Assembly (NCBI GenBank): GCA_051294375.1
Contig: JBJCIZ010000275.1
Location: 28,119-92,118, forward strand
Origin: Paraspadella gotoi
Lineage: Eukaryota; Animalia; Chaetognatha
Direction of reading: 5' to 3'
Length of the DNA stretch: 64,000 nucleotides
Shown: positions 1 through 64,000 of the stretch, piece after piece
How positions within the stretch are numbered: the first letter of the stretch is position 1
How the letters are laid out: the number at the start of each line of letters is the position of its first letter
Notes under the pieces: model-generated
The model's database searches: none
The model's input: only the letters and a program-made list of their open reading frames with translations
Told to the model about the DNA's origin: nothing
Made by a program: the position numbers and the translations under genes

Positions 1-799
1 ATAAATGTTTGCTGCTGGACACTCATTCTCTCTTCGATCTTTGATACTTCGTCCAAGTCAGAGAATTTTCTTCTAATCTTTCTCTTTTTACTTTCTTGAT
101 TTTTCTTTGCGCTTTTCGTTTGACGCTCGTCGCCGGGCTATAAAGGTGACCCGCCTTCTCGGAGAAAAGTGACCCGATTCCCTCTGGGGTAAACGGTGAC
201 CCGGGCTTCTCTGAGCACATGTGCGACCTATGGCAAGGGGCGACAAAATTTGTGCAGTGAGAAATACTAACTCGTCGACGGAAGGAAACCTGACTTTTAT
301 ATTTAATGTGTCGAGCCGGAGAGAAAATTTTAAGTCTTTTAGGGCCTTCTTATAATATAAATATAAAGCTGAAAGGGTATAGAGTAACATTTATGTACGT
401 ATAAGCCCAAAACAGCAATTGTTTCACTGGGTGGCCAAATGAGAAAAATATAGTTCACTGCCCTTAAGAAAAGGTATATAACAAATCTATAAAACGCGGA
501 ATTCTCACAGAGAAGAAAACAAGAACCTTCAATACAAAAAGCGAAACCCGCGAGGCCGACCGTGGCGTTGCGTCTTGTCTACGAAATAAGCTCCTGTGCT
601 GCTTCCTACTCAGAACCGAAAATTAACTTACCCCCCTACCGCCCCCCTTCTTCATGCGGGCCCCGAGGCAAAGCTGACCCACTTTTCTTGGACAAAGATG
701 ACCTGGGTGCCTTTTAGAATAAAGCTCCTTAAAGCTACCTGTAAAGTCTTTGCTTCCCTTTCCCGATCCCGCTCGCTATAATTGAGGATCCGCTGCCTG

Positions 800-2215
800 T
801 GCCGGCTTCAACTGAGCTTTATTTTGCGTCCTTTTTCCGCGTTTCCATTGGTAATTTCCTTTTCTTTTGCTTCTCCTATATTTTGATCCTTTGTTTTTTA
901 CCCTTGAATAACTTCCGTCTTCATCTTCTGCGTTTCATCTTTTTCTCGTGTCTCTGCATCTCTCTTTCTCTCGTTCTCATCTCTCTCTCTCTCTCTTCTC
1001 CTCTCATCTTCCTCTCGGTCTTTCTCTCTCTCTCCCAATCTCTATTTCATTCTTTCCTTTCTTCGCGTGTCCCTTCCCCCATTTCTCACTGTATTCTGTT
1101 TCTCTTTTTCCTTTTCCCCACTTTTCTTCGGGTTCCTCCTTGTTCTTTTCCTTCCCTTATCCTTTGCTCCTCTTTTTCCATAAAGTCCTTTCCCTGTCTA
1201 TTTTTTACTATACTTACCTCCTTTTTCGTTTTTCCTCGCCTTCCTTTCTCTTTCCTTTTCCTATACCTCTCTTTTCTCTTTTCCTATTATTCATCCTCCT
1301 CCTTTCCGTTCCATCTCAATATATACACACAATAACAATATACAATATTTCCACCTGTGTTCCTCATTTCCTTTTCTCCATTCCTGTTGCCTCCTCCCTT
1401 TTTCTCACGCTTTCCTAATTTTTTCTCCTGTGGCGGCTGCCTTTTCTTGTGCGCTCCCTTTCCTGTCTTTTTTTTCCTCTCCCGGAGACTCGAATCCGCC
1501 CCAAAAACAAAAATTTTCGTATTGGATTTCTTCGATCATCGTCGCACTTGCGGCTTCATCTGTTCACGCCACCCTTTTCATCTCATTACTCCCCTGCGTT
1601 TCTCTCTTCTCTTCTCTCTCTCTCTCTTCTCTGCTCTCCTTCCCTCTCTCTCTCTCTCTCTCATCTCTTCTCTCTCCCTTTTCCCACTCCCTCTTCTCCC
1701 TTCATATTCTTGTGTCACTTTTTCCCTCCCCCCTTCTTGTCAGTTAGTTTCACTTATTTCAGGTCACGTTGACCAGAGACAAGTTTCCAATGGAAAGAAA
1801 TGGGCGCCATAACTTAGTTAAAAAACATTTGCCCGGTCTGCGCTGAAAGGATTGAGAAAGAGCAGAGAGAGAATGAGAGAAGAGAAAGGGTGAAAAATGA
1901 GAGAAGAGAGAGGGACGAGAGAGATGTAGAATGAAATGAGAGAGGAGAAGAGAGAGATGAGCATGAGAAAAATACAGAGAGAAGAGAGAAGTAAAAAAAA
2001 AAGAAAAACTCGTAGCAGAAGAAATCTACAACCCAGAGAAGTGCAGCTGGAGGCAGGGCGCGGAAGAAAAAACGGTACGCGAACATTGAGATGAAGGAAT
2101 AGAGAGACGGTCATGAAGAGAGTAGAGGAGGAGGCTAAGGGAAACAGAAAGATTATTGAGAGTAGAGAAAAAGAAGAGAGAGAGAAGCGACAGAGGAAAG
2201 AGAAAAGTTTTCCCA
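800..2215. repeat. Degenerate (CT)n-rich tract (800-1745) followed by a (GA)n-rich tract (1855-2215); low complexity and probably low-quality sequence
   Basis: Runs of TCTC/TTTC then AGAG/GAAA. The overlapping Ser/Leu/Phe-rich ORFs in several frames are a product of composition. Confidence 0.8.
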
Positions 2216-5200
2216 TCCTATGTTTTTTTTTTAGGTTCCTCGAATTCCGCTGGATGCAGCGGCAAAGACTGGTTTAGACATCGACGAAGCATCGAGGTGA
2301 AAAAAAAATAAAACAATAGAGTCAGAGGGAAAGTCAGTGGAAAACGACATACAGTGCAATACCGGGCACGACCTCATCTAAAAAAGAGATGGGTGGTTCA
2401 GATAGAGATGAGTGGAGGAAGGGGGCAAGGATTGGGTATAACCGAGGGTGGTCGGTGGGCTATAGTGATTGAAAAATTAATTATAATAACACAAAGCAAA
2501 ATATCCATCCTAGTTTTATAGAGCAGCGCCTTAATAGGAAAATAGAACATCAAAGATGCGCTCGAAAACGCCTATTTAACAACGTACAACTTTAATTAAA
2601 TACTCGTGAAGCGATTCGTCGTGCAACAAGATCAACCCTTGCTGGTTTAAGATAGAACCCCTTTTGGCTGCCCTTTGGAACCCTCGTCATAAAAATAAGT
2701 CGCTTTATTCAATTCAATAATTATATAACTCTTGAAAGGTCAATAACAACTTTTCCACAACGATTACAAATATAATTCAACAACAATAATAAACGGACGA
2801 AATACCTGAAGCTTAGCGTTTAACGAAAAATGATAAACAAGTATAGTTGATAACGAATATTTTGGAGAGATAAAAAGAGAAATTAAAAGCAGATAAAAAC
2901 GCCGATTTAGTCTGCTTGAAATTCGAATGAGAGAAACTTGACCAATTATAAGGAGGAAGGAACTAGGCCAGCCCGCGCCGCCGAACGACCCGATCTTCAC
3001 GACGTAGCTTAGGTTAGAAGGGCATTCTTTGGTGACCTGAGGTTTATCTTGCTATTGACCGGCAGGGTCAACCCGGGCAGTCGTAAGTATTTACTATATA
3101 CAATATCCTATCCACATATTGGTCACCTCCCTCCGCCAATTAATCTGATTACCAATAATTATTGACCCCCGGAGGGTAAAGGTAAATGGGGAAGTGAGAA
3201 GGGCGGCGGGGGGGCAAACCATAACACGATCCTCCTTTGAACCAAGACCGCTCATGAGAAGACAGAGCATTCGCGTCTCGTATCATACAGACTTCAACTG
3301 AGTGTTGGGCCGAGTTGAGTCTTATATAAAAAACAAAAAAACGAGTGGCGAGTCGTATAAAAACTCTGCAAAACTGCTGTTTCTTTGTTTTTTTTGTGTT
3401 TGTTTGGTTGCTCGGCATCGGAGGATAGGGGGCGGCGGGAAGGAGCAGGGTTAGCCAGCGGTTACGGTACAATTTTACTTTCTAGGAGTGCACCCCGAGA
3501 TCAATTTTCCGTTTTTCCGGAGACAATTGACGAAATGTAATATTATTTATATTTATATACAAATTATGGTTACTGACAACTTTTAAAGTCACGAGGAGAT
3601 TAGTCTGTCCTCTTGATGAGATTCAAATCATCGTCTGATAATTATAAATATCCGTAAATGCTTAAAAACGCTTCAATTTTAAGAGTCACGAAGTTTCTAC
3701 ATAACTTGATGCCTCCTTCTTGTACGTGTTTTTCATTTCAGTGGATGGCTCCTTATGTGCTTTAAGTTTTACCTATAATTATAACAAGGTATCCCCCGCA
3801 TTATATTTTAATTCTCTTTTCATCCATGACGTAACCTTATCGAATTTAAAATGGGTGCTAAATAAAACAAATTAATATTGCTGTGACCTCGAAAGATTTT
3901 TTTTTATTAGAAGTAAAATGAACACACATGATGCACAGCATTTAATACACAAAAAATACAGACGAGTATTCAAAGTGACTAACGACCCATATCGTGAAAA
4001 CATAACGACTGGAAACACCTATATCATGACATCACTTCACAATTAAAAATTTCTTAGAATGTTAAAAAATAAAAGTAAAATGATTACCAATAAATAGTAA
4101 AAAATACCCTGGAACTTAATTGCGCAGAAAATTGTGATTAAAATTAATTTTCCAATCCCACATTTATTTCTCATCTCGCGAGAGTCATTTATGCTTATCG
4201 AAAACATTTCAAGCATTCCGACGAGTCTACAAACCTCACAGCACCACAACGCCGCGTGCCTCTCATCAGACCCTACTCGTGTCCCCTCTTTTCCTCCTCC
4301 CCACTCTGTGTTTCCTCTCGACAAAATGTCTCCTTGTGCGCTCATTTTTCTTTCTTTTACCTCATCTTTTGCTAGCAATAAATATCTTCCCTCCCTTCTT
4401 TTTTTTCTAATGTTCCGTACGGGTCTCTTACCTGTAGCAGCCACAGGAGGGCAAGGTCATTCCGCGCCCTCTTTCTTTTCGCGATACCCTTGCGACCACT
4501 TCGACTCTCTGGCAGTGGCCTTTCTCTAGGCCCCAACGACCATCTCGGCTTCGTACTCTTCTTTCCTGCTATCTCCGTAAGATCTCGTTCCCTTCATCCG
4601 CTCACTCTCTCGGCGCGGTTCGCTCACTCGGAGTCGACGGACACGCGTGTTCAATCCGGTTGGGCTCCTTATTTCCTCGCAGTAATGACTCTCATCTTTT
4701 CTCCTCCTCTCTCTCTCTTCTCTAACGATTTCAAATTAAATTCATCTACTTTTTTCGTCTGTTAAGGAATCTCAAACGAGAGTTAAAGACACTCTGGAGA
4801 GGTTCTAGTTAAGTTAGGTGCTTCTTAGGAATTAGAGGTTAACAATTTAAGGGTTACGCTAGATATTAGATATGATATATAGGGAATAAAGCAGTTTAGG
4901 GTTAATATATAAAGGTCTTGTGAATTAGTGTTAAAGCATTTACTCTGCACACGAGGAGGAGATCATCCCTCGTGAAAACGCCGTCACCCGGGTTGAGAAA
5001 GAAGCTGACGGAGAATGCGTCCGGAAACTAATATATTGACGGAAGGAAAATCTATACTGAGACAAAAAATGAGGGTAAAAAAAGGGAGAGAAGCTAGTAG
5101 GAGATTAGAGAGGAGGGTGAACTGAATCTCGTGAACGCGGCGCGGCCGAAATTCCCTGATGAAGCCAGGCTCCAACACGAGATGTGCGGTGAATGCCCAC

Positions 5201-8200
5201 TCGCAGATTGGGCTCCATGGTGGCCGGAGAGGCCCTTCGCGCGCGGGATCAGCCATATGCACCCGCGTCTGTCATATCACCTTATATTACTGGCGCTGCT
5301 CCTCGTCGCCTCCCCGCGGTCAAAGTATTTGATGAGGCCCCATTTTCCGTATCAGAGCCTTGAATGTCGTGAGACTCAATCTGTGCTTGGTCCTAAGTGA
5401 GTAGTGAAACGTTGCTAATATCTGTGAATGTGTATCGAGGATTAAAAGACGCTGAGAATGGGTTGGGCTCTTGACGTAGGGGGACAATCATCCCATATAA
5501 AAACAAATCAAATTGCGAGAGGGCGTCACAATCTTAATAAGAAACGGTGGCCATTGGCGCATTGATAATGTTGGTCCCAGCTATATCGCGTGTATTTAAA
5601 GTGTATGGGTTTCGCATTGTGGCTGAATCATTTGCGCCGGATAATAGTGGTTAAACGGGGAAACGAACCATTTAGAAAACCACAGGATGATGTTGGGCGG
5701 ATCGCTCCGAAAACCCCAGGCCGCGCCAAGGACACCGGACGCCGCATAGTGGTGATATCCGGATGGTGAACTCACACTTGGATTAAGAGTTGGCAGTTCG
5801 ATTTGTTAGATTAGATTACCTGGATGATTATAAGCCTAGGGCTAATTTAGCAATTCTCAACAGGTTGTCTAAGAGTTCAACTTCCTAGTGTTGGATTGCT
5901 AAATAGTCACTTCTACTATTGAGACGGCATGAATTATACATGGCGATTTTCCTCCAGCATCAGGAGGTGCAGAAGTTGATTAGTTGGGAGGAGAGTCAGG
6001 AGTTTTTTTTTGTTCCCGGTGTTCTTTTACAATTCTTTTGGCGAATTCAATATTCTCATTTTCTTGTTCTAGCTCTAATATATATATTGGACTCTTCCTT
6101 AAATGGAGCGTTCATCGCTGGAGGAAGAAGCATTTGAAACTAGGTATTATGCTTTTGTCACTGCAGTTGCTTTTAAGATTAAATCGGTCAGGTTTGCCAA
6201 TAGTCAACTGGTCCAATCAACTTGCCAATCATTCAGCTTGTCTTTTGCCATATAGAAAAACTTTAGAAGCTCCAGAGCTCCTCTTGACAACTTTGCCGCT
6301 TTACTTTCTCTTTAGTATATTTTTACATTTACACAATTAATCACATGTTGTTTCACACTGCGCCATAATAGATAAAGATATATGTTTGTGTTGGGATTCG
6401 GAGGATGAGGGATGGGTAGGTTGGGGTATGGTGGTTGGGAGTGTGAGTAGGACTTTATTAATCTGCTTTTTCTTTCTTTTTTACAAATTTTATTTTTATT
6501 TTCTTTTGAGTATATTTTCACTTTTTACCACAAATTAAAGCGCAACCACTAATGTTGCTTATTACTGGTTTTGTCAATTTGACTTCTCTATACAATTTAT
6601 TTTGATTACATTTGAAAAAAAATTAGTGAAACTGAACTTTATGAGAATCGCACCAAATAATTTTTCTCTTTTTTGTGGACTTTGTATTACTAAACATAAT
6701 GAAGCAGAATGATAAGAGCAGGATTAAACCGCATCACTCAGCAAGTAAAAATTTTTCAAGGTGGTCTTATTGTGTCAGCACAGACAAAATGCTATAGAAA
6801 CCTCTGATAATCAATCACAGTAATACAGAGACTGTCATATAAACTCTCAGTCACCACTCTTTTTAGCAACTTGCAGTGTTGAGGAGACACAAAGGGGAGA
6901 GGGCGAATTATGCACGTCATTTTGTTCCATTTGAATTTTACGATTTCGAATTGATTGTAGGCGACCCTGCGGTGTGGCAAATGCATATATTTATTGAGAC
7001 ATTAACTTGTGGTCAAGCAGACAAATCAAATACGTGACTGTCACCAAATTCTTCCAATCACTTGCCTTTTCTAGCTCCAGTTTGGCCACCTTAAAATTAC
7101 TTAGCCATTCATTTTTATTTAATCTACAAGAGATTATAAACATCATACATTTGAAATATTTTGTGAATAAAGCTAACATTAACCTCCTTGCAAAAATAGC
7201 AGAACTGATTGGTGAGAAACTGCTTCATTTGATATACAAGACGATAAGTGAGTTTAACACCAAGTGAGTTTAGAACTGAGACTGATAAAATTGCAGATTT
7301 TGACTCAAGGCTTGTTGACGGGTTGAAGGGTTTTGGGGGTTGGATGGGTTGGGAGGGGGTTTATGAGAGTTGGAAGAATTTTTATTTACATGATGGTAGT
7401 GACTAAATTACTGAAGAATCATTTTTGATTCAAGGCTCGTTGGCAGCATTGATGTAATAACATTAAAATAGCAAAGTCGTTTGTTAATAATAACAACAAG
7501 GTGGAATAGTTTTATTTGCTTTTGCTGGGGGTGAAGGGGTTGGGGGTAAGTTTGGGGGTGAGGGGGCTGGAGACATTTCCAATTCAATTTTGAAAACTGG
7601 AAATGGATTCAGTTTTCTCCCAATTTTTTGGGCAATGACTGACTCTAGATGATGACAAATGTTTTCAGCATTAAAGACTGACCTCGATTCACACAGTAGC
7701 TGAATGACAAAAGCAGCAGCATAATCTCTGACAGAAAAAAAAAATCTGACATAATTTTTTGTCAGTGACTGACAGCCTTTAGCAGGTTTGACCACTGACA
7801 GGTTTGTCTGAATGATGACAGGGACAGAATTCGCGGAAGACTGACAAAAGGATGATGACAGTTGCACCGACGAATGATGGACGATCACAAACTTTTAAAC
7901 TTACGAAACATCCGGCTCTCTTTTCTGTAAATCCTTTCGATCCGTCGAACAGGAAGGGAGGGGGGGAACGGGATCATCGGACACACTGTAGTTGACCACG
8001 GAGATTCGAGCCTCGAATCTCGGAAAAATCTTTTTTATTTAGTTTCAACAACTATATTTCATTTTTTTCGACGGCGAGACGCGATGATTAACGGGGGGAG
8101 AGCGAAACGAAGGTGACTCGACGACCGCAGAGAGAGCATCTTCGATTCGGGGGAGAGAGGATCGGCGGGGGGTAGCGGAAGGGCAGATGAGGTGGAAAGG

Positions 8201-9761
8201 GGAGTTCATCTTTGGGAAACGCGCGACGAAGATTTTGTTGGCATTTTTCAGTAACTAATGGTCTTTCTTAACTTCTCGGCGCCTAGGGTTCGTTAGTTTT
8301 AAGATTTCTTTTTCGGTCGAAACGAAAAAAAGAAATAAATCGACGTCAGAGGAAGGGAGAAAAGAGTCTTTTATTTCGCTTTTAGTTTCTTTGTAAAGTT
8401 CAGTTTAGTTTATGATTTTTTTTTTTCACTATTTTTTATATTCGACTTAGTTTTTTGGGGGGCAGTGTCCTTTTGGAAAAAAAATCGTCGTGCATCGCGG
8501 AGGGGGGGGGAGCATAGAGGAGTGGGTTTTCGGATTCTCTAAAGGCGATCGTAGGGGAGGAGGAGAATTCGCGAAAGTGATTTAATCGAAATGTACGTCA
8601 TCCTTTACTTGAGTCGTTCATTATGATTGCGACGGCGCGATGATCGAAGATCGGCGAAACGATCGTTTTATTAAGAGAAGCAAAAAATGTGGAGGTGGGA
8701 ATCGGAGGAAATGGAGGCAACGAGAGGGAGAAGGTGGCGATGAGGGGAGTGAGGGATTAAATAGACGTCAGTGGCGCCGGCGATTAAAAACGGCGCCGCG
8801 AAGGACTCGAGATTTGGGATTGGAGCAGAAAATTTGTTTTGCGCTGCAGTGTAGCTGATCGAAGAACGAATTCGACTAAGTTCACTCCTTAGTCATGATT
8901 CGAGGGAGAGAAAAAAAAAACGACGCCAGATTGAATCTCGTTCAAATCGATGCGATTCGCGGTAAAATTCAATCGATCGAAGTGGGGAGGTGAGACGGAA
9001 ATCAAGAGAAAAAAAATTGGAGATTTTTCGCAAAAAGTGATGCAGTTGCTGCAAAGGAAACGTAGTCTCTAATCTCGATGGAGGAAGCGATGAGGACAAA
9101 AAATCGGAAGAAGAAATGCGATTAAATGTTTTTTGGTTTTTTTTTTTGGTCGGCAATGCGCAAAAAAAGTCGGGGTTGGGGAAACGAAGATGGAAAAAAT
9201 AAAATTTAATCCAAATATAAAGTCGTTTTTGTTTTTTGTTTTTACTTTCAATTAAAAAAAAAATAGTAAAAAAGTTTTCACATTTTTTTCTTTTTTTTCT
9301 TCATTTTCAGTTGTTTTTTTTTGTTTTTGTTTTCTCCGGTTTTCTAAATCAGTCGGTGGAGCACATCCTGGGGTTTTTTTGTGGTTAGATGTTCGAGCAA
9401 CACAATTGGGCGTCACTCTGAAAAGGTATCCTAACCGGAAGTAAAGTGACGAGAATGCGGGAAACTAATATATTGACGGAAGGAAAATTTATACTGAGAC
9501 AAAAATGAGGGTAAAAAAAGGGAGAGAGACGAGTAGGAGAAAAGAGGAAGGTGAACTGAATCTCGTGAACGCGGCCCCGAATCCCTGGGAGGAGGATGAA
9601 GAGGAGGTGAATGAGAAGGAGGGGGTAATAGACCCGCGTCTGTCTATCACCTTATATACTGAAAACTATTTTAAAACGATGTCCCATGATTAGGGCTTTA
9701 ATTTGATACCACGCCCACCTTGCTATCTCTTTTCTTTCAAAAGTTATTCAAGAAAATAACT

Positions 9762-11190
9762 TTTTAGTCGGATCTGCTTATCAGCAGATCCCGACTCTAT
9801 AATTCACTTTGTCGGTCCGTCTGTCCGCCCCCTCAATATTGTCGGTCACTAACTTATATCATGTCAGAACATCGAATTATGATAAATTATGCAAAAAAAA
9901 TGATGTCCGTCCGTCTGTCCGTCCGTCCATCCGTCCGTCCCACCTTAGCAAAAAACACCAATTACTCGTGATTGGATGGATGAATGGGAATGAAATTTTG
10001 TGTGTCGGTAGGGAAATGTGTGATTGAGCTGTATATAAAGTTTCGATGGAATCGTCCGAGTGGAAATGAGTTTAAATGGAAAAAATAATAAAATATATTT
10101 CATTATTTGAACACCAATTACTCAAGAGTGGATGGGGCGNNNNNNNNNNNNNNNNNNNNNNNNNNNNNNNNNNNNNNNNNNNNNNNNNNNNNNNNNNNNN
10201 NNNNNNNNNNNNNNNNNNNNNNNNNNNNNNNNNNNNNNNNNNNNNNNNNNNNNNNNNNNNNNNNNNNNNNNNNNNNNNNNNNNNNNNNNNNNNNNNNNNN
10301 NNNNNNNNNNNNNNNNNNNNNNNNNNNNNNNNNNNNNNNNNNNNNNNNNNNNNNNNNNNNNNNNNNNNNNNNNNNNNNNNNNNNNNNNNNNNNNNNNNNN
10401 NNNNNNNNNNNNNNNNNNNNNNNNNNNNNNNNNNNNNNNNNNNNNNNNNNNNNNNNNNNNNNNNNNNNNNNNNNNNNNNNNNNNNNNNNNNNNNNNNNNN
10501 NNNNNNNNNNNNNNNNNNNNNNNNNNNNNNNNNNNNNNNNNNNNNNNNNNNNNNNNNNNNNNNNNNNNNNNNNNNNNNNNNNNNNNNNNNNNNNNNNNNN
10601 NNNNNNNNNNNNNNNNNNNNNNNNNNNNNNNNNNNNNNNNNNNNNNNNNNNNNNNNNNNNNNNNNNNNNNNNNNNNNNNNNNNNNNNNNNNNNNNNNNNN
10701 NNNNNNNNNNNNNNNNNNNNNNNNNNNNNNNNNNNNNNNNNNNNNNNNNNNNNNNNNNNNNNNNNNNNNNNNNNNNNNNNNNNNNNNNNNNNNNNNNNNN
10801 NNNNNNNNNNNNNNNNNNNNNNNNNNNNNNNNNNNNNNNNNNNNNNNNNNNNNNNNNNNNNNNNNNNNNNNNNNNNNNNNNNNNNNNNNNNNNNNNNNNN
10901 NNNNNNNNNNNNNNNNNNNNNNNNNNNNNNNNNNNNNNNAATTGACTTGAAATTTGTATTGGGTAGGAAAGATGTGGGTGTGAAGTTGAGCTGGACAAAA
11001 TCAGTTTCGAGGACTTCATTTGTAGTAGAAATGAGTTTTAAATGGAAAAAAACAAAAAAAAACCTGTTTCACTACACTGATTATGCTTCTTTTTCCTTTT
11101 ATATTAAATGTAAATGAAGATGTTATTATTAAATCAATTAATATAATCAGTTATTTAATCAATTAGTCAATTAATTAATCATATTAATTA
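9762..11190 (+). mobile_element. Helentron-associated interspersed element (HINE/DINE-1-like), copy A, interrupted by an N gap; ungapped duplicate at about 17506-19200 lacks the 3' end
   Basis: 5' T-run, then hairpin subTIR AGTCGGATCTGCTTATCAGCAGATCC(C)GACT, a (GTCY)n microsatellite, and internal subrepeats shared with copies at 26.7 and 53.9 kb. Confidence 0.75.
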
Positions 11191-11429
11191 AATCCTCTCT
11201 GGTTAAGGCTGACGTTTATGACCATATCTCGGAAACTATTGTTGGAATTTTAAAATGTGAATATTGACATCATCCTACAGGGACTGGCATAAAAATNNNN
11301 NNNNNNNNNNNNNNNNNNNNNNNNNNNNNNNNNNNNNNNNNNNNNNNNNNNNNNNNNNNNNNNNNNNNNNNNNNNNNNNNNNNNNNNNNNNNNNNNNNNN
11401 NNNNNNNNNNNNNNNNNNNNNNNTATCTA

Positions 11430-11570
11430 ATTAAAGGGTGATATAGGACAGAGGAAGGGTGATAGGCTATTAAATTTGTTAAATGCTGATAAGGGATTAG
11501 GGATAATGGCTATTCAGGAAACACATTGCAAAGATGATGCTGATTTATGTCAGGCTGTAAGTTGGTTGTG
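11430..11570 (+). pseudogene. N-terminal fragment of a LINE apurinic-type endonuclease (also at 19580-19720 +, 32545-32690 -, 37720-37860 -)
   Basis: Translates as LKGDIGQRKGDRLLNLLNADKGLGIMAIQETHCKDD. The I-x-x-I-QETH motif is typical of L1/Tx1-like APE domains. Confidence 0.6.
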
Positions 11571-11773
11571 AGTCTTCATCAGATGTGTAAAAACACTTGA
11601 TTCCGATCCTGTTGCATCTGAAGGGCTCGCATTTTTTTTCTCTTGTCAAATCATCAACATCTTGATATCAAACAAGCCAGAACAAATAGACTGCTTCTGT
11701 AAGAACAAATTTTCCATCTTTGATTTTATATAGAATTGAGAGGGATTTTTTCCCTTAATGACAATATAAACAT

Positions 11774-13938
11774 TGTAGAAAACTATCAGTCTCCACGCTT
11801 GCGGTCCAAGGCGTTCGAAGCGTCGCCGTCCAAAAAGACGGGTTAATGACAAGAGTCTTCACTGACTGAAGAATCTCTGCAAAGTGTAGAAACGCCCGAA
11901 TTTCCCAAAGTAAACGTATATTTTGGTGACACAAAACGTAGCAGAACGTGGCAATATCGTGACAAATAATAAGTAGTGAAAACTGCGTAAAAACAACGGT
12001 TTTCGGCGCGAGCGACCGTGTATCCAAAATGTTCACGAAAACAACTGAAAATCCGGTCTCAAAAAATGCCAACGGTAAAAATATAAAATGAAGCCGATAT
12101 CGAAAACTGGGATATGATAAAGAGAGAGAGTGACCAAAAAGGACACACAAATACGAGGCGATTTCTTTCACCCCATCAGTAAAAAAGTACATTCTTTTTG
12201 AACACTAAAGGAGAAAAAGACAAAAATCGCCAGAGTAACATAAAGCAGTACTAAAGTCTATAGTCGTGCCTGAAAAATCCGGTACTCTAAAATCCGGATC
12301 AATGATAAGTTAGATACTTAGAATTGTACGTGAAAAGCCAAGAAGAAAAAGATATCCCCATCGTAAAATTTTTAAATCAAAATTCCGAAATGGCAACATG
12401 GAGTTTCAGATACTTCAAATTGTACACAATAAAAAGATAAAAAAATATATCCCCCAATCGTAAATGACAGGTGACTAAATCCAAAAAAAAAAAATTTCCA
12501 AAAATTTTCACAAAAAAATTTGGGGCCAAAAAAAAAATTCAAAAATTCCAACCAAAATTGGCAAAATTCAAATTCACGAAAATTCGCAACATTAACTTTT
12601 TCACCTTTCCAACATTTTCAATTTTACACGTTTTGCACATTTCAGGCAGTCTTTATTCGTAGGAGTTTTAAAGTTGACACCTATCGACGGCCGATATCTG
12701 ACTAGGATTTTCATTGCCGACCGTCCTTGAACATTCTCGTCGGGTTCTTTGTTTCTCTTGGCGCAGTCATGAAGCCGACGAATGGTGGGCGTCCATTGCA
12801 GACAGGCACACCCCGAGAGAGTGGAAGTGGTGAGCGGTGTGTCCGAGCTGTAAGGCATCGAACACAGCCCTTTTTGTAGCACAAAAGGTTTTTTTAATAT
12901 CACGCCATACGAAAAGATACAGAGAGCACCGACCAATAAATGGGCTTTTTTCGCACAAAACAAACATGAAGCCTGTGCGTCGCCATACACATGGTTCCGT
13001 CCTTCGTAAAAGACGGCTGATCTCTGGGAGACTGCGTCGACTTGGGCATCGTTGTTCCAGTCGCCGTTTCTCCGCCGGCGGAATTGGTCGGTTCCTTGGA
13101 AAGATGTCGGTGGCGGAATCCTGGGGGACGAAATCCGCCTAACACAAAATAAAAATTTCGTTGAAAGAGTTGAAGAGCAGAAGCTTCGATGGAGTTGGAG
13201 AGGAAACGGGAGTCGAATCCAAAAGGCCCGTTCTTCTCCATTTTTTCGTATTTCCCTGAAGTTCGATTCTTCAACGTGTCGAACTTCTTCTTTGAAGATT
13301 CCCCATCATTGTTTCGAGTCGCGGTTCAAGTAAGTTCTTTTAAAACAATCAGGCATCTTCAGGAAGTTGATCATTGACCACAAGGAATATGTCTTGTAAC
13401 TAAATCGCGGTGTTCCTCCGCTGAGGCGGTCCGAGAAATCAAACATTTTCTCAGTCGAATGTTCTTGCTCTAATGCGCTTTTAATCCACAATCTTTAACG
13501 CCCGGTTTCCGCGAAGCCAATTCATTGTTTACTGTAGAAAAGCCTATCAGTCTCCAGCGCTTGCGGTCCAAGTGTTTCGACAGCGTCGCCGTCCAAAAGG
13601 GTTATGAACAAGAAGTCTCACTGGACGAAGAATCTCCGCTAAGCTGTAGAACGCGAATCCCAAAGTAACTATATTTTGGTGACACAAACGTAGCAGAAAC
13701 GTGCAATATTCGTGACAAAATAACGTAGTGAAAACTCGTAAAAACAGGAACGGTGTTTCGGACGAGGGCTGCGGACCGTGTATCCAATGTCACAAACAAA
13801 CTGGAAAATCCGGTCACTCAAAAAAAATGCCAATGTAAAAATATGAAAAATGACCGATATCGAAAACTGGCTAATGATTAACGAGAGAGAGAGAGAGTGC
13901 CAAAAGGACAGCTAAATACGAGGCGACATTTCTCTTCA
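11774..13938 (-). mobile_element. Internally deleted (gag-only) BEL/Pao LTR retrotransposon; duplicate at 19930-22129
   Basis: Two LTRs of about 400 bp (11774-12170, 13533-13938) with TG..CA ends and a 5-bp TSD AACAT (11769-11773, 13939-13943). The empty site is seen in the paralogous segment near 31725. The gag remnant has three Cys/His knuckles. Confidence 0.9.
12730..13490 (-). pseudogene. BEL/Pao gag remnant (frameshifted)
   Basis: Frame-corrected reading SCLFCAKKAHFIGRC...KGLCFRCLQLGHTAHHxHSLGVCRxCNGRHHSSLHD, which matches the triple zinc knuckle of BEL/Pao Gag. Confidence 0.85.
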
Positions 13939-16900
13939 AACATATTTGAGATATGTTCCGGTTTCATAAATGACGTTAAATTCTGGCAAAGTGTCCGAAG
14001 GTCTCTCAAAATGTTTCTTTACATTTTATTTAGTTATTCTAATATGATACCATCATGTTAAAGAGAATTAGTTGATTTTGGTGAAATTTGTGGCCACTGG
14101 ATCAGGGAAAAGTATTTAAAGCTTTAATTCAAGATTTGAAGCCTTTTGTTTTAACTGTTCAACGAGATATGTCATCTCCCAAATCCTCCGCCCCGCGGGG
14201 CGGCTCTAGGGGCGGCCCCAGGGGGCAGACTATTCCAGGGGGAGTAGGAAAATGGACATTGAGGGGGCGCCCCCTCTGGATTGCCTCAGGGGGCCGCCGC
14301 CAGGGGGTTTCCCCCTGGGCCAACATTTTGGATCTATTAGGGCGCCCCTAATGCTTAGCCCCCTGGGGCCAAAAAAAGTCAGCCCCTGGGGGTAACCCTT
14401 TGGGCGCAAAAAACTGCTNNNNNNNNNNNNNNNNNNNNNNNNNGCAATTATCACGTTTCATTTTTCGTGTCCATTTGAATTTGAATACGCCCAATTCGAA
14501 TTGATTGTAGCGCACCCTGCTGGCAAAAATGCAATTATTATGCAGCCATTAACTTGTGCGTCAAGAGCAGACATCAAATACGCTGACTGTCACCAAATTC
14601 TTCCATCACTTTTGCCTTTCTAGCCTCAAGTTTGGCACCCTTAAAAGCACTTAGCCATCATTCTCTATTTAATCTAAGAGATCATACATTTAAATATTTT
14701 GTGAATAAAGCTAACAATTAACCTCCTTGCCAAAAATCAGCCAGAACTGATTGTGAGAAAGCTGCTCATTGATATAACAAGACGCATTATAGTGAGTTAA
14801 CACCAAGGAGTTCTAGAACTGAGCACCTGTATAAAATTGCCCAATTTTGACTCAAGCTTGTTGACGGGTTGAAGGTTTTGGGGGTTGATGGGTCTTGGGA
14901 GGGGGGTTATGAGAGTTGCGAAGAAATTTTATTTACGAGTCGATGGTAGTGACTAAAATTTACTGAAGAATCATTTTGATTCAAGGCTCGTTGCAGCATT
15001 TGAATGTTATATTAATAACATTAAAAATAGGCCAAAGTTGTTGTTATTAATTACACAAGGTGGAATAGTTTATTGCTTTTGCTGGGGGTGAAGGGGTGGG
15101 GGGTTAAGTTTGGAGGGTGAGGCGGGCTGCGAGACATTTCCAATTCAATTTGAAACACTGGAAATGATTCAGTTTTCTCCCAATTTTTTGGGACAGATGA
15201 CTGACTCTAGATGGATGACAAATGTTCTTCGATCATTAAAGATTACCGTCGATTCAACACAGTGTAGCTTGAATGACAAATAAGCAGCCAGCATAATCTC
15301 TGACAGAAAAAAAATTCTACATAATTTTTGTCAGCTGAGCTGACTTTAGCAGGTTTGACCACTGACAGGTTTTGCTCTGAAATGATGACAGGACAGAATT
15401 CCGCGAAGACTGACAAAAGGATTGATGACAGTTAGCACCGACGAATGATGGACGATTCACAAAACTTTTAAACTTACGAAACATCGCCCTCTCTTATTCC
15501 CTATAGCCTTTTCGATCCGTTTCGAAGCAGGAAGGGAGGGGGAGACGGGATCATCCGGACACACTGTAGTTGACACGGAGATCTGAGCCTCGAATCTCGC
15601 GAAAACTCTTTTTTTATTTAGTTTCAACAACTATATTTCGATTTTTTCGACTCGAGACGCGTATGATTAACAGCGGCGGGGAGACGCGAAACCGAAGTGA
15701 CTCGAACGCCGACCGCCAGACGAGAGCATCTTCGATATGGCGGGGAGAGCAGCGATCGGGGCGCGGGGGTAGCGAGAAGGCAGACACTGAAGGTGAAAAG
15801 GGGAGTTCATCTTTGGAAAAACGGCGACGAAGATTTTGTTAGCGCATTTTCCAGTAACTAATGGGTCTTTCTTAACTTCTCGGCGCCTAGGGTTCTTGAG
15901 TTTTGAAGATTCTTTTTTTGCGTCGAAACGAAAAAAAGTAAATAAAATCGACCCTTCCAGCGAGGAAGCGGGATGAAAAGAGTCTTCTATTTCCGCTTTA
16001 GTTTCTTGTAAAGTTCGAGTTGTAGGTTTTTATGATTTTTTTTTCACTATTTTTATATCGACTTTAGTATTTTTTGGCTGCTGGCCAGTGTCTTTTTGCG
16101 AAAAAAAATCGGTTGCATCGCCGGAGGGGGGGAGCGGAGATAGAGAGGTTGGTTTCCGGATTCATAAGGCGATCGTAGGGGGAGGAGAGTTGATTCGCGA
16201 AAGTGATTTAATTCGAAATGCTACCGTACATCTTTTATTTGGTTCATTATGATTGCGATTCGGCGCGCATGATCGAAGATCGGCGCGAAACGACTCGTTT
16301 TATTAATGAGAAGCAAAAAATGCTGGATGGGTGCGGAATCGGAGGAAGAGGAAATGAGGCAACGAGAGGGAGAGGGGCGAAGGGACGATGAGGGGAGTGA
16401 GCGAATTAATATTTTTTTTTTTTTTTTTTTTGACGTCAGTGGCCGCCGGCGATTAAAAACGGCGCCCGCCGAAGACTCGGAGATTTGGGATTGGAGCAGA
16501 ATATATTTTGTTTTGCGCCCTGCCAGTGCTAGCTGATCGAAGAAGAATATCGACAGTTCACCCTTAGTCATGATTCAGCGAAGGAGAGAAAAAAAAACGA
16601 CGCCAGATTGAATCTCGTTCAAATCGATGCGATTCGCGGTAAAATTCAATCGATCGAAGTGGGAGGTGAGACGCGAAATCCAATAGAAAAAAAATTGGAG
16701 ATTTTCGCCCAAAAAGTGATGCCAGCTTAGCCTGCAAAGAAAACGAGTCTCTAACTCTCGATGGAGGCAAGCAGATGAGGAAAAAATCAGGAAGAGAAGA
16801 AATGCGATTAAATGTTTTTGTTTTTTTTTTTGGTCGGCAATGCCCCGTCAAAAAAAGTACGGGGTAATGGGGAAAACGAAAGATGGGCAAAAAATAAAAT

Positions 16901-18904
16901 TTAAATCCAAATATAAGTCGTATAATATTGTTTTTTTGTTCACTTTCAATTAAAAAAACAATAGTAAAAAAGTTTCTACATTTTTTCTCTTTTTTCTTCA
17001 TTTCAGTTTGTTTTTTGTTTTGTTTTGTTTTCTAACCAATGTTTATCTTAAATCAGTCGGGTGGAGCACATCCTGGGTTTTTTTTCGTGGTTAGATGTTC
17101 GAGCAACACAGAGTTGCGCGTCAAACTCTGAAAAGGTTATTCCTTAACCGGAAGCTAAAGTGACGAGAATGCGGGAACACTAATATTATTGATTCGGAAG
17201 GAAAATTTTATACTGAGACAAAAATGCAGGGTTAAAAAAAAAGGAGAGAGAGACACGCAGTAGGACGAAAAGAGGAAGGTGAACTGAATCTCGTGAAACG
17301 CGTGCCTCGAATCCCTGGGAGGAGGATGAGAGGAGGTGAACGAATGAGAAGAGGGTGCCGGTAATTAGACCCGCGTCTGTCTATCACCTCTTAGTATACT
17401 GAAAACTATTTAAAACGACTGTCCCCATGTATTTAGGGCTTTAATTTCGATACACGCCCACCTTGCTATCTCCTTTTCTTTCAAAAGTTATTCAAGAAAA
17501 TAACTTTTTAGTCGGATCTGCTTATCAGCAGATCCCGACTCTATTAATTCACTTTGTCGGTCCGTCTGTCCGCCCCCTCAATATTTTCCCGTTCACTACA
17601 CTCTCCCTATATCATTGTTCAAAACATCGAAACTGATGATAAATCTTGCAAAAAAAAATGATGTCCGTCCGTCTGCGTCCGTCCGTCCATCCGTACCGTC
17701 CCACCCCTTACGCAAAAACAAACACCAATTACTCGTGAAATTGGATGGATGAATGGAACTGAGAATTTTGCGGTGTCGGTAGGGAAAAATGTCGTGATCA
17801 TGAGCCCGTTATATTAAAGTTTCGATGAATCGTCGAGTGGAAATTGAGTTCTAAGATGGAAAAAAATAATAAAAATATTAATCTTCATTATTTGAACACC
17901 AATTACATCAAGAGTCTGGATGGGGGCGATTGACTTGAAATTTTGTCATTTGTCGTAGGAAAGTGTCGTTGATTGAGTGACAATCAGTGTCGATTGGAAT
18001 TCTATTTGAGTAGAAATGTGTTGTCTTTTAAATGGAAAAAAACAAAAAACCTGCTTTCCATAACTGGATTATGCTCTTTTTCGCTTTTATATTTAAAATG
18101 TTAAAAATGAAGGATTTCGTATATTAAATCAAACTTAATTAATCAGTTATTAATCCAATTAGTCAAGTGTAATTTAATCAATAATTAATTAATTAGTCAA
18201 TCAAATCCGCTTCTCCATCCGCTCACCATCTTAGCAAAAAGCTGCCCAATAACTTCGTGATTGGCTGGTTGGATTGATGACATTTTGTGTTGTGGGTAGC
18301 GACAGTGTAAGATGAAGCTGGATATAAGTTTGACCGGAATCGGTGAGATGAAGCTGGATATTAAAAGTTCGAGTAATCGTGTGAGATGAAGCTGGATATA
18401 AAGTTGTCGATGGCAATCGTCGACGAGGAAATGCAGTCTTAAGCGAAAAAAATTAAGTTACAATAACTAAAATATTTTATTATTTTAACCCAATAATTAC
18501 TCTATTTACATCATTTGAATTGGATGGATAGATTGAGTGAAAATTTTGCGCGTGTGGTAGGAAAGTGCATTGCAGACCGAAGCTTATACACAAGTTTCGT
18601 GGAAACGTCAGACGAGTGGAAATGAGTTTAAATAAAAAAAATATGCAGTGCCGCATTTAACTTGAATCTTTTTGCTTTCTCGATCTATATAGTCCTAGAA
18701 TGTTACTTATTTTAACCATTAATTACTCGAATTAATCAAACTTGAATTAATAGATTGAAGAAAGCATAGATATAAAGTTTTGACGAATTGTTGCCATGTG
18801 AAAGATGAGTTTAAAAATGGAAAAAACATTAATCACATTACCAACTTTATTTATTTAGATTTACTAATAATGCTTTAATTAATTAATTAATTATTTTTGA
18901 AAAA

Positions 18905-19195
18905 ATGATACAATTTAAAAAAATGATGCAAGTTGAAAAAATTATATTGCAAGTTGAAAAAATTATGCAATTTGAAAAAAATATACAAGTTTGAAAAGAA
19001 TATGCAAGTTGAAAAAAAGTATGCAGAGTTGAAAAATTAGCCACGTGAAAAATATTATGCCAAGGTTAAAAAGTTCATGCAAGTTTGAAAAAACTATGCC
19101 AGTTGAAGAAATTAGGCCAAGTTGAAAAAAAATTATTGCCAAGTTAAAAAAATGATGCGAATTGTTAAAAATATGTAAATTGAAAAAATGATTGA
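18905..19195. repeat. 18-bp minisatellite (TGCAAGTTGAAAAAATTA)n inside a HINE; reverse-strand copies at 33235-33645 and 38410-38810
   Basis: Units directly visible. Gives the spurious (MQVEKI)n ORFs. Confidence 0.9.
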
Positions 19196-22100
19196 GTTGC
19201 AGTATCTTACCTTAATTTTATTGTACAATATCTTAAATTTTAATATAAAACTTGAAGAAGATTTTCGTCATCTGAACATATCACTTTCAGTTGTAACGCA
19301 CTCGTCAAACTATTTATGGTAAATGCTCTGAAGAAATCGAGCAAAACGTTTTCTCTCTTTTTTTTAAATAGTAGTACTAGCGCGTCAAAAATCTTTAGAG
19401 TAAACTCAAAATTTTATTCTGATAGAATTTTTGCCTTTTAAGCTGAACGTTTATGACCATATCTCGGAAATATTGTTTGGAATTTTAAAATGAAATATGA
19501 CACTCATCCTACAGGGACTTGCCATAAATAATTATATACAAAAAATAAATTAAATTAGCTCCCTATGAGGTATCTATATTAAAGGGTGATATAGACAGAG
19601 GAAGGGTGAATTCAGGCTATTAAAATTGTTAAATGCCTGAAAGGGATTAGGATAATAGGCTATTTCAGGAAACACATTGCCAAAGATCATGCTTGATTTA
19701 TGTCAGGCTGTAAGTTGGTTTGAGTCTCTCATCATATGTGTAAAAACACTTGATTCCATCCTGTTGCATTCTGAAGGGCTCGCATTTTTTTCTCTTTCAA
19801 AATCATACAAACATCTGGATATCAAACAGCCAGAACAATTAGACTGCTTCTGTAAGAACAAATTTTCCATCTTTGATTCTGTATATTATAATTGAGAGGG
19901 ATATTTTTCCCTTGAATGACATATAAACATGTAGAAACTATCAGTCTCCACCTTGCTGTGCGGTCCAAGGCCGTTCAAGCGTCGCCGTCCAAAAAGACGG
20001 GTTAATGACAAGCAGTCTTCACTGACTGAAGAATCTCTGCTAAAGTGCTAGAAACGCGAATTTCCCAAAGTAAACGTATATCTTTGGGTGAACACAAAAC
20101 GTAGCAGTAACGTTGGCAATATCTGACAAAAATAAGTAGTGATAAACTGCGTAAAAAACAACGGTTGTTCGCACGAGCGACGTGTATCCGAAAATGTTCA
20201 ACGAAAACAACTGAAAAATCCGCGTCTCAAAAAAATGCCACACGGTAAAAATATATAAAATGACCGATATCGAAAACTGGCGTATGATTAAAGACGAGAG
20301 AGTGACCAAAACAGACACAAAATACGTAGCGAATGTTCTCTCTCACCCCCATCAGTAAAAAAGTACCATCTTTTTACACTAAAGAGAAAAAGAAAAAATC
20401 GCCAGAGTTAAGCATAAAGCAGTACTAAGTCTCAATAGGCCTGAAAAATCACTCCCGCGTACTCTAAAATCGGATCAATGATATAGTTAGATACTTAAGA
20501 ATTGCTACGTGAAAAAGCCCAAGAAGAAAAAAGAGTATCCCCCATCGTAAATTTAAATCAAAATTCCGAATCACATGAGTTTCAGATACTTCAAATTGAC
20601 ACATAAAAAGATAAAAAAATATATCCCCCATCGTCAAATGACAGGTGACTAAATCCAAAAATTTCCAAAAATTTCACAAAAATTTGGGCCAAAAAAAATT
20701 CAAAAATTCCACCAAAATTGCGCAAAATTCAAATTCACAAAATTCGCAAACTTTTTTTCACCTTATCCACATTCTTCAATTTTACACGTTTTCCACATTT
20801 CAGGCAGCTCTTTAGTTCGTTAGGAGTTCTTAAAGTTACACCTTCGACGCGCCGATATCCCTGACTAGGACTTTCATTGCCGACGTCGCCTTGACATTCT
20901 CAGCTCGCGTTTCTTTGTTCTCTTGGCCAGTCATGACCAGCGACTTCGAATGGTGGCGTCCATTGCCAGACGGCACACCCCGAGAGAGTGGAGTGGTGAG
21001 CGGTGTGTCCGAGCTGTAGCATCGAAACACAGCCCCTTTTTGTACACAAAAGGTTTTTTAATATCAGCGCCATCGAAAAGATACAGAAGCACCGAACCAA
21101 TGAAATGGCTTTTTCCACAAAACAAACATGAAGCCTTCGTCGCCATACTACATGTCCGTCGTCGTAAAAGACGGCTGATCTCTCGGGAGATGGCGTCGAC
21201 TTGGGCATCGTCTTGTTCCAGTCCCGTTTCTCCGCCGCGGAATTGGCGGTTCCTTGGAGATGTCGTGGCAATCCTGGGGGACGCAATCCCCCACAAATAA
21301 ATTCGTTGAAAACGTTGAAGAGCAGGAAGCCTTCGTGGAGTTGGAGAGGAAACGGGATCGAATCAAAGGCCCTGTTCTCTCCATTTTTCGTATTTCCCTG
21401 AAGTTCTGAATCCTCTTCAACCGTGCTCGAACCTCTTCTCTTGAAGATTCCCATCATTGTTTCGAGTCGCCCGGTTCAAGTAACGTTGCTTTTAAAACAA
21501 TCAGGATCTCAGGAAGTGATCCATTGACCACCAAGGAATATGTCTTGGTAACTAAATCCGGTGTCTCCCGCCGCTACGGTCCGAGAAATCAAACATGTTT
21601 CAGTCGAATTTCTTCTCTTAACTGCGCTTTTAATCCAAATCTTTAATCGCCGTTATTCCGCAAGCCATATTCATTGTTTTAACTGCTAGAAAAGCCTATT
21701 CAGCTCCAGCGCTTGCGGTCCAACGTGTTTCGACAGCGTCGCCGTCCAAAAAGGGTTATGACAAGAAGTCTCACTGGCACTCGAAAATCTCCGCTAAGCT
21801 GTTAGAACGCGACATTCCCAAAGTTAAGCTATATCTTTGGTGACGACAAACGCTAGCAGAGCGACGTGCAATACGTTTGCTGACAAAATAACGTAGTGAT
21901 GACAAACTCGTAAAAACAGAACGGTGTTTTCGCGTACGAGGGCTGCGACCGTGTATTCCAAATTGTCACAAAAACAAACTGAAAAATCCCGGCTCACCAA
22001 AAACAAATGCCCAATGGTAAAAATATGAAAAATGAACCGATATCGAAACACTGTGTATGATTAACAGAGAGAGAGAGAGACGTGCCAAAAAAGCCGACAC

Positions 22101-22358
22101 GCTAAATACGAGGCGACATTTCTCGTTCAAACATATTCGGATAATGTTCCGCGTTTCATAAATGACGTTAAATCTCGCAAAGTGGTCGAAGCGTCTCTCA
22201 TAATGTTTTCTTACATTTTATTTAGTTATTCCTAATATGATACCATCCATGTTAACAGAGAATAGTTGATTTTTGGGTGAAATTTCTGGCCACTGGATCA
22301 GGAGAAAGATTAAAGCTTTATATCAAGTTTGACAGCCTTTTGTTTCTAACTGTTCAAC

Positions 22359-22896
22359 GAGATATGTCAACTCCCAAATCCTCCGCCCCGCGGGGCGGGT
22401 CTAGGGGCGGCCCCAGGGGGCAGACTATTCCAGGGGGAGTAGGAAAATGGACATTGAGGGGCGCCCCCTCTGGATTGCCTCAGGGGGCCGCCGCCCAGGG
22501 GGTTTCCCCCTGGGCCAACATTTTGAGTCTATTAGGGCGCCCCTAATGCTTAGCCCCCTGGGGCCAAAAAAAGTCAGCCCCTGGGGGTAACCCTTTGGGC
22601 GCACAAAAACTGTCCCCACGGGCGAGTTAATAGAGAACCAAGTTTAGATGACGAAAAATATACTTTCTGATCTATGTTATTATATCTGAGAATATTTTTC
22701 CCTGTCTGTTACTCTCTCCCCCTGGACGAGTGACCCTTGCGGGCTCCAAAAAAGAGGCCTACAGGCGGGCCCCCCTAGGCGATACAGGATTTGCCTCGCC
22801 CCTCGGGGCCCCCCGCGGAGCCCCGCCGCCGGGCCGCCCCCCAGCCACCGCCACGCGGGGGCGTCGGAAGCGATTCTGAAGGATGACCATAACACT
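22359..22896. mobile_element. GC-rich MITE with degenerate TIRs (partial duplicate 14164-14418)
   Basis: Absent from the paralogous segment at about 31500. The ends GAGATATGTCA..TCCTCCGCCCCGCG and its noisy inverse are flanked by TGTTCAAC / TGGTCAAC (TSD of about 8-9 bp). Confidence 0.7.
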
Positions 22897-23284
22897 TGGT
22901 CAACACGAGGATCTGGCCGCCCAAAACAATTTCTCCTCTTCTGTCTCGTTTCTTCAGTATTGATGTAAACCTTGATGAACAGCTTTTGTTTTATCTTGAA
23001 ATAAATATCATATTTATCAATAGTTAACATATTTTTATCTATTCTAAAAAATGTAATATCTACATTATTTACTAAGAAAAAATGTTTTAATTTGATCTTG
23101 AATAATCTTCTCAATTGAAAACAAATCAACTCAAGACGAACAAATTTCTTCTGCGCTGCCGACATACTTCTACTATTAACTCTTTGTTATACTCTGTCAC
23201 GCCGCCTTAAAACCTCAGTCACGCGTTGTTTTTTTTTATCACGGCGCTTCGTCACGCAGTCACGCAACTCTTGCGACTGCGCCA

Positions 23285-24507
23285 CACATGGGGAACCACA
23301 ACGTTGAACCCAACACCAACCTCTCACAGGCGGGAAAAAATGTCAACTTGAACACTTTCGAGCTACCATCAGAGTCTAACAACACCGGTAAGCCAACTAA
23401 GACAACAATCGCTTCCAAATGAGGCCGATTGCGACGCTATTTGTCATGCCTTCTGCTCGGCCCAGCGTAGCTAGGCAAGGAACAACCATTACGCAAACAC
23501 CAGCTCTGCAAGTCTAGGAGTCGCCGATAGTCGCGACACCGCCCCATATGATTCACGTTTTCCACACGCCTCAACAGTCGAGGAACTTTGACACGCTACG
23601 CTATCATGGCCGTATTCGGGCCGGCAGCACTCATGGAGCGAACTCCAGATGAAATGATGAGCCTCCGCCGCCGCTCCTCACCGCCGCCACGCAGGCTCGA
23701 ACAAGCTGCACAGACCGGTAACGACTGCCAGATATCGATCTGTCAAACATTGAAATCTGGATTAACAGCGAATCGCAGGCCTCTTATACTCATGCCGGGC
23801 ATTGATCGCTCCAAAAAACGAAAAATTTTGCCGCCAGCTTTAAGAATCTAAAACTAAACGCGTATAAGCCTCGATCCCAAAGTTACATCAGGTTTCCTCT
23901 CTTCGGAGATACAACAAAGCAACATGGTAAACCTCTTTTTCATATCTGAGAAAAGTGTACTAGGCTCACCCGGCCGCGCAACAGACTCGGATGAATCGTG
24001 AAACCGTCAAAATTACTCGCACAACTCTCGATGACGTGCGCAAAGAGAAGGTTCTTCAGGAGCTGCCAGCTGAAATACGCCACCAACTTGAAGACAAAGC
24101 GAGCTTGTTGAAATCGCTAATTGACATTTTGACAACGAGGGAAATCCTAAAATTTGACAAATGTCATCTCTCGTAAACCACGTGAAACAGGGCCACAAAG
24201 GGCGACACAAATCCGAATTGGACGACAAGGTTGGCGTCAATGCCGTCAATGTCAAACCAAAAAGAAGCTTTAATGGAAAGAAGAAGTCAAGTCAAGGACA
24301 AAAAGCTAAACCAAAGCCAAAGCTTAAAACGCTATGCCACAAGCACAACAAGTTCAACAAAGTCGCTTGGTTTTGCGAGCCAGGCTGTGCTAAGTTTGAT
24401 GAGACTGAACGCAAGCACAAGGAAAACGCCAGAGGGGGACACCAACGGTGAACGCCGTCCCCCAAGAATCAAACCGATCACCAGTGACAAACGATTTGCT
24501 CTTCATC
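23285..24507 (+). pseudogene. CsRn1-clade Gypsy gag plus start of protease (inverted duplicate of the 5' part of the minus-strand element)
   Basis: Gag ends in LCHKHNKFNKVAWFCEPGC (C-X2-H-X9-C-X3-C, the CsRn1 CHCC motif). The -1 frame from GGAAAAC at 24421 reads QGKRQRGTPTVNAVPQESNRSPVTNDLLFI. Confidence 0.85.
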
Positions 24508-24869
24508 AGCGGCCATTGGTGCCAGGGGTAAGTCATTCGCCTCCCAACCCAAAGGTCCGGGGTTCTAGTCCGGTGGTCACCTAGCAGTTAAGAGGGACGG
24601 GGCACTTAACCCGCCTGTAACACGGTTTTACAGCCTGATCCGAAAACTCAGGGACTGCTTATATTGAACGGTTCTGTCACTTACACATAACAATTATTAC
24701 TGTCTCTTCATTGGTGAGCCCAACTTCCGAACACAACAGCAACAACAACACTTTCAGGCGACATGCCTCAACTTGGTGACGAACTTTCCACCAACAACAA
24801 TTTACTGAAGAGACGCAACAGACTTCTCCCTTCGGGAGGGGGGGATGTATGGTGGACTAAAATTCATCA

Positions 24870-24941
24870 GCGGCCATTGGTGCCAGAGGCAAGTCATTTG
24901 CTTCCCAACCCAAAGGTCCGGGGTTCTAGCCCGGTGGTTGC
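24870..24941 (+). promoter_or_regulatory. tRNA-derived (Gly-CCC-like) Pol III promoter head in the LTR (also at about 24509-24581)
   Basis: Acceptor-like stem GCGGCCA/TGGTTGC, A-box-like TGGTGCCAGAGG, loop CTCCCAA/TTCCCAA, B-box-like GGTTCTAGCCC. The anticodon stem is broken, so this is not a functional tRNA. Confidence 0.7.
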
Positions 24942-24943
24942 CT

Positions 24944-25019
24944 AGCAGTTAAGAGGGACGGGGCACTTAACCCGCCTGTAACACGGTGTTACAGCCTGAT
25001 CCGAAGCTCAGGGACTGCT
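24944..25019 (+). ncRNA. Twister ribozyme, type-P5 permutation (second copy at about 24583-24659 with a mutated L4 loop)
   Basis: P5 AGCAGTT/GACTGCT; GG-GA-CGG; TAA cleavage motif at 24968-24970; CC-C-GC; P3 CTGTAACAC/GTGTTACAG; P4 CCTGA/TCAGG with loop TCCGAAGC; T1 CCG:CGG; T2 GC:GC. Confidence 0.78.
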
Positions 25020-25699
25020 TATATTGAACGGTTCTGTCACTAACACTTAACAATTATTACTGTCTCTTCAGTCGTCCACTGTGTGTTTGTAAAGTATGAT
25101 GTGAAAATAATATATTGAAAAAGTTTAACAAAAAAATAAGACGATCGTCTTTAGAATCCACCAAAAATCCGAAAAACTTTCCAAAAATTTGAAAATATAC
25201 AGGAGGAAGACCGATGACCAAGGGCTTAGAAGTTCCGGCTGCTGAGTAGACTGATATCGGGATTTTGCTCTTCATTTAGTTGTCCATGTTGTCGTTTTGT
25301 ATTTTTTGTCTCTCCAGAATTTTCTTGAGGACAACCGAGTAGATGGGTCGGATGTTCGGGCCGCTGCTTTATCTTCTTTTTTGTGATTCTTCTCTTGCTC
25401 CATTTTCTTTGGACTCGTCCCGCGTGAAGGCTGGGGAGAAGATGATGCTGGAAGAAAAAAACATAATGGAGGGGAGGGTGGGTCTGGGGGAAGGTGGGGT
25501 TGCTTGCGAGTAAGTGGGGAAGCTGGGGGGGAGGAGGAGGAGGAGAAGAGGAGGAGAAGGAGGAGGAGCGACTCGTCGATTATTGGAGCGAGTGACTCGA
25601 TCCGTTTGGGCCGCTGTCCTAGTTCTCAGGCCGGGTTGGCGACCTTCTGGGCGTCGTTGGGGATGTGCCTAGTCGACCTCCATCGCCTCGTTACTCACC

Positions 25700-26290
25700 C
25701 ACGCTGGTTTTATTCATGAAATATTTATTATTTTGCGTCTGACGCTCGTGATTTCCACTGATGTTTAACTCATTTTGATTTATCACTTTATATGGGCATT
25801 CATATGGTGGAACTAGAGGGGGATTCACTCCTGAGCGTTTGATGAAGACGTATTTTGCTGACTCAAGGTTTCTGGGTAAGTGAATGGCCGGTTGATGATG
25901 AGTGGAGGTCTGAGTTGGCTGGAGATGGGTGACTACGATTCTAAGTTTCGTGAGTTGTCGTCAACATTGGATCACATCATTGTCTAGTTGCTCGTTGACA
26001 AGTATGCAACCGAGGATGCTCATGCCTTCCCCAAAAACGAAGTCGGCCGCGGAAGCGCCGATGTCTTTCTTCACCGTCGTTATTATCGCCAATAATGTCA
26101 TTGGCAACTTTCAGAACCAATTCTTTCTATTTTCGTTGGCGAGGGCCTTGAGAGATTCTTTGAGTCGCCAGTGGAACCTCTCTACCAGGCCATTGGCCTA
26201 GGGATGGTGAACAGTCGTCATTTGGTGTTTGATTCCTCATTGTCTAATTAACTGTTTCCAGAGTTGAGTACCTCGATCCGTTGTGGTGAT
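25700..26290 (-). pseudogene. Gypsy integrase core and GPY/F-like region (in-frame stops)
   Basis: ITTTDRGTQLWKQLIRQ*GIKHQMTTVHHP*ANGLVERFHWRLKESLKAL...LVPPYECPYKV. Confidence 0.88.
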
Positions 26291-26429
26291 GATACTGATG
26301 ACGATAGAGACGAGGATGATGTCGAAGTTGTTGACGGCGATGTTGACAGCGTCATTGATGCTATTATTGTTGTTGGCGGCGTTGACGTTGTTGGCGATGC
26401 GTTGGTTGTTGATTCTGGAATTGCATCTG

Positions 26430-26698
26430 TAGTGATGACGGCCATCTTTTTGACGTCGTCGGGGTTTACGGGAATTTATTGGTAACCTTTTAATAAATCG
26501 ATTTTTGAAAAAATCGTTTTTCCTTCTAGTTGCAAAATAAAATTTGAAAGGAGTTTTACAGGACATTTCTCATCTATGGTATTGGTGTTTAGACGCCTAT
26601 AATCAACAACAACACCATCCTCTGTCGAGTTTTGATACAACGTGGAGAGGTGATGACCACTCGGATTTTCCACGCTTAGCAATCCCCAATGAAACCAT
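26430..26698 (-). pseudogene. Gypsy reverse transcriptase N-terminal fragment (upstream part at 29453-29620, on the other side of the HINE)
   Basis: MVSLGIAKRGKSEWSSPLHVVSK...DYRRLNTNT...KTIFSKIDLLKGYQ*IPVNPDDVKKMAVIT. Confidence 0.88.
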
Positions 26699-28891
26699 TT
26701 TTAGTCGGATCTGCTTATCAGCAGATCCCGACTCTATAACTCACTTTTATAAACTCACTTTTCGGTCCGTCGGTCCGCCCCCTCAATATCGTCGGGCACA
26801 CACTTATATCATGTCAGAACATCGAATTATGATAAATTATGCAAAAAAAAATGATGTCCGTCCGTCCGTCTGTCCGTCCGTCCGTCCGTCCGTCCGTCCG
26901 TCCGTCCGTCCGTCCGTCCGTCCGTCCGTCCCCACCTTACAAAAAACACCAATTACTCGTGATTGGATGGATGGATTAAATGAAATTTTGTGTGTGGATA
27001 GGTAAGTGTGTGATTAGAGCTGGATATTAAGTTTCGATGAATCGTTCCGAGTGGAAATGAGTTTAAATGGAAAAACAAAAAAATATATTCACTATTTGAA
27101 CACCAATTGCTCATGAGTGGATGGGCTGATTGACCTGGAATTTTGTATGTGGGTAGGAAAGTGTGTGATTGAACAGGAAATCAAGTTTCGATGGATAGTT
27201 TGAGTGGAAATGAGTTTAAATGGAAAAAAAAAAAAAACCTGTTTTACTATTGATTATGCTTCTTTTTCCTTTTATATTAAATGTATCTGCAGGATGTATT
27301 AATAAATCAAATAATTAATCAGTTAATTAATCAATTAGTAAATAAATTAATCAATAATTAATTAATTAGTCAATCAATCCGTCCATCCGTCCCATCTTAG
27401 CCAAAAAGCTCCAATAACTCGTGATTGGCTGTGTGGATGGAATTAATTTTGTGTGTGGGTAGGAAGTGTGTGATAAAGCTGGAATAAAATTTCGATGGAA
27501 TCGTGTGAGTGGAAATTAGTTTAATGGAAAAAACATAAGTCGAATTACTAAAATCTTTTTACTTATTTTAACAATAAATATTCCAATTAATCATAATTGG
27601 ATGGATAGATTGAGTTGAAATTTTGTGTGTGGGGTAGGAAAACGTATGACGAAGCTTGATATAAAGTTTCAGTGGAAACGTACCAGTGGAAATGAGTTTA
27701 AATGAAAAAAATATAGGTCACATTTACTTGAATCTTTTATTTATTTTAACCCATGATAGATTTGAGATGAAATTTTGGTGAGCCGGTAGGAAAGTGAGTG
27801 AAGAAGCTAGTATAAAGTTTTGACGGAATGCAAGTTGAAAAAATTATGCAAGTTGAAAAAATGATGCAAGTTAAAAAAATTTAAAAGCATAAGGATCGTC
27901 GCTATTGCATAAAAGAGAGAGAGAGAGAGAGAAAGAGAGAGTGAGAGAGAGAGAGAGAGAGTGAGAGAGAAAGAGAGAGAGTGAGAGAGAGAAGAGACAG
28001 GAGACATAAAATAAAAAAATCTTAAAAAGACTCAGATCGAGCCAGAGCCACTATCATAGAAAAATTAATGAAAAAACCCGGGAAAAAAACGAATGAATCA
28101 TGCGATAACGAATTGTTGATGTACTAGTAATTGATTGAGGTAATACTAATGATTGATGTATATAGTAATTATTGATAATAGGAATTGATTATTGATTCGA
28201 TGATAATCAATTATTGATGCGATGATAGTCATTCACTGCTGTGATGATAGTCATTCAGTGATGCGATATTGTCATTCATTGATTCGATGATTGTCATTCA
28301 TTGATGCGATGGATAGTCAATAAACAAACAAATGCGTGTATGAGTGAAAGAGAGAGAGAGACGAGAGAGAGAGAGAAAGAGAGAGAGAGAAGAAAGAGAG
28401 AGAGAGAGAAAGAGAGAGAGACGAGAGAGAGATAGAAAGAAAGAGAATAAATCCACGAAAAATCTCGGATGAAAATATGGAATTTTGTATTGAAAAAAAG
28501 CGCGGAATAAATGGCAATAATAAAAAGTTTTTAGAAGGAAAAAAATAATCAGAATTTTTCAAAAAACAAACGATCACGCAAAAGATCGGACAGATAGGAC
28601 AGACACACACAGAGAGACAGAGAGACAGAGAGAGAGAGAGAAAAGAGAGAGAGACAGCCGCTGCAGAGAAAAAGAGAAAGAGAAGGCGATATATAATAAT
28701 TAAAAGAGAGAGAGAGAGAGAAGCTCTACAGCCCCTTTACTCGTTAAAGAATCAGCAGTACTTATGGCGCCGCACGCTAGCGTGAGCTATTCTCTACCCA
28801 AAGGACCGGTTCGCGCCCTGTTCGCGGCATCGTTTTTTACATTAGATGAAACCCACATTATATTTAAAAATTTTTTAAAAAAAAGAGAGAG

Positions 28892-28922
<31 letters not shown>

Positions 28923-29452
28923 CTGGACAGACGCTGCAGAGCGAACTCGTTTTAGAAGAAAGCAGTGACGGAGAAAAAGAGAGAGAGAGAGAGACGACAT
29001 ATAATTAAAATTTTTGTTTTGAAATAAAACATAACAAATACCAATATTGATATGAAACATGAGAATTTTAAAGATCTTGATGATTAGAAGCCATATATGA
29101 AATTCAACTCCCTATGATATCACACTTTCAGAAGCCATGATTGCAAAAAGCGAGACCGAAAGCGATAAACCGAAAAAAATCTAGACAGGACGGGCTTTGC
29201 CCGCTGGCTGATAATAGAGGATATTTGTTTGTTTTGATAAAATGTAAACAAAACATTTAATAACTGTCCTGACTCAATTTTAAGGAATCGATGATGACAA
29301 GCTGAATATAAATTATAATTAATCTATTAATTAATTAATTAGTTAATTAATCTATTAATTAATTAATTAATCTATTAATTAATTAATTAATTAATCAATT
29401 AATTAATTAATTATCGTAGGCAGATCCGACATTGTTTGCTCAAAACTTGTTT
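26699..29452 (+). mobile_element. Full-length HINE/DINE-1-like element, copy B (about 2.75 kb)
   Basis: 5' hairpin subTIR, (GTCC)n at 26855-26930, internal tandem subrepeats and (GA)n tracts. 3' subTIR GCAGATCCGAC, then a GTTTG-CT-CAAA(A)C stem-loop and TTT. Inserted into a T-run with no distinct TSD. Confidence 0.85.
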
Positions 29453-32101
29453 CTAGTTCACGTTTAGCGATAGCAAGCTTTTCTGCGTCGAGTCGGCGTG
29501 CTCTTGACTGACAGGGTCGACCTTCTGTCGGAATTGAAATGAGTTACACCATGTTTTGGTTACTTTTAGTTCGAACGTTGACGTCGAGAGGGATGAAAAT
29601 TATTTAAGGAGTTTATAGAATTTTTCTCATTTTGATCTACAAATTACATGAGTTGATTCCTCTGATGCCGTCGACGCAGCGATTGTGGAGTAGTCGTGCA
29701 AATCGGAGTAGTAAATCATCACAGTGATTTGGCACAAAAAGTTTTCAGCTAAAAAGTCAATGCCAAGGATGTGTTGCCTTACCATCAGCCACAACGAACT
29801 CGTAATGAAATTTTTGATTCCCTAACTTTACAGTTGATTTCCCATTACATGCGATTGGCGAGGCGTGGCGCCTGGAGCTTGATCTCCGGGCAGGGCCCTG
29901 TTGATGCTGTTGTTGAGTCGGCAGGACGATTGAGAGTAGGGATCCTCCATCTACTAGCCATTTGTTGATCGCTGGCGTCGTGGATGAAGAGCAAATCGTT
30001 TTGTCGCTGGTGATCGGTTTGATGCTTGGGGGACCGGCGTTCACCATTGGCGTCCCCCTCTGTCATTTCCCTTGTGCTTGCGTTGAGTCTTATCAAACTT
30101 AGCACCAGCCCGGCTCGCAAAACCAGCTTTTGCCGAACTTGATTTGCTTGTGGCATAGCGTTTTAAGCTTTGGCTTTGGTTTAGCTTTTTGTCCTTGACT
30201 TGACTTCTTCTTTCCCTTAAAACTTCTTTTGGTTTGACATTGACGGCGTTGATGCCAACTTGTCATCCGATTCGGATTTGTGTCACCTTTGTGACCCTGT
30301 TTGACGTGGTTTACGAGAGATGACGTTTGTCGAATTATAGGATTTCCCTCGTTGTCGAAATGTCGATCAGTGATTTCACCAAGCTTGCTCGCCGACAACT
30401 TGTCGGCTTTGTCTTTCAGGTAGAGCGTATTTCAGCCCGGCAGCTCCTGAAGAACCTTCTTTTTGCACACTCATCGAGAGTTGTCGAGTAATTTTGACGG
30501 TTTCAATTCATCGAGTCTGTTGGTGCCGGGTGAGCCCATACTCTTTTGTCAGATAACTGAAAAAGAGTTCCATGTCGCTTCTGTTGTTTCTCCATAGAGG
30601 AACTGATTAATCTTAGGATCAAGCTTCACGCTTATTTTAGATTCTAAGTGGCGAATTTTGTTTTTGGAGCGACGATGCCGGCATGAGTAAGCAGCTCGAT
30701 TCGTTTATCCAGATTTCAATGTTTGACAAATGGATATTTGGCAAGTCTGTCTTCTGGTTTGGTGCTCGCTCTAGAGCCCGCGTGGCGGCGGCGAGAGCGT
30801 CGCGGAGCTCGTCGTTCTTGTCCTGGAGTTCTTGTTAAGTGCCACCGCCCGTAGCCTGACGACGTCTGCAAAGTTCTCGCTGTTAGCTCGTAGAAAACTG
30901 AACGATGGGGCGGTGTCGGCGACTCCTAGGACCTGCAGAGCTGCTGTTGTGTAATGTTGTTCCTCCTAGCTACGCTGGGCCGAGCGAAGGCATGAGCGTA
31001 GGTCGGAATCGCTCATTGAAGCAATTGTTGTCCTTAGTTGGCCTTCACTGGTGTTTTAAGACCCCACAGTAGCTCGAAAGTGTTTGAGTTGTGTTTATCT
31101 CCCCTTGAATGTTGGTTTGGTTCAACGTCGTGGTTCACCACGTGTGGCGCAGTCCAGAGTTGCGTGACAGCGGTGACGAAAAGCCGTGATAATGTCGTGA
31201 CTGAGTTCCAAGCGCGTGACAGATTATAACAAGTTAATAAGAAGTATCGCAGCACAAAAGAATATTGTTTCTTTTTGAGTTGATTTGTTTTCAATTGAGA
31301 AGAATTATTGAAGATCAAATTAAAACCTTTTTTCTAGTAAATATTGTAGAGTTTTACATTTTTAGAATAAAACATTGTTGAAAAATATTGATAATATTTA
31401 TATTTATTTCGAGATAAAAACAAGACTGATTCATCAAGGTTTACAATCAATACTGAAAAACAATCAGAAGAGGAGAAATTTGTTTTTGGCAGCCAGACAT
31501 CTTCTGTTGAACAGTTAAAACAAAAAGCTTCAAATCTTGAATTAAAGCTTAAATACTTTTCCCTGATCCAGTGTCCGCAAATTTCACCAAAATCAACTAA
31601 TTCACTTTAACATGATGGTATCATATTAGAATAACTAAATAAATGTAAAGAAACATTTTGAGAGACCTTCGGACACTTTGCCAGAATTTAACGCCATTTG
31701 TGAAACCGGAACATATCTCAAATACGTTTATATGTCATGAAGGGAAAAAATCCCTCTCATTTCTATGTTGCATCTCTAGCTACTGAACTCTGACTGAGCT
31801 GTCAAGATGAATAAAAGGTTTGAATAAATTTCATTTCTATTTACAACATTTAAGCAATTTTGTGTGTGGAGAGGAACTGAACTCCTTATCTCTTGCTTTC
31901 CCTTTTTATATCTTTCAAGGACCCCCTTGAAGATATGCGCAACCGGATCTTTGGATTTCACTGGGATTGTGAAATCCAAGCCGCCTTTTCTCAGGTGGGT
32001 GGGAAAACCACAAACATCTTCCCTGAATTCTATTTTTTAACTTTTATCCCCCCACGATTTCTTTCGACCATTTAGTTATCAAGGATCAAAGATCGTGATG
32101 C

Positions 32102-32380
32102 TGTAGTCGGGCATTGCCTAGGTTCACCCCGCCTATAAGCATGACACCTTCAGTCCTGACCCGGTGGCTCATGGAGTCAAGCCATCAGCTCATGACCACT
32201 AGGTACCGGGTTCAATCGACCCGCGTACCTACCTGTGGAAGCGTGAGGACGGCCGTAAGCCGCCTTGGGGGCGTGGCAACCCTCAAGCCTGGTTCCAAGC
32301 CCAGGACACGTTCCTATGGCTACTAAGGGGTTATAGAAGTTCGGATAGTCATCTTCAGCCCACTTAGCGCCTTATCCACA
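32102..32380 (+). mobile_element. Solo LTR (inner, family 2) with tRNA-like head and twister ribozyme, 4-bp TSD ATGC; duplicate at 37262-37546
   Basis: Termini TGTAG...TCCACA with ATGC flanks (37258-37261, 37547-37550). A-box-like TGGCTCATGGAG, CTCATGA loop, B-box GGTTCAATCC. Confidence 0.82.
32232..32319 (+). ncRNA. Twister ribozyme, type-P5 permutation (family 2)
   Basis: AAGC-GT-GA-GGA-CGGCCG-TAA-GCC-GC; P3 CTTGGGGG/CCCTCAAG; P4 CCTGG/CCAGG with loop TTCCAAGC; T1 TCC:GGA. Confidence 0.75.
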
Positions 32381-35300
32381 ATGTACATCTATATAAAATC
32401 AAGATGAAAATTTGTTTGTACAGAAGCAGTCTATTTGTTCTGGCTTGTTTGATATCAGATGTGATGATTTGACAAGAGAAAAAAAAATGCGAGCCCTTCA
32501 GATGCAACAGGATCGGAATCAAGTGTTTTAACACATCTGATGAAGACTGCAACCAACTTACAGCCTGACATATCAAGCATCATCTTTGCAATGTGTTTCC
32601 CTGAATAGCCATTATCCCTAATCCCCTATCAGCATTTTAACAATATTAATACCAATCACCCTTCTCTTGTCCTATATCACCCTTTAATTAGATACCTCAT
32701 AGGAGAGCTAATTTTAATTCATTTTTTTATATATTTTATGCCAGTCCCGTAGGATGATGTCAATATTCACTTGCAAAAACGTTTTAAAATTCTACAATGT
32801 TCCGAGATTGTCATAAACGTCAGCCTTAAAGGTAAAATTTAAATCAGAATAAAATTTTGAGTTTCTCTAAAGATTTTCTGACGCGCTAATACTAAACCTA
32901 TTTGAAAAAAATAGAAAAACATTTTGCTGATTTTCTTCAAGCATTTAACAATAAATGAGTTATGCGATGGTACACTGAAAGTGATGTCTCAGATGACGAA
33001 AAAAATTTCTTCAGTTTTATAATTAAAATTTAAGTATTTGTACAATAAAATATAAGTAAGATACTCCCGCTTAGCCGAAACTTTAATTAACAAAAATTTG
33101 TACGCGTAGTTCAAATCTTTAGTCTTTGATGGTAAAAACAAGTGAGCAAACATGTCGGATCTGCCTACAACAATTAAGCGTATCTGCTAATCAGATGATA
33201 ATCAAATATTTTTTTAAATTTTTTTAACTCGCAGCACTTTTTAACTGCATCATTTTTCAACTCGCATAATTTTTTCCATGCACATAATTTTTTCAACTCA
33301 TCATTTTTCAATTACATCATTTTAAACAATTCGCATCATTTTTTTTAACTTGCATCATTTTTCAACTTGCTATGATTTTTTCAACTTGCATTATTTCTTC
33401 AACTTGCATTATTTCTCAACTTGGCATAATTTTTTCAACTTGCATAATTTTTTCACTTGCATAATTTTTCACTTGCATAATTTTTTCAACTTGCATTAAT
33501 TTTTTCAACTTGCATATTTTTTCAACTTGCATAATTTTTCAACTTGCATACTTTTCACTTGCATATTTTTTCAACTTGCATAATTTTTTAAACTTGCATA
33601 ATTTTTTCAACTTGCACAATTTTTTTAAATTGTATCATTTTTTCAAATTAATTAATTAAAACATTTATTAGGTATCATAAATAAAAAAATATTCAAGTAA
33701 ATGTGACTTATGACATATCTTGGAAACTNNNNNNNNNNNNNNNNNNNNNNNNNTAGAAAGAGAAAGAGCGATATATAATAATTAAAAAGAGAGAGAGAGA
33801 GAAAGCTCTACAGCCCCTTTACTCGTTAAAGAATCAGCAGTACTTATGGCGCCGCACGTAGCGTGAGCTATTCTCTACCCAAAGGACCGGTGTTCGCGCC
33901 CTGTTCGCGGCATCGTTTTTTACATTAGTGAACCCACATTATATCTAAAAATTTTTTGTAAAAAAAAAGAGAGAGGAGAGAGAGAGAGAGAGAGAGAGAG
34001 AAAGAAGCTGGACAGACGCTGCAGAGCCGGAACTCGTTTTTAGAAGAAGCAGTGACGAGAAAAAGAGAGAGAGAGAGAGACGACATATAATTAAACGTTT
34101 TTGTTTTGAAATAAAACTAAACAAATACCAATATTGATATATGAAACATGAGAATTTTAAAGATCTTGATGATTAGAAGCCATATATGAAATTCAACTCC
34201 CTATGATATCACACTTTCAGAAGCCATGATTGCAAAAAGCGAGACCGAAAGCGATAAACCGAAAAAAATCTAGACAGGACGGGCTTTGCCGCCTGGCTGA
34301 TAATAGAGGATATTTGTTTGTTTTGATAAAATGTAAACAAAACATTTAATAACTGTCCTGACTCAATTTTAAGGAAATCGATGATGACAAGCTGAATATA
34401 AATTATAATTAATCTATTAATTAATTAATTAGTTAATTAATCTATTAATTAATTAATTAATCTATTAATTAATTAATTAATTAATAATTAATAATTAATT
34501 ATCGTAGGCAGATCCGACATTGTTTGCTCAAACTTGTTTCTAGTTCACGTTTAGCGATAGCAAGCTTTTCTGCGTCGAGTCGGCGTGCTCTTGACTGACA
34601 GGGTCGACCTTCTGTCGGAATTGAATGAGTTACACCATGTTTTGGTTCTTTTAGTTCGAACGTTGACGTCGAGAGGGATGAAAATTATTTAAGGAGTTTA
34701 TAGAATTTTTCTCCATTTTGATCTACAAAATTAACATGAGTTGATTCCTCTGATGCCGTCGACGCAGCGATTGTGGAGTAGTCGTGCAAATCGAGTAGTA
34801 AATCATCACAGTGATTTGGCACCAAAAAGTTTTCAGCTAAAAAGTCAATGCCAAGGATGTGTTGCCTACCATCAGCCACAACGAACTCGTAATGAAATTT
34901 TTGATTCCCTAACTTTACAGTTGATTTTCCCATTACATGCGATTGGCGAGGCGTTGGCCGCCTGGAGCTTGATCTCCGGGTCAGGGCCCTGTTGATGCTG
35001 TTGTTGAGTCGGCAGGACGATTGAGAGTAGGGATCCTCCATCTACTAGCCATTTGGTTTGATCGCTGGCGTCGTGGATGAAGAGCAAATCGTTTTGTCGC
35101 TGGTGATCGGTTTGATGCTTGGGGGACGGCGTTCACCATTGGCGTCCCCCTCTGTCATTTCCCTTGTGCTTGCGTTGAGTCTTATCAAACTTAGCACAGC
35201 CCGGCTCGCAAAACCAAGCGTCTTTGCCGAACTTGATTTGCTTGTGGCATAGCGTTTTAAGCTTTGGCTTTGGTTTAGCTTTTTGTCCTTGACTTGACTT

Positions 35301-38300
35301 CTTCTTTCCCTTAAAACTTCTTTTTGGTTTGACATTGACGGCGTTGATGCCAACTTTGTCATCCGATTCGGATTTGTGTCACCCTTTGTGACCCTGTTTG
35401 ACGTGGTTTACGAGAGATGACGTTTGTCGAATTATAGGATTTCCCTCGTTGTCGAAATGTCGATCAGTGATTTCACCAAGCTTGCTCGCCGACAACTTGT
35501 CGGCTTTGTCTTCAGGTTAGAGCGTATTTCAGCCAGCAGCTCCTGAAGAACCTTCTTTTTGCACACGTCATCGAGAGTTGTGCGAGTAAATTGTTACGGT
35601 TCTCAATTCATCGAGTCTGTTGGGTGCCGGGTGAGCCCATTACTCTTTTGTCAGATAACTGAAAAAGGGTTCCATGTCGTTCTGTTGTTTCTCCATAGAG
35701 GAACTGATTAATCTTAGGATCAAGCTTCACGCTTATTTTAGGATTCTAAAGTGTGCGAATTTTGTTTTTGGAGCGACGATGCCGGCATGAGTATAAGCAG
35801 CTCGATTCGATTTATCCAGATTTCACTGTTTGACAAATGGATATTTCTGGCAAGTCTGGTCTTCTGGTTTGGTGCTCGCTCTAGAGCCCGCGTGGCAGGC
35901 GGGCGAGAGCGTCGCGGAGCTCGCGTTCTTTTGTCCTGAGTTCTTGTTAAGTGGCCACCGCCCGTAGCCTGACGACGTCTGCAAAGTTCTCGCTGTTAGC
36001 TCGTAGAAAACCTGAACGATGGGGGGTGTCGGCGACTCCTAGGACCGCAGAGTGCTTGTTGTGTAATGTTGTTCCTCCTTAGCTACGCTGGGCCGAGCGA
36101 GAAGGCATGAGCTAGGTCGGAAATCGCCTCATCTGAAAGCAATTGTTGTCCTTAGTTGCCTTCACTGGTGTTTTAAACCCCGACAGTAGCTCGAAAAGTG
36201 TTTGAGTTTGTGTTTATCTTCCCCTTGAAATGGTTGGTTTGGATTCAATCGTCGTGGTTCAACCTACGTGTGGCGGCAGGTCCAGAGTTGCGTGACAGCG
36301 TGAACGAAAGCTCGCTGAAAGTGATTATGCTCTGTGACTGAGTCCAAGCGGTGGACAGATTTAACAAGCTTAATAAGAAGTTTATCGCAAGCCACAAAAG
36401 AATATTGTTTTCTTTGAGTTGAAATTGTTTTCTCAAATTGAGAAGAATTTATTGAAGATTCAAATAATAACCTTTTCTTAGTAATATTTGTAAGTCATTT
36501 TACATTTTTAAAATTAAAACATGTTGAAAAATACTTGATAAATATTTATATTTATTTCGAGAATGAAAAACAAGCTGATTCATCAAGGTTACATATCAAT
36601 ACTGAAAAACAATCAGAAGAGGAGAAATTTGTTTTTGGCAGCCAGACATCTTCTGTTGAACAGTTAAAACAAAAGGCTTCAAATCTTGAATTAAAGCTTT
36701 AAATACTTTTCCCTGATCCAGTGTCCGCAAATTTCACCAAAATCAACTAATTCACTTTAACATGATGGTATCATATTAGAATAACTAAATAAAATGTAAA
36801 GAAACATTTTGAGAGACCTTCGGACACTTTGCCAGAATTTAACGCCATTTGTGAAACCGGAACATATCTCAAATACGTTTATATTGTCATGAAGGGAAAA
36901 AATCCCTCTCATTTCTATGTTGCATCTCTAGCTACTGAACTCTGACTGAGGCTGTCCAAGATGAATAAAAGGTTTGAATAAATTTCATTTCTATTTACAA
37001 CAAATTTAAGCAATTTTGTGTGGAGAGGAACTGAACTCCCTTATCTCTTGCTTTCCCTTTTTATATCTTTCAAGGACCCCCTTGAAGATATTGCGCAACC
37101 GGATCTTTGGATTTCACTGGGATTGTGAAATCCAAAGCCGGCCTTTTCTCAAGGTGGGTGGGAAAACCACAAACATCTTCCCTGAATTCTATTTTTAACT
37201 TTTATACCCCCCACGATTTCCTTTCGACCATTTAGTTATCAAGGATCAAAGATCGTGATGCTGTAGTCGGGCATTGCCTAGGTTCACCCCGCCTATAAGC
37301 ATGACACCTTCAGTCCTGACCCGGTGGCTCATGGAGTCAAGCCATCAGCTCATGACCACTAGGTACCGGGTTCAATCCCAACCCGGTACCTACCCTGTGG
37401 GAAGCGTGAGGACGGCCGTAAGCCGCCTTGGGGGCGTGGCAAGCCCTCAAGCCTGGTTCCAAGCCCAGGACACGTTCCATGGCTACTAAAGGGGGTTATA
37501 GAAGTTACGGATAGTCATCTTCAGCCCACTTAGCGCCTTATCCACAATGCTACATCTATATAAAATCAAAGATGGAAAATTTGTTTGTACAGAAGCAGTC
37601 TATTTGTTCTGGCTTGTTTGATATCAAGATGTTGATGATTTGACAAGAGAAAAAAAATGCGAGCCCTTCAGATGCAACAGGATCGGAATCAAGTGTTTTT
37701 ACACATCTGATGAAGACTCGCAACCAACTTACAGCCTGACATAAATCAGCATCATCTTTGCAATGTGTTTCCTGAATAGCCATTATCCCTAATCCCCTAT
37801 CAGCATTTAACAAATTTAATAGCCAATCACCCTTCCTCTGTCCTATATCACCCTTTAATTAGATACCTCATAGGAGAGCTAATTTTAATTCATTTTTTTA
37901 TATATTTTTATGCCAGTCCCCGTAGGATGATGTCAATATTCACTTGCAAAAAACCGTTTTAAAATTCCTACAATAGTTTCCGAGATATGGTCATAAACGT
38001 CAGCCTTAAAAGGTAAAATTTATCAGAATAAAATTTTTGAGTTTCTCTAAAGATTTCTGACGCGCTAATACTAACTATTTGAAAAAAATAGAAAACATTT
38101 TGCTGATTTCTTCAAGCATTTACAATAAATGAGTTATGCGATGGGTACAACTGAAAGTGATGTCTCAAGATGACGAAAAAAATTTTCTTCAAGTTTTATA
38201 TTAAAATTTAAGTATTGTACCAATAAAATTAAGTAAGATACTCCCGCTTAGCCGAAACTTTTAATTAACAAAAATTTGTACTGCGTAGTTCAAATCTTTA

Positions 38301-38313
38301 GTTCTTTAATGGT

Positions 38314-38868
38314 AAAACAAGTTTGAGCAAACAATGTCGGATCTGCCTACAACAATTAAGCGGTAATCTGCTAATCAGATGATAAATCACAATATTTTTT
38401 TAAATTTTTTTTAACTCGCATCACTTTTTTAACTCGCATCATTTTTTCAACTCGCATAATTTTTTCCATGCACATAATTTTTTCAACTCATCATTTTTTC
38501 AATTTACATCATTTTAACAATTCGCATCATTTTTTTTAACTTGCATCATTTTTTCAACTTGCATGATTTTTTCAACTTGCATTATTTCTTCAACTTGCAT
38601 TATTTCTTCAACTTGCATAATTTTTTCAACTTGCATAATTTTTTCAACTTGCATAATTTTTTCAACTTGCATAATTTTTTCAACTTGCATAATTTTTTCA
38701 ACTTGCATACTTTTTTCAACTTGCATATTTTTTTCAACTTGCATAATTTTTTAAACTTGCATAATTTTTTCAACTTGCACAATTTTTTTAAATTGTATCA
38801 TTTTTTCAAATTAATTAATTAAAACATTTATTAGTAATCATAAATAAAAAATATTCAAGTAAATGTGA
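38314..38868 (-). mobile_element. 5'-truncated HINE (3' subTIR, stem-loop and expanded 18-bp satellite); duplicate at 33135-33710
   Basis: AAAACAAGTTTGAGCAAACAATGTCGGATCTGCC is the reverse complement of the HINE 3' end. Confidence 0.75.
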
Positions 38869-39238
38869 CTTATGACCATATCTTGGAAACTATTGTAGGA
38901 ATTTTAAAATGGGTTTTTGCAAGTGAATATTAATTTAACATCATCCTCCAGGGACTGGCATAAAAATATATAAAAAAATTAATTAAAATTAGCTCTCTTA
39001 TGAGGTATCTACTTATACTCTCTGATACTCATTGTCTACATTTAGGTACAAATCGTGTTCTCATACGTTAAATATTAAAAAATGCATAATTATTATTAAT
39101 AAATCAATTATCAAATGATTTCATACATTAAAAATAATATGAAATTATTATTTATTTAAATATAAGCAAATAAATAAATTATAAATTAATAAAATTAGTA
39201 CTGTTTTAAATACAAACAAAATTAAACATTAAACTTTA

Positions 39239-40494
39239 TATGATAATCCTTTCTTTTCGTTGTTAAAGCTGATTTAGAGAAAAACAAAGTTTTATTAGTT
39301 TTCAACGAATTTGTTTTTTATTGGTAACAGACATGTTTCGGCTTTGGTTTTCAAGCCTTTCTTCCCAGTGTTGTTTAGTTTGTGAAATTAGACAAAAATA
39401 TTGTGCAAAATAAGAAGAGAGAAAGGAGAGAGAGAGAAGAGAGAGAAGAGAGAGAGAAAGGAAGTGAAAGTTTCCAACAAAAGTGGTGGAGACAGAACAG
39501 TGGTCAGAGGTGAGACAGGTAATTGAACACAGATTGAGTGAGTTTTTTGAAAAGAAATGAAAATTGTTAGAGAAGAAAGAGAAGAGAGAGAGATAGACTT
39601 AACAAGAGGATAATAAATAATTAAAAATATACATTGTGCAATGTACAACAGTGATAAATGTTTAAAAAAAAAAAAAAAAACTGAAAAGATTGTGTCGAGA
39701 ATTTTTAACAATGTGTAAAAGAGTGAATAAATAATTCAATATATGTTACTAATTAGCTAAAGAAATTTGGTGAAAATGTGAAGTTGAAAAATGAAAGAAA
39801 GTTTAGTTTTATATTTTTATTGCTATATAAGAGCCTAAAGAATTGAAATTTAAGGAGTAAGAAAGAGCTCAAAATGAGTCTGGCCCCCCTTGGTTGTGCA
39901 AAGGAAGGACATAGGGAGAGTGTGACCGAACTTGTTAAGTGTTGGACTGGGGATCTTTCCTTCTGGCTCAATCCCCAGTTCCAACACTTACACAGTTCGG
40001 TCACAGCTCTCCTTCTCAGCCACTGACGCCGCCAATGACCGTCACCATCCCCTATGGTCCTTCCTTTGCACAACCAAGTGGGCCAGCTTCATTTGAGCTC
40101 TTTCTTACTCCTTAAATTTCAATTTCCTTAGGCTCTTTATATAGCAATAAAAAATATAACCTAAACTTTCTTTCATTTTTCAACTTCAACATTTCACCAA
40201 AATTTCTTTAGCTAATTAGTACATATATTGAATTATTTATTCACTCTTTTACAATTGTTAAAAATTCTCCACCAATCTTTTTCAGTTTTTTTTTTTAAAC
40301 ATTTATCACTGTTGTACATTGCACAATGTATATTTTAATTATTTATTTATCCCTGTTTAAGTCTATCTCTCTCTCTCTCTCTTTCTCCTAACAAATTTCA
40401 TTTCTTTCAAAACTCACTCAATCTGTGTTCAACTTACCCTGTCCTCACCTCTGACCACTGTTCTGTCTCACCACTTTGTTGGAAACTTAACTTC

Positions 40495-40530
<36 letters not shown>

Positions 40531-40664
40531 TCTTCTTGCACAATATTTTTGTCTAATTCACAAACTAAAAACACTGAAGAAGGCTTGAAAAACCAAAGCC
40601 GAAACATGTCTGTTTACCAATAAAAACAAATCGTTGAAAACTAATAAAACTTTGTTTTTCTCTA
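39239..40664. mobile_element. Penelope-like element relic: two inverted pseudo-LTR arms forming a 1.4-kb palindrome
   Basis: Arms at about 39273-39915 and 40049-40664 are reverse complements, each with a hammerhead near its outer end. Flanked by the 15-bp direct repeat AAACATTAAACTTTA (39224-39238, 40665-40679). Confidence 0.78.
40569..40615 (+). ncRNA. Minimal type I hammerhead ribozyme (inverted, indel-damaged copy at about 39326-39372)
   Basis: AAACA-CTGAAGA-A-GGCTT..AAGCC-GAAAC-ATGTC|TGTTT: CUGANGA/GAAA core, helix I AAACA/TGTTT, palindromic ACATGT helix III, GUC cleavage triplet. Confidence 0.85.
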
Positions 40665-40901
40665 AAACATTAAACTTTAAAGGGTCGGAGCTGGGAGATG
40701 GAGTTGAAGCTGTCTCAAAATTTTTATTAGAGCTGGAGTTGGAGCTAGAGCCGGAGTTGGAGCTGAAAAATATTTTTGGCTGGAGCTGGAGTTGGAGCTG
40801 GAGCTGGAGAAAAAATGGCCAGCTTCACAACCCTGCATATAAATTATACAATACATATTATATATATGTTAATGTATTTTAATGTATGTTAATGTATACA
40901 T

Positions 40902-41306
40902 TAGAGTGATGTGAAAATAATAAAATTTTAGAAAATTAAAATTTAGCTTATAAAACATGAAAATAAAAACCAATAAAATACTTTGATGAATTTATTTTTT
41001 AATTTTATACATTAGTGAGCACCAGTGAGCTATATTTATATATAATATTAAGTATATAATAAGCTTAAATTTCAAAATCTAAATTTTTAAATTTTAAGAT
41101 CGGATTTAGATTCCTTGCAAAAAGTTTATCTAAGAATGTATAATTATTTTTTAAAATTTCTTTCATTATATACAAAGCTGACTGGGCTTTTAAAAAAAGA
41201 AAAATAACTACAGATAAGTATTCACTAATATGATAGTTTTCAAGATATAACTGCTAAATTTTGATTCTATGGCACCGCCGCAATTTCAAACTTTCACTTC
41301 ACCCTA
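40902..41306. mobile_element. hAT-like MITE (TAG termini)
   Basis: TIRs TAGAGTGATGTGAAA / TTTCACTTCACCCTA; imperfect 8-bp TSD (GTATACAT / GTATTAGA). Confidence 0.5.
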
Positions 41307-42240
41307 GTATTAGACGAGAATCTCGATTTAAAAAAGATTCAACATTTTTCTTATATAGATTTCCGTTCAAATCTGACTACCCAAATTGCAAACGCGATTG
41401 CCAAAAATCCGGGTAGAAATCAGTTGTAAAAACGCAGGATTCCGATAGCGTTACATCTGAAGAGCTTGTCCTATTCGTTTTTTCACATTTGATGAAGGAT
41501 TTGATATCAAACAAGCCAGGGGAAATGCACTCCTCATAGTCAGAGAATTTTCAAACCTCATTTTTACTATAGAAATGAAAGGGAAAGTTTACAAACTTAA
41601 AATTGCAAACGGGATTGCTATATGTTCCTGTTACATGAGAGACTTCGAATTTCGCGATTCCGATAGCTTTGTTTCTGAATAGCTTGTCCTATTTTTCATT
41701 TTTCATTTTATAATGATTTTGACATAAAATGATCAGGTTAAAATGAAATAGTCTGGTTTGAATCGCGAAATTTTTATTTAAAAGACATTAAAAGGAAGGT
41801 TTGAGAAAAAACTGTTTTTTCCTAATGTCTTTTGAAGAATAAAGATAAAGGGATGGCAATAGTACCAAAATGAAACCATAATCATAGGGCACTTACAAGA
41901 TACAATTTTTAGAATTTACTTATACTGAAACCTCTTACAGGGTAAGCGTGTCAACTAAGTCAAAATTTATAATGAATTTTAAAACTAAATGACACCCATA
42001 AGAATTAATGAAAATTAAATTATTTTTTAATGATTCTGAAAGAAAAAGGCTAAATTATACTCTAGTAAAACTTTAAAGTTTTTTTGGATAAAGAATGTGA
42101 ATTTTTTGTCACTTAAATATTTGCTTGTCTGATTTTACAAGCATGCTTACAAAATCTACAAAAATATTATTTACCCAAATCACAGCCTAAGTATTTATCC
42201 TTCTTTTCCACAGAAAAGTAAACATTATCTTATTATCTAC

Positions 42241-42510
42241 GTGGGCTGAAGATGACTATCCGTAACTTCTATAACCCCCTAGCAGCCTGGAACGGGTCCT
42301 GGGCTTGGAACCAGGCTTGAGGGTTTGCCAATGCCCCCAAGGCGGCTTACGGGCCGTTCCTCACGCTTTCCGCAGGGTAGGTACGGGTTGGGGATTGAAC
42401 CCGGTATCTAGTGGTCATGAGCTGATGGCTTTACTCAATGAGCCACCGGGTTCACAACTGAAAGTGTCATGATTCTAGGCGGGGTTGAACCTAGGCAATG
42501 CCCGACTACA
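42241..42510 (-). mobile_element. Family-2 tRNA/twister LTR copy, missing about 17 bp of the 3' end; twister at about 42286-42376
   Basis: Reverse complement of 32102-32363, with an intact GA-GGA..TAA-GCC-GC..CCTGG-TTCCAAGC-CCAGG core and P5 CCTGCGG/CCG-TTC-CAGG. Confidence 0.8.
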
Positions 42511-42601
42511 GATTTACAATTATTCCAGTCATTCTCTATCCAAAAATATAAAAATATTATGAAAAAAAGGTTTGGGATGCGACTATAGGAATTTGGTTCT
42601 A

Positions 42602-43189
42602 CTACTATCTAGGAAAAAGTTAGAAATATTTTAATTGAGGATATCTACTCGAAAACTTGCTCGATATTTTAAAAATCAGGATGTTTCAGATTTTACACTA
42701 AATTTCCTTTCAGTTGCTTCCTTCCATTTTTTCGTAGTTCCAACCGTATAGAAGTTAGAGGCAAATATAAGATTGCTACCTCAAGTGAGAAATGGCGGAA
42801 AAAATCGCTTTTAGTTTTCTCACAATTCTTGTATTGCTACGACGTAAGCAGTGGCATGCAATCATCATATCAACTTATTCTCTGGTTGGCGCGGGGACCT
42901 CCCCGATCTCATTCAATTAATCGCTTTGGTCGCAGTGAAAAAGATGCAGTCGAGAACGCGCAACATCAACATCGGGGCTGAAAGAATTGCGCTAAAGTGT
43001 GCGAAAAACATTTCCCCTTCGTTACCTCAATTCGCTTTACGAGAGCATGCCCAGACGAATGAGGCAGTGGTCGATGCCGAGGAAGGGCATTACCAATATT
43101 GAGAATGTTTTACCCATGTTTTGTATATTTTTTATTGAATAAATGACTTTAAAAAAAAAAATGTTTCTAACTTTTTTCCTAGATAGTAG
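42602..43189. mobile_element. Tc1/mariner-type MITE
   Basis: TIRs of about 28 bp (CTACTATCTAGGAAAAA(A)GTTAGAAA) flanked by TA on both sides. Confidence 0.7.
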
Positions 43190-43293
43190 TATACATTCTT
43201 ACGATTATCTGGACAATCTAAAATAAGTTATTGGATCCAAAGTATTTCGAAGTACTGTTATATGTTATTTTCAAAGCTTCTGTATCAACTTAC

Positions 43294-45543
43294 CTTGATA
43301 TTTATTTGCTGTTCCTCTTGGACAATCTTTCATTTCTTCAGCAGCAACCTGGTCAACATAAGATCCAGGAGGAGCTTTTACACAGCTGCTTCTCCCTTGT
43401 AAGGGCTGGAAAAATCCAATCATACAACTCCTACAACCAAGAGCTCCGACCCCTTTTTGATATGTTCCAGCTGGGCATAGTTTGCACTCACTGTCAGGAC
43501 TATCTGAATAACTACCTGCAGGACATGTACCATCGCAGGTTACAGCCCCTAAAAGAGTTGAATGAGAACCAGCTGGACACCGTTTACATTCGGACATTGC
43601 CGGTCTGTCTTGATGTGTTCCCATGGGACATAATTTGCATATTGCAGTTCCAAACTCGGTAGAATAATGACCCGGTTCGCAAGGATGACAAATGTGTTGT
43701 CCTCTATCAGGCTGCTCATATCCTCTTGGACATGGAGAACATTGTTTTAAACCATATGTGCTGCTTACAGTTCCTGATTCACACTGAATGCAGGAAAAAG
43801 ATCCAAAATTATTTGAAAAATGTCCAATATCACATTTCTGGCAACTCTCGGATCCTACATTATTACTAAATTGTCCTGGTTTACAACTTTTACAATATTT
43901 TGAACCTAATTTTTGAGTGTAGTGGCCCTTTGCACAAGAAAAGCAGAAGTCTGATCCAGTAAAATTTATGAATTTTCCTTTGGGACATGCTTGGCATTGT
44001 ATTGAACCAGCTGATTGTGAAAAATAACCCAGTGGGCATTTAACACAGGAATGATTTCCTACTTTGGATTTAAAGGTTCCAACTGGACATTTAGTACAAA
44101 GAGTTACATCTTCTGAAAGGATTTCATAACCTTTTGGACACATTTTTACACACGTTGTTTTTCCTTTATTTATTATTTTTAGATTTTTACAATCTCTACA
44201 TGCTGAAGCATCATAAGGATTTATGCATTCACCTCTTTTTTTGCATTGATCATGACAATCTAATCTACACATGAAATCAATAAGGGTCCATGGCTTTTCG
44301 CATTGCAATTTCCTGTGCCCTTGAATAACTTGTATGTTTAAAAAATCAACACTTTTTTCACCTGATCCAAAAGAATAAAACCGAAGTGGTTCTCTTATAC
44401 CTCCAGTATCGAACTCGGCAGTTGCAAAGACTCTGTTGTTTTCAGAATTCGGTTGCGATTTGCCGTACATTAGAATAAGATCATTGTTTGGTAAATGATG
44501 TATACAAACAAAAAAAGATTCAAAGAGGGAAGGATCACCAAGAGAACCAATACTAAGTCCAATTCTTGCAGTTACTTGCTTAAAACCTTTATAAAATCCA
44601 ACACCTTCAGAATTTATCTGTACATAATACCAAGTGGAATGAGTTTTAGGAACAGTAGCAAATATAATAAAGATATCGCCCTCAGTTGCTGCCATAAAGT
44701 CGATGCAGGAAAGATTTTTGCTTCTATCTATTGTATGAGTATTGGACCAATAAACGTTGCATGGAATTGCTCCAGAACGCTGACCTTCCTTTGTCATTGT
44801 TGAGTTGAAAAAAGAAATTTCAAGAACTCTTGCTGCCGGATAGTTTGCAAAGCCACTGTCAAGATCTGGGACAACTTTTGAGTTAACTTCAAAGTCTGAC
44901 TTTGTCATGACAAGAAATCCTGCAAGATCATAGCTGAATAAAACTCCATTGATACAAACCGGATGATTCAGGGAACCTACTTCTGGTAGTTCACAACCGG
45001 ATAAACTGTCAAATTTATAAGAATCAGGATAAAGGGTGTACCACTTTTTTCCTCGAAAAAGTATATCTACAGTCTGGTCTTTTTTAATGAGACTACCAAT
45101 GTCGTGAGGTAGTTGAAATTGAACTTTGAATTTCTCTGACTTGAGTTTAAAATATGATGGGTATTTTGTTTTGTTTCCGTTTCCAATATAAGCAAGAGTA
45201 TCTGTTTCACATCCAGGTTTTCCACCCTTTAATACAAATGATGAGGTTGGTGCTGGACCCTCCATCATGTATATAGCAATAGCTTGTTGTAAAGATCTCA
45301 ATTTTATTGTAAATTTTTCTTTAAAATCATCAAAGGATTTATATCTACAAAAAACTTTTTTTTCTATTAACTGAGAATAATTTCCAATAGGAATCTCTTC
45401 TAAACGAACATAATAATACAATCCAGTTTTTTCATCTTTTTTTAAATTCTTGATATATTCGGGATCCTGATTTACACAGCCAAAATCTTTATTACCAGTA
45501 GGGAACAAGGCATCCATATTAATGTTTAACAGGTTGTCAATTT
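43294..45543 (-). CDS. Large exon of a Cys-rich, probably extracellular protein: unknown N-terminal region, a beta-rich domain resembling farnesoic-acid-O-methyltransferase-like modules, a furin-like Cys-rich repeat, then tandem GCC2/GCC3 (ephrin-receptor-like) CxxCPxG repeats
   Basis: Uninterrupted 760-codon ORF (43271-45553) with about 14 CxxC(P)xG units. Splice donor CAAG|GTAAGT at 43294/43293 and possible acceptor TTTTAG| at 45544. Start and end of the gene are unresolved. Confidence 0.85.
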
Positions 45544-46845
45544 CTAAAAGCAATCATAAAGTAATCAATGAAAGAAAAGCAGTTTTTTGTTTTAATCTGA
45601 CTAAGGAAAATATTAAGACAATAACTACTCTGTATGGTTAGAAAATCAACTTTGAAATGCAAGATTCCAATAGAGAAGTGTCTAAACCCCTAATCAAATT
45701 TATTTTGTTTGCAGTTTTTTGCAGTTTTCATGTAAAACAAACAGGATTAAATCATCTACCAACTTAAATTCCTGAGGCAATAACACCATGATATATTTAC
45801 AAAATTGCTTTAAATCTTTGTCATTTCCGTAACCAAATATCTCAAGGGTTAGTCAATTTTTTTTTCCCAAAGCCATCATTTATCTAACGCACCAATCATT
45901 TCAAATGATTCAGATAATTGTTTAAATAAAAAAAAATATTCAATTGGTTAGTGAAGTTTGTGAGAAAGAATTCTGTAAATTACAAAAATGTCAATGATAT
46001 TTCTCGGCCGAAAATTCCATTTCTACTTTAGTAAACAAAGTAGTTTATATAAAAGGCATTGTTATTTTATTCTCGAACGCATTTCCCTTCGATGTTATAC
46101 TGAAATAAACTCTCGTTCACTTTTTTGGCTTCAAATTTTTTTCACTAAAAATTCCGTCCTCCACTTGGTGTTCAGCGCTGGTTCCGAATAAATTTCTTTG
46201 TCTCAAAGGAAATACTCGTTCTTCACTACCTAGATTTGTGGCGCATTAAAAAAAATAAAATCCCAAATTTACGCTTAGCACCAAATCTTTTCCAAATTTT
46301 TAATCGAGCCTACCGGCAAAGCCGGTTCAGGCTTGATATTGTTTCTGGTGAGGTTCTTTGTTACGTAGTCGTCGTCGTCGTCCTCGGCGTCACCCTTTTT
46401 TGTATAAAAACTACTGCGCTTTTATAGTTTTTTTTAAATAAAAATCATTATGAATTACAATGAAGTTTAATAAAAGTGTGCGATCATAGTAAGTTAAAAA
46501 TTTAAATATGGCTTCTAATCTTGAAATAGCTTTGAAATTTTCATATTACATTTGAATTTTTTGAGACAAAGAAGCTCACCCAAATCAATATCAAGCCTGA
46601 ACGGGCTCAATAAAATATCCACACAAATCTTGGATGTAAATTTGGGATTTTTTATTGAGAAAAAAGCGCGGAATAAATGGAAAAAAATAATCAGAAAGAG
46701 AGAGAGAGAGAGAAAGATAAAGAGAAGCTGGACAGCCACTAGACCGCCGCTGCAGAGCTGAACTCGTTTTTCGACGAATCTGAGTAGGGCCAAACTCTTT
46801 TCCTTTCTATAAATATATTTTATTTCCTTTGATTGATTTGATTGA

Positions 46846-46880
<35 letters not shown>

Positions 46881-46961
46881 TGGTGAACAGATGCATAAAA
46901 GCTAAGTGACAGAGAGAGAGAGAGAGAACGAGAGGTACAGAGAGAGACAAAGAGAGAGATA

Positions 46962-47114
46962 TGTGGATAAGGCGCTAAGTGGGCAGAAGATGACTATCCG
47001 TAACTTCTATAATCCCCTCAAGCAGACATGGAACGAGTCCTGGGTTTGAAACCAGGCTTGAGGGTTTGCCATGCCCCAAAGGCGGCTTACGGCCTTCTTC
47101 ACTCTTCCCGCAGT
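46962..47114 (-). mobile_element. 3' half of a family-2 tRNA/twister LTR with a mutated twister core
   Basis: Matches 32232-32380. The loop reads TTTCAAAC and the T1 partner is AGA, so pairing is lost. Confidence 0.75.
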
Positions 47115-48339
47115 GGAAGATAAACTAAAGTTTTTAGGAGTTTCCTCTATACCCTTCATTGAATATTCCCATAAATTTTTTGGTTACTCCTATTGTATCC
47201 TTTGAAGATGCGGTTGTCCCTCCCAATTCAAAGATGCATTTGGATGTTGAGCTTCTGCTTGATGGAGATCAAGCAAAGCTTGCCTATAATACAGTTATGA
47301 CAGATCCATTTCTTAACGAAATTATGAATCTCAGTGAACATAGTCACAAGACCAAGGCTGGTAATGTCTAGGGCTACACTGAATTCACAGATGAGTCATT
47401 GGGCGTTTTCGCATTGGAGACGGACAAGTTTTGTTCATTTGTGAATTACGATACAGGTTGAGACGGACGTTCCGGCAGGTTCAGTCGGTTCCGATGTCAA
47501 AGATGCGATTGATTCTCAATGACCCTTAACCCTCTACATCTAAACCCTTTCGTTGTCTGGAAACCCTGGATACATCACAATAATCTGGAAGTCCTCCCAG
47601 TTGTGATAGCGGTCCTTCAGATGTACTGGCGAGTTAACTGTCAGACCTTTTTAGTGATCCAGCTACCTTTAAAGTAAAATCTGAATCAGGGTCTGAGAGA
47701 ATTATAAAATCCACTTCTAGAAAAAGATGTCGATTCTTCTTCAGTGATGTTACAGAGTGGCTACAGACCCAGCTATTATATTATAGCTAAAAGCTCTTTG
47801 TTCTGTATATGAATCTTGCCCGTTAGTCTAGTTCTTACAGTAAATAATTTTATCACTGATACATATTTTATTTCTTTTATATCTCTTTTATCCATAAAAT
47901 TTTTAATGTTACAAAATACCCAGTGAAATGGATTGATTTCTTGATTTTATACTTTCTTTAACACATAATCTTTTCTGAGTCACGACATTGTTCAGTTTTT
48001 CTTAGCAGTTCAATTAGTATATATGTGAGTGAGATTGGGAACGTTTGTAGTTTGAATGAATTATTGTACTTGCTAGTTCTATCATTTTTAAGACTCTTTT
48101 TATAGCTCGACGTGCAAGCTAATGTTGAAATCATAATCCTTCTTTATAGCTCATTGGGTTAAACCATTCTCATTTGTCTTAGAATTTTATTATTTAATTT
48201 ATTTTGAGGAAAGCAAAAATAGAAATTATTTATCAGGATTGTGTCTTTTAAATTATTATATTGCTAGTTATATAAGCATTTTGTTTGATGATCAATTAAA
48301 TGGCTATCCCCTATCTGCCTCCTCTGCTGTGTGAAGGCG

Positions 48340-49028
48340 CGGAGCAGTCATAGGAACTCGGATACGAGAGACGGCGCTCGCGTCATCGTTGTCAACTCCG
48401 ATCTGCGACCTTCCCCCTCATCCTGGTTCCAAAAAGAGAATGAAAACGACGGATAAAGACCGCTACGAAAATTATGAGTACAAGCCTGAGCGACACAAAT
48501 TTTGTTTGGAAACAATTCATTGGGAAAAGTGTCCAGAAAGACGTTGATTCCATCGCTAAATTTCTCAGAGCTCCGTTTGCAGATCGCAAAAAGATTAAAT
48601 ACATCAACATCCCGAGCATGTATTGTTTTTGTTATAACCACTCTCGACGCCCCTCCCCTTTGTAGGATTGGGTTTCTTCGATGTCCTTTTTCGGCGTCTT
48701 GGGATCCCCTTCCCTCAAATACCTCTATCATTTCGTCAAACCAAACTACATTCTCGATAAAAGATCTTTCCATTGTAATCATCTTGCGGATTCCGATGAG
48801 AACAAATCCTTAGTTAAGCCTCCTCAAATTTGCTATGCAGCGCTGGATGCACTCATCAGTCTGCAGACAGCGCTCATGCTTTCGGAACGCATCGGGTTGC
48901 ACTTGGCCCATTTTCTACAAGTCATTTCTAATCCAAACAAATACCATTGTCCTTCTCTAAACTCTATTGTTCACGCTATGACCAATCCGCCATTGGCGAT
49001 CAGGAGAAGAGCAAACGTTGGCGACTAA
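48340..49028 (+). pseudogene. DEDDy 3'-5' exonuclease (WRN/EXD/mut-7-like) remnant
   Basis: KQFIGKSVQKDVDSI (ExoII-like)...SLKYLYHFVKPNYILDK...PQICYAALDALISL (ExoIII YAALDA). In-frame TAG at 48663 and upstream frameshifts. Confidence 0.7.
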
Positions 49029-49277
49029 AGAAAAATCGCGACGCCAGACTCAATGTCAATACAACTTATTTCAGACGCCCCAGCCCCCCCCAACTACCCC
49101 TCCTGCTCTCCCTGCTCTCTCTGCCCCAATCTCCACCTCGTCCAGTCCCACCTCCTTTCCTCATGTCGATCTCCATTCCCCCCCTCCCTGGCTCTACTTC
49201 AAACGACAAAGATCACATTAGAAACATTTACGTGCAATTGTGTCAATTTCAAAACGGAAAAATGTAAGCGTAATCAC

Positions 49278-50262
49278 TAGAGCGTTGAAAAATAACAAAA
49301 TATAACAAATCAAGTGAGGTACATAGCTATTTTAGTGTAATGTAGTCTGTAGAATTCAATGGTGATGACCATTTTTTTGTATAATTTTATCTTTCTTGTT
49401 GGAAATGAGGGTTTTTAATGTATATAAAGTTGTTATAAAATAGTAAAACCATTATAAGTTATGATAAATCAAATTATTAAAATTTTATAAAATTTATATG
49501 AGCTTTTGAAATATAAAAATAAAGACTTATAAAAATATTTTGGTAAGTTTATTTCTAAATTTTATATTTTATAAAAAGTTAGTTAACTATATTTATTAAT
49601 AATTATAAGTAAAAATTGGGCTAAAGTTAAAAAATAATAATTTCAAAATTTTTTTCTTGGATTTGGATTCTTTGAAAAAAGTTGATATAAGAAAATATAA
49701 TTTTTATATCAAAATTAGTATCATTAAGTTGGTCAAAATTCTGAAAACTATAATTTAAGCCAAAATTTGAAAAAATTAAACAAAAATAATAGTTTTTAAT
49801 ATTTTTAACCTACTTAATGAAAGAATTTTAAAATGGATAATACTTTCTTATATCAACTTTTTGTAAGGAATTCAAATCCGGTTTTAAAATTTTAAATTTT
49901 TTATTTTTCACTTTAGCTTATTTTTTATTATTATTTATTAATAAATATAGCTAACAAACTATTAATAAAATATCAAATTTGTAAAGAAACTTACCAAAAT
50001 ATTTATATGGGTCTTTATTTTCATATTATGTAAGTTAAATATGGCTTTTATAAAATCTTAATAATTTGAATTTCTTATAATCTACAATGTTTGCTACATT
50101 TTAATAGCACCTTATTTGCTGCAAAAATCGCCATTTCCGACAAAGAAGATGATACTATACAAAAAAATGGTTATCATCATCGAATTCTACAGACTTTATT
50201 ACACTAAAATAGCTATGTACCTCAAATTGATTTGTTATATTTCGTTATTTTTCAACGCCCTA
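49278..50262. mobile_element. Foldback hAT-type MITE (nearly the whole element is one inverted repeat)
   Basis: TAGAGCGTTGAAAAATAAC / GTTATTTTTCAACGCCCTA, with a perfect 8-bp TSD GTAATCAC (49270-49277, 50263-50270). Confidence 0.9.
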
Positions 50263-51339
50263 GTAATCACGCTAAGGCAAGGGATTTCATATCAAATCTC
50301 AATGCCAACAATCGCGACAATTTTATTTGTTCATTTTCTTCGATGGCGGCTTCATGCGTTGTGCCAACTTAAGTTTTTCTGTGTTCCCACCTTTATTCTT
50401 TTGGACTTATTTTTGCTTCAACCATGGGACGCGATGCGCAAACTTTATCGCGAAGACTCATCCTTCCCTCACCTCTCTCTTGATTAAAGCTTGTGGTGGA
50501 AAGAGTGGAGTGTATGGCGACACAAGCAATTTTGAGCCCAAATGTTACCTCCCCTTCAATACCCGCCTCCACAGTCTCGTTCCAGACTGCGGAGAGGACA
50601 CCATCATAAGTGAGAGGAGTGACATCTTTGATTTTCAGCGCGAATTGGAAAAAGTGCGCTATTTTATGGCGCTTTCTCATGTCCCTCTAAAGAATATTGG
50701 CGCCAAAGAAACTAATTTTCTCACATTTTGTGTCGGACGGCGCATCTTCCATTATTCTCCAGTCTTCACTCAACACTCTGTATTCACGTTTCAAAGTAAA
50801 CAGATCCAAGAGTTCTTCAATTGTCAACTTCACTAGTTTCCTTACCATGTTCTCAATGCCGCGGACACATGCATATCTCGCGGCCTTGTTCCCACGGTCG
50901 ATTTGTTGGCGGAATTCATTACCAAGGGAAAATTCTGCCATCGTGCCCATCCTCACTTCAGCGCGGAAGTCGTTCTTTCACTGCAAGCGCTTCGTCATTA
51001 AGCAATATTTGTATCGCTTGTGCAGGAATTCTGCGACCGGTGTTTTAGATTCGTTCCACGCTATTGAGAGAAAAAGAAGATGCAAAAACTCTCTTGAAAG
51101 ATCCCCAACTCAAAAACGACGCTGAGCGGGACGCTCAGATTTGATAAAGGGGAAAGTATCTGTTGGACATAAACTCTTGTCGTAATCCGTCGATCTTATT
51201 TACCTTTTGTAAAAGTCTTTAAAAATATAAACAATCGATATTTGTTTACAAACAATACAGTTCATTGTTATTTCAATGCTTTGTTCAATAATGATTTCAT
51301 TCATTACAGATCGCATTAATATTAATTAGCCATCGTCGG

Positions 51340-51420
51340 GGTTTATATAGTTGTTGGTTTATACAGTTGTTGGTTTATATAGTTGTTGGTTTATATAGTT
51401 GTTGGTTTATATGGTTTATG
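51340..51420. repeat. 16-bp minisatellite (GGTTTATATAGTTGTT) x4
   Basis: Units directly visible. Confidence 0.85.
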
Positions 51421-51904
51421 GTTTGTTATTTGGAGTTTATTATTACAGTTTTATGTTATTTGAATAGTGGCAAAGCCGAGCTTACCTGAGAGGTCTTTAT
51501 TTATTGATTCATCACCGATGCTTGTTTCTGCTTCTCTCGATCCTACATGCGTTATAGATACTCTCAGAAGGGTGAGCAAGAGACGGAAAACCCTGCACAT
51601 CACGAGATTTTTTAATCCTTGGTGGAGTCAGGCGACGGTGCTCTGCCTGCTGTTGGCTGGATGTCGTTGGGCAGTAGTCGGATTTCGTGTGGCTCATTTC
51701 TAGGAAGCGCAACCCTTACCTGGCCACCTCTGTTTGTAAAGGTGTGCGTTTCCAAGCTGCTCCCGTCGACGTGGACCTCGATGGTTGTGGTGATGGTGAA
51801 GACGTTTCGTGGTGGGTAATCCAATTTGTGGGGATAAGAAAGACTAGCCTCTTGGTTAGCGGGGTCAGAGTCATGGGGTGAGGTGGGGGGAGTGGAAAGC
51901 CAGT

Positions 51905-52175
51905 GTGGAATGGGGTGTGTTTGTATGGATAGTTTGCAATTATTTGCAATTATTTGCAAAATGTTGGGTTTAAGAAAAGGGAAAGGAAAGGGATGGGGAA
52001 TGGAGAATGGAATGGAATGAAATGGAAAATGGGGAATGGGGTGTGTTTGTATGGATAGTTTGAAATTATTTGCAATTATTTGCAAATTGCTGGGTTTAAG
52101 AAAAGGGAAAGGGATGGAGAATGGAAAATGGAAAATGGGGAATGGGAATGGAAATTATTTGCAAATTGCTGAGTT
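51905..52175. repeat. Degenerate tandem repeat of about 125 bp, rich in GGAAT/GGAAA
   Basis: GAATGGGGTGTGTTTGTATGGATAGTTTG..AATTATTTGCAA occurs twice, plus a partial third unit. Confidence 0.7.
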
Positions 52176-53831
52176 TTTGCAAGTTCACTTGTTATATGGA
52201 GGGAAATGAAAAAAGTGAAGATTTTTTGCAAATCCACTTGTTATATAGTGGAAAATGAAAGATTTGCTTGTTATAAAATATGAGGGAAAGGTGGGAGAAG
52301 GAGGGTATTGCAGGATGGAGTAATATTGTAGGAGCTTCACATTCAATGCAAGAACAGGGGAGGGAAGGCGGGGAGCGAGATGAGATGGAAAAGGGAAGGA
52401 GGGGAAAGGAATTTGCGAAATGTTGGAGGCTCGTCGAAACGCGGGATTAATCCAAGTGGCGGCGAAAGTTAATCCAAGCGACGGCAAAGATTAATCCAAG
52501 CGGCGGCGAGAAAAAAGTCGATCCAAAAAAGAAAATCGGCGATCGGCGAAAAATTGGCGATGAGATCGATCAAAGTTTGGCGAAAAAGACGAAAAAAGGA
52601 AAACAATTTTGGTGAAGTCGGTAGAGCGTAGAGAAATGGTGAGAGGGAAGGGGTCAGGGAAAGAGGTCAGAGATCGGAAGGTCATAAAGGAAAGAGGGAA
52701 ATGGGTGAGAATTGCTATTGGTCAAGTTGTAAAGAAAAGAGGGAAATAGGTGAGATTTGTTGTTAGTAAAGTCCTGGTTTTGCCGTAAAAGGACAGGAGG
52801 CAGCAGGAGGTACTTGCTCCTGAGGATGAGGAGAAGGAGCGAGCGAGTTGAGAAGGAGAGGGACAGTTTGAACTGCACGCGATCTGAGGAGCGTTTTGAC
52901 TTTGGTTTATAATTAAAATCCTTTACTCGTTTGCTTCGTTACATTATAGCTGTTTAAGAATTAAATAACGAACATTGGAACTTCCTGTGTAATATATTTG
53001 GTTAAAGCGTTTACGATATTAAGTAAATTATTTTAGTATATTATTTTTGTTGGCCGACTTAGATGGGTCGACCAAGGGCTTTCTTTTTTTGTTACTGCAG
53101 AACAAGGAAAAAATATGTAGCTTGGGCGATTGTAACAAAAAAGAGAGCAAGCAAGGAAAAAGTATTTTTTTATTTTAAAAATTAATAAATGAATAATTAA
53201 ATAATATTATATATTTTAAAGTTAAACAGATGAAAAGGGGGTGAAGATTGCCTTTTTTTGCTTGTGTAATACAGTGTGTATTTTTTTTAAATAAGAATTA
53301 AGAAGGATCTAACTTAAGTTAGCAAGAAACTAGATATAATTTATTTTTTATAAAATATTAATAAAAAGAGATTAAAAAAGAGAAAATATTTTTGTACTAA
53401 ATAATATTAAATGTTTTATTATTATTATTGATAGTCTGTGTAATGAAGGAGAAGGAGAGCCTTGGAGGAAGAAAATAAGAAGTGTTAGAAAAATGTATTT
53501 TATATATGGTTTAAATTTTAAAAAAGAAAGAAGAAAAAAAAGAAAGATATTAAATAAATTGTTTTAATATTAAAAAATCTTATTGCCTTTATACTAATGG
53601 AAAAAAAATGTTTTAATCTTTGTCATCGATCGCCACTGCTCTTCTCTCCGCGGACAGCATTCTCTCTTATTGCGCATGGATGACGGGTCGATTCCCAAAA
53701 TATATACGCGCGTCTGCGCGTCGGGATCTGTGTACTAAATGCACCTACTTCTCATCCACAACTTCGTCAACGGTCCTCATTGTGGCCTGAAGCTACATCT
53801 TTATCTGAGAGTTGAACAATTGGGACTGTCA

Positions 53832-56800
53832 TAAGGGTAGTGAAAGTTATATCGAAAATTCTAAAAGTCAATTTTTGAAACACAGTACCAATCATTAATA
53901 TTGGAAAAAAAAAAAAATTTTAGTGTTTTTTAGGTCGGATCTGCTTATCAGCAGATCCGACTCATGAACTCCTTTTTATAACTCACTTTTTCGGTCCCGT
54001 CGGTGCCGCCCCCATGCAATATTGTCGGGCACACACTTATATCATGTCAGATACATCGAATTATGATAAATGTATGCAAAAAAAATGATGTCCGTCCGTC
54101 CGTCTGTCTGTCCGTCCGTCGTCTCGTCCGTCCGTCCGTCGTCGTCCCGTCGTCCGTCGCGTCCGTCCGTCCCGTCCGTCGTCCGTCCGTCCGTCCGTCC
54201 CACCTTAGCAAAAATAACACCAATTACTCGTGATTGGATGGATGGATTTAAAATGAAATTTTTTGTGTGTGGATAGGTAAGTGTCGTGATTGAGCTGGAT
54301 ATGAAAAGTTTCGATGGAGATCGTCCGAGTGGAAATGAGTTTTAATGGAAAAAAAAAAGAAAAATATGATTCACTTTTGAACACCAATTGCTCATGAGTG
54401 GATGGGTCTATTGACCCTGCAATTTGTATGTGGGCTAAGGAAGTGTGTGATTGAACAGGAAATCAAGTTTTCGATGGAATAGTTTGAGTGGAAATGAGTT
54501 TTAAATGGTAAAAAACAAAAAACCTGTTTTTACTAATTGATTATGCTTCTTTTTCCTTTTATATTAAATGTATCTGCAGGAATGTAATTAATAATCAAAT
54601 TAATTTAATCAGTTAATTAATCAATTTTAGTAAATAATTAATCAATAATTACTTAATTAGTCAATCAAATCCGTCCCATCCGTCCCATCTTAGCAAAAAA
54701 GCTCCAATAATCGTTGCTGTTGGATTTGGAATTAAATTTTGTGTGTGGGTAGGAAAGTGTGTGATAAAGCTGGATATAAAATTTCGATGGGAATCGTGTT
54801 GAGTGGGAAATTAGGTTAAATTGGAAAAAACATAAGCGAATTTACTAAAAATCTTTTTACTTATTTTAACCAATAATACTCCTAATTAATCATAATTGGT
54901 GAATAGATTGAGTGAAATTTTGTGTGTGGCGTAGCAAAACGTATGACGAAGGCTTGATATAAGTTCAGTGGAAACGTACCAGTGGAAATGAGTTTAAATG
55001 AAAAAATATGAGTCACATTTACTTGAATCTTTTTTATTTTAACCCAATGATGGAGGAAATTTTGTGAGGCCGTAGAGAAGTGAGTGAAGAAGCTAGATAT
55101 AAAGTTTTGACGGAATGCAAGTTTGAAATTATGCAAGGAAACGTATGGCACTATGCTATGTGACATAAATATTCCGCATAGAATAGGCATAGTGTTAAGA
55201 CACAATGATGCTTAAGACAGCTGATAGCGACGTCACTATTCTAGTAGAGAAGACGAGAGAAGAGAGAGAGAAAAGAGAGCAGAGGAGAGAGAGTGAGAAA
55301 AGAAAGAATGAGAGAGAGAGAGAGAAGGAACATAAATAAAAAAACTTAAAAGACTCAAGATCGAGCAGAGAGCCACTTATCAATAGCAAAATTAATGAAA
55401 ATAAAAACCCCGGGAAAAAAACGAATGAATCATGCGATAACGAATGTTGAGTGTACTAGTAATTGATTGAGGAATGACTAATTGATTGATGCTAAAGTAT
55501 TTTATTGATGTAATAGGTAATTGATTATTGATTCGATGATAAATGCAATTTATTTGATGCGATGATAGTCATTCAACTGCTGTGAGTGATAGTCCATTCA
55601 GTGATGCGATGATCTGTATTCATTGATGCGATGATTTTCATTTCCATTGATGCGATCGATAGTCGAAATAAAACAAACAAATGCGTTGTATTGAGTGAAG
55701 AAGAGAGAGAAGAGAGAGGAGAGAGGAGAGGAGAGAGAGAAGAGAGAGAAGAAAGAAAGAGAGAGAGAAAGAGAGAGGAGAGAGAGAAATGAAAGAGAAT
55801 AAATCCACGAAAATCTCGGTATGAAAATATGGGATTTTGTTATTGAAAAGAAAGACGCGGGAATAAATGTGCAATAGATAAAAAGTTTTTAGAAGGAAAA
55901 AAATTATCAGAATTTTTTTCAAAAAGAACAAACGATCACGCAAAAGATCGGACAATAGGGACAGAACACACAGAGAGACAGAGAGACACGAGAGAGAAGA
56001 GAAAAAGAAGAGAGAGAGAGAGACAGCCGCTGCAGAGCCAAAAGAGAGAAACGAGAAAGAGCGATTATATAATAATTAAAGAGAGTAGAGAAGAGAGAAG
56101 CTCTACAGCCCTTTTACTCGTTAAATCAGCAGTTAGCTTAGGCGCCGCAGAGCGTGAGCTATCTTCTACCCAAAGGACCCCGGGTTCCGGCCCTGTTCGC
56201 GCATCATTTTTTACATATAGTGAACCCACATTATAGTCTAAAAAATTTTTTTGTAAAAAAAAAGAAGAGAGAGAGAGAGAAGAAGAGAGAGGAGAGAGAG
56301 GAAAGAAGCTGGACAGACGCTGCAAGAGCCGGAACTCGTTTTAGAAGAAGCAGTGAGGAGAAAAAGAGAGAGAGAGAGAGCTACCATATAATAAAACGTT
56401 TTTGTTTTGTAAAATAAAACATAAACAAATCCAATATTTGATATGAACATTGAGAGATTTTTAAAGATCTTGATGATTAGAAGCCATATATGAAATTCAA
56501 CTCCTATGATATCACACTTCTGAAGCATGAATGCCAAAAAAAGCGAGACGAAAGCTAAACGCGAAAAAAAAATCTAGACAGGACGGGCTTTTGCCCGCCT
56601 GCTCGATAATAGAGTATATTGTTGTTTTGATAAAAATGTAAAACACCAACATTTAATAAACTGTCCTGACTCAATTTTAAGGATCATCGATGATGACAAA
56701 GACTGAATATAAATTATAATTAAATCTTATATTAATTATATTATTAATAATTAATTAATTAATCTAATAATTAATTATAATAATTAATTATTAATTATCG

Positions 56801-57321
56801 AGGCAGATCCGACATTGTTTGCTCAAACTTGTTTAATTTAACGCAGTAGGCTATATTTTATTTATAGTAACATCCTAATAAAATTAAAAATTTCATAATA
56901 GGCTTTTTCTACTTTTGATTGCAGATTGAATTCATCGTCAAAAGTTTAGAATTTATCAGAGTCGGGATCTGCTGAATCAAGCCAGATCCGACTAAAAAAG
57001 TTATTTTCAGTTTTAAAATAACTTTTCTCTAATTTTTTGACCCACTTCATGAAGGAATTTTTCAAAAAAAGTTATATTTCTTTCTTTCAACTTTTTATGA
57101 CAAATCCAATCGTGCAAAAACAATCTTAGAAAAAAACTGTTTTGAAATTTTAAACAGTTTATTGGTTTAGTACTAGTATAAATATGGCTACTGCGTAAAT
57201 TGTAAAATTTATTATAAATTTTTTTATACATAAATGTTCATAGTATAATGTTTTCGTTCCTCACTTTTAGAAAATTTTTAATTTTAAAGTTGAACTTAAG
57301 GAAATTTTAACTATGCGCTTA
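53832..57321. mobile_element. TIR MITE (TAAG..CTTA ends, 6-7-bp TSD) carrying a nested HINE; uninterrupted sibling at 61913-62524
   Basis: (A)CTGTCA flanks both ends. 53832-53930 plus 56835-57321 align to 61913-62524. Confidence 0.7.
53926..56834 (+). mobile_element. Full-length HINE/DINE-1-like element, copy C
   Basis: Same 5' hairpin, (GTCC)n, internal repeats and 3' GCAGATCCGACATTGTTTGCTCAAACTTGTTT as copy B; inserted in a T-run. Confidence 0.85.
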
Positions 57322-58519
57322 CTGTCAAGGGGCAAGTAAGACCTTCCACACTTCTTGATTTCCACGCTTTCTGCGACGTCTTTGTCTTCTACTGTGGAGT
57401 AGCACCATTGGAAGAGATGGAATAAGCTCCTTTTTGTCTAATTCGCTGTCTCGATTATACTGTCCGGATCCCTCATCTGATGAACACTCTTGCTTTGTCA
57501 CCACTGCCGACGGAAGGGCTGGTAGCCGGATCAGTGGAAGCATTTGCAAGGAAAAATATGCACACTCATTGTCATCACATATCTGGAGGCGGGTCCCGGC
57601 CCTGGAACATTTTTCAAATGTGAGATACATTCAACGCTTAGACATAGGTAGTCCCCTTTTCTTGCTGATTCAAGCAAACATTTTCTCCTTTTCATTCAAG
57701 AATCCTGCCTTGGGAGAAATCTCCTGTCATAAGTACGCATCTCCACTATCAATTCTGCTTGCCCATCGGCTCACAACTCAGCTGGGTTTTGCTCTGGGAT
57801 GTCTATAACAAATCTTTGGGAAGTCAAAACTCTCGCAGATAGATGAGTCTTCTCACCAAATGTCATTATCGACTTTGGGTACAGGTTAGCCCATTTCTCA
57901 AACTTGGACTATCAGTGATAATTAAGAAGAGGTCTTGCTTTGAAAAGATAACTATCTGTGAAACTGTTTCATAAAGAAGTCCAAAAAATCTTTAAAAAAG
58001 TTGGTAACTCTCTCCTTCTCTTTGCTGAATAAAGTCTTATTGAGTAACATAGAACAATGTATAGTTGCTTCTTGCTTTGTCCGCGCCTGCTGCAATTTCT
58101 GCTGTGGTAGGCTAAAGCTTTTGGCAGAAGTGACAAGAACGCCAATGGCATTGCTGAGAACATCTGTGGAAGGACAATCAGCTCATCTTCAAAGTTTGGT
58201 CTGAGGGGAACTCTCACTCTCCCAAGTTTTATCAAGAAGTACACCTTTTCGCTTTTCAAAATGCTGTTTTGTGGATTTTTTTTTTTTCCCCAAAAAGTTT
58301 TGGGCCTTGAACTTTGTCTTTCTTTTGCTAATCAACGCCAGATGGCCCAAGTGTCCTACACTCAGCATTAGAGTTGCCAAGCTAGGAACCAGAGAAAAAG
58401 GCAAGCTTAGAAACAGGTCGCTCTTGAGTCAGGAAAGATGACAACGACCAACAGCCGAGCGCGAGTCTCCGTGTCTCGCCAGCCACCCGACTCTTCCTCC
58501 TGCTTCCTCCTCCAGGCAC

Positions 58520-61500
58520 ACCGGGTTTGTGGAGCTGGCCATTTTTTCTCCAGCTCCAGCTCAACTCCAGCTCCGGCCAACAAAAATTATTTTTCAGCTC
58601 AAGCTCTAACTCCGGCTCCATCCTAAATTTTTTTTCCAGTCCGACTCCAGCTCCAGCTCCACTAAAATTTGAGACAAGCTCCAGCTCCGCGCTCCGGTCC
58701 CAGCTCCGACCCTTTAAAGTTTAGATGATTAATGTTGCTCTTATTTATTAGTCCTAATTTTATTATTTACTTTTATAACTTATTTATTTGCCTTATATTT
58801 AAATAAAGTAATAATTTAATTATTCCATGTATGAAAATCATTTAATAATATCATTTATTAATAATAATTAATGTATTTTTTTAATAATTAAATGTATGAG
58901 AACACGATTTGGTACTTAAAATGTAGACAAGGAGTATAAAGAGAGTATAGGAGAGAGTAAGAGCATAAACATTTACTCCCCCATATTTTAAGTCAATGTT
59001 TATTTATATAAAATAACGATTTATCGCTAAATTTTAGCTTTTACATTTTAAAATAATTGATTATTTATCAGGATTTTACTATCTGGTTTAAGGTCTAGTA
59101 TTGCAAAGAGTTATGCTGCATTGAGACTGTGTCATGTGATCACCTTTAGAGTGATTATGAAAAGTGGATACTTATGGCACTTTAAAGGTCTTTACCTAAC
59201 CTTACCTTACCATCTGACCACCGAGCCCAGCACATAAAAGGCGGCATAACAGTTAGAGGAAGGGGAAGTCTCACATCCAATGCAAGGAACAAGGACAAAC
59301 TTTAGCCCGCCTTGTCTAAGGCAAGAAGAGGGCAGCCGCAGACATATCAGGTCAGATGAAGTAGCCCAAGGCATTTTTCCAAGAGGTCATAAAGTCTGGG
59401 AACTCAAATCAAATGACCTATGACATGCCAATGACCCGGTCACATCGGTCACTTGCTTTCCTCTGTCCAGAAGGGGGGCCAGCTCTTTCTTCTTTAATTT
59501 TTACTAACGTCTCTTCTCTTATGTATTATTGTTACTTTTTACAATTTATTATTTAAAATGATAATGTTTGCAAACTTAAATTGTTAATATATATTAACTT
59601 ATCTCACTACTCTCTTTCTTTCTCCCTCACATCTTTAGAACTTATTCTTAACCTGTCTTTAACCTCCCACTGTCTTTTTCTTATTTTTTTGGAAACCTCT
59701 TCTCTCTCTCCCTTTACTTTTCACACACGCAAAACCTTATAATTTGTTCAAAAATATTCCAAATTGATATATTAATTTTTGCGTAATGCAAGACTTACAA
59801 TCTAAAGATTTAAAAACTTTCCTTTTTCTCCTTTTCAAAACTATAAATTTGTTGCATAAACAAAACAAGACGGTCTATTTCGCAATGTTTTGAGCCACAG
59901 TGACTTCTTTTCATGTGTATTCCATGTGATGACCATGATAGAAAATTTATTTAAAAAAGTTTTATGGTTTGATACACTACTGTGCAAAGTTCATTACAAA
60001 CAACAGACATTACAAGAAATTTACTGAGTTCGGGGTTCCAGCCTACACTATATGACAGTATGTGTCAACTGACTACATAAGTATGAAACACATGCACAAC
60101 GAAGCATTTAGTAATGACTTACCAGTCTGCCAAGTATTACCTAAAATAACTTTCTTAGCCCGTGTATTTTATGGCATGCAATATATTTATAGTACTTTTC
60201 TTTATAAATAAGAAAATTTCCAAATTAAATTTTTGTAATTTTATTATATTTCAGATTTTCGTAAAAATTAGACCAAAATATAAAACATGTTTTAATAAAT
60301 TTTTGGGTCTTCAAGCTGTCAAAATTTGAAAAAAAAGTGTCAAAATTCTCAAACATTTTTAACTCTCTGAAATAGTAACACAGTTTGTCCCAATGGTAAG
60401 CATCAGTTAACTTTTACATATTGTGCGGAACTTTGTTATTAAGATGTTATTTCTGAGATAAAATGTCAAAGATAAGTTCTTACCATTTATGATACTATAT
60501 TTCGAATTTAATTTTTTATAATTTTTTTCTTGCAGAACATTCATTTAAATGAGTCATCATTCTCACTTTTTGAATTTTTAGAATTAATTTTTTACTTTAA
60601 AATAAATTTTATTAAAAAAGTATGTAAAAAAAATTTTGAATAGTTATAAATATTTTCAATTTTAATTTGTATAAAATAAGTGCATTAATAAAAAATAAAC
60701 AAATATTAAAACAATAAAAAATTATCAAAATATTCTAATTAATTTGATATTTAAATTTTATTATTTTGAAGTTTGTGAGCGATTGAATCATTAAGCAGGA
60801 CAAATGTGTTGCCATTTATTCAATAAATATATTAATTAAATCAATTAAAAATGTAATATGAAAAGGTAAGTAGATAATTTTAAAAAATAATGATTTTGCA
60901 TTATAAAAGCTATGGAGCTAAAATATAAAAGCTGTTTCTACTGTTCCTGCACCTAAGAAAGAAGAAGATTTAAACATTATTTAATCATATCTATAAAAAA
61001 TATTTGATAAATAATAAAATATATAATTTAAAATTGTTTTTAAAAAAATCGCCTGGAAAAATATTTTACCAAATGCTTTAATGTAATAACTAAAGGTTGC
61101 TTTGTTCAATTTTAAAATTTGGGTATCCAATAAAATGGTCCATACTAAGTCCAATGATTTGGCTGAACGATTATGGACGTGAGGCGGTGTGAATATACTG
61201 CCACAGGCATCCCGGGGCCAAAGATCACTCAGGTTCTCAACGCCTGAGAGGTGTCTGACAAGACTGTTACCATAATTGGAGAGAGATGATAGAGCACGAG
61301 TTGTGGGGTGCATAGGAGTTTATCGTAGCGTACCCCAGGGGCAATAGGGGTTGTTCGTAAATGTACCAAAGTCAGCAGGGCATAGGGTTGCGTGTTTTGA
61401 TAGTAAGGCTCACCACTTATGGCAACAGCCGGTTTTCCTGTGATGCCCACTGGAGGGCCTTCGACCTTCACTGATGCATCCAGTCCACTGGCGCATGATA

Positions 61501-63704
61501 CCTAGGATGGTCTCGCTTTGCCAATGCATGAAGAAATCGTTAGGACTGTGGAAGAACACTTTGCTTGGGTGGTGTGTTTCCCCTCTGAACCAATGTGATT
61601 TGGCTGAACGATTGATGGACGTGAGGCGGTAGATTAATATTTTATATATTATTATATTATATAATAATATTCATGAATATACCGCCACAATAAAAATATT
61701 TTATAAAAGTTTTTTTATTTTTTTCTGACAATCCGAAAATTTATTAAAAAATCAATTTTAAATTTTTATTCTATAAAGAAAATACAATTTGCCTATACTG
61801 TTATGCTAAAGAATTTTTTTAAAATGCAGATTTTTTAAATTACATATACAAAAGCAGCAAAAATATATTTAACTCGCTAATGCTTTTGCACACTCCACAC
61901 TAACTTATACATTAAGTAGTGAAAGTGACATACGAAAATTCTAAAAGTCAATAATGAATAACATACCATTAGTAAACATTATTTGTAAAAAAATTAAGTT
62001 TTATGTTTTTAATTTTTGGAGTAGGCTATATTTATATATAGTACTATCCTTATAGAAATCGGAAAAATTTAAAAATAGTGCTTTTCTTATTTTTGATTGC
62101 AGATTTGAATTCCTCGTCAAAGTTGATAAAAGAAAAATAAAGTCATTTTTAAAAATTCTTTCATTAAGTGGTGTAAAATTAAAAAAACTATATTTTCAAT
62201 ATATAAAGTAATTTTCAGCTTAAAAATATAGCTTTTTCTAATTTTGACACCACTTAATGAAGGAATTTTTCAAAAAAAGAGTTATATTTATTTTTACAAC
62301 TTTTTATGACGAATCAAATCTGCAAAAAAATCTTTAAAAAAAACTGTTTTGAAATTTTAACATTATTGGTTTAGTACTTAGTAATAAATATGGCCTACTG
62401 CGTAAATTGTAATTTATTAAAAAATTTTTTATTACATAAAATGTTCATATAATATAATGTTGTTCGTTCTCACTTTTTAGAATTTTTCTAAGTTTAAATG
62501 TTAGAAATTTTACTTACGGCCTTACTTACATGTTCTAAAAACTTTATAGTTTCACTGTGACACTATGAAATAATCAGTCCTCAGCATATAAATGACGTAA
62601 TGACATTAACGATATCCGTGACCTAAACAATAATTCAAAGACATACAGCACGGAGAATGAACGTTTTAAACGATTATTGATTCAATAAATTTAATGAAAA
62701 TGTCCCAAATAGATGATGACCAATGACCCAATAAAAAATTGTATTGGCTTTGCTATAATATAATGATATATAGCTCAAAAAAGACGTATCGACTGATGTG
62801 ACCGTGATGCAACAAAATAAACCAATAACCAAACTTATTAAAGTACTGACATACTAACACACTAACATAAATGACATATGAATCTAAAGGACAAAACTGA
62901 TTTAAAAAATGATAATATGAACTTTGATCTAATAATTGACTTGGGTAAATTGACTAACGTAAAAAAGAACGTAAATAACTAATCACCAATGACTTAACCA
63001 TGACATAATTGACTTAAAGTTTAGTAAACTGACTGTCATGATTTTTTTTTTATTAATGTTCCATGAATTTAAAGTAAACTAAAAGTGAAGCGAATATATT
63101 ATAAAATAAACTAAAAGGTGTAAAAAATAAGTGGCATAAATAGTAATAAAATTGGGAAATTGAAATTGGAAATATGAAATTTAATTTAAGATAAATTAAC
63201 CCTAAAATGATGCACTTGTCTTAAAATACGTTTAATGTTAAATGTAATTTACATATACTTATCTTAAATAATTTGTAAATGTGTCACTATGAACAATTAA
63301 AAAAAAGGTTCATTTTAAAGGAAAAAATATTTACTAAGTCACGGCTTAATATTTAGATTATGCAAATGATGAATTATTTTTATAAATTTGGATTTGATTT
63401 CAAAACTATACTGAACAAACAGAGACACGTTTAATCAAGCTTTTTCTTCTGAAAAAAATATATATTATTTTTTCATTTTTATAAATTTATTATTTCCAAA
63501 AATTTTCTTGGAGCTGGAGTTGGAACTTTTTTTTGCCCGCTCCGACTCCAGCTCCAGCTTCCGGCAATATAAGTCTCAGCTCCAGCTCCAGCTCCGCCCG
63601 GTAGGAAATAGAATTCAGCTCCAGCTCCAGCTCCAGCTCCGGCCAAATATGCCAGCTCCCAGCAGCTCCGACTCCAGCTCCAGCTCGCAGCTCCCACATC
63701 CCTG
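58520..63704. mobile_element. 5.2-kb non-autonomous hAT-type element with (GGAGCT)n subterminal repeats and nested insertions
   Basis: Ends approximate CAGGGTTGTGGAGCT / AGCTCCCACATCCCTG. Perfect 8-bp TSD CCAGGCAC (58512-58519, 63705-63712). No transposase recognised. Confidence 0.8.
61155..61689 (-). mobile_element. Possible micro-LTR/TRIM-like element with direct repeats of 50-95 bp
   Basis: TG..CA-bounded repeats at 61155-61205 and 61594-61689. On the minus strand TGGTTCAGAGGGG follows the upstream repeat (loosely PBS-like). No clear PPT or TSD. Confidence 0.4.
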
Positions 63705-64000
63705 CCAGGCACCCCAGAGGTCGAAGGTCTACCCAGATTTTCACTTCTCCGTCTTTCTCGATTTCTCTCCTCTCTCTCTCTACTCCTCCTTTCTTTCTTA
63801 CACCGTTTTGTACCTTTTTTTGGCCTTCTCTTTAGTACATATACTCTCAACACTTTCCGTCTCTCCTTTACGACTTCCTTAGTTTAGCCAGAGATACCAA
63901 GCCCCATCCAGATAGAGGGCGCCCAATCTGCTGCTCTTTACACTACCACTAAGAAAATCCCCAAACATTTTCCTCTAACCCCTGAGCTGCAACAACCCAC

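Follow-up and report, generated by a model that had tools for sequence, protein, structure and literature searches.

A candidate animal LTR retrozyme: twister-derived folds and a predicted dimer switch in the tRNA-headed LTRs of a mini-retrotransposon

How would a retroelement of less than one kilobase, which codes for nothing and carries in each LTR a tRNA-like sequence followed by what looks like a self-cleaving ribozyme, be transcribed, processed and copied? The question is raised by a locus in the window analyzed here, a 64,000-nucleotide stretch of the genome of the chaetognath Paraspadella gotoi. A sequence-only reading of this DNA had proposed that each LTR joins a Pol III promoter of tRNA type to a type-P5 twister, and that cleavage in both LTRs would release a unit-length RNA capable of circularizing. 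The interpretation favored here, at a rough probability of 0.55, is an animal LTR retrozyme the twister of which is activated by dimerization and which would move by way of a 361-nt circle with the help of Gypsy proteins.

The element is a non-coding LTR mini-retrotransposon (a TRIM of less than 1 kb, with two LTRs, a primer-binding site (PBS) plus a polypurine tract (PPT); Table 1). The layout originally described (LTR, PBS, 135-bp internal region, PPT, LTR) is confirmed, with the PBS starting at 24711-24712 and the PPT ending at 24845. Direct repeats are present at 24502-24710 and 24863-25070 (94.3% identity over 209 nt), with a correction as to the LTR itself, which begins with the TG at 24846 and is 225 bp long; LTR1 is 5'-truncated by 17 nt. 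The PBS match is scored against a tRNA-Trp PBS given in the supplement on Helenus; a PBS of this type is also used by a Gypsy family, and a similar one is present in a neighboring Gypsy element of the window, the sibling at 31 kb. LTR1 is joined via a 6-nt microhomology to a degraded Gypsy gag/protease region, and the Gypsy on the right, which lies on the minus strand, differs from the one on the left. Because the left end of LTR1 is deleted and unlike Gypsy sequences flank the copy on its two sides, no target site duplication (TSD) is readable. A 12-nt repeat at 24495 and 25264 was rejected as a TSD, since the flank beyond it does not resume the left Gypsy. A template switch, considered for the LTR1 junction because of its closeness to the expected start of Pol III transcription, is unsupported, there being no upstream TRIM LTR and the flank being part of duplicated blocks. 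Pfam provides no name for any Gypsy fragment in the window.

Table 1. Features of the element, of the second LTR family and of the flanking Gypsy sequences (positions in the window)
Feature	Position	Strand	Remarks
Left flank: repeat block ending in degraded Gypsy gag region	22897..24507	+	Candidate helper family
LTR1 of family 1	24502..24710	+	First 17 nt missing at 5' end; T4 run 24626-24629; twister-loop T2 broken
LTR1 twister copy	24583..24658	+	Predicted cut 24607/24608; T2 broken by L4 loop, likely inactive
PBS, tRNA-Trp type	24711..24724	+	11/13 matches; 12/13 with the base of most other copies at 24722
Internal region, non-coding	24711..24845	+	135 bp
Polypurine tract	24835..24845	+	Directly adjoins LTR2
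LTR2, TG...CA	24846..25070	+	225 bp, complete LTR; 3' end is the family boundary
tRNA-like head	24870..24941	+	Box B 24922; box A degenerate
P5-permuted twister fold, LTR2	24944..25019	+	P5 24944-50/25013-19; P2 24955-56/24971-72; G24957-A24958; T1 24959-61/25001-03; P1 zone 24962-67; predicted cut U24968^A24969; T2 24974-75/25006-07; P3 24976-94; P4 24995-99/25008-12
Competing blocking hairpin (predicted)	24956..24976	+	Pair probabilities 0.68-0.98; sequesters the strands of T1 and P2/T2 and the general-base G
Right flank: degraded Gypsy pol remnant	25694..26700	-	RT fragment similar to Ty3 RT, E 0.008; integrase-like stretch by eye
Siblings of left-flank Gypsy block	29983-31513 and 35076-36662	-	Continue into protease-like sequence
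Family 2 solo LTR, twin of 37-kb copy by segmental duplication	32102..32380	+	Same insertion, not independent
Family 2 solo LTR, TG...CA	37262..37546	+	285 bp, 4-bp TSD; box A 37325, box B 37369
Family 2 twister, 37-kb copy	P1 zone 37413-37418	+	P1 zone a perfect palindrome; predicted cut 37419/37420
Family 2 copy, 5' end in common	42237..42510	-	3'-truncated; independent insertion
Family 2 copy, 3' end in common	46962..47113	-	5'-truncated; twister core decayed

The family to which the element belongs (family 1) is clearly a high-copy family with a fixed 3' end. In four public runs from three studies, 950-15,457 contigs per run align to the element's kilobase, and 37-129 contigs per run exit at 25070 into unlike sequence; the depth summed over the LTRs is about four orders of magnitude above that of the flank in these runs, depth not being equivalent to copy number. 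At 7 of the 13 checked positions where other copies of family 1 differ from this one, the difference is of the CpG-decay type, which marks the present copy as decayed. In the 40 variant rows covered (out of 93), the high-depth changes inside the twister affect the P1 zone, the P3 loop and the terminal pair of P5, and their number is too small for statistical treatment. The closest named homologues of a protein encoded in the window come from amphioxus, with an identity of about 33%.

The first segment of the composite LTR is the tRNA-like head, enclosed in LTR2 (24870-24941) by an 11-bp stem that ends 2 nt before P5 of the twister, precisely the spacing that had been noted. This head may resemble tRNA-Gly. 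The claim of a tRNA-like unit with A and B boxes survives in the stem and in box B, which is GGTTC (at 24922), as in Helenus; it fails in box A, which does not fit the Helenus TRGCY/YGG pattern, and neither ARAGORN nor Rfam calls a tRNA in family 1. A tRNA derivation of the LTR head is nonetheless supported. A T4 run is absent from LTR2 and the internal region as well as from the family 2 LTR described below; LTR1 of the present copy has one.

The second segment is the twister fold, and every part of it that had been listed for LTR2 (P5, P3, P4, T1, T2, GA, UAA and the L4 loop) is found in place. The stems comprise 7 bp in P5, 8 in P3, 5 in P4, 3 in T1 and 2 in T2; the T1 and T2 pseudoknot pairs are all Watson-Crick, in LTR2 as in family 2. 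The core letters (GA, U^AA, GC and an 8-nt L4 containing AAGC) are all present in LTR2 and broken in LTR1, the L4 of which, already suspected of being altered, breaks T2. The predicted cut sites at 24607/8 and 24968/9 are indeed 361 nt apart. As an assignment to the type-P5 class, the sequence-only reading holds for the core, the pseudoknots and P3-P5, on the strength of covariation with family 2; P1 and P2, which that reading had not listed, depart from the class. A P1 hairpin is impossible in LTR2, where the link is 6 nt long and could pair only between two copies, and P2 consists of 2 bp plus a mismatch or bulge, short of the 4 bp of the class. The covariance-model search that had been put forward as a check turned out negative: Rfam returns no twister match for family 1 at E<=10. 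The missing P1 hairpin accounts for this outcome, since the Twister-P5 model expects a P1 of 8 bp; Rfam overlooks twisters of this P1-less kind. A strict descriptor that includes P5 matches LTR2 and nothing else in 128 kb, and it has no match in Markov-random sequence totaling 41.5 Mb; a relaxed one, which matches 125 times in 41.5 Mb of such sequence, is not significant alone.

The window also harbors a second family of tRNA-headed LTRs, the internal region of which is absent from the window. Boxes A (at 37325, fitting TRGCY/YGG) and B (GGTTC at 37369) of family 2 are textbook examples, and its 4-bp TSD is read from one independent insertion. BLAST finds no similarity between the LTRs of the two families beyond 9-11 nt (the best match being 9 nt, with E 0.32). 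A descriptor without P5 or P1, loosened after the family 1 sequence had been seen, finds four sites in 128 kb, all of them in LTRs of families 1 and 2. Random sequence (223 Mb) yields five matches, and a P3 is missing from every one of the five. Pairs that have changed between the families and all still pair amount to two of three in T1, one of two in P2, one of five in P4 and six of eight in P3; two of the three T1 pairs are changed on both sides, and T2 and the core letters are identical. Both families have 6 nt in the P1 zone, 3 nt in the P2 strand (with 2 bp and a mismatch) and 5 bp in P4, and the predicted cut lies 46 nt past box B in family 1 and 50 nt past it in family 2. The best Rfam match of family 2, which is in the right register, is to Twister-P5, at 16.8 bits (E 0.32; the cut-off is 37.6) and with P1 aligned as 3 bp closed by a zero-nt loop. 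The two families may descend from a remote common ancestor, and hence are not fully independent; the covariation between them supports the twister reading better than family 1 alone would. The fold is almost certainly twister-derived, and intact copies would likely cleave themselves.

Phage twisters provide a standard for the departures from the class. Phage loci were fetched by pattern and then subjected to a structure filter, which was passed by 17 of 124 matches to the canonical form, by 20 of 120 loci with a CGG/CCG T1 and by 16 of 24 with a 3-nt P2 strand. The Rfam threshold was reached by all eight canonical loci that were submitted and by nine of the ten submitted loci with a CGG/CCG T1 or 3-nt P2 strand; the existence of these Rfam-passing twisters establishes that the two departures are natural. 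A P2 of 3 bp is found among the Rfam-passing phage twisters. Of 102 phage loci sharing LTR2's own motif spacing, not one came through the structure filter. A covariance model constructed from 24 phage twisters ranked LTR2 first (E 0.016) in the wrong register, which lacks P2, T1 and T2 and was rejected. The P4-closing pair is A-U in family 1, as against G-C in 24 of 24 aligned phage twisters (13 of them fixed by the search pattern). A metagenome scan with a 17-mer yielded 21 loci, each of them a chance match. High-throughput assays have shown that imperfect P1 and P2 stems are tolerated, those in P1 not lowering cleavage (PMC11662667); P1 is dispensable in vitro, and one review quotes a suggestion that an altered P2 length disrupts the active site (PMC5408937).

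What, then, of the P1 zone? In family 2 it is a perfect palindrome, with a self-duplex energy of -10.7 kcal/mol. In family 1, positions 24604 and 24965 are G in 97-100% of the depth of all four runs, and the P1 zone with this majority G is self-complementary (-8.3 kcal/mol, versus -2.1 for the present copy); the chance of one random 6-mer being so self-complementary is 0.02-0.05. The palindrome-breaking base is found in LTR1 and LTR2 of the present copy and is a change of the CpG-decay type. A parent carrying this base may have transposed, which would count against dimer dependence. The present copy is probably crippled, its palindrome being broken in both LTRs and LTR1 having, in addition, a broken T2 and a T4 run. 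In the monomer, a hairpin that blocks the twister is predicted for both families (pair probabilities 0.68-0.99); it is more stable than the twister-compatible nested fold by 7.7 kcal/mol in family 1 and 13.7 kcal/mol in family 2, whereas the same gap in 24 phage twisters has a median of 3.2 kcal/mol and reaches 7.9 kcal/mol at most. A gap of this size speaks against activity of the monomer, and it is also the obstacle that pairing in the dimer must repay. A constrained dimer fold (gap 2.8 kcal/mol per copy) was discarded: P2 was not enforced in it and other inter-strand pairs formed. There is a precedent in Penelope-like elements and in amphibian retrozymes, whose palindromic minimal hammerheads cleave as dimers (PMC6765202, PMC7761336, PMC7229834). 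Cleavage by the twister would probably be dimer-dependent.

These features can be assembled into a route. Transcription by Pol III would begin at the LTR1 head and run through LTR2; the twisters of the two LTRs would join by means of their self-complementary P1 zones (a P1 swap) and then cut; and the 361-nt piece, carrying PBS and PPT, would be ligated into a circle, as by RtcB, the enzyme that circularizes animal retrozymes (PMC7229834). The circle would carry one blocked twister and hence be stable, and a Gypsy RT primed by tRNA-Trp would copy it into longer-than-unit cDNA. A circle-template model with longer-than-unit cDNA has been proposed for plant retrozymes, the cut RNA of which has no terminal repeat (PMC4918200). 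The predicted unit RNA of the present copy is 57% paired, with a z-score of -0.44, and its stability is no higher than that of shuffled sequences; the lack of unusual pairing or stability counts against the circle route.

The most radical alternative, that the twister match arose by chance, is highly improbable and largely refuted: the missing Rfam match of family 1 and the 125 relaxed-descriptor matches in 41.5 Mb would agree with it, whereas the strict descriptors yield 0 matches over 41.5 Mb of random sequence and 5 over 223 Mb of it, to be set against 4 in 128 kb, at the same LTR position in two families. Palindromic dimer signals exist in LTR retroelements. A twister fold captured from another retroelement might then do no cutting at all, the palindromic hairpin functioning as a dimerization or packaging signal for Gypsy particles in what would be an ordinary Helenus-like TRIM. 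The catalytic G and A, L4 and both pseudoknots, needless for packaging and yet intact and covarying in two families, make such a capture very unlikely, notwithstanding the dominance of the blocking hairpin in the predicted ensemble and the likeness, by eye, of P3 to that of RTE-linked twisters of Schistosoma (PMC8501958, Table 1).

The remaining alternatives retain cleavage. The notion that the monomer cuts in the manner of a P1-less mini-twister, the circle still being made and the palindromes being incidental, draws on the dispensability of P1 in vitro (PMC5408937) and the harmlessness of P1 imperfections to cleavage (PMC11662667). It is quite unlikely: two unrelated families carry different self-complementary 6-mers in equivalent positions, and the blocking hairpin of the monomer is 7.7-13.7 kcal/mol more stable. 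The other alternative is a linear route, in which the twister would cut mainly LTR2 and make an RNA 3' end that replaces the Pol III terminator while the LTR1 copy stays blocked. A terminal repeat of ~100 nt, from the tRNA head up to the cut, would then remain, on which LTR strand transfer could proceed in the usual way. The hairpin that blocks the twister is of short range and would arise during transcription; the predicted circle is not unusually stable; and neither LTR2 plus the internal region nor the family 2 LTR contains a T4 run, unlike most of the Helenus LTRs examined, in which a T-tract is seen by eye after the tRNA unit (PMC10886601 supplement). All of this favors the linear route, which is unlikely all the same: a P1-swapped dimer is symmetric, so that both sites should activate, and the sequence offers no preference for LTR2 above LTR1.

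Taken as a dimer-activated LTR retrozyme, the element has to be placed among known systems. It resembles the plant LTR retrozymes (Cervera et al. 2016, PMC4918200) in its non-coding LTR-PBS-PPT-LTR layout, in the (here predicted) self-cleaving motif in each LTR, in its Gypsy-type ends and, for family 2 only, in its 4-bp TSD. It differs from them in its animal host, its twister in place of a type III hammerhead, its unit of 361 nt rather than 600-1000, its tRNA-Trp-type rather than tRNA-Met PBS, its tRNA-derived head and its predicted dimer dependence; plant circles are also highly paired, as opposed to the 57% predicted here for a decayed copy. Rfam finds no hammerhead in the element, which would work like a retrozyme and yet falls outside the LTR retrozymes in the strict sense.

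With Helenus/TRIMp3 (Kojima 2024, PMC10886601) the element shares the TRIM size of <1 kb, tRNA-like LTR sequence, the GGTTC box B, PBS and PPT, an inferred Gypsy helper and the 4-bp TSD of animal members (here at a single independent insertion of family 2); the ~130 nt following box B and holding the twister set it apart. Transcription by Pol III is unvalidated for Helenus too (PMC10886601). The accessible text of that paper makes no mention of twisters and names ribozymes only in a reference title; in the portion of its supplement covered here, no twister L4 motif lies in an LTR (matches split between lines would escape), and none is found by eye. Two gall-wasp Helenus-2 families in the same supplement (PMC10886601) have an unremarked hammerhead in the slot that the twister occupies here.

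The type-P5 twister of Rfam (RF02684) is matched in the order of elements, GA, UAA, GC, L4, T1, T2, P3, P4 and P5; the differences are the absence of the P1 hairpin (8 bp in the model), the 2-bp P2, the A-U pair closing P4 in family 1 and the below-threshold score. The minimal dimer-cleaving hammerheads of Penelope-like elements and of amphibian non-LTR retrozymes likewise have one helix reduced to a short palindrome (PMC6765202, PMC7761336, PMC7229834); they are hammerheads and not twisters, and their non-LTR hosts are without PBS or PPT. A tRNA or promoter adjacent to a ribozyme in a short repeat is also seen in SINE-like repeats of Schistosoma that combine a promoter with a hammerhead (PMC6765202, PMC4918200), and weak-P1 twisters occur on retroelements as the T-variants of Perere-3 (PMC8501958). 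Both of these, unlike the present element, are non-LTR; the T-variants belong to the P1 type and are located 5'-terminally on an RTE LINE (PMC8501958).

The element thus joins two known kinds, TRIMp3 and the LTR retrozyme; its ribozyme is of another class, and a dimer switch is predicted for it. The LTR retrozymes in the literature are plant elements. Animal retrozymes published so far have hammerheads and lack LTRs, PBS and PPT (PMC7761336, PMC7229834), and twisters on retroelements have been described for RTE LINEs (PMC7761336, PMC8501958); a literature search made mainly through titles and abstracts, with few subscription journals covered and Repbase outside its scope, turned up neither an LTR element that carries a twister nor a twister that depends on dimerization. 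A broader proposal, which we put forward tentatively and at slightly less than even odds, is that animals harbor tRNA-headed TRIM retrozymes in which a ribozyme replaces the Pol III terminator: at least two unrelated families of this genome would use an obligate-dimer twister, switched on only while a single transcript contains both LTRs and off in the circle, and the gall-wasp Helenus-2 a type III hammerhead in the same slot. If the preferred interpretation is true, the element is an animal LTR retrozyme based on a twister and equipped with its own Pol III promoter, and its ribozyme a naturally occurring twister dependent on a second copy. Eukaryotic twisters would then have a concrete function, and the element would show how a circle made by a ribozyme escapes being cut again.

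The LTRs of two gall-wasp Helenus families, Helenus-2_SyJa-LTR and Helenus-2_SyUm-LTR, as given in PMC10886601 supplement DataS1, both read by eye as carrying a type III hammerhead. It lies directly past box B, and its recognizable features are the core letters, a 7-bp stem I and a long loop-loop complement. Both LTRs lack the T-tract that is usual for Helenus, and both families rely on the same tRNA-Trp PBS. The available portion of PMC10886601 makes no mention of this hammerhead.

Three-bp P2 stems are common in phage P5 twisters (viral contigs L125-L388; of 24 loci, 16 passed the structure filter), and contig L388 has two twisters ~480 nt apart. An 11-nt stretch of the Ajax LTRs in the PMC10886601 supplement also occurs in the family 1 twister, around its UAA; inspection of these LTRs by eye showed no twister loop, and the match is probably fortuitous.

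The window's second twister LTR family with a tRNA head (family 2) is represented by solo or truncated LTRs. Its LTR has a TATA-like motif at 37294, and its box B sits in a long hairpin. Amphioxus homologues, many carrying PF01823, match the N-terminal part of the 760-aa ORF.

Family 2 LTR copies and the long ORF in the window
Feature	Position	Strand
Family 2 LTR copy	32102-32380	
Family 2 LTR copy	37262-37546	
Family 2 LTR copy	42237-42510	-
Family 2 LTR copy	46962-47113	-
760-aa ORF, Ephrin_rec_like cysteine repeats	43271-45553	-

A 5-kb tandem duplication (28671-33728 / 33757-38891, 94% identity) is accompanied by further duplicated blocks; numerous homopolymer indels suggest a noisy long-read type of assembly.

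In family 1, the tRNA-headed TRIM, a 10-bp pairing is predicted between the LTR 3' end (24700-24710) and the internal region (24806-24815), enclosing the PBS; in fish Helenus families, a comparable complementarity between LTR and internal region can be made out by eye. Many copies, at loose contig ends, have ~10 additional nt at 24862/24863, so that the unit RNA between twister cut sites may be ~371 nt long. Seven of 13 checked differences between the window copy (24579-24965) and other copies are of the CpG-decay type, which suggests that family 1 is subject to DNA methylation.

Follow-up and report, generated by a model that had tools for sequence, protein, structure and literature searches.

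Two kinds of retroelement are among those closest to the locus described here. Helenus elements (TRIMp3) carry a tRNA-derived head in which the promoter boxes are retained and tRNA function is gone; a SINE insertion has been proposed as their origin, and their transcription by Pol III is putative (Kojima 2024, PMC10886601). Plant retrozymes are described with a layout of LTR, ribozyme, PBS, PPT and 4-bp target-site duplication (TSD), together with a circle model (Cervera, Urbina and de la Pena 2016, PMC4918200), and their promoter is located upstream of the ribozyme (PMC9695139). Animal retrozymes are stated, in the available parts of two sources, to be without LTR, PBS and PPT, LTR retrozymes being plant elements with type III hammerheads (PMC7761336, PMC7229834); animal retrozyme RNA is closed into circles by RtcB, and circles also arise from tandem twisters in mammalian cells (PMC7229834). 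The element that we describe joins these two known kinds: it is an animal LTR with a tRNA-derived head and a twister-like motif, a combination for which we found no published description. Full-text searches, with hits judged mostly by title and the start of the abstract, turned up no report of a Helenus with a ribozyme, of an LTR containing a twister or of a twister acting as a dimer, and the available text of a 2026 preprint on animal retrozymes (10.64898/2026.07.22.740005) contains neither "twister" nor "tRNA".

The element (family 2) lies in a 64-kb window, the whole stretch of Paraspadella gotoi DNA that was analysed (64,000 nt), to which all coordinates refer. Its insertion and further copies are as follows.

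32098..32101, plus strand: 5' target-site duplication, ATGC
32102..32380, plus strand: family-2 solo LTR, TG...CA, 279 bp, delimited by its ends, depth edges and mixed flanks
32381..32384, plus strand: 3' target-site duplication, ATGT at the 32102 copy versus ATGC (37547-37550) in the duplicate
37262..37546, plus strand: duplicate of the 32102-32380 insertion, 96% identical, inside a 5.1-kb duplication, with a perfect ATGC/ATGC duplication of the target site
42237..42510, minus strand: independent family-2 copy, 3' end truncated, 89% identical
46962..47108, minus strand: independent family-2 copy, 5' truncated, pseudoknots T1 and T2 broken

The initial annotation had placed here a solo LTR of about 280 bp with TG..CA ends and a 4-bp TSD of ATGC. 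The exact length is 279 bp, with TG at 32102 and CA at 32380. The TSD is perfect in the duplicate at 37262 and agrees in three of four positions at the 32102 copy, where ATGT is probably a one-base read deletion; for family 2 as a whole it is read from one insertion, the other two copies being truncated. An empty target site for this insertion was not found within the 64-kb window. The tandem duplication itself (28671-33728 and 33757-38891) is 94% identical with many indels and a 25-N gap between its units, and may be an assembly or haplotype duplicate; the many indels suggest a noisy long-read assembly. Each unit ends in an 18-bp AT-rich minisatellite (33250-33660 and 38400-38890), with related copies at about 18850-19200 on the other strand. 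Elsewhere in the window, a 760-codon open frame with cysteine-rich repeats (43271-45553, minus strand) has named protein matches only in Branchiostoma, at 26-33% identity, to uncharacterised proteins of which many carry a MACPF domain, and large inverted-repeat elements at 39270-40669, 49267-50273 and 61935-62486 are possibly foldback or MITE-like DNA transposons.

Family 2 is an abundant dispersed repeat with ends exactly at 32102 and 32380. In the four public runs used for the read-depth check (of 11 listed; three studies), summed contig depth rose ~150-275-fold at 32102 and fell after 32380. Per run, 75-140 contigs extended beyond the 5' edge (three runs) and 20-94 beyond the 3' edge (four runs), and flank agreement among the loose contig ends was 0.39-0.43 at both edges, a low value that indicates many different flanks on either side. 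No full-length family-2 element is present in the 64-kb window. The search for such an element with PBS and PPT that had been proposed earlier gave one contig with a hint of a PPT, a G-rich tract ahead of the LTR start, which is the only hint of a full-length form. The short non-coding two-LTR form with PBS and PPT is present in family 1, which we used for comparison.

24502..25070, plus strand: family-1 two-LTR element
24502-24710, plus strand: its 5' LTR, truncated
24711-24845, plus strand: its internal part, 135 bp, with PBS and PPT
24846-25070, plus strand: its 3' LTR

The family-1 PBS matches the tRNA-Trp-type PBS of Kojima's Fig. S2 in 12 of 14 bases (PMC10886601). At 24500-24510 the truncated 5' LTR abuts a degenerate Gypsy gag-protease copy, the junction being a short CTTCATC microhomology; further copies of this Gypsy element occur at about 29983-31513 and 34600-36660 (minus strand), and stops and frameshifts interrupt all of them.

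The proposed link to Helenus, including the 4-bp TSD reported for animal Helenus, holds for the tRNA head, the TG..CA ends and the TSD alike. As in Helenus, tRNA-derived boxes A and B lie within a TG..CA LTR that is non-coding, flanked by a 4-bp TSD and found as solo LTRs, and family 1 shares the Gypsy-type PBS and PPT; unlike most Helenus, both families are longer 3' of the head and have no T-run (available text of PMC10886601). The head comprises the following parts.

32158..32231, plus strand: tRNA-derived head, two hairpins instead of a cloverleaf (tRNA register; fold z -3.08)
32165-32176, plus strand: box A-like segment of the head
32191-32193, plus strand: CAT at tRNA positions 34-36, in the register counted from box A at 32165
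32200..32231, plus strand: extended T-arm hairpin spanning box B; its 13-bp stem is perfect in the duplicate and damaged in the 32102 copy
32209-32219, plus strand: box B-like segment of the head, GGTTC

Exact tRNA numbering is kept from position 8 to position 60. The earlier description of a Met-CAT-like head is correct in that CAT falls exactly at positions 34-36 with the boxes in register; the head is not callable as a tRNA. ARAGORN found no tRNA genes in the window, the Rfam tRNA model gave no match to the head at E<=10, and the anticodon stem is paired at two of five positions. This stem, together with a T-loop insertion, rules out a functional tRNA-Met. The head matches the Helenus pattern of kept promoter boxes without tRNA function (PMC10886601). 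One 7-base motif occurs at both of its ends (32160-32231), the two occurrences being alternative partners for the box B strand, a possible structural switch.

Downstream of the head lies the predicted ribozyme, with the following parts.

32234..32311, plus strand: P5-permuted twister-like motif
about 32234-38 with 32307-11, plus strand: P5
32243-44 with 32259-60, plus strand: P2
32245-46, plus strand: GA, the predicted general-base G and the A next to it
32247-49 with 32294-96, plus strand: T1 pseudoknot
32250..32255, plus strand: 6-nt palindromic linker replacing P1, a candidate two-copy P1 duplex
32256..32257, plus strand: predicted scissile U/A bond, by homology to the twister consensus
32262-63 with 32299-300, plus strand: T2 pseudoknot
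32264-87, plus strand: P3, 8 bp
32288-305, plus strand: P4/L4, with a 5-bp P4

The core motif, T1, P2, P4, the spacings of 6 nt ahead of UAA and 3 nt after it, and U32256/A32257 all agree with the initial annotation, which had overlooked the absent P1, the short P2, a competing hairpin and the palindromic nature of the linker. In the alignment of copies, the UAA of the cut site (32256-58) and GA (32245-46), the latter comprising the general-base G and the A, are invariant in six of six rows. Both pseudoknots, T1 (3 bp) and T2 (GC/GC), are present, T2 being broken in only two of six copies, both decayed, and the 5-bp P4 capped by an L4 of the form U-NNN-AAGC is paired in 100% of cells. P2 consists of 2 bp and one pair beyond a bulge, with a 5' strand of 3 nt in all six rows versus 4 nt in published twisters; the 4-bp P2 of type P5 is absent, and no insertion at this place occurs among the 12 listed of 56 indel rows from reads. 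A P1 stem is likewise absent, only the 6-nt linker being present.

Compared with the type-P5 twister (RF02684), the motif thus shares the element order, the UAA cut site, GA, T1, T2, P4 and the L4 consensus (PMC5408937, PMC11662667, as far as available). It differs from that type in lacking a monomeric P1, in the 3-nt instead of 4-nt 5' strand of P2, in having both P3 and a closing P5, and in its score. Rfam Twister-P5 (RF02684) aligned 32242-32304 over the whole model at 17.1 bits (E 0.61), below the gathering score of 37.6; a second RF02684 score of 16.8 bits is also below it. At gathering score the 64-kb window has no Rfam match, family 1 has no match to Rfam twisters at E<=10, and no Rfam hammerhead match was found in the window. 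A relaxed P5-twister descriptor without P3 or P5, written after the sequences had been seen, gave four matches in the window, all of them LTR copies (three of four family-2 and one of two family-1 LTRs, the missed copies being decayed). Dinucleotide shuffles of the family-2 and family-1 LTRs matched it in 2/60,000 and 4/60,000 cases, respectively, and 40 shuffles of the whole window gave two matches. As a chance control, all pairings occurred together at none of 144 loci with the core letters (viral 20 + 14 + 16, metagenome 94). The viral and metagenome scans found no relatives of the element, and an exact 21-mer had no match in metagenomes. The MFE z-score is -0.8.

Among ~1,950 twisters tested by CHiTA, P1 was dispensable, bulges and deletions in P2 were tolerated, and upstream hairpins reduced cleavage (available text of PMC11662667); an older review cites the suggestion that the active site may be disturbed when P2 changes in length (PMC5408937). 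Judged by its sequence, the motif is a twister-like variant and not a canonical type-P5 member. The absent P1, the short P2 and the conflicting literature on P2 lead us to this label and to rate self-cleavage in some form as likely. A weak-P1 twister in an animal retroelement has a parallel in the Perere-3 RTE T-variant twisters of Schistosoma mansoni, which differ in their P1-type topology and in their place at the 5' end of a non-LTR element that has no LTR, PBS or tRNA head (PMC8501958, as available). The ends of the family-1 P3 (24974-24992) resemble, by eye, the Schistosoma RTE-associated twisters in Table 1 of that paper, and the twister module may possibly derive from an RTE 5' end by permutation.

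Selection on ribozyme structure had been proposed on the grounds that the helices of the two families differ in sequence yet keep their pairing. This is the case for T1 (TCC:GGA vs CCG:CGG), P2 (GC/GT vs CC/GG) and P4. Across the six window copies of both families, both partners differ in 10 of 24 pairs (two of three in T1, one in P2, five in P3, one in P4, one in P5), 93.7% of cells pair, and slid-register controls yield at most four two-sided changes. No pair is broken by a between-family difference, unpaired cells being confined to single copies. The differences lie between two families, so that the effective n for covariation is 2. Together these results support selection on a twister-type structure, in line with the original proposal, and the changes in the T1 pseudoknot are not producible by hairpin-copying mutation. 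The best-supported variants in reads avoid the core: none of the 40 listed substitution rows (of 76) falls in 32241-32272 or 32278-32305, positions of the P3 loop vary, and a C at 32308, which restores P5, accounts for ~98% of read depth.

The description of the two families as sequence-unrelated goes too far. Local alignment of the whole LTRs gives a score of 54 against a shuffle maximum of 48 (0/1000), and the head (0/1000) and the twister (6/1000) align colinearly; only the LTR ends do not align. Shared constraint accounts for part of this alignment. Both families also have the 6-nt linker, the one-base P2 deletion with its bulge and the same P3 and P4 ends, oddities that are dispensable for twister function and thus point to one ancestor, so that families 1 and 2 are, on sequence grounds, probably one lineage. 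Shared linker length, P2 deletion and helix ends speak against an independent origin of the two, which we reject. The further claim of a recurring class is consequently not shown by families 1 and 2; independent recurrence comes from two wasp Helenus LTRs with a hammerhead, as read by eye.

In these LTRs, Helenus-2_SyJa and Helenus-2_SyUm of Synergus, CUGAUGA and GAAAC cores appear by eye directly 3' of the tRNA head, arranged as in a type III hammerhead. The LTRs are 277 bp long, have a 4-bp TSD and 12-nt complementary hammerhead loops, and show no T-run between head and motif. The available text of PMC10886601 does not mention this hammerhead; in its main text, as available, "ribozyme" occurs in one reference title only and "twister" never. 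Within the available supplement, none of 13 "ccaagc" and 7 "cgaagc" matches has the twister L4 context, a search that a motif split by a line break could escape, and by eye no twister was seen among the animal Helenus LTRs of parts 5-9. The P. gotoi LTRs resemble those of Synergus in the order of tRNA head and ribozyme motif and in the 4-bp TSD, and the family-1 PBS is similarly of tRNA-Trp type; they differ in being twister-like, whereas the Synergus motif reads as a type III hammerhead. From their sequences, the Synergus Helenus-2 elements are candidate animal LTR retrozymes.

Like plant LTR retrozymes, the elements have a ribozyme motif in the LTR, 4-bp TSD, solo LTRs and a probable Gypsy helper, and family 1 has PBS and PPT; plant LTR retrozymes differ in their type III hammerheads, their highly paired circles of 600-800 nt and their lack of a tRNA-type promoter (PMC4918200, as available). 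The type III hammerhead of LTR retrozymes is absent here, the motif being twister-like, and the highly self-paired monomer is not seen in family 1, whose 361-nt cut-to-cut unit, folded as a circle from one noisy copy, gives z -0.29, with 30 of 100 shuffles as stable. We put at roughly 50% the probability that the 32102-32380 family is a Pol III-driven, Helenus-type LTR retrozyme. Of this, the data show the anatomy of the LTR, its many copies, boxes A and B in tRNA register, the twister architecture, compensatory changes between two families and, in family 1, a PBS and a PPT; the steps that follow are proposed. Pol III would start at the head, upstream of the entire ribozyme, and would read on, since there is no T4 run. 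The ribozyme would then cut in each LTR, the unit RNA would be ligated into a circle, a tRNA-primed Gypsy reverse transcriptase would copy the circle beyond unit length, and integrase would insert solo or full copies with 4-bp TSDs, a route modelled for plant retrozymes (PMC4918200). The absence of a T4 run is weak as evidence and was dropped as a strong argument, since 61% of shuffles also lack one.

The linker suggests how cutting might be controlled. In family 2 its self-duplex is worth -10.7 kcal/mol, the chance of a 6-nt palindrome being ~0.016 for a feature spotted post hoc; in family 1 it is self-complementary at four of six positions (-2.1 kcal/mol). Nested folding, which leaves out pseudoknot energy, favours by 8-15 kcal/mol a competing hairpin that hides T2 in single copies of both families. 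Taken with these models, the palindrome suggests cutting by paired copies. A single copy might be held in the competing hairpin, and with two LTRs on one RNA the linkers might form a common P1 with the two halves exchanged, a scheme that we regard as possible, with the odds leaning against it. Each cut site would thereby gain a P1, and the competing hairpin of family 2 would lose one strand. Short palindromic helices force dimeric hammerheads (PMC4209133), and the minimal hammerheads of Penelope-like elements similarly have a short palindromic helix, too weak alone, that is completed by two copies; they belong to another ribozyme class and host element, and for twisters the parallel is an analogy only (available text of PMC4209133).

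The same structural weaknesses allow a reading in which no circle is needed. An active but slow ribozyme would replace the Pol III terminator, and the useful RNAs would be those cleaved in the 3' LTR but not in the 5' LTR, which would keep a terminal repeat of head and half ribozyme for linear strand transfer. A T-run just past the tRNA is seen by eye in most Helenus LTRs and in neither of our families nor the hammerhead-bearing wasp LTRs (PMC10886601, as available); slow cutting would follow from the absent P1, the short P2 and the competing hairpin, and the family-1 circle is not specially stable. However, fish Helenus also lack the T-run and show no ribozyme by eye, the ribozyme does not differ between the copies of a family, so that any position bias would depend on timing alone, and a 2',3'-cyclic-phosphate end is a ligase substrate. 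We consider both the replacement of the terminator and the linear route unlikely.

The ribozyme could instead be a passenger, formerly selected and now inactive or irrelevant, brought in when a tRNA-headed SINE with an RTE- or Penelope-type twister inserted in an ancestral LTR. Kojima's SINE-insertion origin of Helenus (PMC10886601), the by-eye resemblance of the family-1 P3 ends to Schistosoma RTE twisters (PMC8501958), the absent P1 and the short P2 would fit such a history. The compensatory changes, T1 included, postdate the split of the LTR families, and the core is free of the subfamily variants found in its flanks (40 of 76 substitution rows listed), which makes this history distinctly unlikely.

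Retroviral dimer-initiation loops offer a parallel for a non-catalytic role, in which the fold and its GC-rich palindrome would serve RNA dimerisation or packaging into the particle of a helper. The perfect 6-nt palindrome of family 2 and the need of TRIMs for packaging in trans agree with such a signal, but the catalytic G and A, UAA, AAGC and both pseudoknots, superfluous for dimerisation, are kept in both families, and the family-1 linker pairs weakly; we judge it improbable. A chance fold in a GC-rich repeat, to which the Rfam E-value of 0.61, the MFE z of -0.8 and the post hoc tuning of the descriptor might point, is largely refuted by the shuffles (2/60,000 and 4/60,000), the 0/144 outside loci and the compensatory changes, and has next to no probability left.

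The preferred reading, a Pol III-driven, Helenus-type LTR retrozyme, can be extended to a new class of animal LTR retrozymes with their own Pol III promoter and interchangeable ribozymes (twister here, hammerhead in Synergus), in which a domain-swapped dimeric twister would be off in solo LTRs and monomeric circles and would cut only when both LTRs are transcribed; in this full form the proposal is speculative and on balance doubtful. The finding joins the tRNA-promoter TRIMs (Helenus) with LTR retrozymes, which have been described as plant-only and hammerhead-only. It suggests, in a form open to test, how an LTR element transcribed by Pol III could set its RNA ends despite identical LTRs, and twisters would acquire a second natural function beside the processing of RTE 5' ends. 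A self-contained unit of promoter, twister, insert and twister would be nature's counterpart to engineered systems for circular-RNA expression and, if true, dependence on two copies would be a new mode of regulation for the twister.
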